Below, in pieces: positions 1-64,000 of a DNA stretch of 64,000 bases. Below the pieces are notes generated by a model. The model worked only from the letters and a program-made list of their open reading frames with translations. It made no database searches and had not been told where the DNA came from. The stretch is from Eukaryota sp. TZLM1-RC. Lineage: Eukaryota > Protista > Metamonada: BaSk clade. The stretch's first letter is position 1. Each line of letters begins with the position of its first letter. The stretch is taken from NCBI GenBank assembly GCA_040285825.1, contig JAUPSS010000004.1:2336550-2400549 (forward strand), given 5' to 3'. The translations under genes and the position numbers were made by a program.

Positions 1-760
1 CTGCACATCAGTTGTTTCTTTTTCTCCAACTACATGTCTTGCTTTTCGTGTTTTGTGACTATTAATATAGACACGCAATAATTGTGAATTGATGCAACTA
101 CTCAAATGGAAATTGACAGAAATGAGATCTTCCTAATACTGCTGGATTTAAATTGCGTCGCAAAGATTAACAGTGTTCAGACCCACATCCGTAGTAATTT
201 AAAGGAGTAAATGCAATAAATGCTGCAAAAATAACTGAATAATGCTTACAATTCCGTAAAGCGTAATTCCATTTATGATGTGTTTGTTCAAAAATTTGAA
301 CTTTCAGCATTGTTGTATTTATTTTGCGTAAAAAAGGGTCGAACTTAATTTTTGACTCCTGTACCCTTGAATCTTCTTCTGATGTCAAACAGGGCAACCC
401 CTGGCATTTTGCTTTTTTTGTTTGGCTATTCACATTACTATTGAAAGGGCCCGAAAATCTTTTCCTGAATCGAGTATTGTTGTTTAAATGGAGATTTTTC
501 CCCTATCGATTCTTTCAAAAACATTTGTAGGGTTTCTGAATTTAGTGTTAACAAATACAAATAAATTAAATTAGCTTCGAACCCAAACAAATTTCTGTTG
601 ATTGGTAGAGAAATACACAACATATTTTGACGCTAAATGGTGTAGACATGACATTCATTCATTTTGACCAACAAGCTTCAATGTCGGCTTGGTAATTTGG
701 ATGAAATTGATTTGCAGTTGAAAAATTTATTGCTAAGGATCTAATTTTTTGAAAATGAAT
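1..760 (-). mobile_element. Degenerate N-terminal part of a Fanzor family C element (runs off the window start)
   Basis: Near-identical to 26184-26945, which continues on the minus strand into the Fz-C RuvC-I ORF 25620-26099. Assignment of this part is by contiguity only. Confidence 0.5.
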
Positions 761-764
761 GAAA

Positions 765-1520
765 AAGCATTTGTTAAACAACGAATAGAAATAACCGCAC
801 AATTGAAGCTCCACATCCTCAAAACATGTAGCTCCCACATCGAAGCAGTTAATTGCTGAAGATTCGGAAAATTACCAAAATGAGAGTGAATCAAAAATTG
901 GTTTCACCATTCCCTTAAAAATAAAAAAAGACAATCCTGTTTTTGCCAGTAAACACGATTGAAAATTCTTCCAATTCTTACCTTTACAACTACATCAAAA
1001 TCCTCAAGGAAAGCCATAGCAGCCTTACCTTATGATCCGAGCAAAGTAAAAAAACAAAGGGACATAAATTATATTGGACATGAGAATTTTCATTGACAGA
1101 AGAAATTAGTTCCTCGTATTTATTTAGCTATTTAGTATTTTTCGCCTACAAGAAGAGGATTATTGACATCTGAATTAATGAAATGGTCGTTAGAAGAATT
1201 ACAAGGGTCGATGCACGTGGCATCTAAAATGGTAAACCTGCCATTTAAGCCGGAAACAACCAAATTACCTCTTGTCAGACTTATAGAAGCTCTATTGTAG
1301 CGCGTACTATCAATAGTGGGACCATCAAGACTTAATTTTGATAGCAGAGGCTCTAAAAAGGAATCTACTCGATGAGATTTGCACATTACATGAATTTGAT
1401 CCCTGACATTATAAAGTATTTTAATTCTAAATGTAATTAAATGTTTTCAGTTCAAAAGATGAGCAAACAAAAGATGTTTACCACATTTACATGTTAAATG
1501 AGAAGGCAAATTGTTTGGCC
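765..1520 (-). mobile_element. Non-LTR retrotransposon RLE-2, 3' fragment (zinc knuckle + restriction-like endonuclease)
   Basis: ORF 1132-1386 (RGNLVV..ILDATCIDP..GEKY) is homologous to 34180-35109 and 23850-24353. Confidence 0.85.
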
Positions 1521-3134
1521 ATGAGGAACAACAAAAACGTCAATTCAAAAACTTGTTTTTAGTTGATGATAGAGATTTTTTGAGTTCTTTGTTTCATCAT
1601 CCTGAAAATATTTCAGACCTTCTGAATGATGAATTCTTCGATTTATGTGAACAACATGATAGAAGAAATAATGAACTTAGAGACATAATTGAAGGTCTTA
1701 TTGAGCCATTTACTTGTCAAATTGAGAATTTGGTCACTGACGAGAATTTAGTTGATAACATATTTCCAGTGGATATACATTTTCTTGCAGACGCTGTTGA
1801 AAAAGATCCTCAAATATTCATCAAACCAGCAATTGCAATTGCTCAATATATTTCCAGTTGAGAGAGAAAACCTTATCATATTTCTCCTGTTTCAACTACT
1901 GTAGGCCTTGGATATTTTCCTATTGATACAAGAACAATAAGGAGAATTGTTAAACAAACATTAATTGATGATTTATCATCTACACAGACGCTGAAAATGT
2001 CCAATACACTAGCCCAAATTACGAAATTCGAACTATTTCAGCAATTTGACTTATGGTCTAACATTCTCGATTTAAACCAACCAATGTTCAAACAGAAGAG
2101 CTATAAATTCAACAACATTATCCACACAGATGGATTTAATATTGCAGTAGAATTTGTTCGTCGGGATTTACAAGGTTAGAAATGTAAGCCAGACAACAAG
2201 GCCAGTATTTCTGATTTATATATTGCTGATGTTGATGTGATACTTTTCAAGACAAACGAATCATTGTTTGTGATCCTGGAAAACGTGATTTATTGTATTT
2301 TGGGAGTAAAAAGACTGATCAAGAATTAACATGAAACTGAACAGCAAAGAAGTAGTCAGGTGATGAATCAAGACATGAAATTCAAATTGTTGAGAATGAC
2401 TCAGACGTCCTGGTCTTTGAAAAGTAAGATGAATGAACAGCAAAAACGATGGGCGACAAAGTATACTGAGGTAGATGACGACAGGAACCAAATGATAGAA
2501 ACCGCAATGACAATTGAAAATGCAGACACCGAATTATCCTCGTTTGCTGCCAATTCATCAGCTTTTATAGATTTTTCCAACTTTGTGGTTGCCAAACTTC
2601 GGCAAGTTTTTTTGACAATTGACTTTTACAGTCTTCACTTGTGGAGCATTCATAAAATCCAAGCTTTTATTCACAAGCAAAAGACTGAAAGTTGGTTGTT
2701 AAAAAATCTTGTTCAGCAGTTTGGCAATCCAAAAGTCACTTTAATACTAATGGGTAAAAAAGGTTCCAAGAATTTGAAACATCAGAGGCCTACTCGTGGC
2801 ATTGGATGGATTCAATTTCTAAAAAGGAATGGACTTGAAATATTGATGATTAATGAAGCTTTCACTTCAGCAAAATGTCCTGTTTGTTTTGAAAAGGTTG
2901 CTACGTTTTTGAGAGTCGCAAAGCCTAGATTCTATAGAAGAGAAAAGACTCATGTTACTACATGTCATGGTTTATTAGCTTGTAATAGTGAGAGTTGCAA
3001 ACTCAGTAACAAAGGCTCAACAAAGCTTTTCAATAGAAATAAGCTGGCTTGTCTGAATATGTTTGCAATTGCTGAAGCCAGAATGAGTGGTAATGAAAGG
3101 CCTAAGTATCTGTACTTATGGGAATTTCCAATAA
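1521..3134 (+). mobile_element. Fanzor family A copy 1, 5'-truncated pseudogene
   Basis: HTDGFNIAV, RuvC-I IIVCDPGKRDLLY (~2260-2300), INEAFTSAKCPVC, CHGLLACNSESC, FNRNKLACLNM, ERPKYL. Has stops and frameshifts. The 3' end TTATGGGAATTTC is shared with copies 2 and 3. Confidence 0.85.
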
Positions 3135-3164
3135 TCCACATTATTATAAACATTTTCTTCAAGA

Positions 3165-4943
3165 ATGGATCTCCTGGAGCTTCAATCCAGGATCTACAAG
3201 GATCCAGACTCTTATCGACTTGACTTTGAACAGCAACTTTCTGCTTTGGATGCTCATCTAGACATTCTTCGTTTACAGTCTCAATCAGACAACAAGCATC
3301 TATGCAACCTTATCGGATTCCTCTCTCAAACCTCAGGACCTTATCGTGATAGTCTTGCCAAGGATCTTCCCACAAAGCTATTTTCACTCCTCGACAATGC
3401 GTCAATTATGAACTCTGACGTTCGCCTAGCCCTCGTCCGTGCAATCTTTACCATGCGTGCCAAGAGAGTTACCGCCGCAGACCCTATCACCATTTCCAAG
3501 ATTGTTGTACCTTTTCTTTCCTTCCCAGATAAGGCCCTCAGAGCAACCATCGAGTCCTTCTTTATCAGAGATCTCAAGACGGTCCTACGAAAGAAAGACA
3601 AATTAGCCAGGGGGGTTCAACAAGTTTTGCTATCGCCACTCAACAATTGTGATTCACTAGCTTCAACTTATAATGCTCCCTTTTTCAGATCATTAGTAGA
3701 CATAGCCATTCGCTTGTTCAAATCCCACATCTGGAAAGATCAGCCGACTGCCAATGCATTAATGAATGCTACAAGTTGCACATTTTCCAAGGCTAGTGGT
3801 GCGGCCCTTTCGTTCTTCTTGGCAGGTAGTGATGGTGTTGATGACGATGAAGAGGAAGGGGTGGAGAAGCCAAAAGAGCAGTCCTTTGTAAAGCAAACCA
3901 AAAGGAGAAAGCGGCTGCATGAAAAGGCGTTGGTAGAGCATAAGAAAGCCCTGAACAAAGAACCAACTGCACATTCCCTTTATAATCAGGAAGCGATCGA
4001 TTTGATTTATGACCCCTGTGATGCAGGTCGGAAACTAGTAATCATATCACGTGACAAGTCAAAGGGTTTCTCACCAAGACAACGTTTGATGTGTCTACAG
4101 GTAGCTTCGTTGTTATCAAGGCGTCACGAAGTCGATGTTCCTGGATTTTACTCTTGTCTTATCAATTTCATTCAACCATCAACAAATGACGTCACTGTTG
4201 CCCTAGCTGCGGTGTCTCAAGCCGTGCATCAATACAGTGCTGTGGAGAGCGTTTCGCAAGTGGTGAGAGCGATTGCTGATAGGTTTATTTCAGATAGGAA
4301 TAGAGACGAAGAGATTGCTATTGGTATCACTGCTATTAGAGAGCTTACAGTTAGATGTCCCTATGCGATGGATGCGACTCTTTTGAGTGATTTGATTCAG
4401 TATGTGGATAGTAGGGATAAAGGGGTGATAATGGCATCACGGTCTTTAATCCAAAGTTTTAGGGAAGTTGCTCCTGAACTGTTACCTAAAAAAGCCAGAG
4501 GTCGACCCCCAAAAAAGGAAGGTGAAAGTGACCGGGAAACTGATGACGAGTATGATGATTCCAGTAGTGATGAGCATGACGATGTTCCACTTGTTGCGCG
4601 TGAGTTTCTTGAAGAAGGCATGGGAAAATTGGACAGTGGTTCAGATGGCGAGGACCGAGTGAATGATTTATCAATGTTTGACCTTCCAAGAAAAAAACCG
4701 CATTTATCAAAAGAAGAAAGAACTATGCATGCCCATGGTGGGGAGAAATCTTGGTTGTCAAAAACTGCCATCAAAGCTATGAATAAATCAGGAGGTTCAA
4801 CAAATAAAGAAAAACAAAAGAAAAAGAATTATGCAATGGTTAGGAATTCTAATAGTAAACGCAGGCAAAAGTTAGCGGCAGCTGGGTTGAGAAGTAGACA
4901 AAAACATGCATCAGTTCTTAGGACACGTAAACTCAAGAAATAG
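3165..4943 (+). CDS. SDA1: SDA1 / SDAD1 60S ribosome biogenesis and export factor
   Basis: 592-aa ORF. N-terminus LLELQSRIYKDPDSYRLDFEQQ, central ELTVRCPYAM..LLSDL..DKGVIMASRSLIQSFREVAPELL, basic C-terminus with STNKEKQKKKNYAM. Confidence 0.9.
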   Translation: MDLLELQSRIYKDPDSYRLDFEQQLSALDAHLDILRLQSQSDNKHLCNLIGFLSQTSGPYRDSLAKDLPTKLFSLLDNASIMNSDVRLALVRAIFTMRAKRVTAADPITISKIVVPFLSFPDKALRATIESFFIRDLKTVLRKKDKLARGVQQVLLSPLNNCDSLASTYNAPFFRSLVDIAIRLFKSHIWKDQPTANALMNATSCTFSKASGAALSFFLAGSDGVDDDEEEGVEKPKEQSFVKQTKRRKRLHEKALVEHKKALNKEPTAHSLYNQEAIDLIYDPCDAGRKLVIISRDKSKGFSPRQRLMCLQVASLLSRRHEVDVPGFYSCLINFIQPSTNDVTVALAAVSQAVHQYSAVESVSQVVRAIADRFISDRNRDEEIAIGITAIRELTVRCPYAMDATLLSDLIQYVDSRDKGVIMASRSLIQSFREVAPELLPKKARGRPPKKEGESDRETDDEYDDSSSDEHDDVPLVAREFLEEGMGKLDSGSDGEDRVNDLSMFDLPRKKPHLSKEERTMHAHGGEKSWLSKTAIKAMNKSGGSTNKEKQKKKNYAMVRNSNSKRRQKLAAAGLRSRQKHASVLRTRKLKK

Positions 4944-5194
4944 TGCTTGGTTAGTTTTATTTAGTTTTTTAGTAGTCTTTTGTGATTTAAGTAACGTAAG
5001 AATTTTGATTTATTCAAAATATTTCATATTTGAGTAAATAAATGAAAAAAATTTAGACCATAATAAAACCAAATTATGTTTAAAATATTAAATAGACACA
5101 TGCACAAAAGAAGTTGAGGAACTTCCCGAGATTCCGGAATACACATTACTAAGATCAATCTTTGCCAATAACCTATGGTGAGTTTCAGAAATGG

Positions 5195-5494
5195 TCATAC
5201 GTTTAAAAGGAATTGTTGGTGATTCACCACTTGTTCCAGATTTTCTATCCTATCAAGGGCTTCTTCCAGACGTTGTGAGAGCCGTTGGTTCTCAGCTGTC
5301 TGATCTTCAAGAAGCTGCAGTAACTGTTGTTTTTCGTACGAAAGGACAGTGATCTGGGATGATGCTTCAGGATCTTGTGATTGAGATTGTGACGAAGAAT
5401 GAATCCGTGGACTATTTGACAGTGTTGACTGACGAAGCTTGGAGTGAGTCGTCACAACAATGTTGGGGGAAGCATTCTCAATGTTGAGGGTCAT
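5195..5494 (-). CDS. Small coiled-coil protein; possible 28-nt terminal intron 5173-5200
   Basis: 99-aa ORF with heptad pattern. Its stop lies inside GTATGA...CATAG, which resembles the neighbouring mini-introns. Confidence 0.55.
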   Translation of the reverse strand: MTLNIENASPNIVVTTHSKLRQSTLSNSPRIHSSSQSQSQDPEASSQITVLSYEKQQLLQLLEDQTAENQRLSQRLEEALDRIENLEQVVNHQQFLLNV

Positions 5495-5688
5495 TACGAT
5501 CAGCCGAAATGAAGTAGATCGAGACGTTTATTCATATTGTAATTGAAATGGTGTTTGTCTTGCCATGAATTTTTCTTTTGTTAAGAAACATTCCCTTCAC
5601 CCTTAGACTTTATCAGTTCAACTGCTTTTGTTTTGTGTGTCCCAGATAATTTCTCACTCTTACACACAACTCAGCAATTTTCCTCATT

Positions 5689-6578
5689 ATGAAGCTTCAC
5701 CTACGAGGTCTTAACCTGAAACTTTTTCAAGGTACGTTGCCTTGAGTGTGTTAGCTTTCTTTAGATGTACTTCGTAGTTTTCGCAGCTGTTCTTCCATTA
5801 ATCTCCTCTTCTGTGGCACTTTAGATTCCCCAGATGACTCGTTTTCTTTAAAAATAGCCTCAAAAACTGATGCCAGCAATGCATTTAAAACAGTGGCAAC
5901 TCTCTCCCTGGTATGTTTTTCTTTTCTCTCTATTTACTCTAGAAATCGTTATCACAGTCTACCAAAGTTATAGCTCTTAATAACAATGTTATTGGTATTT
6001 CTGTAAAACTTGCAAACTTCCAGGAAGCGTTATCCCACGAAGACGATGATGTCACTTATGATCTCTTACTATCAAAGTCAGCAATGGTTACGAGACCTGC
6101 ACTGTCCATTAAGAGTAGCAAATCCGAAAGAAATGTCCCTGTCTCCGTCTTAGATAGCAATGAAACCAATGATTTGTACAATTTTAATTTATCAAACAAT
6201 TCATTTGCAATGTCATTACAGTGTTCACTATCCGTTTGCATGCATCTTATAGACTTTGTGCAGAAATCTAAACGATGCAAGTTTGAGTCCATTGAAGTCA
6301 AGGCTACTTCTGATGGTACCATGTGTCTTTCCGTCAGCAGTGTAGGGGATCAAATGGACTATACAATCAAAGGACTAGGCGTGGAGAAGGAGGAAGATGA
6401 TGAAGTTGAAGCCTATTTTGATGTCAAGACTTTTGAAATGTTACTCTCCCCTCTTAAGAGCAACCCTCTGTCAACTCTCCTTGTTCTGAGAACAGCTGGA
6501 GATGTTTGTGATGTAGTGGTTCATCTTGAGGGAGGAAAGATTATTTCCAGAGCTAGTCAAAAAGTATTTGGTTCATGA
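5689..6578 (+). CDS. HUS1: HUS1-like 9-1-1 checkpoint clamp subunit, 3 exons (5689-5731, 5765-5910, 5943-6578; 274 aa)
   Basis: Removing GT-AG introns 5732-5764 and 5911-5942 gives one open frame from MKLHL joining ORF 6084-6578. Motifs ALNNNVIGISVKLANFQEAL and PALSI...RNVPVSVL, and the length, fit Hus1. Confidence 0.7.
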
Positions 6579-6733
6579 AGTTTTTTTGGTCTTGTTTGAA
6601 TTTGTACATACTTTTTTAGTTAGTTATGCTTAATTTGATTTAAAAATGTTTTTTCTGTAATGTTTTCTTAAATTGTTTCTTAAATTGTCGCAAATTACAT
6701 GATTTGCATCTATAACTTGCCAAATTTGCATAA

Positions 6734-6762
6734 CAATAAACCCCATTCAATGGGGTTTATTG
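6734..6762. repeat. Perfect palindrome with 14-bp arms
   Basis: CAATAAACCCCATT-C-AATGGGGTTTATTG. Confidence 0.9.
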
Positions 6763-6948
6763 ACACAGCAAAAAAATGCCATCAGATTTGACAATTTTCT
6801 CCCTAGAGAGACAAATGACCAAGTTGTCGACCATCCATGATGTCGATCAACGTGGTAATTGGAGAAGTTGAATCTCATCTATGTTTGAACTATTTGATTT
6901 AAACTGGTAAAAAGGTCACTCTTCTTCATTTTCAATCCCAACAAACCA

Positions 6949-8400
6949 ATGGATACACCCACCACATCCCGTACACCAATCTCAAACCAACAGGAGAATG
7001 CCCGTCGCAAAATATTACAAGAACGGCAGCAATGGCTTTCTGACTTTACAAACAAAATTGAAAAAGACTATCAAGACTTCTCTATCAAATACCACTCTGA
7101 ACTCATGGACGATCGTAAGGAACGTGAACTACAACGACTCCGACAGGCTGAAGAAATGAATCTTGCCATAAAAGAAAAACATCTCTTACTCGTACAGTAC
7201 CACTACCAACGACTCGAAGAAGAACAGAAAGATCTGGAAAAACTACATGAAGACTCCCTTTTCAAATTAAAACTTGAATTGGAAGAAGAATTCAATCAAA
7301 TTAAACGTCATCATGAAACATCTGTCAAACGGATTCAACTCGAAAACGAGGCTCAGATTAAAGAAGCACATAGGGAAGGTGAGCTTGAAATTGAAAAAGT
7401 TCAGGGGTATTATGATTCATTGTGCAGAACAGAGGAAAAGAAGTTGAAAGAAAAACTACGTCAAATAAGAGAAGATGCTCAAAATGTTATAGATCAAGAA
7501 GCAAAAGAACAAGAAAAAAATATTCGAGAAATGAAAAAGAAGAGGGAACGTTTGATAAAGCAGATTGACATTGATGGTGAATTAGAAATTGGTGAAGCTA
7601 AGAAAGCTACTGAAGAAAGAATTTCTAGGGAGAAAGAGATAATCGAGGAGAAGCTGAAGAAATTAGAAGCTGAAGAAAATAATATTAGGGCCAAATTTAC
7701 TGATTTAAAAAAGAAATTTGCTGATGATCTCGAAAGGGAGACTCAACGTAAAGAGAGTCAATGGAATTCAATGGAAAAGTCTTGGGAGGTCAAGATTTCT
7801 ACTTTTGTCAAGGAAAAAGAAGAAGAAATGCAACGGATTTCGGAACAAATGGAAGATCGTCATCACAATTTGATTAGTGAACTTGAAACGAAATTTTCCC
7901 TTGATCTGTCTGACAAAAAAGATGAGCTCGACTCGGATTATAATCATCAATTAGAAAACTACAAAAAAGAAATACAAGAATGGCTAGAAAATTCAAAGAA
8001 ATCATTAGATGAGGAATTCCGGTGTTCTTTACGAGACTATGAATTAAATTTAATGACTGAATTAGAGGCTGAAACAAAAAAATTGAAATCAAAATTCCAA
8101 GGTCAATTGACTGAAAGAAAACTGAGTGCACACCAAGGGTATTTATTGGATGTGTCACAAACGGTGGAAGACCTTAAGAATGCTCTTTCTGATGGTAGAA
8201 ATCGTTCTGAAATGGCATCTGCTATAAAAGATGTTTCTACAATTGATTCAGCACTTCCTATGCCATCTCCAGTTCCTCCACCCTCTAACTGTTCCCCAAG
8301 AGTGCCTTCTGGGTTGAAGTTCCATGGCAAGCTGGAAATTCCAATGAGCCCCAGGAGCAGTCGTTACGGTGGTTCTTTGAAGGATCGAAAGTATTTATAG
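6949..8400 (+). CDS. Long coiled-coil protein, unknown function
   Basis: 483-aa E/K/Q-rich ORF with a Pro/Ser tail. Confidence 0.8.
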   Translation: MDTPTTSRTPISNQQENARRKILQERQQWLSDFTNKIEKDYQDFSIKYHSELMDDRKERELQRLRQAEEMNLAIKEKHLLLVQYHYQRLEEEQKDLEKLHEDSLFKLKLELEEEFNQIKRHHETSVKRIQLENEAQIKEAHREGELEIEKVQGYYDSLCRTEEKKLKEKLRQIREDAQNVIDQEAKEQEKNIREMKKKRERLIKQIDIDGELEIGEAKKATEERISREKEIIEEKLKKLEAEENNIRAKFTDLKKKFADDLERETQRKESQWNSMEKSWEVKISTFVKEKEEEMQRISEQMEDRHHNLISELETKFSLDLSDKKDELDSDYNHQLENYKKEIQEWLENSKKSLDEEFRCSLRDYELNLMTELEAETKKLKSKFQGQLTERKLSAHQGYLLDVSQTVEDLKNALSDGRNRSEMASAIKDVSTIDSALPMPSPVPPPSNCSPRVPSGLKFHGKLEIPMSPRSSRYGGSLKDRKYL

Positions 8401-8590
8401 ATTTGATTTAGTTTGTTTTTGTAAAATACTGTGTATAATAATAATCTTTATTTTTAATAATTCTATTTATCTCACAATTTTTTTAGTTTTCAACTTTTGT
8501 AGCTACAGAAAAACTTCAATGTTAGTCAAAGAAACAAAGAAAAAATTAATTTACGATAAACAAAAATATAACAAAAAAGAAACAAAAATT

Positions 8591-9844
8591 CTATTGAAAA
8601 AAGGACATAATTGAAGCATAGGTACAGTTCACCATCAGAAGCAGACCAACTAAAATTATAAATCTTGCCACCACCCTCTTAAAACCTACGTTTTCCATTC
8701 CTTTTGTACATTTAAGATAAAATAAACCAGGAAAAACACAGGTGATGAAGAAACCAAAAAGAGAACCAGAAACCCTAATTACTTTGGTTACGGATTCCTC
8801 CAAAATTGCAACAGCAACCGAAACACTGATGATACTAGTAGACAACACAGCCTGCCTTCTTCCCGCTTTTTCTGGTGATAAATCTTTAATGAAAACATTC
8901 TGGATCCCATTTCTTAACCCAAAACAAACCAAGGGAAATGATAAGGCTATTGACAAACCCATAATAGCTCTACCAAAAGATGCTGCAATGTCACCGCTTC
9001 CATAGTTATTCAGTATATCATCCTTAGTAGTACTTCTAAATGTGACATAACCAAGAGTGGCTGCCGAGCTATACAATACCAGACAAAGAGTAACAGAAAA
9101 AAAGATGACAGCCCTAAATTTTCGTACTGATCTCTGTTTGAGCTCCTGATACATTTTTGGAATGTTGTAATGAGCAGTAAAAGAGACCCCCATAAGAGGA
9201 AGAGCTGCAAACAACTCAGTGGAAAACTTGAAATATTCGATTTCACCACGTGGCTCATAGATTACAAAAGTGTTGGTGTAAAGCCTATACCCCATCATTA
9301 AAATGAGATAGATTGGACAGAACAGTGACGCAGCTGATGTATAGCGGAGAGCGTCGATGTTGGGAAGTAAGCATAGTGGGAGGAGGATCAGTAAAGCAGT
9401 GGCGATAATGAGCACCCTGCGATCAAAGAACATTCTATGTGCGGTAGCAGGGAGAATAAACTGGCTTAGGGACGGCATAAAGTCTCCGAGGATGACACAA
9501 TAGCTTATGCATGTTCCTGCAGTGTAGCAAACAATAAGACTCTCTACAACAGTGCCAAAGGATTTCCCCAGTGTCTTTTTGGCGATACCTTTATAGCTAT
9601 ACTCATTAGTATGAGCACAGCACTCGGACAGAAAAGAAAAAGAAAATGCAGATATAAGAGCTACCAGAAGAAGCAGAACAAGTCCGCTGATGAGCCCAGC
9701 ATATAGAATAGCATAGGACAATGTAAGGACAGCTGCGCCCGTGATCGCGTTACTGACGTTGGCGACAGATGAAAACACTGATGCGCCTTTAGAGTCGTCT
9801 TCAGGCACAGCATCATAATTGATGAGCAATTGTGACGATGACAT
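8591..9844 (-). CDS. AAAP / SLC38-like amino-acid transporter
   Basis: 417 aa, about 11 hydrophobic helices, SVANVSNAITGAAVLTLSYA, SFTAHYNIPKMYQEL, LGYVTF..DILNNY. Confidence 0.9.
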   Translation of the reverse strand: MSSSQLLINYDAVPEDDSKGASVFSSVANVSNAITGAAVLTLSYAILYAGLISGLVLLLLVALISAFSFSFLSECCAHTNEYSYKGIAKKTLGKSFGTVVESLIVCYTAGTCISYCVILGDFMPSLSQFILPATAHRMFFDRRVLIIATALLILLPLCLLPNIDALRYTSAASLFCPIYLILMMGYRLYTNTFVIYEPRGEIEYFKFSTELFAALPLMGVSFTAHYNIPKMYQELKQRSVRKFRAVIFFSVTLCLVLYSSAATLGYVTFRSTTKDDILNNYGSGDIAASFGRAIMGLSIALSFPLVCFGLRNGIQNVFIKDLSPEKAGRRQAVLSTSIISVSVAVAILEESVTKVIRVSGSLFGFFITCVFPGLFYLKCTKGMENVGFKRVVARFIILVGLLLMVNCTYASIMSFFQ

Positions 9845-9889
9845 ATCTTCCAGGTCGATGTCTAATTTTCACAAGTTCAATACTTACTA

Positions 9890-10231
9890 CTGTGAATTTC
9901 ACTTATCATGCATTCCCCTGTGAAATTCACTCCTGTTTTCAACTTTCTCAATGTCTACTCACATGCTGTAAGAGACATGTAGCATCATTTGACAAAGACA
10001 ATCATGATCTTCATCAATGGGCTACCTCACTTAAATACACCCACTGCTTTCACAAAACAAAGCCTCGCGACTTGATGTATCTAACTGGATCTACCAAATG
10101 CTACTAAGGTATTTGTAGATCGGTCTCAAAAGTTGTTCAAAAAAATCAATAATAAAATAAAAAACTCAAAATAAAATATCAGTTTTTCCAAAGTTTTTGT
10201 TGCTGTATGCTCAGATTCCCCATTCATCTCC
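9890..10231 (-). ncRNA. Putative omegaRNA region of Fanzor C
   Basis: Non-coding 3' segment conserved with ~56716-57030. Its position downstream of the ORF matches Fanzor/TnpB omegaRNAs; boundaries are uncertain. Confidence 0.55.
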
Positions 10232-10483
10232 TCAACAGAGCTTCTTGGCAAATGTATCTTCTGGCCACAATTCCGCTTTCTTCTTAATTTGAATAATTTT
10301 TGCAGCGGAAATATCTCTGTCATATACTATTTGACACTCAGTACAAATACGCATGTGCCATGAGCCTGTTTGAATATTCTCGGCTATGCAACAACTTGAC
10401 AGTTTTCTTGTATTAAATTCACCGGTAGACAAGTGCTTCACGTCCTTTTGATAACACAACCATTTTCTGAAACCCCTTGCTGA

Positions 10484-12048
10484 TGTTGGCGCCTTTAGGC
10501 TTAAATAGAATAAGGGCAAAATAAATCAACTTTATGTCATGCACTTTATGTCAATCATCTTTATCTCAACCACTTTTGCAACCTAAGGCAACAATAATTA
10601 TTGGCCGTATTAGGTTATAGGTATACCGCTTACACAACTTACAGCAATCAAACAGAGGATATCTTCAACAGATATCATGTCAGCCTCTCCTCGCCAGGAC
10701 ACTGACTCTAGTCGAATTTTTTACATTGAACACATGCAACAGTACGACAGAGATGCTTTGAGCATACATACAACATCAGTAGGGACTGAAGAGTCAAATA
10801 AAGAAGAGGATTCGGGCTCGAGACCACCCTCCGCCCCTCCTCATGAGAAAGATATGGAACCAGGCACGGAACCACCTCCCGCCTTTTCATGTCCAACAAA
10901 TCAGATTAAGGTTTCAAGAACGGGACCACCCCCTCCTCACCTAAAGAAAATGTTGGGTTAAGCTCAGATACTTCGTCTGCTCTAAAGGACTACTAAGAAC
11001 TTCAGTCCGTCTTAGAAGAAATGGACGACGAAGAGAAAAAGCTTCGCCAACAGATAATGAAGGACACGGAAGCGCACCTTGAACCTACAGATTACTGTTT
11101 GTTTCAGCAGCTCCCTCCTTTATGGAAGCAAATCCAAAAGAGAGGTAGAAACGTTGGATTTCAAACACTGGAAATGAGGCTACGGGTATAGGACTCCTCC
11201 TCCATCAAACCGACAACAAAAAATCGGGTTACGAGGGTTCTAGTGTAGTATCCTCCTCCCCCACTCAATGTACGAGGTTACGATTACAAACTCCACCTCC
11301 AACAATAATGAATTACAAGGGCAGATATACGGAAGTTGCTCCCTCCCCCCTTCCTTTTTTAAAAAAAATTAAGGTTAAGTAATGGGATACAGGTACAGTC
11401 ATCGAGCTCACCTCTTCCAGCGAATGGGAACGACGATGTATTTTAACCCTCCCACTTTAACAATTTTTGTAGACAGGCAGTACTTTAAAAACAAATGATG
11501 CCTTTTTCAGATTTTTGAACTTCGTTACTTTGTTTACTGTTGTTTTCAGTCCATCATAGACCCTGCATATTTATTAGCGAATCCATTATTCGATTCCATA
11601 ATATCTTTACTAAACGACACTACCACGTTACTCGTCTACGAAAAAAGGAAAAAGCAGAACGTCATTATGTAACGACTAAAGCTAATACAACAAAGTATTC
11701 AAACACATGGATCTTGGAACCAGTTCTTTTACGTTATAGCTCACTCCTTTATTCTACATTATTGTTAAAGGGATATAATACATCAACTATCAAGAAGTAA
11801 GACCCGTGTTTTTGTGAATCCAGTGCGAAAATAATAGTAGACATCAGGAAACATTAGAAATTAGTTATTAGTATTTTGTATATTTATAGTTTAGTTATTA
11901 GTTTAAAGTTAATTAATTTTGAAAAAGGGAAGAAGTAGTGTTGGCGCCTTTAGGCTTAAATAGAATAAGGGCAAAATAAATCAACTTTATGTCATGCACT
12001 TTATGTCAATCATCTTTATCTCAACCACTTTTGCAACCTAAGGCAACA
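10484..12048 (+). mobile_element. Non-autonomous (TRIM-like) LTR retroelement
   Basis: Identical 110-bp LTRs 10484-10593 and 11939-12048 (TG...CA), 4-bp TSD CTGA, polypurine tract 11921-11938, no pol. An empty site is visible in the Fz-C copy at ~57280. Confidence 0.93.
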
Positions 12049-13119
12049 CTGATTCATATCGATTGACTTTTCGGCAATGAGAAGGGAAATTAGCAGAACC
12101 CACAGCAAGGTAGAGTTTTTCAGGATGTCCAGCCAGCCTTTGAAATTTGTTGAGACTCTCTCTGAACCGTCTCTCTTTTCGTCTGCGGTTATCAAATTTA
12201 ATTATTTTCCATTTTGGCGATTACTTTCCAAGTACACTTTCCTCCTGACCAAATTCCAATGGTTCAAATATTGGTTGAAATTTTGAACGGAATATTGGTT
12301 GGGAGAGTGTTTACTGGGTGAAGGTTTTGTCATGTATCTTCTGCCAGTTGGACAACCGATAACTCCACATTGATTATCATTTAAGAAGTAACCACATAAT
12401 CTAGATTGGCCCAGATCAACGCCAATAAGGTTCATTTCAGGTAAAAGTTCGACTGGATGTCTACGTCTTCGACGAGGCATTTTTTTAGTGCCATACTTAC
12501 TAAAATTATCCATCAATAATAACCTTTTTTGGGTTTCCAAAATCATCAGAACACATTGAATAAGTCAACATGCGGTCTGTGTTCTTCTCGATCAGAAATA
12601 TACTGTGTACATTCATTAATATTCTATTCCAGAAACTTATGTTGAACTACATTGCCTATATCTTTGAATAATGCTCAAACTCACGTTCCCAGAACACTGC
12701 TTGGAAAAATGCCATCTGTACTTGTTTGATATTCTCGAATTCAATTAACCATCATCAGTAGATTACAATTGTTGTTTCATCAAATGAGACTTATTATAGG
12801 TCAAGCGAGCCAGGAATTCAAAGGGGAATCTTGGATGAATACATTTCATCTTATTTCTTCCTTGTGTATTTTGTTAAATGTTGAAAGTTCAGTACAAAAT
12901 TTATGAGATTGACTCAACACAAGATTTCATCTATTATCCGGGACAGTTTGATTTCAGACTTGTCCAAACCAAAAAAATACTGCTATAGTAAAAAAATTAA
13001 AAGACATTCGTATTAGTTCTGCTGCTGTTTTAGTTATTCAAACTCTCTCCATTTGAGGACTTAATTTAAAAAGCAATGAATAAGGGTCGATAGACATAGC
13101 ATTTAAAATAGTTCAGCTT

Positions 13120-13360
13120 CCATTCAAGCCATTTCATTACTTGTCAGACCGATAGAAGCACTATTGTAACGAGTATTGTCAATAGATGGGTCTGAGAATT
13201 AATTTTGATGACAATGATTCTAAGAAATAACCTACTCGATAACACTTGCACATGGCATGAAATTGGTCTCTGACAATATTGTTGGAGAGGCAGGTTTTGA
13301 GGATGTGGAGCTTTAGTTGTGTATTTGATTTTTCTATGTCTATTTGATGTTTAATAAAAA
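13120..13360. mobile_element. Scrambled RLE-2 fragments (both orientations)
   Basis: NNIVRDQFHAMCKCYRVGYFLESL on minus, and the RLE-2 terminal GGTTTTGAGGATGTGGAG on plus. Confidence 0.7.
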
Positions 13361-13608
13361 TATAAAAGGATAAAAAGATGAATCGGTTGAGTGGAAGCAA
13401 AGACTTGGAGACAGTACTAGGTCGTAGAAGATAGCCTATCTCAGAATGTTCAACATCTTTTACTATTGCTTTCGCAAGTTCAAATCTGAAGCTTTTCAAA
13501 ACAAAACTGATTAAAAAATAAATATACTTAACTTTACAGAACAGCTATACACATGCACATAAATAAATTATGAAAACAAAAGAACTATAAAATACTAAAA
13601 AAAGACTA

Positions 13609-14307
13609 TTAACAAGTGGCTGCATTTGCTGCAGTCGTACCATTCTTCAACGTTACACTAAGATCAAGCTTTTGATGAGAACGCAACAACTTCATCAGGT
13701 TGAGTTTGAGTAAGTCCAGCTGACGTTGAAGATGAGGTAGGGATGGAAACTCATCAAATTTGATACACTTTGTTATAACGCCTGAATGAAGATGTTGTAG
13801 ATAAAGACAACTGTGTCTTTCAGATTCAGAATCGCCTATAGAGATTACCTCAAAAGTGGAACTGGGCTGATTGTCTTTGAACCATTTAAAGATATCTTCA
13901 AAACAGCGACGCTTCCACTCATAGGGGGTACCATTTTCACATTCATGTTCATACTGGGAACGTGCTGAGATAATTTTTATATTTGAAAGTAATGGCAGGA
14001 GTTTGGGAAAATACCGAGCACATGATAATTCGACCCAACCATCAGTGGAATTGGTAATGATATATACAATCGCTTTGGAAGACATTGTGCTTAGGAGATC
14101 AATGACGGATTCCTCGAGTTTCTCAAGAAACATCGTAACATCTTTGGGGAAAGCACAGAATTCTTGAGGTTTGAGACCACGCCTGCAGAGTTCAGAACTG
14201 GCAAGAAGGGTGTCATCCCAGTCGAGGAATACTACTCTCGAGAACGAGTGGGAGTCTGAGCACACACAGACCTCACGAACACAGCGACATGATGACTTAT
14301 CAGACAT
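13609..14307 (-). CDS. HAD-superfamily protein
   Basis: VVFLDWDDTLL, IITNS, ISIGDSESE motifs; first ATG at 14307. Confidence 0.8.
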   Translation of the reverse strand: MSDKSSCRCVREVCVCSDSHSFSRVVFLDWDDTLLASSELCRRGLKPQEFCAFPKDVTMFLEKLEESVIDLLSTMSSKAIVYIITNSTDGWVELSCARYFPKLLPLLSNIKIISARSQYEHECENGTPYEWKRRCFEDIFKWFKDNQPSSTFEVISIGDSESERHSCLYLQHLHSGVITKCIKFDEFPSLPHLQRQLDLLKLNLMKLLRSHQKLDLSVTLKNGTTAANAATC

Positions 14308-14419
14308 TTGCACGAAAAGGGTGAAATGAATCAATTTGACATAATCACAATTTGAGCTGTGATGTCATCAATTACACGTTTTTCATCAACACCACCACCA
14401 TTATCTTCAATCAAACTTC

Positions 14420-15340
14420 ATGGATTTGGCACACTGTAACACTTCCTCTACTGTTCAAGCAGGTGATGTAGTTCTACTTTTTGTTAATCGCTTGTGCATG
14501 GTTCCTGTTACAGTTACTCCCCATGCCAGTAGTCATGCTGGACGAGGACATTATTATCATAGTTCTATTATTGGCCAACCTTTTGGTTCCACTGTTAAAT
14601 CCACTACTTCAGAAACGTGTCGGGTTCTAAAAATTACTCCTGAGCTATGGACTGGTGCCCTTTCGCATCGCACTCAAATCATGTACCTACCTGATATATC
14701 TGTGATCATTGGAAGATTACATCTCCGCCCTGGATCTCGGGTAGTCGAAGCTGGTACTGGATCTGGCTCACTTACACATTCTCTTATCCGAAGTGTAGCT
14801 CCAAATGGTCACGTTTTTACTTTTGAATTTCATGAAGGGCGAGCACAATCGGCCAAGGAAGACTTTGAGCGTCATGGACTCTGTTCTCTTGTTACTTCAA
14901 ACCATCGTGATGTCATTGATGAAGGGTTTCTCCTTGATGAAGCTTTGCCTCCTCACACCGCTGATGCTCTCTTCCTAGACGTTCCTTCGCCTTGGAAGGC
15001 CATCCATCATGTCTTCGAAGTTCTTGTACCTAATGCGGTGTTTTGTTCCTTCTCTCCCAGTGCTGAACAGATTCAGAAGACCCTATCGAGTATATCCTCT
15101 CATGGAGGGTTCGTTCTCCCCCAAGTAATCGCCGTTCAGTGTTTCCCTTATGACTTGAAGCCACTGACTACCAAAAAAACTGATAGATTTACTAATGAAA
15201 CTAGCGACTTGTTGGACTCGTTTGCCAGCGTTTTACCTACTAATTCCACAGATGATTCTTCTTATGTGCATAAGAAAACGGGAATGGACAGGTTGCATAC
15301 AGGATATTTGTTATTCATTAGAAAAGGATTGGACGAATAG
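14420..15340 (+). CDS. TRM61: tRNA m1A58 methyltransferase catalytic subunit
   Basis: PELWT..LSHRTQIMY.PDIS, VVEAGTGSGSLTHSL, TFEFH, ALFLDVPSPW, CSFSP, HTGYL. Confidence 0.95.
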   Translation: MDLAHCNTSSTVQAGDVVLLFVNRLCMVPVTVTPHASSHAGRGHYYHSSIIGQPFGSTVKSTTSETCRVLKITPELWTGALSHRTQIMYLPDISVIIGRLHLRPGSRVVEAGTGSGSLTHSLIRSVAPNGHVFTFEFHEGRAQSAKEDFERHGLCSLVTSNHRDVIDEGFLLDEALPPHTADALFLDVPSPWKAIHHVFEVLVPNAVFCSFSPSAEQIQKTLSSISSHGGFVLPQVIAVQCFPYDLKPLTTKKTDRFTNETSDLLDSFASVLPTNSTDDSSYVHKKTGMDRLHTGYLLFIRKGLDE

Positions 15341-15341
15341 A

Positions 15342-16481
15342 TTATTTATTAATGAAAATTAATTCTTTTTGATTAGTGTGAGCTTTTAGCTCAATTACAT
15401 TTCTTGATTTGTATTTAGTTTTGTTAGTCATTTCTTTAACTTCTTTGAATAGCTTTTTTGTTAATTTTAAATTAGAATGGTCTGCTGAATTAATAATTGA
15501 ATTAAATATAAAATTATTAATATGATAATCAAATATTCCTAAGGTTTCATGAGTACAAATGAAGTATAAATTTCGGGAAAAACAATTATGAATTTGATCA
15601 ATAACAAATGAATCACAAAAAGAATTTCTATCAAAAAACACGGATTTACCATCAACATTGATACCAACTTCTCTATTAAACAAACCTTCTGGGAAAACAC
15701 CACACGCAAATCGTTGAAGAATGGCAGTTTCTGTCGAGCCAGTCAGAAACTGCAGGGAAAGTTGCCATTGGTCAAATACTTCGCCAAGATTGTGTATATG
15801 CTCAACATGATCAACAATTGCTAAAACATTTGCATGTAATTTTCGGTGTTTTTCGTCAACTTTGATTACAACATAATTTAGGCAAACTTTACCAATGGAA
15901 ACTGATTCTAATACTAAAAGTGGTTCAGTGTCATAATTGTCGGCAACAAAAGCACCAATAATGTCCAAAATTCTGTTTTTATCAAGAAAATGATTCTCTG
16001 TGGAAGTGAATGAAGCTTCTTGTAACGATATTTCATGTTTAGTTAGCCCAATTTTGTCCTTGAAAGAGTTTAAATTCTGTTCTGCTTGTTTCAAAGCAAG
16101 ATACTCTGGGGTAACCTTGATCAATAAATCTAATTGTAATTGAATTTTGTTTATGGTACAGGGATGGTAATTTGAAACAATTGCTTGTGTAAGCTGTGTT
16201 TCTAGATTATTGATTTCTGATGACAATGTGCAAGATGAGAAATGGCTTAGAGCTGTCCTCCAGTCTTCCTCCAGTTTGTCTATCTCTTCGTAATGGATTT
16301 TACGAAGTCGCTTGGATGTAATATGATGATGAAAGTGAGGATTATGTTCAGCCTTGTGTTTAATGAAGTGGTCAAGCCATTCTTGAAACGATGAAAGAGT
16401 CAATTCACAATGATCTTCTAATACAGAAAGAGGATTGATAAAAGAAACATTGTTGTCAGGGGATATAAGAGGAGAGGACAT
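15342..16481 (-). CDS. Hypothetical protein
   Basis: Uninterrupted 379-aa ORF, no recognised motif. Confidence 0.7.
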   Translation of the reverse strand: MSSPLISPDNNVSFINPLSVLEDHCELTLSSFQEWLDHFIKHKAEHNPHFHHHITSKRLRKIHYEEIDKLEEDWRTALSHFSSCTLSSEINNLETQLTQAIVSNYHPCTINKIQLQLDLLIKVTPEYLALKQAEQNLNSFKDKIGLTKHEISLQEASFTSTENHFLDKNRILDIIGAFVADNYDTEPLLVLESVSIGKVCLNYVVIKVDEKHRKLHANVLAIVDHVEHIHNLGEVFDQWQLSLQFLTGSTETAILQRFACGVFPEGLFNREVGINVDGKSVFFDRNSFCDSFVIDQIHNCFSRNLYFICTHETLGIFDYHINNFIFNSIINSADHSNLKLTKKLFKEVKEMTNKTKYKSRNVIELKAHTNQKELIFINK

Positions 16482-16503
16482 CGGCTAATAACACCATCAA
16501 TAA

Positions 16504-17640
16504 GTGTGAATTTCTAACAAAACGCACTTCTGGCTTTTGACCAATTCATGCAATCTTGATAGACGCTAAGCATACTTTAGATCTATCACTATATGATATC
16601 ACGATCAAATGATAGTTAAAGCAGCAACATCACAATACGCGTACTGGCATGTAATACATGGAAAAACACTTATCTATGGGGTCTCCGGAACGCCTCAGGT
16701 CTTTCATTGTGGTAGTGCTCACTTATGGCAATCTCCAGTTGGTTTCTGGAAGCCGAGATGTCCCTCGACCAGAGTGTCTGACATTGAGGGCATACAAACT
16801 TATCATTGTTCACCCTCCCATCATCGTGATACAACTTTTGATTGAACACCTTACAGCAATTCGTTTTGGCAGATGTGTAGAATTCATCTCCATTAGGCTT
16901 CACAAATGTAAAATGTTTCTGAATCTCCTTCAAAAAGCGCTTCCTTGGGGTTTTTACAGCTTGTCTTGATGGACCATCACCTCCACTGCCAAACCAAATT
17001 ATGGTTTCTCTTCCATTAACCATTAGTTTAATGTTTTCAATAAATCCCATTATTATTTTTTGCCTTCTTATAAAAAAATCAAACTTGTTGCGGCGCAGGG
17101 CTCGGCGATCTCCATTTATCAGCAGTTGGTCTATTATAGTTCTCGGACGGAAGTCGGGATTGCTGATTTCTTGCTGTGTCGGTACCCACATCAAAGGCAT
17201 TGCTATTTCATTAAGATATTTGTGTAAATTCTTAGCAAAATAGCAATTTGGTGATGCATGGGTCAGGACCGGTGGGTGAATGATCTTCCTTGCCTTTGGA
17301 TTCAGAACAAGGCCCGAAAGTTGATGATCAACATTGTTATTATCAATTCTTGATCCAATTGAATAACCACACAAATTTTTGTGATTAGGATCAATTGCAC
17401 AAAATGAATATTCAACTGGATCAACTGGCGGAGGCTCATAGGCATCGTCAGTTCTTCGTCGTTGCCTTGGACGGACCTGTTGTTGAAGTCTACAGTTTCG
17501 CTTCCGACTCTTTGCAGGTATATCGAGTTTTCCACTGGCTATGGTGGTTGCCAATTCTCTGGCTGTCCGGCGATTCTTTTTTGGGGGGGGGGGGGCAAAA
17601 GAAAAAGTGAAGCGGACTGAAAGAGCATCTCAACTGATTC
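16504..17640 (-). mobile_element. Fanzor family B copy 1, 5'-truncated (RuvC half + 3' non-coding end)
   Basis: ORF 16670-17554 is nearly identical to the C-terminal half of 59653-61566. The 3' non-coding region is shared up to GAAATTCACA. Confidence 0.92.
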
Positions 17641-18059
17641 TATATCTCCGATTCCAATAACTACTTGACTTGGATCACCAATTACTGATTTGAATTTCTG
17701 AATCATCTTCATAACCTACATTTCAAACACAGCCAACAATGTTGTTGACCTTGCTGTTGAATGTAATAGCCTCTTCTACATTATCAGTTACAGTGCAGTA
17801 TTCTTAGGTTGGTATTCTCAGGTTTTTTGTTTCTGTCGTGGTGGCGATGTTTCCAGAATCGAGGTCAAGTCATGGAAGGGCTGAAATTCCTGCACTTCAG
17901 GATGAGAATAGGCTGTTATCAAATCAGATATTAGTCTTGCTTCATGTAGCAGGTGGCATCCACTGGTGTCTGTTAGAGATGGCAATTACTCGAGTAATAC
18001 TTGAGTAATGCTCAGTGTTCTAACAAAGTCAGTATTAGTCAGACCATTTGATGTAAAAG

Positions 18060-20220
18060 TAATCTTGATAATCAAACTCAAAAGAAGTCGCCTATTATAT
18101 TTCTTAATTTTTAATTAATTCATTTATTTCTATTCCATTCTTCAATTTTGTGTAAAGGATAATTTTTAGGAGGTGGAAAAATTCAGTGTTTTCCACAAAA
18201 TGTTCAAGAAATGCCAAATCAATCACTCCTTAATTTGTTTTTTTTTGTTTGAAAAAGCTTTAGCACCAGCTATTTTATTTATTATTATTTTATTGTTATT
18301 TTATTTTAATTATTCGAAACTTTGGATTATAAAATAAGACTTGCCTTGGCCATAACTAAAAATCCCAGTTTTTGGTAATTTTTTCAAAGACATTCGTTAC
18401 AGTTCTGCTGCTGCTTCAGCGACCTTTTCTATACTCAATAATTTTAGATCCTGTTCAATTTCTAAAAATGAACAGTTTTCACAGGTCAACACTTTTTTTC
18501 GATTATGTAATAATTTTTATAAAAGAAATTTTTTCACTTTTTTATGTTCAGCATCTCCAGCAGGGTTATCTAAGTCTTTTTCACAAGATTTAATTCAATT
18601 GTTCCCACCTTTGATTTTTTAACAATTGTTTTGAATTACTTGTTAATTCAGAAGATCGACACCAGGGGAACCATTGAATTTTTTTCTATGGCGTGATCAT
18701 AATGATCTTCCCATTTGTTCTATTCGAAATTTTCAACACCTGAAGCTAATACTACCGACCGTTTATACACTGACAGTAGATCAGATGAGGTTGAATTGAG
18801 TTCATTGAGGTCAGGTTTAATTGATGGTCAGAAATTGAAAAACGAATGTTTCATCTCCAAATCATTGTCAGCTCTATGTTCTGTTCGCAAACTTGATGGA
18901 TTGAAAGAATTATTATTTCAATGAAACAGATGATAATAAACATTAGACTCATTTATCAGTTTCTGAGCAGAGGAAACACCACATCAATTCGTTACGAATT
19001 GGTCACCATCAAGAAAAATTGTTCTAGCACGTAGCACACAATGTATTTGCCCTCATCAACTGTTACTTGTCACTCTTTGCTATTCAGTCATTAACCAAAT
19101 GATGAGAATCAAAGCTTCATAACTTTGATTAAATGTTGGTAAAATACATAAAAAACGTTTGCTTATATGCATTAACGCTCATCTATTTGCTTGACAATCT
19201 TACACATGGGTTTATTTGTAACTGTGGTAAGGCTGGATCTCCAACTGATTTGTTCATGATGGTTGTTTTACTTTTTGTTCAAAGACGATCTACTGTTGTG
19301 AATGTGTACGAATTCCAATTGAATGCCTCTTAGAACCCTTAATCTGACTTTAATTCAGCCAAAAGTTCCGCTGATGATTGACATTTTGATGTGCCTTGTT
19401 CAAAGAATTTTCTATTGTTAGATTTGAAGGTTTTTTATACAATTGAGAAGAAAAAAATACCAGTCATTTGCAATACAAGAATTCAGAACTGTAATTTGGC
19501 AAGTGAACCCTGAAGCCTTTTGATGCAACACCTTTGGAATACTTTTTCGACACTTCATTATTCCACTTCAACTAAATATTGATCCTTTCAAATTTGAAAT
19601 AGAATAATGAATGTTGGGTTTAACTTTTTTAATATGATCAAGTAAATTAATTCTAATATAGTGTTTCAAAATTGATTACTTAATTTATTATAGTATCAAC
19701 TAATGATGTCAATGTTAAATTCCCATAAATGAATCCATAATGTCTGTTTTGTTTATTTTTGTTCAAAGAACTAATTCGTGTTTTTGAATTTAAGACACGA
19801 ATCTCCACGTAAATGCAACCTTGTTGTGCATTGCAAAAATGAAACTTGATCTGAGAAGAACATCTGACTTCAAAATAGTAACCCCCAGTTGCATCTTTAA
19901 GTTTTATTACATGCAATAGGGTGTAAAATGTCCCAAATTTATAAACATTTTGATATTAGTCCACAATATGGTTGTTTAGGTTGGACTAAAGCTTCAATTC
20001 TTACTTCAGGTGCTGTCATTGGTCGATGCAGAAATGTGTCATTTAAGTATTCTGAAAGATTTTCATATTGACAAGATTTATGGGCGACAACCCAAAGCTC
20101 GATTAATTTTGCAGTGTATGAAGAAATTTCAAAAAGTGATGTAGAGAAAAGGATGCTTTCCCTAATCACTTTATGGTTACTTGAAACAGATTTAAAAATG
20201 GGAAATCTCCAAAAACCACA
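18060..20220 (+). mobile_element. Highly decayed RLE non-LTR fragments (~18060-18430, ~19110-19620, ~19915-20220)
   Basis: Pieces match RLE-2 (TTAGGAGGTGGAAAAA, AAAAATCCC...GACATTCG) and RLE-1 (AGTCCACAATATGG..TTAGGTTGGACTAAAGCTTC); FICNCG knuckle remnant. Confidence 0.6.
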
Positions 20221-20410
20221 CATTTCTCAGTTTCTGTTTCAAAACGCACACCAACAAATATCATACTTCCCTTACATCAAAATCGACCTCAAACGTCTTA
20301 AAAGTAATACAGTCCTACAGTTGATACATCCTGATTGCAAGCTTGATTTTTGTTGAATTTTATCCCTTAAAATATATACTAGTACACTTCTGTCCAAAAA
20401 CTTCAAACTG

Positions 20411-21340
20411 ATGTCTGTTGATCGTTTTCTTAACTCATACGTTCTAGAAAATGAGTACCTACAAGTTCGTATTTCTGTTATTGGTGCATCCATACTATCT
20501 TTCAAGTACAAAACTGAAAAAATGATCGATATCATGCCCTCAGCTACACCAGATTTCAAGGCCTCTTCATTCCTGATGGTCCCATATTCAAACAGAATTC
20601 GTGATGGGAAACTGACGATGGGTAATCAACATTATCAACTAGACACTTCTGCAGATCCCCATGTACGCCATGGAGATGTCCGCAACAGACCATGGTTTGT
20701 ATGTAAAATAGGTCCCCGTTCGAAATCAACTTTCTTATGCTTGAAGTTCGATTCCAGCGACCTAACTCGTTATGATGGCTGGAATTGGCCCACTCGAATT
20801 GCATGTACCTGCTTTTACCAACTGGAAGGAAATTCGCTGATCCAAACAATTTCTGTAATAAATATGGATAACCAATTGGAAAGCATATTGGTTGGAGGAG
20901 GCTTGCATCCATACTTCAATAAATTGACCCCTAGTCCGGTGCTTCAAATGGCTTGTGATCACGTCTACCCCTCAGCAGAAGAACCGTATTTCCCAAGTGG
21001 CCCTCCTCAAAACGTGCATGATGCACTTGACTTCCGACAACCTAAACCTTTAGAACGTGCCTATGATCATTGTTATGGACAATGTGACACTGTTTCAACT
21101 ATCAATTACCCAAAATTTGTCGACGGTAAGGATCTGGTGGTTTCAATTGAAGGAACACCCAATCTCAAGCATCGCATTCTTTTCAATCCTATGGAAAAGC
21201 CATACTTCGCAGTAGAACCTGCTCTGAACTGCAATGATGCTTTTAATGTGATGAGACAGCATGGTTGCGATTCCGGACTTGTGGAGCTGAGGCATGGGGA
21301 AAAGGTTGAGTTTCAGATGAAAATCAGTGTGTCTTTGTAG
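20411..21340 (+). CDS. Aldose 1-epimerase (galactose mutarotase-like)
   Basis: MVPYSNRIRDG, RHGDVRNRPW, GGGLHPYF, YDHCY, YFAVEP. Confidence 0.9.
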   Translation: MSVDRFLNSYVLENEYLQVRISVIGASILSFKYKTEKMIDIMPSATPDFKASSFLMVPYSNRIRDGKLTMGNQHYQLDTSADPHVRHGDVRNRPWFVCKIGPRSKSTFLCLKFDSSDLTRYDGWNWPTRIACTCFYQLEGNSLIQTISVINMDNQLESILVGGGLHPYFNKLTPSPVLQMACDHVYPSAEEPYFPSGPPQNVHDALDFRQPKPLERAYDHCYGQCDTVSTINYPKFVDGKDLVVSIEGTPNLKHRILFNPMEKPYFAVEPALNCNDAFNVMRQHGCDSGLVELRHGEKVEFQMKISVSL

Positions 21341-23005
21341 ATTTTGTTGTTTGTGTAAATAGTGTTGTAAATAGATAATTATCATTTGTTTTTGACATTT
21401 AATTCCAAAATTTAGCACTGGTGAGTTGTCATTGCTTGTGTTCTTTAGGTAGGGAGTACCAAATTGTTAGAAGTCCTTGACTATTTTGTGTTGACCAAAA
21501 GGGAGTTCCTAACTGTGAATAATTCAAGTAATTTTTCAGCATTTGTAATCACAATGTTTGGGAAAAACAGATTGCATAAAGCTCAAAATATGTAAATAGT
21601 TCATTATAGTAATGTAAGTAGGCAAATAAGAGATCTGAATTTGTTTAAGTTGAAAATTTGAATTAGAAGGGAATGAAACAATTTCGGAACATCACAAATT
21701 GTCATGTGGAAACTCAAAAGACGTTAGCTTGATATCTGAATTAATCAACTGGGAAATCAATTGGACCATGACGACCCAGAACACAACTCCAACTCTTGGC
21801 ATCCATATTTCTTTGCACTGTTCTCAAGTTGTATCATTTTTCTGTTGATTGTAGTGTCATAAGCTGGATAGGTGAGCTGTAAAGACACTTTTTATAAAGT
21901 TTCTCAATCACCTATTTTTTGAACACAACGTGGTTATTTGAAATCAATTTTAAATAATACAAGAACTAACTTTGATAATTGCTAAATACGGGAAACATAT
22001 GTCTTCTCCTCAAAAAAATTCTCATTGTGTTGGAATTGTGTCTTCAATTTCTTAGAAAATGGGGAAATATTTTCCGAATTCAATATCTTCTTTGATAGAT
22101 TTTTGGATCAATTATGTAAGAAGAAAATATGCTATCAATATTCTTTGGGAATTTTTTGGTTCCTTCTGTCCTCCTTTTGAACAAAATTTCATAAATAATT
22201 CCGAAGATTTAACTAATATAGCACCGAGAAACAGTCATCTGAGAAATTAAGTACAATTTTTGAAGACAAATGCTTTAACAACAAATGGTCTAGGGCTTTG
22301 TCAGCTTTAAGTCCCGGAGTTAAAGCGCCCAACAATCAAAATACTATGGATAAACTAAAAATACTTCATCCTTTGGAAAACCCTATAATTGATCAAAAAT
22401 TTTACAGAACTTACTGGGAAAATTATCCATTGATTGCATCAGAAGTATTTTCGGTGATAAAAAAGAGGCCACGTGGTAAGTCTGCCGGACATTCTGGTAT
22501 CTCTATTGATCATGTAAAAGCGGCAATTATTTCTTCAGGGGATTGTCTTGCTTTATGAGCCAAATTTTTCAACAAAATATTGACCGGTCAACTCAAATAC
22601 CCAGAAGAATTAAGAAGTTCTCGTTTGACTGCACTTGTCAAAAATTCAAAAATGGATGTTCGTCCTATAGCAGTCTCTGAGAGCCTACAAAATATTTTTT
22701 CTGCTTGTTGCGTAAGCAGGTTCAATGAAAAAGCAAAAAAGATTTTATTACCCTTTCAGTATGGAATTTATACCACTGATGGAATCCCTTCAGCGATATT
22801 TGTTACAGATGTATTATTTCGCCAAAATGAAGCCAATGTTTCTATGTCATTGGATTTTAGTAATGCATTCAATTCACTCAGTCGTCGCATTATGTATCCA
22901 TGGTGCTTTATTGCAATATATGCCAGAAATAATGCCGTATTTTCCATCAACAAATAGCACATATTCTAATTTACATTTTGATAATTGCATTTTGAGTTCA
23001 TCAAG

Positions 23006-23147
23006 TGATGCCGTTAGGCAGATGAACACACGAAGGGGAGAGAGAGAAATCTGTTGTTTATTAATAAAACTGATTCATAAATGAGTATCACGTCATCAGT
23101 CGAAATACATAGAAACCTACTAATTCAATTTGAGTGCAACAACAACA
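23006..23147. mobile_element. Solo LTR (142 bp) inside the RLE-1 RT domain
   Basis: TG...CA termini, 4-bp TSD CAAG (23002-23005, 23148-23151). Removal restores LSSSSGVKQGDP. Confidence 0.85.
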
Positions 23148-23858
23148 CAAGTGGTGTAAAGCAAGGAGATCCGTTAGGACCTCTTTTGTTTTGTTTGGCC
23201 ATTCATCCTATTTTATTGCAAATTCAAGAGATGTTTCCTGCGCTGAAAATGATTGCATATATGGATGATGTTGTGCTTATTGGTGATTTAAATATTGTGA
23301 AACAAGCAACTGTATGTTTTAAAGAATTATTTACCAAAATTGGTCTCAGGCTTAATTTACTTAAATGTGTTTTGTTATCGAATTCTCCAGTTTCCACAAT
23401 AGTTGATGGTATTGAAATTCAAGCCAAATTATATTCAATTGATGCTATTCGTCATTTGGGTTCGTTTTTAGGAAATAATGATGAAATTACCAAAAAATTG
23501 TTTGAAAAGTTGAACTCAATTTCCGACAAAATTGACCGAATGATGAATTTAGATATACAAAAACACATCAAATTTACCATTATAAGACTGTGTTTTAGTT
23601 CCAACTTAAATCATATGTTTCGAGCTACAAATCCTCTTGTCACTAGGCCTTTGGCTCAGAAGTTTAATGAATTACGTGCAAAAGTTTTGTCACAAATACT
23701 AGGATGTAAAATGTTCCAAATTCTAGATCATGCTTATCTTAGTCCACATTATGGCGGTTTAGGTTGGACAAAGGCTTCTATTCTGACTTCATGTGCTTTT
23801 ATTGGTGGATGTAGAAATGCAATTTTTGAGTTTTTGAAAGATTTGCCGATTGGGAAGA

Positions 23859-24514
23859 GTCAGGGACCAAATTTATGTAATGTGCAAATCATATCGAGTA
23901 GTTTCCTTTTTAGAACTGCTGTTATCAAAATTAATTCTTGATGATCCCAATATTGATAGTACGCGTTACAACAGAGCTTCTATGGGTCTGACAACAGGTC
24001 ATCTAGTTGTTCCCGGTTTAAATGGTAGTTTTACTATTTTAGACGCCATGTCTATTGACCCTTGTAATTCCTCTAACGAACAACTCATTAACTCAGATGT
24101 AAATAATCCTCTTCTTGCAGGCGAAAAATATAAAATTGCTAAATATGCGAAACCCATTTCCTCGATTAATGAAAATTCTCATGCCCAATATAATTTATGT
24201 CCCGTTGTTGTTCCTTTGCTTGGATCTTTGGGTAAGGCTGCTATGGCTTTCCTTGAGGATTTTGTTGTAGTTGTAAAGGAAAGAACTGGAAGAATTTTCC
24301 ATCGTGTTTACTGGCAAAACAGGATTGTATTTTTATTGTTAAGGGAATGGTAAAACTGATTTCTGATTCACTGTCTTCTTTTGGGAAATTTTCTGAATCT
24401 TTGGCAATTAATTGTTTTGATGTAGGGGAGGCAGGTTTTGAGGATGTGGAGTTTTAATTGTGTATATTATGTTTTCATATTTGTTGTTGAATAAAATATT
24501 GTTTTTTAACAATA
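23859..24514 (+). mobile_element. 5'-truncated RLE-2 copy nested in RLE-1
   Basis: 10-bp TSD ATTGGGAAGA (23849-23858, 24515-24524). An uninterrupted site is present in RLE-1 at ~50105. Confidence 0.9.
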
Positions 24515-25624
24515 ATTGGGAAGATTTATTAATGACAACGCAAAGTTCTACAATTTTTGCATTAAATGATGAAATTTCCAAAATTGAAGTAGAAAAATGG
24601 ATTCAATGCTTTCCCCAATCATTCAATGGCAATATTCCGGAAAAGAATTTTTTAAATTTAAAATACACTCTTCAAACATTACAGAAACGATTGACTGGAA
24701 TGTGTGAAAATGATGTTTATATAATATATACAGCTCGGCTGTTTTAAATCAAAATCTTCACTCATTCTTATTGGAAAAGGGTGTTTGTGAAAACAAGTCA
24801 TCAGATTCTTCACTTTTTGTAACAATTGTACCACGAAGATTTGGACTGTGTGCTACTAATGAAGCATTTGTAACAAAAATGAAATTATATTTGAATATCC
24901 CCATTAATCAATTATTATCAAAAGAAAAATGTATTTGTTTGAACTCACCTCAACTCACTTTGCGCCATGCTCTGAATTGCTCTAAATTGATAACTTATCG
25001 TTCTTCATTACATGATGCTGTTAGAGACATTGTTTTCAATATGGCACAAACTGCAAGAATATCGTGTATCAAAGAGCCCCTGCTGAAAGAAACACCTTCT
25101 CTAATAATTTTGGTTCTGATGATAGAGGTGATGTATACTGTGATTGAATTGATAATTCTGAAGCTATTGTTGACTTTGTCTCATGTAATGTTGCAAATGA
25201 TACTTTGGTTCACAGAAGAAAACTTAATCCTGTGGCTGCTCTGGATTTTAAAGCAAAAGAGAAACACAGAAAATATGATAAAGATATTGAAGAGGTTAAT
25301 GTCGATAGAAATACACAGCTGGTTTTTATTGCTTTACCATTTTCGATAAATGGAAGATTATCAGATGAAGCAGAAACTTTTTTGAATGACTTCCAAAAAA
25401 TGGTGCAAGAAAAGACAATGAAAAGATTTGATATTTTTTTATGGCGTTCACGGATTCCATTTGTCATTATTAATAGATTACCTCGGTTTTTCAATCGAAT
25501 TAGAGAAGCTTTAGCTAGACAGCAAGCAGATCAAGATTTTGTAGAGGAAATCTTGGTTCAATGATAGTTGTCCCATAAGTTATGAGTTAATTTAATTAAG
25601 TGTGCAAATTCAATAAATATTATA

Positions 25625-26945
25625 ATAATTTCTGCCAATTACTTTCCAAATACACTTTCCTCCTGACCAAATTCCAACGGTTCAAATATTGGTTCAAATT
25701 TTGAACGGAATATTGGTTAGGAGAGTGTTTACTGGGTGAAGGTTTTGTCATGTATCTTCTGCAAGTTGGACAAGGAATAACTTCACATTGATAATCATTT
25801 AAGAAGTAACCACATAATCTAGATTGGCCCAGATCAACGCCAATAAGGGGCATTTCAGGTAAAAGTCCGACTGGATGTCTACGTCTTCGACGGGGAATCT
25901 TTTTAGTGACCTTTAACTGTGTTTCTCTGGTTTTGTTGGCATTAGGGTCACTTTTCATTTCTTTATTTGATCTTCTTTTCTTTTTCGGTGGTTCATCCAG
26001 CTCATCTGTGTTTTCTGAGTCATTATTTTTACCTTCAAAGGTCAAAAGCATTTCATTACCATTAGCTTTCAATAAAAAAATTTTAAATCTATTTTTCAAA
26101 CTTTTTCTGTTGATATTGAATTATTTTCAGTCAATTTTCAGACGAGGAGTGAACAAAGATTTCAAAGATGCAGGATACAATGCCTGCACATCAGTTGTTT
26201 CTTTTTCTCCAACTACATGTCTTGCTTTTCGTGTTTTGTGACTATTAATATAGACACGCAATAATTGTGAATTGATGCAACTACTCAAATGGAAATTGAC
26301 AGAAATGAGATCTTCCTAATACTGCTGGATTTAAATTGCGTCGCAAAGATTAACAGTGTTCAGACCCACATCCGTAGTAATTTAAAGGAGTAAATGCAAT
26401 AAATGCTGCAAAAATAACTGAATAATGCTTACAATTCCGTAAAGCGTAATTCCATTTATGATGTGTTTGTTCAAAAATTTGAACTTTCAGCATTGTTGTA
26501 TTTATTTTGCGTAAAAAAGGGTCGAACTTAATTTTTGACTCCTGTACCCTTGAATCTTCTTCTGATGTCAAACAGGGCAACCCCCTGGCATTTTGCTTTT
26601 TTGTTTGGCTATTCACATTACTATTGAAAGGGCCCGAAAATCTTTTCCTGAATCGAGTATTGTTGTTTAAATGGAGATTTTTCCCCTATCGATTCTTTCA
26701 AAAACATTTGTAGGGTTTCTGAATTTAGTGTTAACAAATACAAATAAATTAAATTAGCTTCGAACCCAAACAAATTTCTGTTGATTGGTAGAGAAATACA
26801 CAACATATTTTGACGCTAAATGGTGTAGACATGACATTCATTCATTTTGACCAACAAGCTTCAATGTCGGCTTGGTAATTTGGATGAAATTGATTTGCAG
26901 TTGAAAAATTTATTGCTAAGGATCTAATTTTTTGAAAATGAATGA
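25625..26945 (-). mobile_element. Fanzor family C copy 2 (N-terminal part to RuvC-I; 3' end lost)
   Basis: ORF 25620-26099 with PPKKKRR NLS-like patch and LIGVDLGQSRLCGY. Confidence 0.75.
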
Positions 26946-28854
26946 AAAAGCATTTGTTAAACAACGAATAGAAATAACCGCACAATTGAAGCTCCACATC
27001 CTCAAAACATGTAGCTCCCACATCGAAGCAGTTAATTGCTGAAGATTCGGAAAATTTACCAAAATGAGAGTGAATCAAAAATTGGTTTCACCATTCCCTT
27101 AAAAATAAAAAAGACAATCCTGTTTTGCCAGTAAACACGATTGAAAATTCTTCCAATTCTTACCTTTACAACTACATCAAAATCCTCAAGGAAAGCCATA
27201 GCAGCCTTACCTTATGATCCGAGCAAAGTAAAAAACAAAGGGACATAAATTATATTGGACATGAGAATTTTCATTGACAGAAGAAATTAGTTCCTCGTAT
27301 TTATTTAGCTATTTAGTATTTTTCGCCTACAAGAAGAGGATTATTGACATCTGAATTAATGAAATGGTCGTTAGAAGAATTACAAGGGTCGATGCACGTG
27401 GCATCTAAAATGGTAAACCTGCCATTTAAGCCGGAAACAACCAAATTACCTCTTGTCAGACTTATAGAAGCTCTATTGTAGCGCGTACTATCAATAGTGG
27501 GACCATCAAGACTTAATTTTGATAGCAGAGGCTCTAAAAAGGAATCTACTCGATGAGATTTGCACATTACATGAATTTGATCCCTGACATTATAAAGTAT
27601 TTTAATTCTAAATGTAATTAAATGTTTTCAGTTCAAAAGATGAGCAAACAAAAGATGTTTACCACATTTACATGTTAAATGAGAAGGCAAATTGTTTGGC
27701 CATGAGGAACAACAAAAACGTCAATTCAAAAACTTGTTTTTAGTTGATGATAGAGATTTTTGAGTTCTTTGTTTCATCATCCTGAAAATATTTCAGACCT
27801 TCTGAATGATGAATTCTTCGATTTATGTGAACAACATGATAGAAGAAATAATGAACTTAGAGACATAATTGAAGGTCTTATTGAGCCATTTACTTGTCAA
27901 ATTGAGAATTTGGTCACTGACGAGAATTTAGTTGATAACATATTTCCAGTGGATATACATTTTCTTGCAGACGCTGTTGAAAAAGATCCTCAAATATTCA
28001 TCAAACCAGCAATTGCAATTGCTCAATATATTTCCAGTTGAGAGAGAAAACCTTATCATATTTCTCCTGTTTCAACTACTGTAGGCCTTGGATATTTTCC
28101 TATTGATACAAGAACAATAAGGAGAATTGTTAAACAAACATTAATTGATGATTTATCATCTACACAGACGCTGAAAATGTCCAATACACTAGCCCAAATT
28201 ACGAAATTCGAACTATTTCAGCAATTTGACTTATGGTCTAACATTCTCGATTTAAACCAACCAATGTTCAAACAGAAGAGCTATAAATTCAACAACATTA
28301 TCCACACAGATGGATTTAATATTGCAGTAGAATTTGTTCGTCGGGATTTACAAGGTTAGAAATGTAAGCCAGACAACAAGGCCAGTATTTCTGATTTATA
28401 TATTGCTGATGTTGATGTGATACTTTTCAAGACAAACGAATCATTGTTTGTGATCCTGGAAAACGTGATTTATTGTATTTTGGGAGTAAAAAGACTGATC
28501 AAGAATTAACATGAAACTGAACAGCAAAGAAGTAGTCAGGTGATGAATCAAGACATGAAATTCAAATTGTTGAGAATGACTCAGACGTCCTGGTCTTTGA
28601 AAAGTAAGATGAATGAACAGCAAAAACGATGGGCGACAAAGTATACTGAGGTAGATGACGACAGGAACCAAATGATAGAAACCGCAATGACAATTGAAAA
28701 TGCAGACACCGAATTATCCTCGTTTGCTGCCAATTCATCAGCTTTTATAGATTTTTCCAACTTTGTGGTTGCCAAACTTCGGCAAGTTTTTTTGACAATT
28801 GACTTTTACAGTCTTCACTTGTGGAGCATTCATAAAATCCAAGCTTTTATTCAC
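26184..28854 (+). repeat. Segmental duplication copy 2 (partner 1-2674)
   Basis: Direct sequence identity with the window start. Confidence 0.95.
26950..27701 (-). mobile_element. RLE-2 3' fragment (duplicate of 765-1520)
   Basis: ORF 27313-27567 is identical to 1132-1386. Confidence 0.85.
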
Positions 28855-29323
28855 ATGCAAAAGACTGAAAGTTGGTTGTTAAAAAATCTTGTTCAGCATT
28901 TTGGCAATTCAAAAGACACTTTAATACTAATGGATGATTATGGTAAAAAAGGTTCCAATATTTTGAAACATCAGAGACCTACTCGATGATGATTAATGAA
29001 GCTTTCAAATCAGCACAATGTCTTGTTTGTTTTGAAAAGGTTTCTACGTTCTTGAGAGTAACAAATCCCAGATTATATAAGAGACAAAGGAGTCCAGTTA
29101 CTACATGTCATGGTTTATTAGCTTGTAATAGTCAGAGTTGCAAACTCAGTAACAAAGGCTCAACAATGCGTTTCAATAGAAATATGCTGGCTTGTCTGAA
29201 CATGCTTGCAATTGCTGAAGCCAGAATGAGTGGTGATGAAAGGCCTCAGTATCTGTGTAGTTGATAGTTTTTGTAATTACTCTGCACAAAAATTGATCGT
29301 GAACTTATGGGAATTTCACATAT
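27702..29323 (+). mobile_element. Fanzor family A copy 2, pseudogene
   Basis: Same motifs as copy 1; ~46-nt deletion at ~28985; 3' end CTTATGGGAATTTCACATAT. Confidence 0.85.
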
Positions 29324-29398
29324 GTGAGTTGGTCTCTCAAAAAGAAGGCATCTACAGATCTTTAACATTCATAATCTCCTTTTCAATCAACTTTTTGG

Positions 29399-31324
29399 AT
29401 GTATTGTTATGTTGTTCCTACTCTCAAAGGATCTCTGTTGTTGTTGATCATTCTATCATTTCTTTTACCTTCAGTAAGGTCGACGGATCGTCATGTTTTG
29501 CTGATCAGTGCATCATCTAAGGACCTTTCTGATTCTATCTTCATTGGTTCAGTAACTCTCACACTTCAAGCTCTTTTTAAATCAATGTTAGTCTGTCTAG
29601 AGGTCTCCACCGAAATGACTAATGTGACTGACGTTCAGCCTGCTCCATCCCTTATTATCACACCTTTGCATTGTCCATCAACATCCAAATTGGTTGATTC
29701 GCTTGCATCATCGAACTGGTCAATTCCAGTCCTGGCTTCCAATTCAATGTTTAATTCAACTAACCCAAACGTCTTTTACACAACACAACACATTTCTTTG
29801 TTATTACAAAGGTCTATTTCACTTTACCAAGTAGCAGGGGCTAAAACAGTTTTGGTAATTACATGTTTAAATGAAAACCTGAGTTTTATTAAAAAGTTAC
29901 AATTGAAAAATACAAACAAAGTCACTACAATCACCCACTGTGGGGCATCAGTTACAGCTATGCGTCGTAACTATCTAAGGAAGGTCGTAGAACCAAACCC
30001 AGACCTTGTAGTCTTTTTAATAACTGATAGCGACTCTGTTCGCTTTCTACAAGTGGCATGTGAGTTGAATCATCAGCCCAAATCCGTTTTGTTTTACTTT
30101 GGGACTGAAATTCCTGCTTTTTTATCTAATTCTAACCTTATCCATCATGCAGGTTTTGTTCGTCCACATTACTCGCCATTGTTGTTACATGCATCGTCTA
30201 CTGTTAAGGGTTTGTTCGCACCACCCCTCTCTCCCAATGATCAGTTGTACTCTCCTGCTATGGATGCTGCATACACAGTGTCACTGGTTGTAGAGCAAGT
30301 GATAAAGCAAAACTCATCAGTTACTGCAGAAGGATCTCTCTCAGTAGATGAATTGGATTTACTTTCAGTTGCTAATATTTCCCTATTTGACTCAACCCGC
30401 AGATTAATCCCTTTTGGGTCACCAGTACTGTTTCAATATATAAATGCGCATCTCCACCCTGTTTCCTCCTCTAGTTCACTTATTTACCCTTCTTTTGGTA
30501 AGCTCGGGGACGAGAGTTTGTGGAAGCACAGGTTGAGCACATGGGGAATTCATTGTGGACTGAGTGTAATTGCATTGATTAGCATTGGTATTTGGATACA
30601 AAGGACTCGTTCAAATGCCATTCACACAGCCACTCTTTCTTCGATTCCTGTCCATTCTGGATGTGCGGTGTTCTTCAGATGTACTGATGTTCATGTGTTG
30701 TTTGAAACCCTACCACTATATATTGTAGAACAGTCTATTTCTCTTTTGCATTCTGTTATTGTAAACTCAGTAACAGAACGTAATGGTTTTGTTGTAAAGT
30801 TTTTTGGCCCAGACTCAGCTAATTGTTTGGCTATTTTTAACTCTGCTTGGGAGGCTCTTCTAGCAGCGATGGACACTCAAATAGACTTATTATTACAGGA
30901 TTGGCCAGATGATATTCTGGAGATGAATGCTACATCAAAAGAAAGATTCGCACCTGGAGATGCACGCATTTTGTTCAGAGGTCTTTGTGTTGCAATTGGC
31001 TTAGATTATGGTACAGTAAGTCAAGTTCGGTCTGAGGAGTTTGGAACTGACTACGCAGGTACAACACTGAATAGAGCTGCCAGGCTTTGTCAATCAGCTG
31101 TTGGCGGACAGACTATTTGCAGCGATAATGTCTTCAATTTCATTAGGCATGGTGGTCACGACACTGAGGATATAGTGGTTGTTCACAATATCGGGGAGAG
31201 GGTACTGAAGGGATTGAAAGAGTTTACTGTGTTTGACGTGCGACCATTAGCTTTAAAAGATCGTGATTTTGGCCAGAGTCCATCTGTTCAACGTAAAATG
31301 GAATTATGGAGTGCACCGTCTTGA
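29399..31324 (+). CDS. Receptor-type class III adenylate/guanylate cyclase
   Basis: Signal peptide, extracellular region, one TM helix (WGIHCGLSVIALISIGIWI), cyclase motifs GFVVKFFG.D, FRGLCVAIG, DYAGTTLNRAARL...GGQT, LKGL. Confidence 0.8.
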   Translation: MYCYVVPTLKGSLLLLIILSFLLPSVRSTDRHVLLISASSKDLSDSIFIGSVTLTLQALFKSMLVCLEVSTEMTNVTDVQPAPSLIITPLHCPSTSKLVDSLASSNWSIPVLASNSMFNSTNPNVFYTTQHISLLLQRSISLYQVAGAKTVLVITCLNENLSFIKKLQLKNTNKVTTITHCGASVTAMRRNYLRKVVEPNPDLVVFLITDSDSVRFLQVACELNHQPKSVLFYFGTEIPAFLSNSNLIHHAGFVRPHYSPLLLHASSTVKGLFAPPLSPNDQLYSPAMDAAYTVSLVVEQVIKQNSSVTAEGSLSVDELDLLSVANISLFDSTRRLIPFGSPVLFQYINAHLHPVSSSSSLIYPSFGKLGDESLWKHRLSTWGIHCGLSVIALISIGIWIQRTRSNAIHTATLSSIPVHSGCAVFFRCTDVHVLFETLPLYIVEQSISLLHSVIVNSVTERNGFVVKFFGPDSANCLAIFNSAWEALLAAMDTQIDLLLQDWPDDILEMNATSKERFAPGDARILFRGLCVAIGLDYGTVSQVRSEEFGTDYAGTTLNRAARLCQSAVGGQTICSDNVFNFIRHGGHDTEDIVVVHNIGERVLKGLKEFTVFDVRPLALKDRDFGQSPSVQRKMELWSAPS

Positions 31325-31830
31325 CTTTCACAAAACTTATTCATTTAGAATTGGTGTCATTTTGTTGTTGGTGCTGTCCAGCTACAAGCCGTGTTTGCAG
31401 GTCAATACCTTTTAATGAAAACGAGGAATAGTCGTTGTTTCAAATCAAAACTTTCTCAAATCTTGCAATATTATTGCTTTGATTTGTTGTAATCATTTGT
31501 TTGTTTTTAGCTATCAGAGCATTGCTGATACTGTGAAATACAAGGTGTACAAAAGCCCTACATTTCATTGCCATCCGCTTTTTTTGTGAAAACACCTTTT
31601 GAGTTAAGGTATTCTTTAATACATCATCATTGTACATTGTGTTATTACTTTCAAGCTCATGCATGGCCATGTTCTCAAAATTGAAGTTATTGCATGGTTT
31701 TGTTAAACTGTGTCAGAACATGATTGACTCTTAGTAATTTAAAATATCAAAATCAATGAAGCAACGACAAATGTTTTCTAGTTTGTTTCAATTTAATAAA
31801 AACAAAAAAATACACAAAAACCAGTCAAAA

Positions 31831-33189
31831 TCAACGTACTTTTTCCTTTATAGAAACTGCCCATTCCTGGATAGCTTTGTAGAATCTAACTTTGGGGTTC
31901 ACTTCATCATCATCTTCAAGAATTAGCACTCCAAAACGATAATCTATTTTCCCTTTAATGTGACCAGAAACAATAGCCTTCATCACGAGCCGTGTAACTT
32001 CGGTAACTGAAGACTTCAGCTTTAAAGCAATATAGTCAAGGGTTACACGAGAAAAACTAGAAACAAACGATAAAAATACTCTGGTCTTGATGGAAAATCT
32101 CAAATCCTCAAAGAAAGGCGTCATACTTTCATCATTGATTTTTGATAGTGCATCTTCAAAACCATCAATATCTTGACTGTTGAACGCTGATACAAGGTCA
32201 AAAAAGACAGAGATTTCAGGAGAAGTCTGATAAGGCTTAATCTCAGGAGCACTAAAGATATCTACATCAGACCTGGACAGCAGTGAACAAAGACACAAAA
32301 ACTGTAGTGCTTGCATTCTATTACTGCTCCCCGACTCATCAAAAGACTTGAACGCCTCCTTCCACGAGTCCATAGAACCATCAAAGTCCCGATAGTCCAT
32401 CTTCATTCGTGCAGATGCAGAGGCAATAATACCCCAAATATATGGATGAGCAACGCTGTAATGCTTCAGTTTCTGGGCCTGACTATTGAGTTTTCGAACC
32501 TTTTTAAACTCTTTCAATGAAGTAGACACGGTGAGATCCAATGCAACTACCTCCAAGAGTGTAGCTGCTTTTCTAGGATCTTCCACGTGTTCGTCCTCCC
32601 CACCAAGACTGTCGTAGAGGCGGGCTATAATAGGCTTTGCCTGGTCAAACTGTTTGTGTGACACATAGAAATTTCCAAGTTTAAGTAAGGTTTTCTGGCA
32701 AAAACGTTCAAATTCAGAGTGCGAGGAGAGCTTTTCAAATGTTTTTTGATACACTTGCTCCAGAAACGAAAGCATGGAGTCATCTGTACTGAGGATATTA
32801 AGTGAATCCATGATGGTGGAGACAGCACGTTCAAACTCATTTCTGGAGACGACTGAACTCGATGCAAAGGTAAGTAGCCTGTAATAATGATCTAATAGTT
32901 CATCGAATCTACCCAGCTTTTTGAAACAAAGACAAAGATGTTTGATGGCTTTAAAACTCCATTCAGATTGATTTGTATCTAATTCAAGGACTTTTTGGAA
33001 ACCTGTAACAGCAGAGGTGGGGTCATTGTCTTCGTAATTCTTAGATTCGTAGTAAGCATTTTCTATCAGAATTGATATATCGTCTTCTTCTTCATCAGGT
33101 TGAGCCATGTCGAAGTCGAAATCATCAAAGCCCTCCATACTCTGATCGTCAAATTCTTGAAACTCAAAGTCGTCAAAGTCGTCATCCAT
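31831..33189 (-). CDS. CSN2: COP9 signalosome subunit 2
   Basis: Acidic N-terminus, IENAYYESK, FQKVLELD..EWSFKAIK, LLEVVAL, HPYIWGII, EAFKSFDESGS, PCI domain; start at the ATG at 33189. Confidence 0.92.
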   Translation of the reverse strand: MDDDFDDFEFQEFDDQSMEGFDDFDFDMAQPDEEEDDISILIENAYYESKNYEDNDPTSAVTGFQKVLELDTNQSEWSFKAIKHLCLCFKKLGRFDELLDHYYRLLTFASSSVVSRNEFERAVSTIMDSLNILSTDDSMLSFLEQVYQKTFEKLSSHSEFERFCQKTLLKLGNFYVSHKQFDQAKPIIARLYDSLGGEDEHVEDPRKAATLLEVVALDLTVSTSLKEFKKVRKLNSQAQKLKHYSVAHPYIWGIIASASARMKMDYRDFDGSMDSWKEAFKSFDESGSSNRMQALQFLCLCSLLSRSDVDIFSAPEIKPYQTSPEISVFFDLVSAFNSQDIDGFEDALSKINDESMTPFFEDLRFSIKTRVFLSFVSSFSRVTLDYIALKLKSSVTEVTRLVMKAIVSGHIKGKIDYRFGVLILEDDDEVNPKVRFYKAIQEWAVSIKEKVR

Positions 33190-33275
33190 TAGAAGAGAAG
33201 CCAAGATGAAAGAATTTGCAATTATCACCCACTCACCAACAAATGCAATCCTTGACCACCTTTCCTGCTGATAAG

Positions 33276-33584
33276 ATGTCTCAAATCGACCAGCTTCAAA
33301 ATGAAATACTGTCGACCTTAGCTTCAATTTCTACACAAATGTCTTCAAAGCAATCCAAACTTATTCCCCGTATCAACAAAACGCTCACACAGTTTGAAAA
33401 GAACCGGAAGACCCTTATTAACCTCGAAGAGCAGCTACGTGCGCTATCTACCAAGTGTTTTACAACACGACAGAGACTTTACCATCATTTTCCAGAACAA
33501 TTTGATTTCGAAATAGACGATGAAGCATTGCCTAGTGAACGGTTTCAGTTTTCAGATTCTGAAGAGGAGGATTACACTGCTTGA
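33276..33584 (+). CDS. Small coiled-coil protein, possibly KxDL/KXD1-like
   Basis: F..NRKTL..LEEQL..L......RQRL...FPEQF resembles the KxDL-domain spacing. Weak match. Confidence 0.55.
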   Translation: MSQIDQLQNEILSTLASISTQMSSKQSKLIPRINKTLTQFEKNRKTLINLEEQLRALSTKCFTTRQRLYHHFPEQFDFEIDDEALPSERFQFSDSEEEDYTA

Positions 33585-33779
33585 AATTGAGTAGGTTGAT
33601 GTTGAAACATCTATTTCTACTCCATTATTTTGACCTCGACAATTCTTGTTACTGTCTTTTTAAAAACTAATTTTGCTGATATGTACGATCTGCAGGTTGA
33701 TGACATTTGTATTTTTATATTTTTTTTACCTATTGGATCAGTTTTAATTGTTTATTCAATAAAAATAACACTGTGATTT

Positions 33780-35295
33780 TTGGCTTTCAAATTTCTGATT
33801 TCAACCAACTTGGAAAATACTGGGTCTTTTTTGCGAAAAATAGATAACTACAAAAAAACATAAGACAATCAATTTAGTTAAAACACATCAAATATTTTTT
33901 TTAAAAAATTTGTTATTCTGGTAAATTCACTCATATTTTAAGATCAACTCCTCCTTCAGTGTCTCTTGATTTTTGTAGATCTTTCAACAAACTTCGGGTC
34001 AAATTTTTTTCCTCATTATTGGAGGTAATGAATCTTTAATTCGAAGTCATGTTTTTTGTTCTGCTGACTTAGGTGAAATTGGTTTCACGAAATCTTCGAT
34101 TTTATGTAAAGCAGCTTTTTTAGGAGGTGGAAAAAATTTTGTTTTTGAATTTTTTCAAAGGTTCCCTTTTGATGTTCATATGATCCATGGTGAATCTAAT
34201 TTTTATTTGAATCAACTTCAAATTGAATTAGATAATTTGCCTAGTGATATCTGGATTCAGTGTTTTCCTCAAAATATTCAAGAAATTCCCACCCGATCAC
34301 TTCCAAATTTACGTTTTTGCTTGAAAAAGCTTCAGCACCATCTGGTTAAATTATATGAAGGCTTGGATTATGAAGTAAGACTTGGCTTGGCCAAAACTAA
34401 AAATCCCGCTTTCGGTAATTTTTTAAAGGATATTCGTGATAGCTCTGCTGCTGCTTTAGTAACTCAAATTCCCTCTGTTTATGGACTTATGTTAAAAAAC
34501 AATGAATGGTTTTTAAACATGCGTCTTGGTTGTTTTCTGTGGCCAAATAATTTGCCCAATTATTTAACTTGTAAATGTGGTAAACCTCTTTTGTTTACTC
34601 ATCTCTTGAACTGTAAACATTTCATTACATTTAGAAGCAAAGTGCATAATAACGTCAGGGACCAAATTTATGATATGTATATATCATATCAAGTAGATTC
34701 CTTTTTAGAGCCGCTGTTATCAAAACTAATTCTTGATGATCCCAATATTGATAGTACGCGTAACAACAGATCTTCTATGGGTCTGACAAGAGGTGATCTA
34801 GTTGTTCCCGGTTTAAATGGTAGTTTTACTATTTTGGAAGCCATGTCTATTGACCCTTGTAATTCCTCTAACGAACATCTCATTAACTCGGATGTAAATA
34901 ATCCTCTTCTTGCAGGGGAAAAATATAAAATTGCTAAATATGCGAAACCCATTTCCTCGATTAATGAAAATTCTCATGCTCAATATGATTCATGTCCCTT
35001 TGTTTTTTCTTTGCTTGAATCTCTAGCTAAGGCTGCTATGGCTTTCCTTGAGGATTTTGTTGTAGTTGTAAAGGAAAGAACTGGAAGAATTTTCAATCGT
35101 GTTTACTAGCAAAACAGGATTGTATTTTCTATTTTTAAGGGAATGGTAAAACTGATTTCTGATTCACTGTCTTCTTTTGGGAAATTTTCTGAATCTTTGG
35201 AAATTAATTGTTTTGATGTAGGGGAGGCAGGTTTTGAGGATGTGGAGTTTTAATTGTGTATTTTATGTTTTCATATTCGTTGTTGAACAAATATA
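33780..35295 (+). mobile_element. RLE-2 non-LTR copy, 5'-truncated
   Basis: ORF 34180-35109: CKCG..HLLNC knuckle, HNNVRD, RGDLVV, GEKYKIAKY; decayed upstream part. Confidence 0.88.
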
Positions 35296-35503
35296 AGGAT
35301 GGTTTAAAAAAATTCATCCATTAATGTGCGAATAAATTTAGTTAAATAGCGGCATATTCATTAACTCATATCAAATTCCCTTACTCATCATGTCCTAGTT
35401 GCTTTTCTCATGTTTTGACTAATGCTGTTTAATGTTCATGACATCTTCATGACATCTTTGCGATCTCTCTTGTTGTAGAACTTGACTCCTCGAGTGATTG
35501 TCA

Positions 35504-35575
35504 GCGATTGTAGTATAATGGTAAGTACTCTCCGTTGTGGCCGGGGTGATCCAGGTTCGATTCCTGGCAATCGCA
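35504..35575 (+). tRNA. tRNA-His (GTG)
   Basis: Acceptor GCGATTG/CAATCGC + A; anticodon arm CTCCG-TTGTGGC-CGGGG; T arm CCAGG-TTCGATT-CCTGG; followed by a TTTTT Pol III terminator. Confidence 0.96.
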
Positions 35576-35831
35576 TTTTTCAAAATTTAATCTCTTTCAA
35601 GATTAATTGCCAAAGTTCGAGGAGCGTTTCGTCCCAGCCATTAACAAGATGCCTGTAGATGTTCAGTATTGAAAGTTTATTGATCTTATTTCTTCAATTA
35701 TTGGAATTTTAGCATTTTTCTTTCTGAAAAGTCCATCAGAATAAAAGTTAAGTGTAATTTCATTAATAAATGAAGTAAGTTGAGTAATATAGAAGTAAGA
35801 TAAGGATGATGCATCTGATAAAGCTTATTGA

Positions 35832-35963
35832 AAATTTATTGCATTTGCACACTTAATTAAATTAACTCATAACTAATGGGACGACAATCATTGAACCAAG
35901 ATTTCCTCTACAAAATCTTGATCTGCTTGCTGTCTAGCTAAAGCTTCTCTTATTCGATTGAAG
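35832..35963 (-). mobile_element. Very short RLE-1 3' end capping the Gypsy element
   Basis: Reverse complement of ~25490-25618. Confidence 0.85.
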
Positions 35964-38900
35964 ATGATTTGAGGATTAAACATCCAACTTCGAATAGCAG
36001 GTTACTCGTGCTTGGCTTCTCCTCCGGCGATTTCGATGTTTGGGTGATTTCTGCTTTTTCTCGTTTTCTTTTCAATCGATTAAATTTAGATTGGATATCC
36101 AGAATGAAAGGAACCTCAGTGGTAGCCTTTTCGATGGTGGAGAAAATTGATAAAGGGTCAGCTCTGGGACTGACGTCTGACCCAAACAAAAGCTCGAATG
36201 GACTGAAACCTGTGACAGAGCTCTTAGACGAATTCGTTAAGAGTTGTACGTAAGGTATGTATTCTGACCAGTTGTCAGAGGCGTTAAAATCGATTAGGAG
36301 CTTCCTAAGATTTTGTAAAATGACTCTATGACGTCGTTTAACTAGGCCATTTGATTGACTGAAATTTGGAATACTGTTCGTCACGTTGATATATAGGAAT
36401 TCGCACAGTGATTTAAACACGTTGTTGGCGAATTCTGGGCCGTTGTCACTGTGAATGCTGTAAGGTATACCGAAGATTGCGCACACACTCCAAATCAAAG
36501 CGTCGGCTGTCAGCCTTGCGTTTAATTCTTTGAGGGGCACGAGGATTGTATACCGAGTGAAACTGTCCACGAAAACTAAGATGTACGTATTGGCCTCTTG
36601 ATCTGCAGGAAGAGGACCAATGGTATCCACGTTCAATCTCGCGAAGGGTTTGTCAGCCCAGAGAGATCTGGTGGGAGGAGTGATAGATTTGGGGACAGGT
36701 GCCGTTTTCTGACATGATGGACAAGAACGCACGTGGTTCTTCATATCATCAGTCATACTGGGCCAGTAGTAGTCGCTAGAGGATAGCCTGCGTAAACTCT
36801 CAGACATACTAGGATGACCGCCTGATACATAACCATGTATGATCAAGAGCGTGTCGTTGATGAGTTTTGACGGGATGATGATCTTGCCTGATTCGTTAAC
36901 GTAGAGGTCAAGATGATTGACGGAACAGTTATTAAATGAACGTTCGTGAGCTGCAACAGCTTGTCTTTTCTCTGAACGGATTCTACTCAACCAAGGATCG
37001 AACATGGGGATTGCAGATGCGCATTTCTCTTTTAAAATGAGGATTTTGTGGGTATCCCGAAGGTCGTCTAGGTCTGGGAGAGCAGAGTCGTCTGATGGAT
37101 TATAGTTTCTGATATAATAGATTGGGTGAAACGGTTCATAGGTGGTCTCGCTCGCTGATGAACGAGTGTTGCCTTTGTTGATTGTGTTTATGCGTACAGT
37201 ATCGGTCGTTGGGACCTGTCTGGATAGCATGTCTGCCCAGTAGTTGTCTTCCCCCGAGGTGTGTACCAACTCGAAGTCGAACTCACTGAGTATTGGTAAC
37301 CAACGTGTGACAATTCGATTCTTATCAGGGGCTGTTACCAGATATGAGAGGTTCCTGTGATCTGTGAATATCGTGAGCTTCCTGCTTTTAAGGTAACTCT
37401 CGATGCATGATTCTGTTAGGATGAGAAGTATAGCGTAAAGCTCTTTCTGCATCGTTGACCAATTCTTTTGGGAATTGGAGAGAATCCTGCTAAAGAAACT
37501 GATAGGTCTGACCTTACGGTCAATGAGAGGAGTGCCATTGTGTTCACAAGGATCATATTCTTCCCAAATGACGCCGCCAATAGCAATGTCTGATGCGTCA
37601 CAACTAATAAGGACACGGTTATCTGCTGGGGGTAAACTCAATGGCATATTCTCTTTTACGAGTTGCTTGATCTTGTTGAAGCGGAGTTCATGATCTGAGG
37701 TCCACTCGATACGGCGAGGGTTTCCTCTAGTAAGCTCGATGATAGGAGATATGATTTCGGATACCGAAGGCAGCCAGTCTCTAATGTAGTTGATGGATTT
37801 TACAAAACTTCTGACGTCTTTCACTGTCTTGGGAGCTGGAAGCTCGACTAGTTCAGTTAGTCGTGAGGGATCAATTTGGCGTGTACCATTGACGAAGATA
37901 CTGCTAAGAATCTTGATTTCATGATCTTTAGACTTGAAATGGCATTTTGGTAGGCCAAGGCTGACCCGCTTCTCTTTAGCGCGGAAGAGGATGGCTTTGA
38001 GCCTGTCGATGAATTGAGGAAGGGTATTACCTATGATAATGATATCGTCGATGTAGATAAACATGCCTTCGATGCTAAAGATGTTGGACATTACATTTTA
38101 AACACTGCGGGGACGTTCTTGAGACCGAAACATGCCCTGTTGAAGCTAATACTGCGACCAGGAATGCTGAGGGTGGTTTTCTCGATGTCTCTTTCGTTGA
38201 TCTTGAGTTGCCAAAATGCTTTTGGGAGATCAAGTGTTCCAATGTAATTGGCTTGAGATAAGAACTCTAATACATCAGAGATCTTTGGAAGGTTTGGAGC
38301 GATAGGGATAGTGTTCGCATTGACTCCATTCGGACCACTGAAGTCGCCTGTAGGACGTGGTTTCCGATGATCAGGATAAACTACAAGGACGACTGGGGAG
38401 CTCAATCTACCGTTGGATTCTGTGGCGAAACCAGATTTGATCAACTCATCGAAGATTTGGTTGGCGATTTTGAATCGTTCAGGGTTTAACCTGCGAGGTG
38501 GACGATAAACAACAGTGTCTTCATCGTAGAAATCGATGTCCATGGGGTTACAGTCGATGCCGTCTTCATGGGGTTTCAACGTGAAAACATCTTTGAACTC
38601 TTCGAGAGTTGCGAGGAGCTGTTGATTTTCTGATTGATTGTTGAGCTTTATTTGACAACCTGACGAGTTGACGTGATCTTCGAATGTTTTTGACACCTTA
38701 AAATCAGATGTCTGTGAAATTCTGTGGTCAAACTCAGATTCAGGTAACATTAGTGTTCTGTGAAGCTCGTCGAGATGAATGTATACCCTGTCGTTGTTCA
38801 TGAGGCCGAGTTCATATAGAATGTCTATTCCTATAATTAGAATGTTGTTGCCTGGCACGATTGGTAACGATTTGGTAAGATGCACAACTTTGGAAATGCT

Positions 38901-40707
38901 ACCGACGTTGAAGGATAGGATTCCTTTGGCATTGCCGTCAGAGTTTGATGGTTCTCCGTTAACACCAATGAATTTGACAGATTCAGTGCAGTGTTCCATC
39001 TTGCATTTTGTAGATAGGTCTTTCGAGATGACGAATATGGATGCCACGCTATCAATAAGACCAGATACCTCTATGTTATTAATCTGCAACCAAAGTTCAA
39101 TAAACTTGGGACAATTCATAGATTTATTGGCACAAACAGAAGACAAACTAAAAATTCTATTGGTATGCGAAGATTCAGGGTCACATGTGCTCAAAGGCTT
39201 TAAGAGGCGTTTGGAGGGATTGCGAGTGATTGTAGGGAAACAGCGAGAGGGGCTGTCCCTGATTTTGGTGGTGGACTCGGATGTTGTTTTAGGCATGCTA
39301 AGAAAGTCGAAATACACCGCGTTAGATGGGAGAAGGATGGGAGGAGAAGTGTCGAGATCCGAAACAGACAAATCTCCAGAGAGGGGTTTGGGGATGGATG
39401 GATCAGGAGAGAGAACTTGACTCCTGGGTACCCAGAAACCGCATGGGTTACTGTCTTCATCCTCACCGTGAACAGCCACTTTCTTTTGACGAGAAGGTGT
39501 GGGAGTGGTTTCGGGATTAACTGGGAGACTTCTGAGAGTAGGAGGGTTATCCAACGAGTTCCATACTCTTGAGAGCTCCTGACCGTAAGCACTACGAACG
39601 GCGAAAACTTGGCCTGGATTAGGTTCCACTGCTGATTCCCTGTCCAGACGGAATGGATAGAAATCCATAAGACACTCTGGGTCTGGATGAGTCAATGGAT
39701 CATAGGGTTGGGGCATCAGCAAGAACTTAAAGTTGTCCCCATCCTCTTCAACCGAAGGAATCCGAGGAGGAGACTCGTTTAAGAACATCTGGATCATGAA
39801 CTGCTCAAAGTGGTCCTTAGGAGCACGAGTAGCAAGTTCTGCCTTTAAGGCGACTAGATCCAGGAAGTACCATTGTTCTAAATCCCTACGGAATTTCTCC
39901 AAGGTATACTGCCACTTAGATTGAGTAGGAGTAGATACCTTGGGAGAAGGAGAGGAGGGACGAACCTGACCAGTAGAATCTTTCGACTCCTTGGAAGCCG
40001 TAGAGGTAGACTCCTCTTTCGAGGTGTCTGCGTTGGCTTCTTCGGGAGAAGAAGAATCCTTGGCAGGAGTAGGAGGGTCCCCCCCTGAATCCTGAGGATT
40101 GGTGGCGAGATGGGAGTCGGAATCCCTACGGCCGAGATTGGTTCCACCCGGAGGTGAGGCTGCATCCAGAGGAGCCTGTTGTTCGTTAGCCGAAGAACGG
40201 CCAATAATTATTGTTGCCTGTGGGCCAGAGTCAGACATATATGTGAACAAATAGTAATTTTATTACGACGAGAAACGAGCTATAGTGAATTTCAATACCA
40301 TCACTAGTGAGGTCTCCATGAATAAACAATGAACATTAAGCTATAAACAAGAATAAATAGATAAGTCTATCTACACTCTAGAATAGTGTAAAGACTAACA
40401 GTAGTGCCTCTACAGACTGTCTTTTGTTAGTTATCTCCGCTAGTCTATTTTATGGGATCCAATGTTTTATAGTCAATGAGTGAGGATCGCATTGAACGGA
40501 ACCTGTAACGAAGTCAAAACACTGGCGTGTTTCTTGTTGAATTGTCATTCCCCCAGGTTAGTGTAGCTATAATAGAAAAGTCAAGAGTTCCACCATGATC
40601 ACAGGCGAACTCAGATATAGATGAACGAGGAGTGGAAGGTTCTTCGTCAAAGAGAGAAGGAAATGGGAAGGAAGATAGAACGGGTGTTGTGACTTCCCTT
40701 GGTAACA
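35964..40707 (-). mobile_element. Ty3/Gypsy LTR retrotransposon, decayed, 3' LTR missing
   Basis: Order PR(IDSVAS)-RT(LDLPKAFWQ, YIDD)-RH(CDASD)-IN(HHCC, VDTIGP, SDNG) in ORFs 38091-40250 and 35950-38091. The 5' LTR ends at 40212 (AGGCAACA); its start is at 40707 (TGTTAC) or 40400, uncertain. Confidence 0.9.
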
Positions 40708-40734
40708 CACTTGTACTGAATAAAGAAATTAAAT

Positions 40735-43578
40735 TGTGAAACTATAATACGAACTCATTTAATCTACAAACACCCTAGATTAAACGAACAACTGTCTTGA
40801 CTAACCACAACTTCATCAAATTTCACATCAGTTTACTATTTTTAGGAAAACAAATGATTAAAGCAGGTCCAGTGTCTATTATAAATGTGTCTATTTATCA
40901 GTTTGTCCATGTATTATTGTTTCTTGGATGTAAGAAGTTGAAAATAAACCTAATTTTATAAGTAACTGACACTCGTGAATCACTCATTTCTGATTGTCTG
41001 TGCACCTTCTACTTCCAGTAAGGCCTTATGCTCAACTCAGCTGTAACTATAACTCAGGTGCATGCCATGATGATGATGAGACGGAACTGGTGTTCTGGGC
41101 CATCGACCCCAACCACTCAAATCTATGTGGTTCCAGCATTGGAACACCTTCAGGGCCGACCGTTTCCAATATCTTCTTGGCACCAAAGCAATGAAAAATC
41201 AATCACTCCACTTCACTGACCCACTAATCAATAGATGTTTATGACGTGCAGAAATTGGACCATTATATGATTGAAATGCCTTCTGATTGGCTCTTCTGCT
41301 CAAGACCTCGTGATAAACGATTCTATTGTCCCTTTTACTAATTATAGTAGTGATGCTTTTAAGTTCCTTGGTTGTTGGTTAGGAAATGTGCCTCAAATTC
41401 AGAATGAATTGCAAGTTATTTTGGAAAAAATGAAAATTGAACTTGATTCAATTTCTTCTTTAGATATAGAAAAGCATATTAAATTTTTCATGCTTAAAAT
41501 TTGCTACACTGGGAGAATAACCCACATTTTGAGATCTTGTGCTCCTTCCATAGCATTAGACTTTTGTCGTTCTTTTAATTCATTGAGAACAGAATTTTTT
41601 GCTGATTTATTGGATGTAGAACCAGGAATGTTGAAAAGCCATTTATTTTCTTCAGCAAATTTGGGTGGTATTGGTTTTACTAAATCTTCAATTTTGTGTC
41701 AATCAGCATTCTTGGGTGGTGGCAAAAATTTTATTTATGAATTTTCTCGTAGATTTCCTGATGATTCTCATCTGTTAGTCCCCAATTGTAGTCCCTATTT
41801 GTATGAGTTATCTTGTGAACTTGAAAAATTACCGCCACAAATTTGGACCAAATGTTTTCCTCAATCAATTCAAGAAATTCCAAACCGATCTCTATTTAAT
41901 TTACAGTTTTGCTGTAAAAAGCTTCAACAAAAATTGTCAAAGATTTTTGAAAGCTTGGATTTTGATGTTAGACTTGGCTTGGCCAAGAAAAAGAATCCCG
42001 CTTTTGCAAATCTTTTACAAGATATGTGTGACAGTACTTCTTCTGCCTTAGTAACAACAATTCCACAAGTTTATGGTACTCTCTTATCCGATTCTGCTTG
42101 GACTCTGAATATGAGATTTCGTTCCTTTATCTGGCCTGATAATTTACCTCATAATTTAATTTGTAAATGTTCTCGAGAAATTACAACTACTCATTTGTTA
42201 AATTGTAAACATTTTATTACTTTTTAGAAGCAAGGTTCATGATGCTGTAAGAGACCAGTTATATTGTATGTGTAAATCTCATAGAATTGAATCCTTCTTG
42301 GAACCTTTGTTGTCAAATCTGTTTGATGCTGAAAATGATTTTCATAAGAATAATAGAGGTGATGTCATATTACCTGGATTAGATGGAAGCTTCATTTTAT
42401 TGGATGTAATGTCTGTTGATCCTTGTAATGCCTCAAATGAAAGGCTTGTTAATTCTGAAATTCATAATCCCCTTTCAAATGCTGAAAATTTTAAATTCAA
42501 AAAATACAATGAACCTTTGTCCAAATTGGCCAGTCTACAGCATGCAAAAATACAATTTGTATCCATTTGTATTTTCCCTTTTTGGTTCACTTGCACCAAC
42601 TGCTTTACGTTTTTGGATGATTTTGAAATGATTGTAAAGAGAAGAACTGGCAGAAATTTCAACAGATTGTTTTGGCAAAATAGAATTGTGTCCTCTATTT
42701 TTAAGGGGATGTTGAAGATGGTTTCTGATGCTTTGCTTTCTCTTGGATCTCACTATGAGAGAGTTGCATCTAGTGTTTTTGTTTTGGGAGAGATGGATTT
42801 TTTAGATGTTGATTTATAGGTTTAGAATAAAATTAAATTTTAAAAAAAAAAAAATTATATGATTGAAACATCGACTAAGGGTGACTATAAGGACTCTGAA
42901 GGTAATAACGCAAGACAATCATTGCTAAAGCAGCAATTATATCTGAGTGCTCGAAAAGCATTGAGGAGAAACACATTTGACTTCTTTATAACAAAATAGA
43001 AAAGATTCAGCTCAATTATGAACAAAGTGAAAAAATTTGCAGATGGTCGAGAAGTAAAGGTGTGGTTTGGCAATGGAGGTGGTGGTACATCACGTCAACA
43101 CGTGAAAACTCCACGTAAGACGTTTCTCAAGTTGTTACAATGTTCATTTGCTAGTGTGAGGATCGGAGATGAATACACGACATCTGCAAAGGTGAACTGC
43201 TGCAAGATGCTACACCAAAAGATCTATCGAGAAGTTGATGGTGAAGTTAAAGTTCACAACGCCTATTTCAGTTGTCCGGAATGTGATCAAGTATGGTCTA
43301 GAGACATTTCTGCATCACTGAATCAGCTAGAAATTGCAATTAGTGAGCACTACTATGGAACAAAACCAGTAGTGTTGCAGAGACCACAAAGAAACTAGCT
43401 TCAAAGCTACGTACTGTTCTAGAGTAGAAATGGGCTCACTGAGATTGGTGGCCAATTATTCCAGGATTCTAGAACGTCTGTGGACGACCACACCAAGGAT
43501 GAAATTTCTTGGAAGAAGTTTGAATGATGCTTGAAGAAAGCATCTTCATGTGAAAACCACAGAAGTGTGGTTAATTCA
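40735..43578 (+). mobile_element. Fanzor family D (relative of B), internally deleted and interrupted by RLE-3
   Basis: FWAIDPNHSNLCG (40994-41194); RKALRRNTFDFF then GDEYTTSAKVNCC, CPEC..WSRDISASLN (42869-43398). The leader shares ATACGAACTCA and GATGTAAGAAGTTG with Fz-B 59408-59589. Confidence 0.85.
41277..42853 (+). mobile_element. RLE-3 non-LTR copy, 5'-truncated, poly(A) tail
   Basis: ORFs 41271-42227 and 42268-42819; AATAAA + A-tail; 15-bp TSD ATTATATGATTGAAA (41262-41276, 42854-42868). Confidence 0.93.
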
Positions 43579-43589
43579 TCCTAGTTTAC

Positions 43590-44684
43590 ATGTACAATCC
43601 GATTAATCTGGCTTATGTACACCCAAGTGTGCATGATATCTTGCAGTTAGACACCAATGTTGTCTCTTTCTCTTCAAAAACTGTCTGTTATCATGATGTG
43701 TTTGTAGAGGCTCCTTCATTAGATAATATTATTAAACATAGAGATTCAATATGTCCTTCATCTCCTCTATTCCTCACCCTCTTGGGCTCTGCACCTGATT
43801 GCTCTCTCTCTAACTTTATTAGCCCTGTTTTCAGTGGCTCGTCAGTCAATGTGCGTTTGGTTGAACTCCGTAATGATTCTACTTTTTACGATATCCTTTC
43901 CTCTTCCTCTGTACCAGACCCTTGGTCAGCATCTGAGCACTCCTTCACTGAAGCTTCTCGATGTTTACTATTCCTCAACTCGTTTGTTTTTTCATGTCCT
44001 TCGTCTCTTTTGCTAGTCATCACCCCCTCTCTCATTATCCTTACCTCTCCCCCTGGATCTTCCCCTTCTAACCTCCACCCTTTTCTCTCTTCATCAGCGG
44101 TGTCCCAGGCCAAGCTACAACCTTTGACTTTTTTTAATGATTTAAATTTAGTTTATGTTAATTTGTTTTCGTTTAATAATTCCTTATCCACCAATTTTAT
44201 TTCTAATTTGATTAGTTTAACAGAGAAGCTTTTAATTTATTCATCAGTCACAATCAGTGCGAATTACAATAATATAGTTTCCAAATTGCAAATTTTGGAA
44301 TCCAAATTTAATGAAGTTTCTTCAAATTATACAAGCACTTTATCTGCAAAAGAAGAACTTGAGTCACTGTATATTGACACTGTTACAAATTACAATGAAC
44401 TTGCAGACGATTACAACTCTTTACAAGACGATTACGCCTTTGCAGTTGACAGTTTTCATTCTCTGGCTATGGAGATCCATGATGTTGATGCAGGCCATGG
44501 ATTAAATTTTTCTTCACCATTAGGCTCTCCTTTGAAGGTAAGGATGTCAATATCCTCACCACCTCCGTTTATGGATAGATCTAAATCACTGATGCCCGTA
44601 GAGGTACCAAAAATCAAGAATACACCGATAAAGATGTTGTCAAAAAGGAGACACAGTCCTTATAAATCACCTAGATTAGAATAA
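43590..44684 (+). CDS. Hypothetical protein with C-terminal coiled coil
   Basis: 364-aa ORF. VRLVELRND..YDIL is faintly kinesin-like, but no P-loop is seen. Confidence 0.7.
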   Translation: MYNPINLAYVHPSVHDILQLDTNVVSFSSKTVCYHDVFVEAPSLDNIIKHRDSICPSSPLFLTLLGSAPDCSLSNFISPVFSGSSVNVRLVELRNDSTFYDILSSSSVPDPWSASEHSFTEASRCLLFLNSFVFSCPSSLLLVITPSLIILTSPPGSSPSNLHPFLSSSAVSQAKLQPLTFFNDLNLVYVNLFSFNNSLSTNFISNLISLTEKLLIYSSVTISANYNNIVSKLQILESKFNEVSSNYTSTLSAKEELESLYIDTVTNYNELADDYNSLQDDYAFAVDSFHSLAMEIHDVDAGHGLNFSSPLGSPLKVRMSISSPPPFMDRSKSLMPVEVPKIKNTPIKMLSKRRHSPYKSPRLE

Positions 44685-45041
44685 TTTATAATAAAAATGT
44701 ATTAAATTAAATGTATTAAATTTTTTATGAAATGTTCAATTACTGATTACTACAAGGGTTATTTGAGTTCTTGAATTGAATTGGTTTTCTGACATACTAT
44801 AACTAAAAGAAGGGCTTCTGTTACTAATGATATTCAGTTAGTCGTAACAACTTCGATTCGATTTGTTTGATTAGTTTTGTTGTATAAATCAATGTAAAAA
44901 TTATAGATGTTTTACTTTCTGATGTAAATTCACCAAACAAACCGTAGGTTGGTAACTCTGATATTGTAGAGAAAACAGTAAAATTATTTTATTCAATTAT
45001 TTATCAAAAAAATTATAAAAATTATGTGAAACTCAAACCAC

Positions 45042-48000
45042 CTACATATGAGCCCAGCCAACAGAAGCTGGCACAAACTGTGTTCTTGCTTGTGGTTTGG
45101 TATCATTCTTCAACCTGTAAACACATTCTGAAATTCTGCTCAACATTGCGTTTCTAAAAATAAAACCTTTGGGGGTAGGGACAATGACTTCCTTGGTAGG
45201 AACAGTCATTCCATTGACCATGTAGTAAATGGCAAAGAAACCAGGAACGGCTCCACCACCTTCTTCTTTGAATAGAAACGAAATGTAGTAATGAATGCTT
45301 CTTGGATCATCAGCTACATTAGCTTTCAGAATATTGACAACTGACTGCCAAGAGTCAAAATTGACATTGAATTTGCGATAATTAATAGTTTCAACAACAC
45401 TTCTATTGAAAGGTTCTACAAAGTCAACCGCAATACCATCAATATCGTCAAACTCTAACTTGACTTGAAATCCTGAAAGAGTAACCAATGCATTTTCAAA
45501 CCATGGGTTAATTTTTAATTTGTCTCCCAATAAAAGAGATTTATGTTTTTTTAAATGTAAATTTTGAACTCGTAAATGGAAATAAATGCCGTGGAAAAAT
45601 TTAATCGTAAGATTTAATTCATAAAGCTTGTCTCCCCGAGCTGGGCGCAATATGAATGCTCCAATATCTTGGTCAGACAGGTACTGTTCAGCTTGCGTTA
45701 GCGTTAAGTTTTTGAAATAATGGTGTTGTATAGGTCGCATAATGTATTCTGTTTTTTGGATTTCTTTTTTCACAACAACCTCCTTGACTTCTGGTAAGCA
45801 ATACTCATCTCGAGGTCGAAATGCCGGGTCTACATCGCGTACCAAATCTCCACTTAACAAGGAAACAATGGCTGAGAATCTATCTGGGTAAACTTCAGTG
45901 ACGCGACCTCTGACAACAGATCCTACCTTTAAAATATCTTGAATGAAGTATTTGCGAGACTCAAAAGTACCTTCATTATGAGAAAGTTTATCCTTTTCTT
46001 TTGAATCTGGGGGGTTTTCGACTCTGTCTTGGTAAACACGAGCTATAATGTTATTGTCAAGTTTAATCATGGCGTATTTGAACATAATCTTGCCCAAAAA
46101 CTGAGATTGTTGCCTGTGTATGCTACTGGGCTCTACAAACGGAAGGACATCTGTTACAAATTCCCTTGATTCTCGTCCTGGGAATGATCTATACTTCTGT
46201 CTGGTTTCATCTGTCTGACCAAACCTCATTGAACAGGAATGTTGTTCTGATTGAGAATATGGACAACTATCTCCTGGACAAACAGGAGGCCCATAGCCGA
46301 TGACTGTTCCAGAGACAATAGAATCATTCAGAGGATCGTCTCTTGAGGTGCCAGTAAGTGTGTAAAAGAGCTCATCAGCTTGGAGGGTGAGTTGGGTGGT
46401 TCTGTAGTCTTGCAAGGGGTTTTTAATCTCATTTACGATTAGTTTGATTAGTTTTGTAATTTTGACATCTGGGGAAAATTTACTTTGAATTTCTGATGTA
46501 TTAATTGTTCCCAACAATTCAGATCTTTTCCTTACATCTTCAACAAGATTCTTCAAGATTAAAATATCAACATTATCTGGATCATATTCCCTTTCTTTTT
46601 CAAGTAAAAAAGCGCAAATGGATCCCGCCAAGCCATAATCCTGTGGATGAATTCTAGTCTTGGCAAGGATATCACTAGAGTCAGGAATGATAACGAATGA
46701 AGCACAATTCTGATACGTCACACTACCACAAAGGTTGATGCTGGGATGAAGCAAATCATCTCTATTGGCAACCTTGAAATTGTGCTTTAAGGCGTAATCT
46801 CTGAGCAAATCGTACTTTTTAGGTCCAAAACCAGGAACTAAAGAGAAAAGGCATCCGTAATGACTATCAGCCAAGGCAGCATTAATATCAACAGTTTGTT
46901 TAGCAACAGCTATAGACAGACCTATGAGCATGCTATTGTAAAGGAATTCTTGGTTTAATTCAGACTGTAAAACATGATGATGATGGGAGAGAAGATCAGC
47001 CTTGGATCCGGCCAGGACAGCGTATTCGTTGAGGGGATTGAGAGCAATTCTGGCAAGAGAAACAGAACACCTCACAGGGTAAGAAGCTTCTGGTAGTAGA
47101 AGTGATCCAATTGAAGCGCTCGCAAAGATATGGGACAGATACGAGGGAATGATGTGAACCTTGTCTATCAAATTTTGGATAATTTGATTCTCGTTTCCAA
47201 AATCAAATTTCTTTACAAAACTGTTAGTCTCAACTCCCTTAGCACCAATAATGATAGCACTGGGATTACGACGAGAAATCAAATCAAATACTTGCCCCCA
47301 CTCTTCTCTTTGCCGCTCTTTAACTTCAACAGAAGCTCCTTTACCGAGTCTTAAATGAATGTTTGCTAAAATAAGCTGTTCTTCCATATTCCCGTCAAAG
47401 TCAAGATAAGTCAAGACACAGGGCTCATCACGTTCCCCTAAATACAAGCCCACTACACCAACAGAATCCTCAGGGTCGGGGTCAGGATTGTAATCTACGA
47501 TGGGCTTGGCATTTATAGAGTAACTAAAGTCTTTAATTACAGAGTTGAAAACATAATTCTTTGCTTCATTTGTTAGTTTGGTTTTAATTTCTTCCTTAAA
47601 TAGAGGAATTAGATGTCTGAAAAGCATCTCCGATAGAATAGATTCTCGCAATTCATCCCAATTTTGAGAATTTTCTTTATAAGAAGATGACTTGAAAAAA
47701 TCCTTGACAGACTCTAAAATAATCGGCCTGTCAGATTGATATTCGTAAAGAAACTTTGGGGTAACAAACGATGGTTTTGCCATCTGATGTCGGTGAACCC
47801 TTTCAAATTCTTCAGGCCTTGGTAAATCCAATGAAAACTTTAACAACTGGTCTTTCTGTGCTTTTAAAATCAGTAAAAACAAATCATTTGAAATAGTACT
47901 AAGGGGCTTATAGCGTATTTCCTTAACTTTATAGTATTGGTGAAAGCCATCAATCTCATCTTTACCTTTTGCAGTGGCCCTTGTGGATAAAGTAAATAGA

Positions 48001-49277
48001 CCAGCCAATTCTCCCCTAAACCAAGTCCTAATCCCAGGGTGCTTGCTAATCTCAAGTGATAATGCTGAGCAAACCAGCTTGATTACTGCTTCTGGAGTGC
48101 GACAATCGGCACAAGTGAATTCTCTGGCAAAGTCAAGAGGATTCTCGTTGAAATCTTCAGGCTGGAAAATCGTGGATTGATTGGTTAGGTTTGAGAGAAA
48201 TTTAGGACCATCCAAGCACCACTGATGACCCCAGGCAAGAAGAGAGGTATCTTCTCCAAGGAGAGTAATTTTACTAGCACGTTCAAAAGGATTTGATCGT
48301 CCCAGTTTCCGGCCAGATGAATCCAACACATGAGAGTAGTGGAGTTCGAAATAAGAAGAGAGATCGGTGATCGCTTCAATAGAATCAGCTGAAGATAGCT
48401 TAACCAGCAACTCAGTATCAATGTCTTGGTTAGTACTCTCCAAAGTATTTGTTAATCTCTCTAAACGTTTTCGTCCAGCTGCCAGCCTAACCCACTGCTG
48501 ATCCAGATCCATGAGTTTGAAGACATCAAGCTCAGTAAGCTCAGCAGAAGTTCCATCATTCTTGAAATATTCCAGTTTGTCTGCGTGGTTGACTAGCAAA
48601 GCAGCTGGTTCAATTCCTTTAATTAAGATGTTCTCCAAGAAATAAGTCACGACAGTTATAAGTGAAGGAGTGGGGCTTGGCATGAGGTGGTTGGAAACCC
48701 ATAAACCTTCCTTTTGAACCTCCGACATATCAACCTTGCGTCGGGGTAGTCGTTCTGGCCAATCTTCCCCTGTGACATAATGGTCACGGCTCTCCACAAC
48801 TTCATCTTCATCTTCCTCTACCTCTACCATTCCTTTCTTCTGTGGCATAGGAAGGCCAAGTTTGGTGTAGTCGAAGAGCGACTGTGCAGCACTGATACGT
48901 TCTTCATCTTCGTTTTCAGCAACAGGTCTTCCATCAGCACCAACAACAAAGTCATCAGCTTCAGAGTAGTACTCCGCTTCATCAGAGGCTGGGTCAAGGA
49001 GTTCACGTTGTTCACGGAGGAGTTCTTCCATCCGTTCCTTTTTCCTTCTTTCCTTGTCCTCTAGTCGTAGACGAAAAGATTGGCGTTCAGGTTTGGTGTC
49101 AGAGGGTTCCATTGGAACAGAAGAAAGTTCATCTTCTTCTCCAATATCAGAAGCGTCAGATAGTACCTCAAGGCGTTTACGTTTTGTTGGTGCAGAGGGT
49201 AAAGTAGTAGAAATGTCTTCATCCTCATCAGAATCAACAACACGGTGAAGTTTCCGTTTACGAGAGAAGGAGTCCAT
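45042..49277 (-). CDS. SPT6: Transcription elongation factor / histone chaperone Spt6
   Basis: Acidic N-terminus, DWPERL, HQYYKVK, SVSLARIALNPLNEYA, VPGFGPKK, TRIHPQDY.LA, S1-like and tandem SH2-like C-terminus (HHYFKNL..AEQYL..GAFILRP). Confidence 0.95.
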   Translation of the reverse strand: MDSFSRKRKLHRVVDSDEDEDISTTLPSAPTKRKRLEVLSDASDIGEEDELSSVPMEPSDTKPERQSFRLRLEDKERRKKERMEELLREQRELLDPASDEAEYYSEADDFVVGADGRPVAENEDEERISAAQSLFDYTKLGLPMPQKKGMVEVEEDEDEVVESRDHYVTGEDWPERLPRRKVDMSEVQKEGLWVSNHLMPSPTPSLITVVTYFLENILIKGIEPAALLVNHADKLEYFKNDGTSAELTELDVFKLMDLDQQWVRLAAGRKRLERLTNTLESTNQDIDTELLVKLSSADSIEAITDLSSYFELHYSHVLDSSGRKLGRSNPFERASKITLLGEDTSLLAWGHQWCLDGPKFLSNLTNQSTIFQPEDFNENPLDFAREFTCADCRTPEAVIKLVCSALSLEISKHPGIRTWFRGELAGLFTLSTRATAKGKDEIDGFHQYYKVKEIRYKPLSTISNDLFLLILKAQKDQLLKFSLDLPRPEEFERVHRHQMAKPSFVTPKFLYEYQSDRPIILESVKDFFKSSSYKENSQNWDELRESILSEMLFRHLIPLFKEEIKTKLTNEAKNYVFNSVIKDFSYSINAKPIVDYNPDPDPEDSVGVVGLYLGERDEPCVLTYLDFDGNMEEQLILANIHLRLGKGASVEVKERQREEWGQVFDLISRRNPSAIIIGAKGVETNSFVKKFDFGNENQIIQNLIDKVHIIPSYLSHIFASASIGSLLLPEASYPVRCSVSLARIALNPLNEYAVLAGSKADLLSHHHHVLQSELNQEFLYNSMLIGLSIAVAKQTVDINAALADSHYGCLFSLVPGFGPKKYDLLRDYALKHNFKVANRDDLLHPSINLCGSVTYQNCASFVIIPDSSDILAKTRIHPQDYGLAGSICAFLLEKEREYDPDNVDILILKNLVEDVRKRSELLGTINTSEIQSKFSPDVKITKLIKLIVNEIKNPLQDYRTTQLTLQADELFYTLTGTSRDDPLNDSIVSGTVIGYGPPVCPGDSCPYSQSEQHSCSMRFGQTDETRQKYRSFPGRESREFVTDVLPFVEPSSIHRQQSQFLGKIMFKYAMIKLDNNIIARVYQDRVENPPDSKEKDKLSHNEGTFESRKYFIQDILKVGSVVRGRVTEVYPDRFSAIVSLLSGDLVRDVDPAFRPRDEYCLPEVKEVVVKKEIQKTEYIMRPIQHHYFKNLTLTQAEQYLSDQDIGAFILRPARGDKLYELNLTIKFFHGIYFHLRVQNLHLKKHKSLLLGDKLKINPWFENALVTLSGFQVKLEFDDIDGIAVDFVEPFNRSVVETINYRKFNVNFDSWQSVVNILKANVADDPRSIHYYISFLFKEEGGGAVPGFFAIYYMVNGMTVPTKEVIVPTPKGFIFRNAMLSRISECVYRLKNDTKPQARTQFVPASVGWAHM

Positions 49278-49844
49278 GTAAAGAAGTAGTGTAAAGAAGG
49301 GTGAACTTCTAGGTTTGAATGAGGATGAACAGAAGACAAAGATGAAATAATTTAATAAATTTATTTTGTGAAATATTGCCAAAAACCTATTTATCAAAAA
49401 TACACATGGCGACATCAAAACAATATCAGCATTGAACTCGGCAATGTCTGATCAACTTGTGTGGTGTTCGTGTTCAGATCCTTTGATTTTGAAATTGATT
49501 AAAATTAAGTTGATGTTTCTTATTTTAGCGTTGAGGCCCTTCGAATCTAGTGTCCACTATAGAACAGTACTGTTTAACTATAAGAAAGTGAAGAAAAACG
49601 GAAAACTTCAAAAGTTGTACACCAGCATTGACCTTGAATACCGTTTAAAATGAACAAATGTAACAATGAACAGCAGTTTTGTGTTGAATAATTGTATGAG
49701 ACCGTGAGTAGTTGAGGTGGAATTTGAACTAATAGGGAGTAATCAGTTGGGGGAGGATTCAAAATGAATTTTGGAAAGCCTCCCAACAAATGTTTGTTTT
49801 ATAATTGACTCTCGAAATTACCGTTCCATTTTGTATTGTAGTTA

Positions 49845-51210
49845 AACATTTTTAGTTCCAACTTTAATCATATAATTCGATCCAGAAATGCTCTTGTCAC
49901 TAGGCCTTTGGCCCAGAAGTTTTATGAATTATGTGCTAAAGTCTTGTAAAATTACTAGGATGTAAAATGTTCCAGATTCCAGATCATGCTTATCTTAGTC
50001 CACATTATGGCGGTCTAGGTTGGACAAAAGCTTCTATTCTTACTTCATTTGCTGTATTGGTGGATGTAGAAATGCAATTTTTGAGTTTTCTGAATATTTT
50101 GCCGATTGGAAAGATTGATTAATGACAACGCAAAGTTCTACTATTTGCATTAAATGATGAGATTTCAAAAATTGAGGTAGAAAAAAAAGTCGACTTTCCC
50201 CAATCATTCAATGGTAATATTCCAGAAAAGAATCTTTTAAATTTAAAATACACTATTCGAACATTACAGAAACGATTGACTGGAATGTGAAAATGATCTT
50301 TATAATAATATATGCAGCTCGGCTGTTTCAAATCAAGATCTTCACTCATTGTTATTGGAAAAGGGTGTTTGTGAAAATAAGTCATCAGATTCTTCACTTT
50401 TTGTAACCATTATAGCACGAAGATTTGGATTGTGTGCCACTAATGAAGCATTTGTAACAACAATGAGATTATATTTGAATATCCCCATTAATCAATTATT
50501 ATCAAAAGAAAAATGTATTTGTTCGAATTCACCTCAGCTCATTTTGCGACATGCTCTGAATTGTTCGCAATTGATAATTTATCGTTCTTCATTACATGAT
50601 GCTGTTAGAGACACTGTTTTCAATATGGCACAAACTGCAAGAATATCGTGTATCAAAGAGCCTCTGCTGAAGGAAACACTGTCTTTGAATAATTTTGGTT
50701 CTGATGATAGAGGTGATGTATACTGTGATTGGATTGAGAACTCTGAAGCTGTTGTTGACTTTGTCTCATGTAATGTTGCAAATGACACTTTGGTTCAAAG
50801 AAGAAAACTTAATCCTGTAAGTGCTCTTGAAGTTAAAGCTAAAGAAAAACATAGAAAATATGACAAAGATATCGAAGAAGCTAATGTTGATAAGAATAGA
50901 CCATTTGTCTTTATTGCTTTCCCATTTTCGATAAACGGAAGACCATCAGTAGAAGCAGAAACTGTTTTGGATGGTTTCCTAAAAATGGTTCAAGAAAAAA
51001 CAATGAAAAAATTTGATATTTTTTTATGGCGCTCTCGGATTCAATTTGCCACTATCAATAGATTACCTCTTTTTTTCAATCGAATTAGAAAAGCTTTACC
51101 TAGACATCAAGCAGTTCAAGATCTTGTAAAGGAAACCTTAGTTCACTGAATTTCGTCCCATTAGTTATGTGTTTATTTTGTAAAGTGTGCAAGATGAATA
51201 AAAAAATGTT
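49845..51210 (+). mobile_element. RLE-1 copy, 5'-truncated
   Basis: ORF 50349-51149 (knuckle + endonuclease), homologous to 24771-25564. Confidence 0.9.
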
Positions 51211-51229
51211 TAAAAAGTTAAACATTTAT

Positions 51230-53082
51230 CAAAATAAACTCAGAATTGAGAAGAAATTCACTGAACCAACAATACCTGATTTACTTGCTATCAAAAGCAA
51301 AAATTTTCTCCATTTGAATCTATTGCTGAACAGAAAGAATATTATCAAATTGAATAAGGTCCATGAAGACTGAAAGATAGAAATGTATATTTCAAAACTA
51401 TGTCGTACGATGACGTGAATATATCTATTCTCGTTCTAGCTCTGAAGAAATGTTGCAGTAATGAGAGGTTATGTGAACAGTGGATACATGCCTGTATACC
51501 TCTGGAGAGCCATAGTTAGTGTAGGTTCATCGAAGAATTCTTTCACTACAAAATACTTTTACACTCTGTCTTTCCACACCTCCTTCAGCCTGATAGTGCA
51601 AAATTTGCAACCACTGAGAACTATTTGGATGATTTGGATGTTAAATTTCTATCATCAAAACACAAAGTACATATTGGCCCTGGTAAGAAGGATTTACTGT
51701 ATTTTAGTCAAAAAAGGTTCAAACTTAATGCAAGACCTTTTAAAAAGAGATAAACAATATGAGTGGCTGAGATACACAGAATTGGAATCGTCAAGGGTAT
51801 CAACATGTTGCCTGAAACTGTATTTACAGTCCTGTTTCGAACGCAACTTGTCATTAGCACGTATTTCTACCAAAGTGTGTGAATCATTGTCAGCGAGAAT
51901 CCGCTATATTTCAGATGATTTTTATGAGCAAGAAATGGTAAAACTAAAATGTGCAATTCCACAGGACTTGCAAGACTTTGTTCATGGTGAAGGAGTGCAT
52001 ACTGTATCAACTAGCTTTGGACAACAAAAAAAGATTTATAAGTTCAACAACATTATCCACAAAGATCGATTTAATATTGCAGTGGAATATGTACATCGGG
52101 ACTTACAAGGTCAGAAATGTAAGCCAGACAACAAGGCCAGTTTTTTCTGATTTTTATATTGCTGATGTTGTTGATGGTTTCCAAAACAAACGAATCATTG
52201 TTTGTGATCCTGGAAAACGTGATTAATTGTATTTTGGGATTAAAAAAACAAATCAAGAATTAGCCATGGTTCCTGAACATGAAACTGAACAGCAAAGAAA
52301 TAGTCGGGTGATGAATCAAGACATGAAATTCAAATGGTTGAGAATGACTCAGACGTTTTAAATCCTTGAAAAGTTGGATTAATGAAACACAAAAACGAAG
52401 GGCGACAAAGTATAATAAGGTATATTACGACAGGAACCAAATGATAGAGTCTATCTGAAATGACAATTGAAGATGCGTTTGCTGCCAATTCAGCAACTTT
52501 TATAGATTTATCCAACTTTGTGGTTGCCAAACTTCGGCAAGTTTTTTTGACAATCGACTTTTACAGTCTTGACTTGTGGAACATTCATAAAATGTTAGCT
52601 TTTATTCACAAGCAAAAGACTGAAAGTTGGTTGTTAAAAACTCTTGTTCAACAGTCTGGCAATCCAAAAGACACTTTAATACTAATGGTTGATTATGGTA
52701 AAAAAGGTTCCAAGAATTTGAAACATCAGAGATCTACTCGATGATGATTAATGAAGCTTTCAAATCAACACAATGTCCTGTCTGTTTTGAAAAGGTTTCT
52801 ACGTTCTTGAGAGTCGCAAATCCCAGATTATATAAGAGACAAAGGAGTCCAGTTACTACATGTCATGGTTTATTAGCTTGTAATAGTGAGAGTTGCAAAC
52901 TCAGTAACAAAGGCTCAACAATGCGTTTCAATAGAAAAAACCTTGTTGCCTCAATATGTTTGCAATTGCTGAAGCCAGAATGAGTGGTAATGAAAGGCCT
53001 CAATATCTGTGTAGTAGATAGTTTTTGTAATTATTCTGCACGAAAATTGATCGTGTGCTTATGGGGAATTTCCCACACATAA
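51230..53082 (+). mobile_element. Fanzor family A copy 3, pseudogene (5' limit uncertain; clear homology from ~52020)
   Basis: KRIIVCDPGKRD, INEAFKSTQCPVC, CHGLLACNSESC; same ~46-nt deletion as copy 2; 3' end CTTATGGGGAATTTCCCAC. Confidence 0.8.
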
Positions 53083-53121
53083 AGGACATTTATTACTTTG
53101 TTTTAGACAATATTTGTAAAA

Positions 53122-53724
53122 ATGGTTTCTACTGCGACTTCCAATGCGATCACTCTGCGAGGTTCTACTGCCATTGTCACTGAATTCTTTTCTTATGCAA
53201 TCAATTCTATACTGTACCAACGTGGAACCTACCCACCTCATATGTTTAAACCTGAAAAGAAATATGGACTCACACTGCTCACTACTTCTGATTCAGCATT
53301 GCAAGAGTACCTACTCAGTGTTCTTGATCAAACGGAAAGGTGGCTAATGACTGGAGCTGTTCAAAAGCTCGTTGTGGTCATTAGCTCTGCTATCGATCAA
53401 TCTACGCTAGAGCGGTGGGTCTTCAATGTTGAACATGAACCTTCTTCTAGTACTAAAAGTTCTTCCAAATCAGAAAAGCAGATACAATCTGAGATACAGG
53501 CTATACTTCGCCAAATAACCGCAAGTGTAACTTTTCTTCCTCTCATAGATGATCCTTGTACCTTTGAGCTTCTTTGTTATACCAATATTGATGCAGATGT
53601 CCCTACAATGTGGGAAGAAAGCAATCCAAAATACATTGAGAATAGCGAAGAAGTAAAGTTGAGATCTTTTTCTACCTCTATTCACAAAGTTGGTACGGAA
53701 GTATCGTTCAGGACTATTGAGTAG
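53122..53724 (+). CDS. MAD2: Spindle checkpoint HORMA protein Mad2
   Basis: ITLRGSTAIVTEFFSYAINSILYQRGTYP, LERWVF, IQAILRQITASVTFLP, LRSFSTSIHKV. Confidence 0.97.
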   Translation: MVSTATSNAITLRGSTAIVTEFFSYAINSILYQRGTYPPHMFKPEKKYGLTLLTTSDSALQEYLLSVLDQTERWLMTGAVQKLVVVISSAIDQSTLERWVFNVEHEPSSSTKSSSKSEKQIQSEIQAILRQITASVTFLPLIDDPCTFELLCYTNIDADVPTMWEESNPKYIENSEEVKLRSFSTSIHKVGTEVSFRTIE

Positions 53725-54014
53725 GTTGATTCGGTTTGGTTGTGATATTTAATTTATTTTTTGCATTTTAATTATTTTTAGTGAAGGTTTATTTTTTAAC
53801 CCACATAAGTATTTACATTAAATTTAAAATAAAATTCTAAAACAAAAAACCAACTTGTTATTTCGTCAAGAACGTAATTATTGATCCACAAGCATCACTA
53901 GACATAAAGCCAATAATCATTTAAAAACCATCTGTATACAATGCAATTAGTGGAAAGAAAGGGATTTTCATCAAACAAAAACATTGATTTTGGTCAAATC
54001 AAAATGCTCAAGGC

Positions 54015-54848
54015 TCAAACCCATTCGATTTTGTCCTGGCCAAGCTTTTCCTGTGCTCTCGATATCATTTCGAATGAACTAACTCTGTGGAATGGTGTAA
54101 AACAAGGATGTGGAGCTTCTACGAATTCCACATCAACAGAGTTTAGGGCAACACTGGCATTTCTGCTGTCACTCGTTATAAAGTCTTTTATAGCACACGT
54201 TCGACTTTCCAAGATGCTTTCCTTCAAAGCCTGAGCGTTCTTTCCCCATAAAACCACAACCAAACCTTTTTGAAGTTCTTCATGGTTGTGTGATTTGGAT
54301 AACTTTGCAAAGAATATTAGTTTGAAGATTTGTAGCACAATGGGACGCCAAAACTTTGCATGTGTAGCCAGGCTTTTCTTGTTTTCATAGGTTAATACTG
54401 AATTTAACCACAGAACCCGTTGTCTGGATGTATTTAAGAAGAAATCCAAGGGTGCAGGAAAGTTTATTTCCTTCAACATTGATCGTAGTGAACTAATTGA
54501 TGAATTAGTGGGCAAATCATGAGTGAAGTTCAACAAGTTTAATAAAATGTTTCGAAGACTGGGGGGAAAGCTCGACTTCCAGCCTGGGACGGCACTATCA
54601 CAGAAAGCTAATCCATTGGCAGATTCCTTTCGAGGGTATGGGTCTTGTCCAAGTATGACCACTTTAGCAAGATGTGGAGAGCTAAAGGATAAACTATAGA
54701 ACGTAAGGTCTAAGTTTGGAATAATGGCACTATTTCTTGTCGAAGAAAGAAAGTGTTCAACATCTGGCTGTTGTTCTATAAACTCTGTAAGGCACTGCCA
54801 TGAATCAGGTAGAATAGAAGACAATGATAGTTCACAACTTGTCTTCAT
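54015..54848 (-). CDS. UNG: Family-1 uracil-DNA glycosylase
   Basis: VVILGQDPYP, ANGLAF, PPSLRNI, VLWLNSVL, LWGKNAQ, PHP. Confidence 0.93.
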   Translation of the reverse strand: MKTSCELSLSSILPDSWQCLTEFIEQQPDVEHFLSSTRNSAIIPNLDLTFYSLSFSSPHLAKVVILGQDPYPRKESANGLAFCDSAVPGWKSSFPPSLRNILLNLLNFTHDLPTNSSISSLRSMLKEINFPAPLDFFLNTSRQRVLWLNSVLTYENKKSLATHAKFWRPIVLQIFKLIFFAKLSKSHNHEELQKGLVVVLWGKNAQALKESILESRTCAIKDFITSDSRNASVALNSVDVEFVEAPHPCFTPFHRVSSFEMISRAQEKLGQDKIEWV

Positions 54849-54870
54849 TGCGAGGTAATTCAAAAAATGT

Positions 54871-56614
54871 CGTCCTATTTTATTACAAATTCAAGAGATG
54901 TTTCCTTCGCTAAAAATGATTGCCTATATGGATGATGTTGTTCTTAAAGGTGATTTAAATTTTGTGAAAAAAGCAACTGTATGTTTTAAAGAATTATTTA
55001 CCAAAATTGGCCTCCGACTTGATCTACTTAAATGTGTTTTGTTATAGAATTCTGCAGTTTCCACAATAGTTGATGGTATTGAAATTCAAGCCAAATTATA
55101 TTCAATTGATGTTATTCGTCATTTGGGTTAGTTTTTACGAAATAATGATGAAATTACCAAAGAATTGTTTGAAAAGTTGAACTCAATTTCTGACAAAATT
55201 GACCGAATGATGACTTTAGATATACAGAAACATATTAAATTTACCATTATAAGACTGTGTTTTAGTTCCAACTATAATCATATATTTCCATACAGAAATC
55301 CTCTTGTCACTAAACCTTTGGCCCAGAAGTTTTATGAATTACGCGCAAAAGTCTTGTAAAATTACTAGGATGTAAAATGTTCCAGATTCCAGATCATGCT
55401 TATCTTAGTCCACATTATGGCGGTCTAGGTTGGACAAAGGCTTCTCTTCTTACTTCATTTGCTGTATTGGTGGATGTAGAAATGCAATTTTTGAGTTTTC
55501 TGATTATTTTGCCGATTGGATAGATGTATTAATGACAACGCAAAGTTCTACTATTTTGCATTAAATGATGAGATTCCAAAAATTGAGGTAGAAAAAAGGA
55601 CTCGACTTTCCCCAATCATTCAATGGTAATATTCCAGAAAAGAATCTTTTTAATTTAAAATACACTCTTCGAACATTACAGAAACGATTGACTGGAATGT
55701 GAAAATGATCTTTATAATAATATATGCAGCTCGGCTGTTTTAAATCAAGATCTTCACTCATTGTTATTGGAAAAGGGTGTTTGTGAAAATAAGTCGTCAG
55801 ATTCTTCACTTTTTGTAACCATTATACCACGAAGATTTGTTTTGTGTGCCACTAATGAAGCATTTGTAACAAAAATGAGATTATATTTGAATATCCCAAT
55901 TAATCAATTATTATCAAAAGAAAAATGTATTTGTTCGAATTCACCTCAGCTCATTTTGCGACATGCTCTGAATTGTTCGAAATTGATATCTTGTCGTTCT
56001 TCATTACATGATGCTGTTAGAGACACTGTTTCAGTATGGCACAAACTGCAAGAATATCGTGTATCAAAGAGCCTCTGCTGAAGGAAAGAGTGTCTCTGAA
56101 TAATTTTGGTTCTGATGATAGAGGTGATGTATACTGTGATGGGATTGATAACTCTGAAGCTATTGTTGACTTTGTCTCATGCAATGTTGCAAATGACACT
56201 TTGGTTCACAGAAGAAAACTTAATCCTGTCAGTGCTCTTGAATTTAAAGCAAAAGAAAAACATAGAAAATATGACAAAGATATCGAAGAAGCTAATGCTG
56301 ATAAAAATAGACCATTTGTTTTTATTCCTTTCCGATTTTCGATAAATGGAAGACCATCAGTAGAAGCAGGAACTTTTTTGAATGATTTCCAAAAAATGGT
56401 TCAAGAAAAAACAATGAAAAAATTTGATATTTATTTATGGCGCTCTCGGATTCAATTTGCCATTATTAGTAGATTACCTCGGCTTTTCAATAGAATAAGA
56501 GAAGCTTTAGCTAGACAGCAAGCAAATCAAGATTTTGCAGAGGAAATCTTGGTTCAATGGTATTCGTCCCATTAGTTATGAATTAATTTGATTAAGTGTG
56601 CATGTTCAATAAAT
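54871..56614 (+). mobile_element. RLE-1 copy, 5'-truncated within RT
   Basis: Starts just upstream of AYMDD; homologous to 23204-25618 minus the nested RLE-2. Confidence 0.9.
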
Positions 56615-56681
56615 ACTAAGAACTTGTCGCAAAAAGTTGGTGTTGCCGATTTCCATTTTGAAATGGAAATAAAAACGGAAA

Positions 56682-57454
56682 ATGTGGAAATTCGTTCCAC
56701 ATTGCCAACTCAACGCATTCCCCTGTGAAATTTATTCCTGTTTTCAACTTTCTCAATGTTTACTCACAGGCTGTAAGAGACATGTAGCGTCATTGGACAA
56801 AGACAATCATGATCTTCATCAATGGGGTACCTCACTTAAATACACCTACTGCTTTCACAGAACAAAGTTTCGCGACTTGATATATCTAAATGTATCTACC
56901 AAATTCTATTAAAGCTTTTATAGATCTGTCTCAAATTTTTTTAAAAACAGTAAAAATAAAATACAAAAATAAAATAGAAGTTTTTCAAAAATTTTAGCTT
57001 CTGTTTGTTCAGGTTCCTCATTCATCTTCTCAACATAGCTTTTGGGCAAATGTATCTTTCCGGCCACAATTCCACTTTCTTCTTAATTTGAATATTTTTT
57101 GCAGCGGAAAAATCTCTGTCATATACTATTTGACACTCAGTACAAATACGCAGCTGTCTTGAGCCTGCTTGAATAATCTCGGCCATGTCACAATTGGACA
57201 GTTTGCTTGTATTAAAATCACTGGTTCACAAGTGCTTCACGTCCTTTTGATAACACAACCATTTTCTGAAAGCCCTTGCTGATTCAAATCGATTGACTTT
57301 TCGGCAATGAGAAGGGAAATTAGCAGAACCCACAGCCAGATAGAGTTTTTCAGGATGTCCAGCCAGCCTTTGAAATTTGTTGAGACTCTCTCTGAACCGT
57401 CTCTCTTTTCGTCTGCGGTTATCAAATTTAATTATTTTCCATTTCTGGGGATTA
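56682..57454 (-). mobile_element. Fanzor family C copy 3, 5'-truncated
   Basis: Homologous to 9910-10483 + 12053-12222 without the LTR insertion. Confidence 0.88.
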
Positions 57455-57596
57455 GAAGAGTATCGTCAGAAGTGCATAGAAGTCATCACTTTATTGTAAA
57501 AAAGGTTTTAAGTAAAGTAAAGTAAAGTGACTAAAGTACCTATTTCACTTTAGTCATCCCTGCTCGACAAAAATAGCTACATTTTTTGTGTTACCA

Positions 57597-58265
57597 ATGT
57601 TTCCATCTACACTATTTAAGCACATTTGCTGCCCAAAGTCAGACAGTTGTCCTGATGGATCTATGTGTTGGTTTACACATGAATCCACTCTTTCGAGTCT
57701 CATAGATTTATCTGCATATAAGTACACACCTTATGTTGAACCAGTAAGTGACACTCAAGAGGTACAGCATAAATCACCAGCAGTGACACCACTGCCAAGT
57801 GTAGATACTAGTACGGAAACGTTACAGACCAATAACCAAAAAATTGAAATCTTACCTCCAAAAGTGAGTACAGATACATCATCTCGGAGTGTGACATCAA
57901 CAAGTTCTAAACCAAAAAGTAAGATGGAGATTATGAAGGAACAAATGAGGTCTAGGAGGTTGCAAACACAGAGTAATACACCACACTCGTCATCAAAGCC
58001 TCCTGAGCGTCCTGTTGTTCATTTTGATGCCGCAAATGATCTAAAAATACCTCTCAACATAAGAAACTGGGCTTTGAACCAACTTATCGATGTCAAGACC
58101 AGAGTCTTTCCATCACCGCAATCCCTCCCTCCTTTAGTTTTGCAACGAACATATGATGATTGTGTACAATTGGAAAAAACATGGGCTGAAAAGTTCAGAC
58201 ATGCACCAACAGGCTATAAAGCTTATGTTGCAACTCAATTAGCCTATATAAAGTCTTCTATATAG
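57597..58265 (+). CDS. CCCH zinc-finger protein resembling the non-catalytic parts of REXO1
   Basis: FKHICCP...C.....CWFTH at the N-terminus and KIPLNIRNWALNQLI...LEK at the C-terminus; no DEDDh domain. Confidence 0.55.
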   Translation: MFPSTLFKHICCPKSDSCPDGSMCWFTHESTLSSLIDLSAYKYTPYVEPVSDTQEVQHKSPAVTPLPSVDTSTETLQTNNQKIEILPPKVSTDTSSRSVTSTSSKPKSKMEIMKEQMRSRRLQTQSNTPHSSSKPPERPVVHFDAANDLKIPLNIRNWALNQLIDVKTRVFPSPQSLPPLVLQRTYDDCVQLEKTWAEKFRHAPTGYKAYVATQLAYIKSSI

Positions 58266-59124
58266 CGTTACTGATGGTGTCTTTCTATAATTTTTACAAA
58301 TAAGGTTTCAACCATCTTGGACTCTGTGCACTAACTGTTAAATTTAAATGAATATAATATAATATAAGTAATAAAATAATTTAATAGTTGAATTTGTTTC
58401 CAAAGATATTTCCTCTAAATATCAATCTGTTTTAATAGTAACTCGTAATAGTAACTCGTTGCAGGTACTTTATGATCTTCCTCATTTATGTTTAGAAGGA
58501 CAAAATCTGTGGCATCCATGTTCAGAAGCTGCTTTTGGTCTAGGAATGCTGTTTTCTGTTGACAAAAGATAAACAGTAAGATATCTTCAAAGGATCATCA
58601 AAAGAACTTGTGATTAATTCACAATTACCACAAGATACAGCAACAATAGATGAGAAGCAACATTGACCACCACATGTGGACAGATCAGCACAACCAGTAG
58701 GCAGCTACTTCGGTAGTATTGCTTATTGATCAACTTGAAATTCAAATTTCTAAATCCACTTTATTATTATTTATATTTATTATTTATTATATATATATTA
58801 TATATATTGGATAAAAATAAATAAGTAAATAACTTTAAAACGTTCTGAAATCGAGATACCAATTCTGTTCTAGATATTCTGATGTTGGCTGAACACATTC
58901 TGGATGGAAGAGAGAGATCAGAGGTGTTTAAGAAACAACAGTCTCAAACCATTGTTATTGAAATTACTGATGACAGTCTAAAGGCTGCTGGAAAGGGTAC
59001 TGAAGGTGCTGGTATAGCTATGAGTCCGATGCAACAACCTGATCTCAATACATTGTCACCAGTAGCGAAAGCGAAAGTTGAAGAACAATGTATAGTATTG
59101 AAGTAACTTAAGAAATCAAGCTTT

Positions 59125-59345
59125 TGTCTATTTAGGTCGGTTCCTAGGAGAAAGGCCAAGAGCGAATGTGGTTAGCGTACTATTGTTAGTTAGGAACGAG
59201 ACAATTGTAGGTGTAAGGGAGTCAGAAATGTTGTTTCCGCTGACGTTGAGGGAAGTTAAGGACACAGGACAAGACAGGATGGTAGAGGTACCAGGGTCAC
59301 GAAGGAGGTTGTGAATGTTGTCTTGTCAAGAGTCATTGTTAGGTT
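59125..59345 (-). pseudogene. Leucine-rich-repeat gene fragment
   Basis: A minus-strand frame reads LTSLNVSGNNISD..IVSFLTNNSTLTTFAL between stops. Confidence 0.5.
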
Positions 59346-59652
59346 GAGTGGTTTCTATTTCAAGATTAAAGAAGTGTCAAGTTGATCCCATTATGAAAAT
59401 ATACTTTATACGAACTCACTGAAACAACACGTTCTCTTGATTGGATATGCTAATGTTATCACCTAAAACACTCCTTCAACTGTAACCTTTTCACGAAAGA
59501 AAATAGTTGCGGCAGCTTAAATATCACGTATTATAGTGTTTAATTATCATTTTGCTCAGGCTTTGTATTTGTATAGATGTAAGAAGTTGTGAATAAATCA
59601 AATTTTTTATTGTTGACTGTCTGATCTTTTCTCGACTGACATATTCACTCCA

Positions 59653-61566
59653 ATGGCAAATCCAGAGTTGCCACGTCGAGGGCGTGTACTCCCCTGGGAG
59701 GTTAACCGTCGTGAGCAACCAATAAATGACAGCAAGACGACAGTTCCAGCAAGTGCTGCTCAGTTCTTCTCTACTGCAGCTCTTGTTTCAATGGAAAGAC
59801 AGTTTCGCTATATTCGAACTGTCACTGTGCTTACTGCCCAGTTAGCACAGCTGTTCGTCCTGCAATATCCGGAAATGGCTTTCTGGTTATATCAACAACA
59901 GTTTTGGTATCAATGTCAAGACTTTGTAATGGTACCTCATCCGACTGTGAGACGCCCATTCGAGAATCATATGGAAGTGTACCGCGCACTATATGATGTC
60001 TCTTTCCGACCTGGCTGGCCGTTTCCTCCTATTGGCTTTCAGAAGGGAACCGACAACTGGTGCCACTCTGACATTAGAAGCTTTCGCGCACTGCAAATGG
60101 CGAACAGCTTTTGTCAAATACTTACTGATGGCCCTGTCTCCTGGAAGCTGAACTTCTTCCGGACAATGGCTATTTTCTTTGAGTGCCCCTGCCCAACGAA
60201 ATATGCTTCATTAGTAGTGAACACGACTGCAGCCACTATTCCTGACTCTTTGCGCACATGGTATGATGAAGGTCACCATGAGTACATAATGGACCTATTT
60301 ATTCAGCAGGTTGCCGACCCTCATCGTTTTGACGCTTCGTTATTGCTGGACAATGTTGATCTCAGTCCAGACAACATCACCTTCTTATTCACTGCTGGGC
60401 TAAATATTTTATCCTTTCTGGAAAATATTGCATCTGACACCATGCGAAGAAATGCCGTGTCCCCATCCCCCAGTTATTCACCTGGCTTTATCTCTTTTAG
60501 TCAACAACTGGAAAAGCATTTTCTCTCTTTTAATGCCAACCGCTGTCTGCTGAAAGATCCGTTTGTATTTTTCAGAAAAAAGAAGTATCTGACTTACACA
60601 ATCAGTTCAGATGCTGTTTCAATCCGCTTCACTTTTTCTTTTGCCCCCAAAAAAAATAAGAATCGCCGGACAGCCAGAGAATTGGCAACCACCATAGCCA
60701 GTGGGGAACTCGATATACCTGCAAAGAGTCGGAAGCGAAACTCTAGACTTCAACAACAGGTTCGTCCTAGGCAACGTCGAAGAACTGACGACGCCTATGA
60801 GCCTCCGCCAGTTGATCCAATTGAATATTCATTTTGTGCAATTGATCCTAATCACAAAAATTTGTGTGGTTATTCAATTGGATCAAGAATTGATAATAAC
60901 AATGTTGATCATCAACTTTCGGGCCTTGTTCTGAATCCAAACGCAAAGAAGATCATTCACCCCCCGGTCCTGACCCATGCATCACCAAATTGCTATTTTG
61001 CTAAGAATTTACACAAATATCTTAATGAAGTAGCAATGCCTTTGATGTGGGTACCGACACAGGAAGAAATCAGCAATCCCGACTTCCGTCCGAGAACTAT
61101 ACTAGACCAACTGCTGATAAATGGAGATCGCCGAGCCCTGCGCCGCAACAAGTTTGATTTCTTTATAAGAAGGCAAAAAATAATAATGGGATTAATTGAA
61201 AAAATTAAACTAATGGCTAATGGAAGAGAAACCATAATTTGGTTTGGTAGTGGAGGTGATGGGCCATCAAGACAATCTGTGAAAACCCCAAGGAAGCGCT
61301 TTTTGAAGGAGATTCAGAAACATTTTACATATGTGAAGCCTAATGGAGATGAATTCTACACATCTGCCAAAACGAATTGCTGTAAGGTGTTCAATCAAAA
61401 GTTGTATCACGATGATGGGAGGGTGAACAATGATAAGTTTGTATGCCCTCAATGTCAGACACTCTGGTCGAGGGACATCTCAGCTTCCAGAAACCAACTG
61501 GAGATTGCCATAAGTGAGCACTACTACAATGAAAGACCTGAGGCGTTCCGGAGACCCCATAGATAA
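59653..61566 (+). CDS. Intact Fanzor1-type RNA-guided endonuclease, 637 aa
   Basis: ISSDAVSI, RuvC-I AIDPNHKNL (D398), rearranged Glu in DEFYTS (E567), CC..CPQC zinc site, RuvC-III WSRDISASRN (D608), terminal ERP. Confidence 0.9.
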   Translation: MANPELPRRGRVLPWEVNRREQPINDSKTTVPASAAQFFSTAALVSMERQFRYIRTVTVLTAQLAQLFVLQYPEMAFWLYQQQFWYQCQDFVMVPHPTVRRPFENHMEVYRALYDVSFRPGWPFPPIGFQKGTDNWCHSDIRSFRALQMANSFCQILTDGPVSWKLNFFRTMAIFFECPCPTKYASLVVNTTAATIPDSLRTWYDEGHHEYIMDLFIQQVADPHRFDASLLLDNVDLSPDNITFLFTAGLNILSFLENIASDTMRRNAVSPSPSYSPGFISFSQQLEKHFLSFNANRCLLKDPFVFFRKKKYLTYTISSDAVSIRFTFSFAPKKNKNRRTARELATTIASGELDIPAKSRKRNSRLQQQVRPRQRRRTDDAYEPPPVDPIEYSFCAIDPNHKNLCGYSIGSRIDNNNVDHQLSGLVLNPNAKKIIHPPVLTHASPNCYFAKNLHKYLNEVAMPLMWVPTQEEISNPDFRPRTILDQLLINGDRRALRRNKFDFFIRRQKIIMGLIEKIKLMANGRETIIWFGSGGDGPSRQSVKTPRKRFLKEIQKHFTYVKPNGDEFYTSAKTNCCKVFNQKLYHDDGRVNNDKFVCPQCQTLWSRDISASRNQLEIAISEHYYNERPEAFRRPHR

Positions 61567-61732
61567 GTGTCATTCCATGTATTGCGTACCTGTACGCGTA
61601 TTGTGATGTTGCTGCTTTAACTATCATTTGATCGTGATATCATATAGTGATAGATCTAAAGTAAGCTTAACGTCTATCAAGATTGCATGAATTGGTCAAA
61701 ACCCAGAAGTGCGTTTTGTTAGAAATTCACAG
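61567..61732 (+). ncRNA. Putative omegaRNA scaffold of Fanzor B
   Basis: 166-nt non-coding segment conserved with 16505-16669, diverging abruptly after GAAATTCACA; stems GCGTAC/GTACGC and CTATCA/TGATAG. Confidence 0.75.
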
Positions 61733-61963
61733 TAAATATCAATCTACAGTAATTAGTCTCACTGAGACTAATTTTGTTCTCGAATTTTTCGATCTTATTC
61801 TAGTCTTGTTTTTTTGGGCGAAATATACATCAGGATACACCTTTCTACATCAAAAGTTGCTGAGAAATTCGCAAATAAGCTGTTATTTTATAAGTGCACT
61901 AAAGGATATCTTTTTACTAGGTTTCCCTAATAGACATTAGTAAATAGGTGCAAGTATCTGTTG

Positions 61964-62227
61964 ATGTCAGACTTTCCATACCCATTTCCTGAACATCCCA
62001 GTGAGTCCGGATCAAGAACAGAGGGTGCAGGTAGACTTGATGAAGTGATTTTGAAATCTGGCAAAATGGATTGTGATCTACGGATGTTACACTTTGTACA
62101 AGATGAAGCAACATTGCGAGAGAAATATCAACAGTTAAATGACGAACGGGAAAAACTGCTATCGTTTTTGGCAAAGAACCTGCGAGATAAGATTGATAAA
62201 TATAACAAAAAATACAATTTCAAGTAA
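61964..62227 (+). CDS. Small hypothetical coiled-coil protein
   Basis: 87-aa ORF with coding-like composition, convergent with SmD1. Confidence 0.5.
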   Translation: MSDFPYPFPEHPSESGSRTEGAGRLDEVILKSGKMDCDLRMLHFVQDEATLREKYQQLNDEREKLLSFLAKNLRDKIDKYNKKYNFK

Positions 62228-62337
62228 ATAAGAACCCTATAGATTTATTGGAAAATAGTTCTGAATTTAATGCAGAAAATTATAAATGTATACAGAAATC
62301 TTGAAAAATAAATGATAATCACAATAAAAGGAAAGGA

Positions 62338-62673
62338 TTACCTGCTTCTCTTAGAAGGTCTACCTCTTGGTGCACCTCGTGTACGTTTGGCCTGAGCCTT
62401 GACGATTCCTCGGGCTTTTATTGGTTCGGGAGTTAAAAAGGTGTCCAGATTGAGAGAGTCTGATAATAGTATGTATCGGATGGTGTTGCCACGGACAGAC
62501 ATGTTGTCGATAAGTGCAGGAGCTCGATTTGCAACAGTCATTTTTGCAGTTTTGAGGAAAACATTCATGGACATATCAACGCCTTGAACAGTACCCTCAA
62601 TAACAGTCCCATTCTTGAGTTCAACTCGAACTGTGTCATTAACTAAGCGTTGCAGCAGCTGTACCAGTTTCAT
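62338..62673 (-). CDS. SNRPD1: Small nuclear ribonucleoprotein Sm D1
   Basis: MKLV..L..L..DTVRVELKNGT..GT..GVDMSMN, SVRGNTIRYILL.DSLNLDT, RG-rich tail. Confidence 0.93.
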   Translation of the reverse strand: MKLVQLLQRLVNDTVRVELKNGTVIEGTVQGVDMSMNVFLKTAKMTVANRAPALIDNMSVRGNTIRYILLSDSLNLDTFLTPEPIKARGIVKAQAKRTRGAPRGRPSKRSR

Positions 62674-62731
62674 TCGTGCAGATATTGTCTATAACAATGA
62701 AATAAGCACTGATGTAGAGGGACTGAGTTTT

Positions 62732-64000
62732 TGTGAAGTGGAAGTTTTTCTCCATCATTCAACTTTGAACCTTATTCCATGTTGGTCTATCTTCACCATT
62801 TACATGGACTTCCATGACTGTCAATTTTTTGGATGTACTATTTCTATCACTATTTCACAGGCTTTTGCATGATTTACACAAGGTAAGTCTGTGATGAATA
62901 GACGTCTCCTCTTTAAATGCCTGCTAGAACCAAGCTTCTTTCTGTTGAATTTGTAACTTCTTGTCGCTTGGTTCCAGCGGATTCACTGTATCTTCTTTTA
63001 TGGATCTTCATCAGGCCTTGTGATAATTGTTGTTGATCCGCAATTGTTGAAATCATAAAATATTTAAAAATGTATCATTTTTGTTTTCAACATCAATTGA
63101 CTGTGACTTTGGGAATGTTTGGGGCAAATTTATTTTCTTAATGAGTCCTAAAGTTTTCCCCTGTGTTTTTAATGCATAAATTTATTCCGATGAAATTTCC
63201 ACTCTGATGGATTTCACTTCCACTTTCACCTGCTTAATAAGGAATCCCAAGTTAAATGAGTAATCAAGTTGTGGGAGATTATATTTTTCCCAGGCATTTT
63301 AGTGGTACTTCACCTCTAAATATACTTATTGTTCTCTCAAATCATTGGATAAATTCCACAAGTGTTTGGATCTGTTTATTTGACGTTGAATGCATAATTG
63401 GATTTATCAATTACCGTGGCAGTGGCCTTAATTATTGTTAATAAAGTGTTATTTCCTGTACTATCTCTTTGTCTTTTCAAATTCATAATTCAAGACCAAA
63501 ATTTTCGTTGATTTTGAGTGTACCTGAAAAAACATATTTGTCTCTTTGAGGTTTTTTAAATGAGTCAATCCAGTAGCTAAATTTACAGCAAAAGAGTAGA
63601 TCAGATTTACCTGGACCAGCAACAGCAGAGGTCATTCCTTGATATTGAGAAGGATTGATATCAGGCTCATCGATATATGTTGCTTTTTCTTGGAATTCTT
63701 TTGCCGTTACCTTGTATTGTTTCAACTCCATTCTACGTTGAATGAACGATACTGTTTCTCCAAAAGTCTTGATGCTCCAAATGATGTACATTCAATTTTC
63801 TGAATAAAGTTTGGTGTTTTAATCTTATTCCTTTTATATTGGTGTCCATCAAACCATATCCCCTTTTTCACAACACATAAATAAGCCAACTTCTTACCAA
63901 GAATGTCCTTATGTTCGGAAAAGTACAGGTACAACAAACTTGTCTTTTCAAATTTGATTATTAGATGATATACAAGATTATATCAAGGCAGAACAACAAA
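62732..64000 (-). mobile_element. Fanzor family E, heavily decayed (runs off the window end)
   Basis: RuvC-I-like AVAGPGKSDLLFC (63483-63791). A minus frame at ~62770-62900 reads IHHRLTLCKSCKSL*NSDRNS...NGEDRPTW. TTCACA at 62732-62737. Confidence 0.65.

Follow-up and report, generated by a model that had tools for sequence, protein, structure and literature searches.

The stretch of DNA analysed here (the window, 64,000 nucleotides) belongs to the genome of Skoliomonas litria TZLM1-RC. Between positions 9880 and 12502 it carries a copy of a family-C Fanzor (Fz-C copy 1), which is interrupted by a second element and followed by a host gene on the same strand, the ATG of the latter lying 45 bp downstream of the Fanzor 3' end. 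The features of this locus are:

8591-9844, minus strand: host amino-acid transporter gene (PF01490, E = 3.5e-63)
9880-9889, no strand assigned: target-site duplication ATACTTACTA on the side of the element's 3' end, an exact 10-mer at the junction
9890-9930, minus strand: terminal hairpin with an 11-bp stem closing 2 nt from the 3' end (z = -2.8 as DNA, -3.5 as RNA)
9890-10483, minus strand: Fz-C copy 1, 3' segment, with a Zn-ribbon/TNB and RuvC-III coding remnant and a non-coding tail ending GAAATTCACAG; matches reference positions 1880-2404
10484-12048, no strand assigned: nested non-autonomous LTR-type element of 1565 bp with LTRs of about 110 bp, TGTTGG...GGCAACA (TG...CA), not present in other family-C copies
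12049-12492, minus strand: Fz-C copy 1, 5' segment, starting just before RuvC-I (..LIGVDLGQ..), frameshifted; truncated at reference position 1436 of 2405
12493-12502, no strand assigned: target-site duplication ATACTTACTA on the side of the truncated 5' end, an exact 10-mer

On the minus strand, copy 1 terminates in ...GTGAAATTCACAG at 9890 and abuts the repeat directly; the arms of its terminal hairpin are a doubled GTGAAWTTCAC motif. At the opposite junction, homology to longer family-C copies (25628-26125 in the window and the copies L003, L004, L005 and L007, all of which extend further 5') reaches 12492, or 12485 when measured against L005. Measured against the full-length family-C element of 2405 bp, the copy lacks everything before position 1436 and keeps the family 3' end. 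The preliminary description had placed ATACTTACTA exactly at both junctions, and this was confirmed. When 20,000 random position pairs 0.9-3.4 kb apart were sampled, none had a direct repeat of at least 10 nt within 5 nt of both positions, and 0.29% of trials had one within 25 nt of both. One might still hold that the 10-bp repeat is fortuitous and that the truncation arose by later deletion or rearrangement, since most other truncated copies carry no duplication and the region is a nest of transposons; this account deserves hardly any credence, however, in view of the empty control, the exact abutment of the repeat on both homology boundaries and the recurrence of the same pattern in three further Fanzor copies. 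The minus strand of the repeat also contains the 5' splice-site-like GTAAGTAT; because the other duplications contain no such motif, a splice-site artefact was rejected and the resemblance is treated as coincidence. What inserted de novo as copy 1 was a non-coding Fanzor element of family C that already lacked its 5' part, and the 10-bp duplication is the mark of a staggered break in the target.

Only part of the 2.6-kb span, which had been described as a Fanzor copy, is Fanzor DNA. The 1565-bp element at 10484-12048 reduces the Fanzor-derived DNA to about 1.03 kb (9890-10483 plus 12049-12492). It is flanked by a 4-bp duplication, CTGA (10480-10483 and 12049-12052), its insertion site is uninterrupted in a second family-C copy (57279-57283), and a 23-nt stretch covering an LTR end and adjoining internal sequence is identical to a Gypsy-type element at 40197-40219. 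The element is a later insertion unrelated to the Fanzor. A 116-bp internal direct repeat considered as the trace of a Fanzor intron proved to be the LTR pair of this element.

The identity of the nuclease gene rests on profile and motif evidence. Two family-C C-terminal ORFs match the Zn-ribbon/TNB profile PF07282 at 32.2 and 26.9 bits (cutoff 26.3), the former being the L007 ORF equivalent to the 3' segment of copy 1, while family B scores just below the cutoff at 26.2 bits. The RuvC-I (..LIGVDLGQ..) and RuvC-III (..YDRDISAAK..) motifs are read in order in the translations, and BLASTX matches to family-B proteins, weak though consistent, give the same order. Copy 1 has lost its coding potential: the N-terminal half or more is missing, the frame is shifted and the LTR-type element lies within it. 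Frameshifts were found in all family-C copies whose frames were examined (copies 1 and 2, L005 and L007), and a protein search for the family returned fragments only; every family-C copy seen is a pseudogene. Copy 1 is confirmed as a dead, front-truncated Fanzor copy with a genuine 10-bp target duplication. Family B, by comparison, includes an intact, intronless ORF of 637 aa in the element Fz-B2.

Together with 12 further loci fetched from the genome beyond the window, the sample comprises 21 Fanzor copies in three families. The additional features of the window that enter the comparison, among them two RLE-type non-LTR retrotransposons, are:

16505-17652, minus strand: Fz-B copy truncated at reference position 2159, with the same 3' end and only a 6-mer repeat, which is not significant
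25628-26125, minus strand: Fz-C copy X, reaching 5' of the truncation point of copy 1; its 3' part was removed by an RLE element ending at 25622
49852-51215, plus strand: RLE1 retrotransposon, 5'-truncated, with a 12-bp duplication AGTTAAACATTT; member of the comparison class
54844-56620, plus strand: RLE1 retrotransposon with an 8-bp duplication AACTTGTC, inserted so that Fz-C copy 2 adjoins it with its 3' end on one side and the host UDG gene lies on the other
56659-57444, minus strand: Fz-C copy 2, whose 5' truncation falls at reference position 1705 and whose 3' end is divergent
58416-61745, plus strand: Fz-B2, a 3304-bp element (58429-61732) with the intact ORF, an exact 13-bp duplication TAAATATCAATCT and the 3' end GAAATTCACAG

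Throughout the 21 copies a fixed 3' end goes with scattered 5' ends, which bears out the earlier remark that in most of the other copies the 3' end is retained and the 5' part missing. Family-C copies start at reference positions 1, 1, 25, 294, 629, 1221, 1436, 1516 and 1705, and family-B copies at 1, 510, 592, 610, 892, about 949, at most 963, 2159 and 2460; one exact 3' terminus (hairpin followed by ...GAAATTCACAG) is common to the three divergent families. The first 0.5 kb of Fz-B2 is absent from the eight other Fz-B copies examined, and this leader, considered as part of an RLE element, showed no similarity to one. Copy 2 has a 9-nt overlap TTTCCATTT (plus strand) at its 5' junction that is repeated at 56650, which alone is not significant. 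The Fanzor copies lie 10-80 bp upstream of same-strand start codons, a habit not evident for RLE elements. The 200 kb examined contained no solo 3' tail from family A, B or C. Rfam and tRNA scans of the window returned only a tRNA-His at 35504-35575.

Significant duplications are present in 4 of the 18 testable Fanzor copies: copy 1 (10 bp), L008 (10 bp), L007 (11 bp) and Fz-B2 (13 bp). These four scored at least 10, against about 0.06 copies expected, and two of them are the longest copies. Under the same scoring, 7-9 of 17 RLE copies of similar age carry a duplication, of 8-16 bp, a range that contains the 10-13 bp of the Fanzors in the same DNA. Mismatch-tolerant scoring gave nothing above the null (three hits scored 7, about 2.3 expected). 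For copies without a duplication, the 22 nt that begin each 3' flank were compared with 6 kb upstream, and the matches, 8-13-mers in irrelevant positions, were no more than chance would give. Upstream of the duplications stand the bases ATTT, CCTC, AATT, CTAG and TGAC, with no consistent TTTT. The preliminary description had called for alignment of all copies and had itself named a general lack of junction duplications among truncated copies as counting against its reading. The alignment gave the constant 3' end, the scattered 5' ends and duplications of variable length, but only 2 of about 13 truncated copies have a significant duplication and most truncations have none.

Neither terminal inverted repeats nor a transposase were seen in the window, in agreement with the preliminary description. 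A Pfam search of window ORFs of at least 150 aa detected no DNA transposase, only retroelement reverse transcriptase, RNase H and integrase. Each full-length family-C copy has about 90 inverted-repeat pairs, and none of the 25 longest involves the 5' terminus. In direct tests of element ends, the 5' 16 nt did not match the last 100 nt read as their reverse complement (p 0.87-1.0) and the 5' terminus formed no hairpin (z = 0.25 and 0.20); the 5' ends begin AACT and GTTT, with A or G and not T. DDE cut-and-paste transposition fits neither the missing terminal inverted repeats nor duplications that vary from 10 to 13 bp, and IS200/IS605- or IS607-type movement fits neither the presence of duplications, nor the scattered 5' ends, nor a window with no TnpA or serine recombinase ORF.

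A DNA-level route has been put forward for a similar case. The Fanzor1 elements CRe-1/2/3 of Chlamydomonas reinhardtii combine 5' truncation, a fixed 3' end and 7-19 bp duplications, which was interpreted as one-ended Helitron2 transposition (Bao and Jurka 2013, PMC3627910). Applied to Skoliomonas, such one-ended replicative transposition of the rolling-circle/HUH type would have a trans-acting nuclease nick at the 3' terminal hairpin, after which the strand would be copied and resolved at variable 5' points, with duplications in only some events. Besides this published precedent for truncation with variable duplications, the precise hairpin-adjacent 3' terminus across three divergent families suggests a sequence-specific DNA end, and the low fraction of Fanzor copies with duplications fits that of CRe-3 (10%) and CRe-2 (57%) (PMC3627910). 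A 3' subterminal hairpin, as in Helitron2 elements, is present. The other terminal Helitron2 hallmarks tested, however, are missing (asymmetric inverted repeats, 5' hairpin, 5' T), a TTTT target preference is inconsistent, the longest copies here carry duplications, unlike those of CRe, and neither the window nor the fetched loci showed a RepHel gene. We consider this route rather unlikely.

The 5' junctions themselves could be read as traces of repair: filler nucleotides occur in L005 and L008 and a 5-nt microhomology in L007. A copy captured at a staggered double-strand break, for which an RLE endonuclease or a still active Fanzor might be responsible, would be synthesised from the donor 3' flank by synthesis-dependent repair and closed by end joining. 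The product would be truncated, would contain filler nucleotides and, once the ends were filled in, would be flanked by a duplication. Such capture, which corresponds to the alternative of a staggered break raised in the preliminary description, would also accommodate the many copies without a duplication. It requires homology between the target and the donor 3' flank, yet the 3' flanks of family-C copies have no mutual similarity, and it leaves the identical 3' base of independent events unexplained; we judge it improbable.

A genuine duplication combined with fixed 3' and scattered 5' ends implies that copying sets out from the 3' end and is broken off or joined at varying points. The explanation preferred here, though with less than even confidence, is copying through RNA. 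Fanzor RNA may be copied by target-primed reverse transcription at staggered nicks, with the reverse transcriptase and endonuclease supplied in trans by the abundant RLE-type non-LTR retrotransposons, so that copies would be made in the manner of SINEs or processed copies. The Fanzor nuclease would have no part in the copying, because the family-C copies seen are all pseudogenes. This reading is favoured by the exact duplication of copy 1 and those of Fz-B2, L007 and L008, with their RLE-like lengths, by the scattered 5' ends opposite a constant 3' end, and by the lack of terminal inverted repeats and of a DNA transposase in the window. The junctions add further points in its favour: L008 has a 14-nt A-rich stretch, resembling an RLE tail, between the element end and the duplication; in L003 (9674-9792) an inverted family-C segment adjoins a sense segment in the geometry of twin priming; and the filler of L005 and L008 and the microhomology of L007 are likewise consistent with it. 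So is an alignment between the RLE1 tail and the 16 nt that close family C (TAAGTG..AAATTCA), at an uncorrected p of about 0.008 that is not significant after correction for the 6 comparisons made.

Other observations weigh against the RNA route. Duplications are less frequent in Fanzor than in RLE copies (4/18 against 7-9/17), an A-rich tail is absent from copy 1, Fz-B2, L005 and L007, the RLE tail folds unlike the Fanzor tail and its sequence likeness fails the correction for 6 comparisons, and the siting of Fanzors upstream of start codons is not shared by RLE elements. By analogy with TnpB, the Fanzor 3' terminus is expected to be the boundary between omegaRNA scaffold and guide, which would be a natural right end at the DNA level and not a natural end of an RNA; a 3' subterminal hairpin would also be expected of an omegaRNA. 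Moreover, the CRe signature occurs in intron-containing copies, which places the process at the DNA level there (PMC3627910). Of the LINE-like reading in the preliminary description, the truncated insertion, the real target-site duplication and lengths of 10-13 bp within the 8-16 bp of RLE elements stand, whereas its RNA intermediate received no support, copy 1 being tailless and the likeness to the RLE tail marginal. We therefore regard the RNA route through the RLE reverse transcriptase as plausible but unproven, and offer only tentatively the wider proposal that Skoliomonas Fanzors are retro-mobilised by RLE machinery; no genes for RNA-guided nucleases would have been known before them to spread in the manner of SINE-like retroelements.

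How transposase-less, Fanzor-only elements move has been an open question since 2013, and a 2026 review found no evidence of Fanzor-carrying retrotransposons and saw no advantage in such an arrangement (PMC13565253). The S. litria genome, in which several Fanzor families lie beside very active RLE retrotransposons, is a compact test case. An RNA route, if true, would overturn the view that Fanzors travel only in DNA transposons and viruses, and retro-mobilisation would explain how transposase-less Fanzors multiply; a DNA route would mean that the poorly understood one-ended mode seen in CRe and MCi-2 also operates in a metamonad without the tested Helitron2 features.

Several known systems share parts of this pattern. 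TnpB-only elements of the IS1341 type (IS200/IS605 family) also consist of a nuclease gene alone, with no inverted repeats and a hairpin at the right end, and the guide would come from the flank. They leave the target unduplicated and their left end is defined, whereas the Fanzors here can duplicate their target and vary at the left end. SINEs, HAL1-type elements and processed copies are mobilised in trans by non-LTR retrotransposons through target-primed reverse transcription, and they resemble the Fanzor copies in variable duplications, 5' truncation, a fixed 3' end and filler or microhomology at junctions, and would resemble them also in relying on enzymes of another element; the Fanzor copies differ in that they are mostly tailless and only a minority have duplications. 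The RLE-type (CRE/R2/NeSL-like) elements of the same genome share the 5' truncation and duplications of 8-16 bp, as well as the same neighbourhoods, including insertion into Fanzor copies. They differ in encoding a reverse transcriptase, in AATAAA-type tails followed by short A/T-rich additions and in retaining duplications in about half of the copies; aligned at the junction, their duplications have A as the first base in 6 of 6.

Other Fanzor elements offer further parallels. MCi-2, a Fanzor1 of Mucor circinelloides, has 11-12 bp duplications and no inverted repeats (PMC3627910), and its nearly identical 3' regions joined to different or "fuzzy" 5' regions recall Fz-B2; its duplication pattern ATAATTNNNN and the partial Crypton recombinase of one subfamily have no counterpart here. 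CRe-1/2/3 are likewise Fanzor-only and non-autonomous, with variable duplications, a 3' terminal hairpin and, sometimes, extra nucleotides after the 5' duplication. They differ in their Helitron2 termini (asymmetric inverted repeats, 5' hairpin), insertion after TTTT and introns, and their full-length copies have no duplication, whereas here the longest copies have one and the intact Fz-B ORF is intronless. The preliminary description was mistaken in taking this mode to be undescribed for Fanzor, since CRe-1/2/3 and MCi-2 show the same signature (PMC3627910); whichever route produced it in Skoliomonas, the pattern itself is not new.

The 10-mer ATACTTACTA occurs twice in the window, at 9880–9889 and 12493–12502, and between its two copies lies a fragment of a family-C Fanzor on the minus strand (Fz-C copy 1). 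The 3' end of this fragment, ...GTGAAATTCACAG, has its final base at 9890, directly against one ATACTTACTA copy, while its 5' end at 12492 directly abuts the other; similarity to longer family-C copies, which extend further upstream, is lost sharply at 12492. When random position pairs were drawn from the same DNA, a 10-mer repeat was found within 5 nt of both members in 0 of 20,000 trials. Because of the exact junction repeats, the abrupt stop of homology and this control, the ATACTTACTA repeat is a true target-site duplication and copy 1 was truncated before its insertion; a chance origin of the repeat is extremely remote. The 10-bp duplication that the preliminary description placed at the truncation point is exact at both junctions. 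Its reading of 9880–12502 as a Fanzor copy holds for the two ends, where Fanzor sequence is present, but not for the middle, which is occupied by a nested element absent from other family-C copies:

10484–12048: nested LTR-type element of 1565 bp, bounded by TG...CA, with terminal repeats of ~110 bp and the 4-bp duplication CTGA

A stretch of 23 nt across its LTR end and adjoining internal sequence is identical to 40197–40219 in a Gypsy-type element. The 1565-bp element is non-autonomous, and this Gypsy-type element, at 35950–40250, is probably its autonomous partner.

Translation of copy 1 yields, in order, RuvC-I (..LIGVDLGQ..), a frameshift, the Zn ribbon and RuvC-III (..YDRDISAAK..); the ORF equivalent to this coding remnant at another locus, L007, matches PF07282 above the Pfam cutoff. 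Frameshifts are present in all family-C copies with reading frames examined (copies 1 and 2, L005 and L007), and a protein search for the family returned fragments only. Family C is thus a dead family that nonetheless spread, and therefore its own nuclease cannot be its integrase.

The sample consisted of 21 Fanzor copies within ~200 kb, selected via annotated protein fragments; the 12 further loci examined all come from assembly GCA_040285825.1. The intact Fanzor of the window is 82–94% identical to NCBI proteins of 'Eukaryota sp. TZLM1-RC', a strain we take to be Skoliomonas litria. This species is described in the literature as a free-living anaerobic metamonad, one of four genomes sequenced. 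G+C in the window is 31–45% (33–39% over most of its length), and transposons crowd it.

5' ends of Fanzor copies, in coordinates of each family's reference
Family C (nine copies; reference L007 4941–7345, 2405 bp): 1, 1, 25, 294, 629, 1221, 1436 (copy 1), 1516, 1705
Family B (nine copies; reference window 58429–61732, 3304 bp): 1, 510, 592, 610, 892, about 949, 963 or less, 2159, 2460
Family A (three short copies; reference window 26184–29320, 3137 bp): 2068, 2093, 2155

One and the same 3' base is found in every copy with a preserved 3' end. The end is identical in five family-C copies, and 7 of 9 family-B copies terminate within a few bases of a common point, the exceptions being L009, which has lost the last 30 nt, and L006, a rearranged fragment. 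The proposed fixed 3' end with scattered 5' ends is thus borne out in 21 copies of three families. In family C the terminus is a hairpin with an 11-bp stem that closes 2 nt from the end. Inverted repeats with the 5' terminus were absent among the pairs listed for full-length family-C copies, a direct test of 5' end against 3' end was negative, and none of the window ORFs of at least 150 aa gave a Pfam hit to a DNA transposase, in agreement with what had been read from the sequence. DDE cut-and-paste and IS200/IS605/IS607-type transposition are both excluded as makers of these copies by the single exact 3' end, the scattered 5' ends and the variable duplications.

Eighteen Fanzor copies were scored for duplications by one method, with an empirical null in which 0.33% of random pairs reached a score of at least 10. 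Significant duplications were found in four.

Significant duplications at Fanzor copies
Fz-C copy 1: 10 bp
Fz-B2, the intact-ORF family-B element: 58416 and 61733, 13 bp
L007: 11 bp, 5 nt of it possibly microhomology
L008, a family-B copy: GAAAATGACC, 4214–4223 and 6555–6578, 10 bp, with 14 A-rich nucleotides between it and the element end and a few filler bases at the 5' end

In L005 a 7-mer sits precisely at the 3' junction and the 5' junction carries 4 bases of filler, which is suggestive but below significance. The remaining 13 copies show no duplication above chance with mismatches allowed, and a search further upstream of copies without one found none. Fanzor duplications are real, variable in length and carried by the longest as well as truncated copies; they are the exception rather than the rule. 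A general lack of junction duplications in truncated copies had been named beforehand as one of the findings that would refute the proposed mode, and such a lack was found: of some 13 truncated copies, no more than 2 have one. Non-LTR retrotransposons (RLE) in the same sequences, used as a positive control, scored at least 10 in 7 of 17 independent copies and 8–9 in 2 of 17. Their duplications are 8–16 bp long and preceded by A/T-rich tails of 0–22 nt; the short tails at these 3' junctions resemble the A-rich stretch of L008. All six RLE duplications whose junctions were aligned have A as their first base (window 49840, 54836 and 23849; L004 near 5707; L005 near 8718; L008 near 7232); Fanzor duplications do so only if T or C after CACAG is counted as element, which makes the comparison ambiguous.

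In most Fanzor copies examined, a host start codon on the same strand follows 10–80 bp downstream of the 3' end, and RLE elements show no obvious preference for such sites.

Fanzor 3' end/host start codon, nine copies
Window: 9890/9844, 16505/16481, about 3113/3165, 29320/29399, 53075/53122
Other loci: L001 8071/8084; L002 8081/8145; L003 7367/7433; L006 7198/7238

A terminal motif common to the three families contains TCACA (window 9890–9900, 61722–61732 and 29310–29320), which resembles the TCAYW initiator of Trichomonas. As a lead only, the host gene downstream may take a start site from the element end. Further features were observed in the window:

1–3113 and 26184–29256: 3.1-kb segment duplicated at 97% identity, a family-A Fanzor in which an RLE2 copy is nested; the match, starting at base 1, probably continues left of the window
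42856–43383: C-terminal fragment of another Fanzor family, 51–56% identical to P0008–P0011, its 5' part replaced by an RLE2-type element whose end is a poly(A) run at 42848; it lies upstream of an ORF at 43590
54015–54863, minus: uracil-DNA-glycosylase-like gene, the first ATG of the listed ORF lying inside the RLE1 5' end
54844–56620: RLE1 copy with an 8-bp duplication, between this gene and the 3' end of Fz-C copy 2
59128–59265, minus: antisense ORF in the conserved Fz-B 5' leader; its leucine-rich-repeat-like sequence, recognized by eye, suggests a captured host gene fragment

The exact 3' end, together with the scattered 5' ends and variable duplications, argues for a copy-in that would proceed from the Fanzor 3' end and be initiated at a staggered nick. 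Such a process is compatible with two enzymologies, an RNA route and a DNA one-ended route. We entertain the RNA route tentatively, as a real possibility short of a probable one: the copies are 5'-truncated and their duplication sizes fall within the RLE range, although duplications are less frequent than in RLE; L008 has an RLE-like A-rich tail, whereas tails are missing from copy 1, Fz-B2, L005 and L007; and filler and microhomology occur at Fanzor junctions. A short likeness of the Fanzor tail to the RLE1 tail points the same way, but it is marginal, with an uncorrected p-value, and the folds are unlike. Also against this route, the landing habit differs from that of RLE, and the Fanzor 3' terminus resembles a DNA right end, which by analogy with TnpB would lie at the omegaRNA scaffold–guide boundary. 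In favour of the RNA route, an inverted fragment in L003 is twin-priming-like: at 9674–10276 an inverted family-C piece (reference 1203–1301) adjoins a sense piece (from reference about 1596), the latter interrupted by a roughly 276-bp insert with an ~11-bp duplication. The likeness to twin priming is one of geometry only, and DNA rearrangement is also possible. Capture during break repair would be another origin for the copies, and an improbable one.

For the DNA one-ended route there is published precedent. CRe-1/2/3 Fanzor1 elements of Chlamydomonas are frequently 5'-truncated with an almost always intact 3' end (Bao and Jurka 2013, PMC3627910), and their truncated copies are flanked by ~7–19 bp duplications, a pattern that the authors explained by non-autonomous Helitron2 elements undergoing one-ended rolling-circle transposition; in Mucor MCi-2, 11–12 bp duplications occur together with variable 5' regions and a lack of inverted repeats (PMC3627910). 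Because these patterns were published in 2013, the preliminary claim that the mode is undescribed for Fanzor is incorrect. In contrast to CRe-1/2/3, the tested Helitron2 end features (asymmetric terminal inverted repeats, 5' hairpin, 5' T, TTTT target) are absent from the present copies, and we regard the DNA one-ended route as rather unlikely here. An RNA route for Fanzor would be new, if true. The present case differs from the published ones in its metamonad host, in the duplications carried by its longest copies and in the presence alongside of RLE elements whose duplications match in size.
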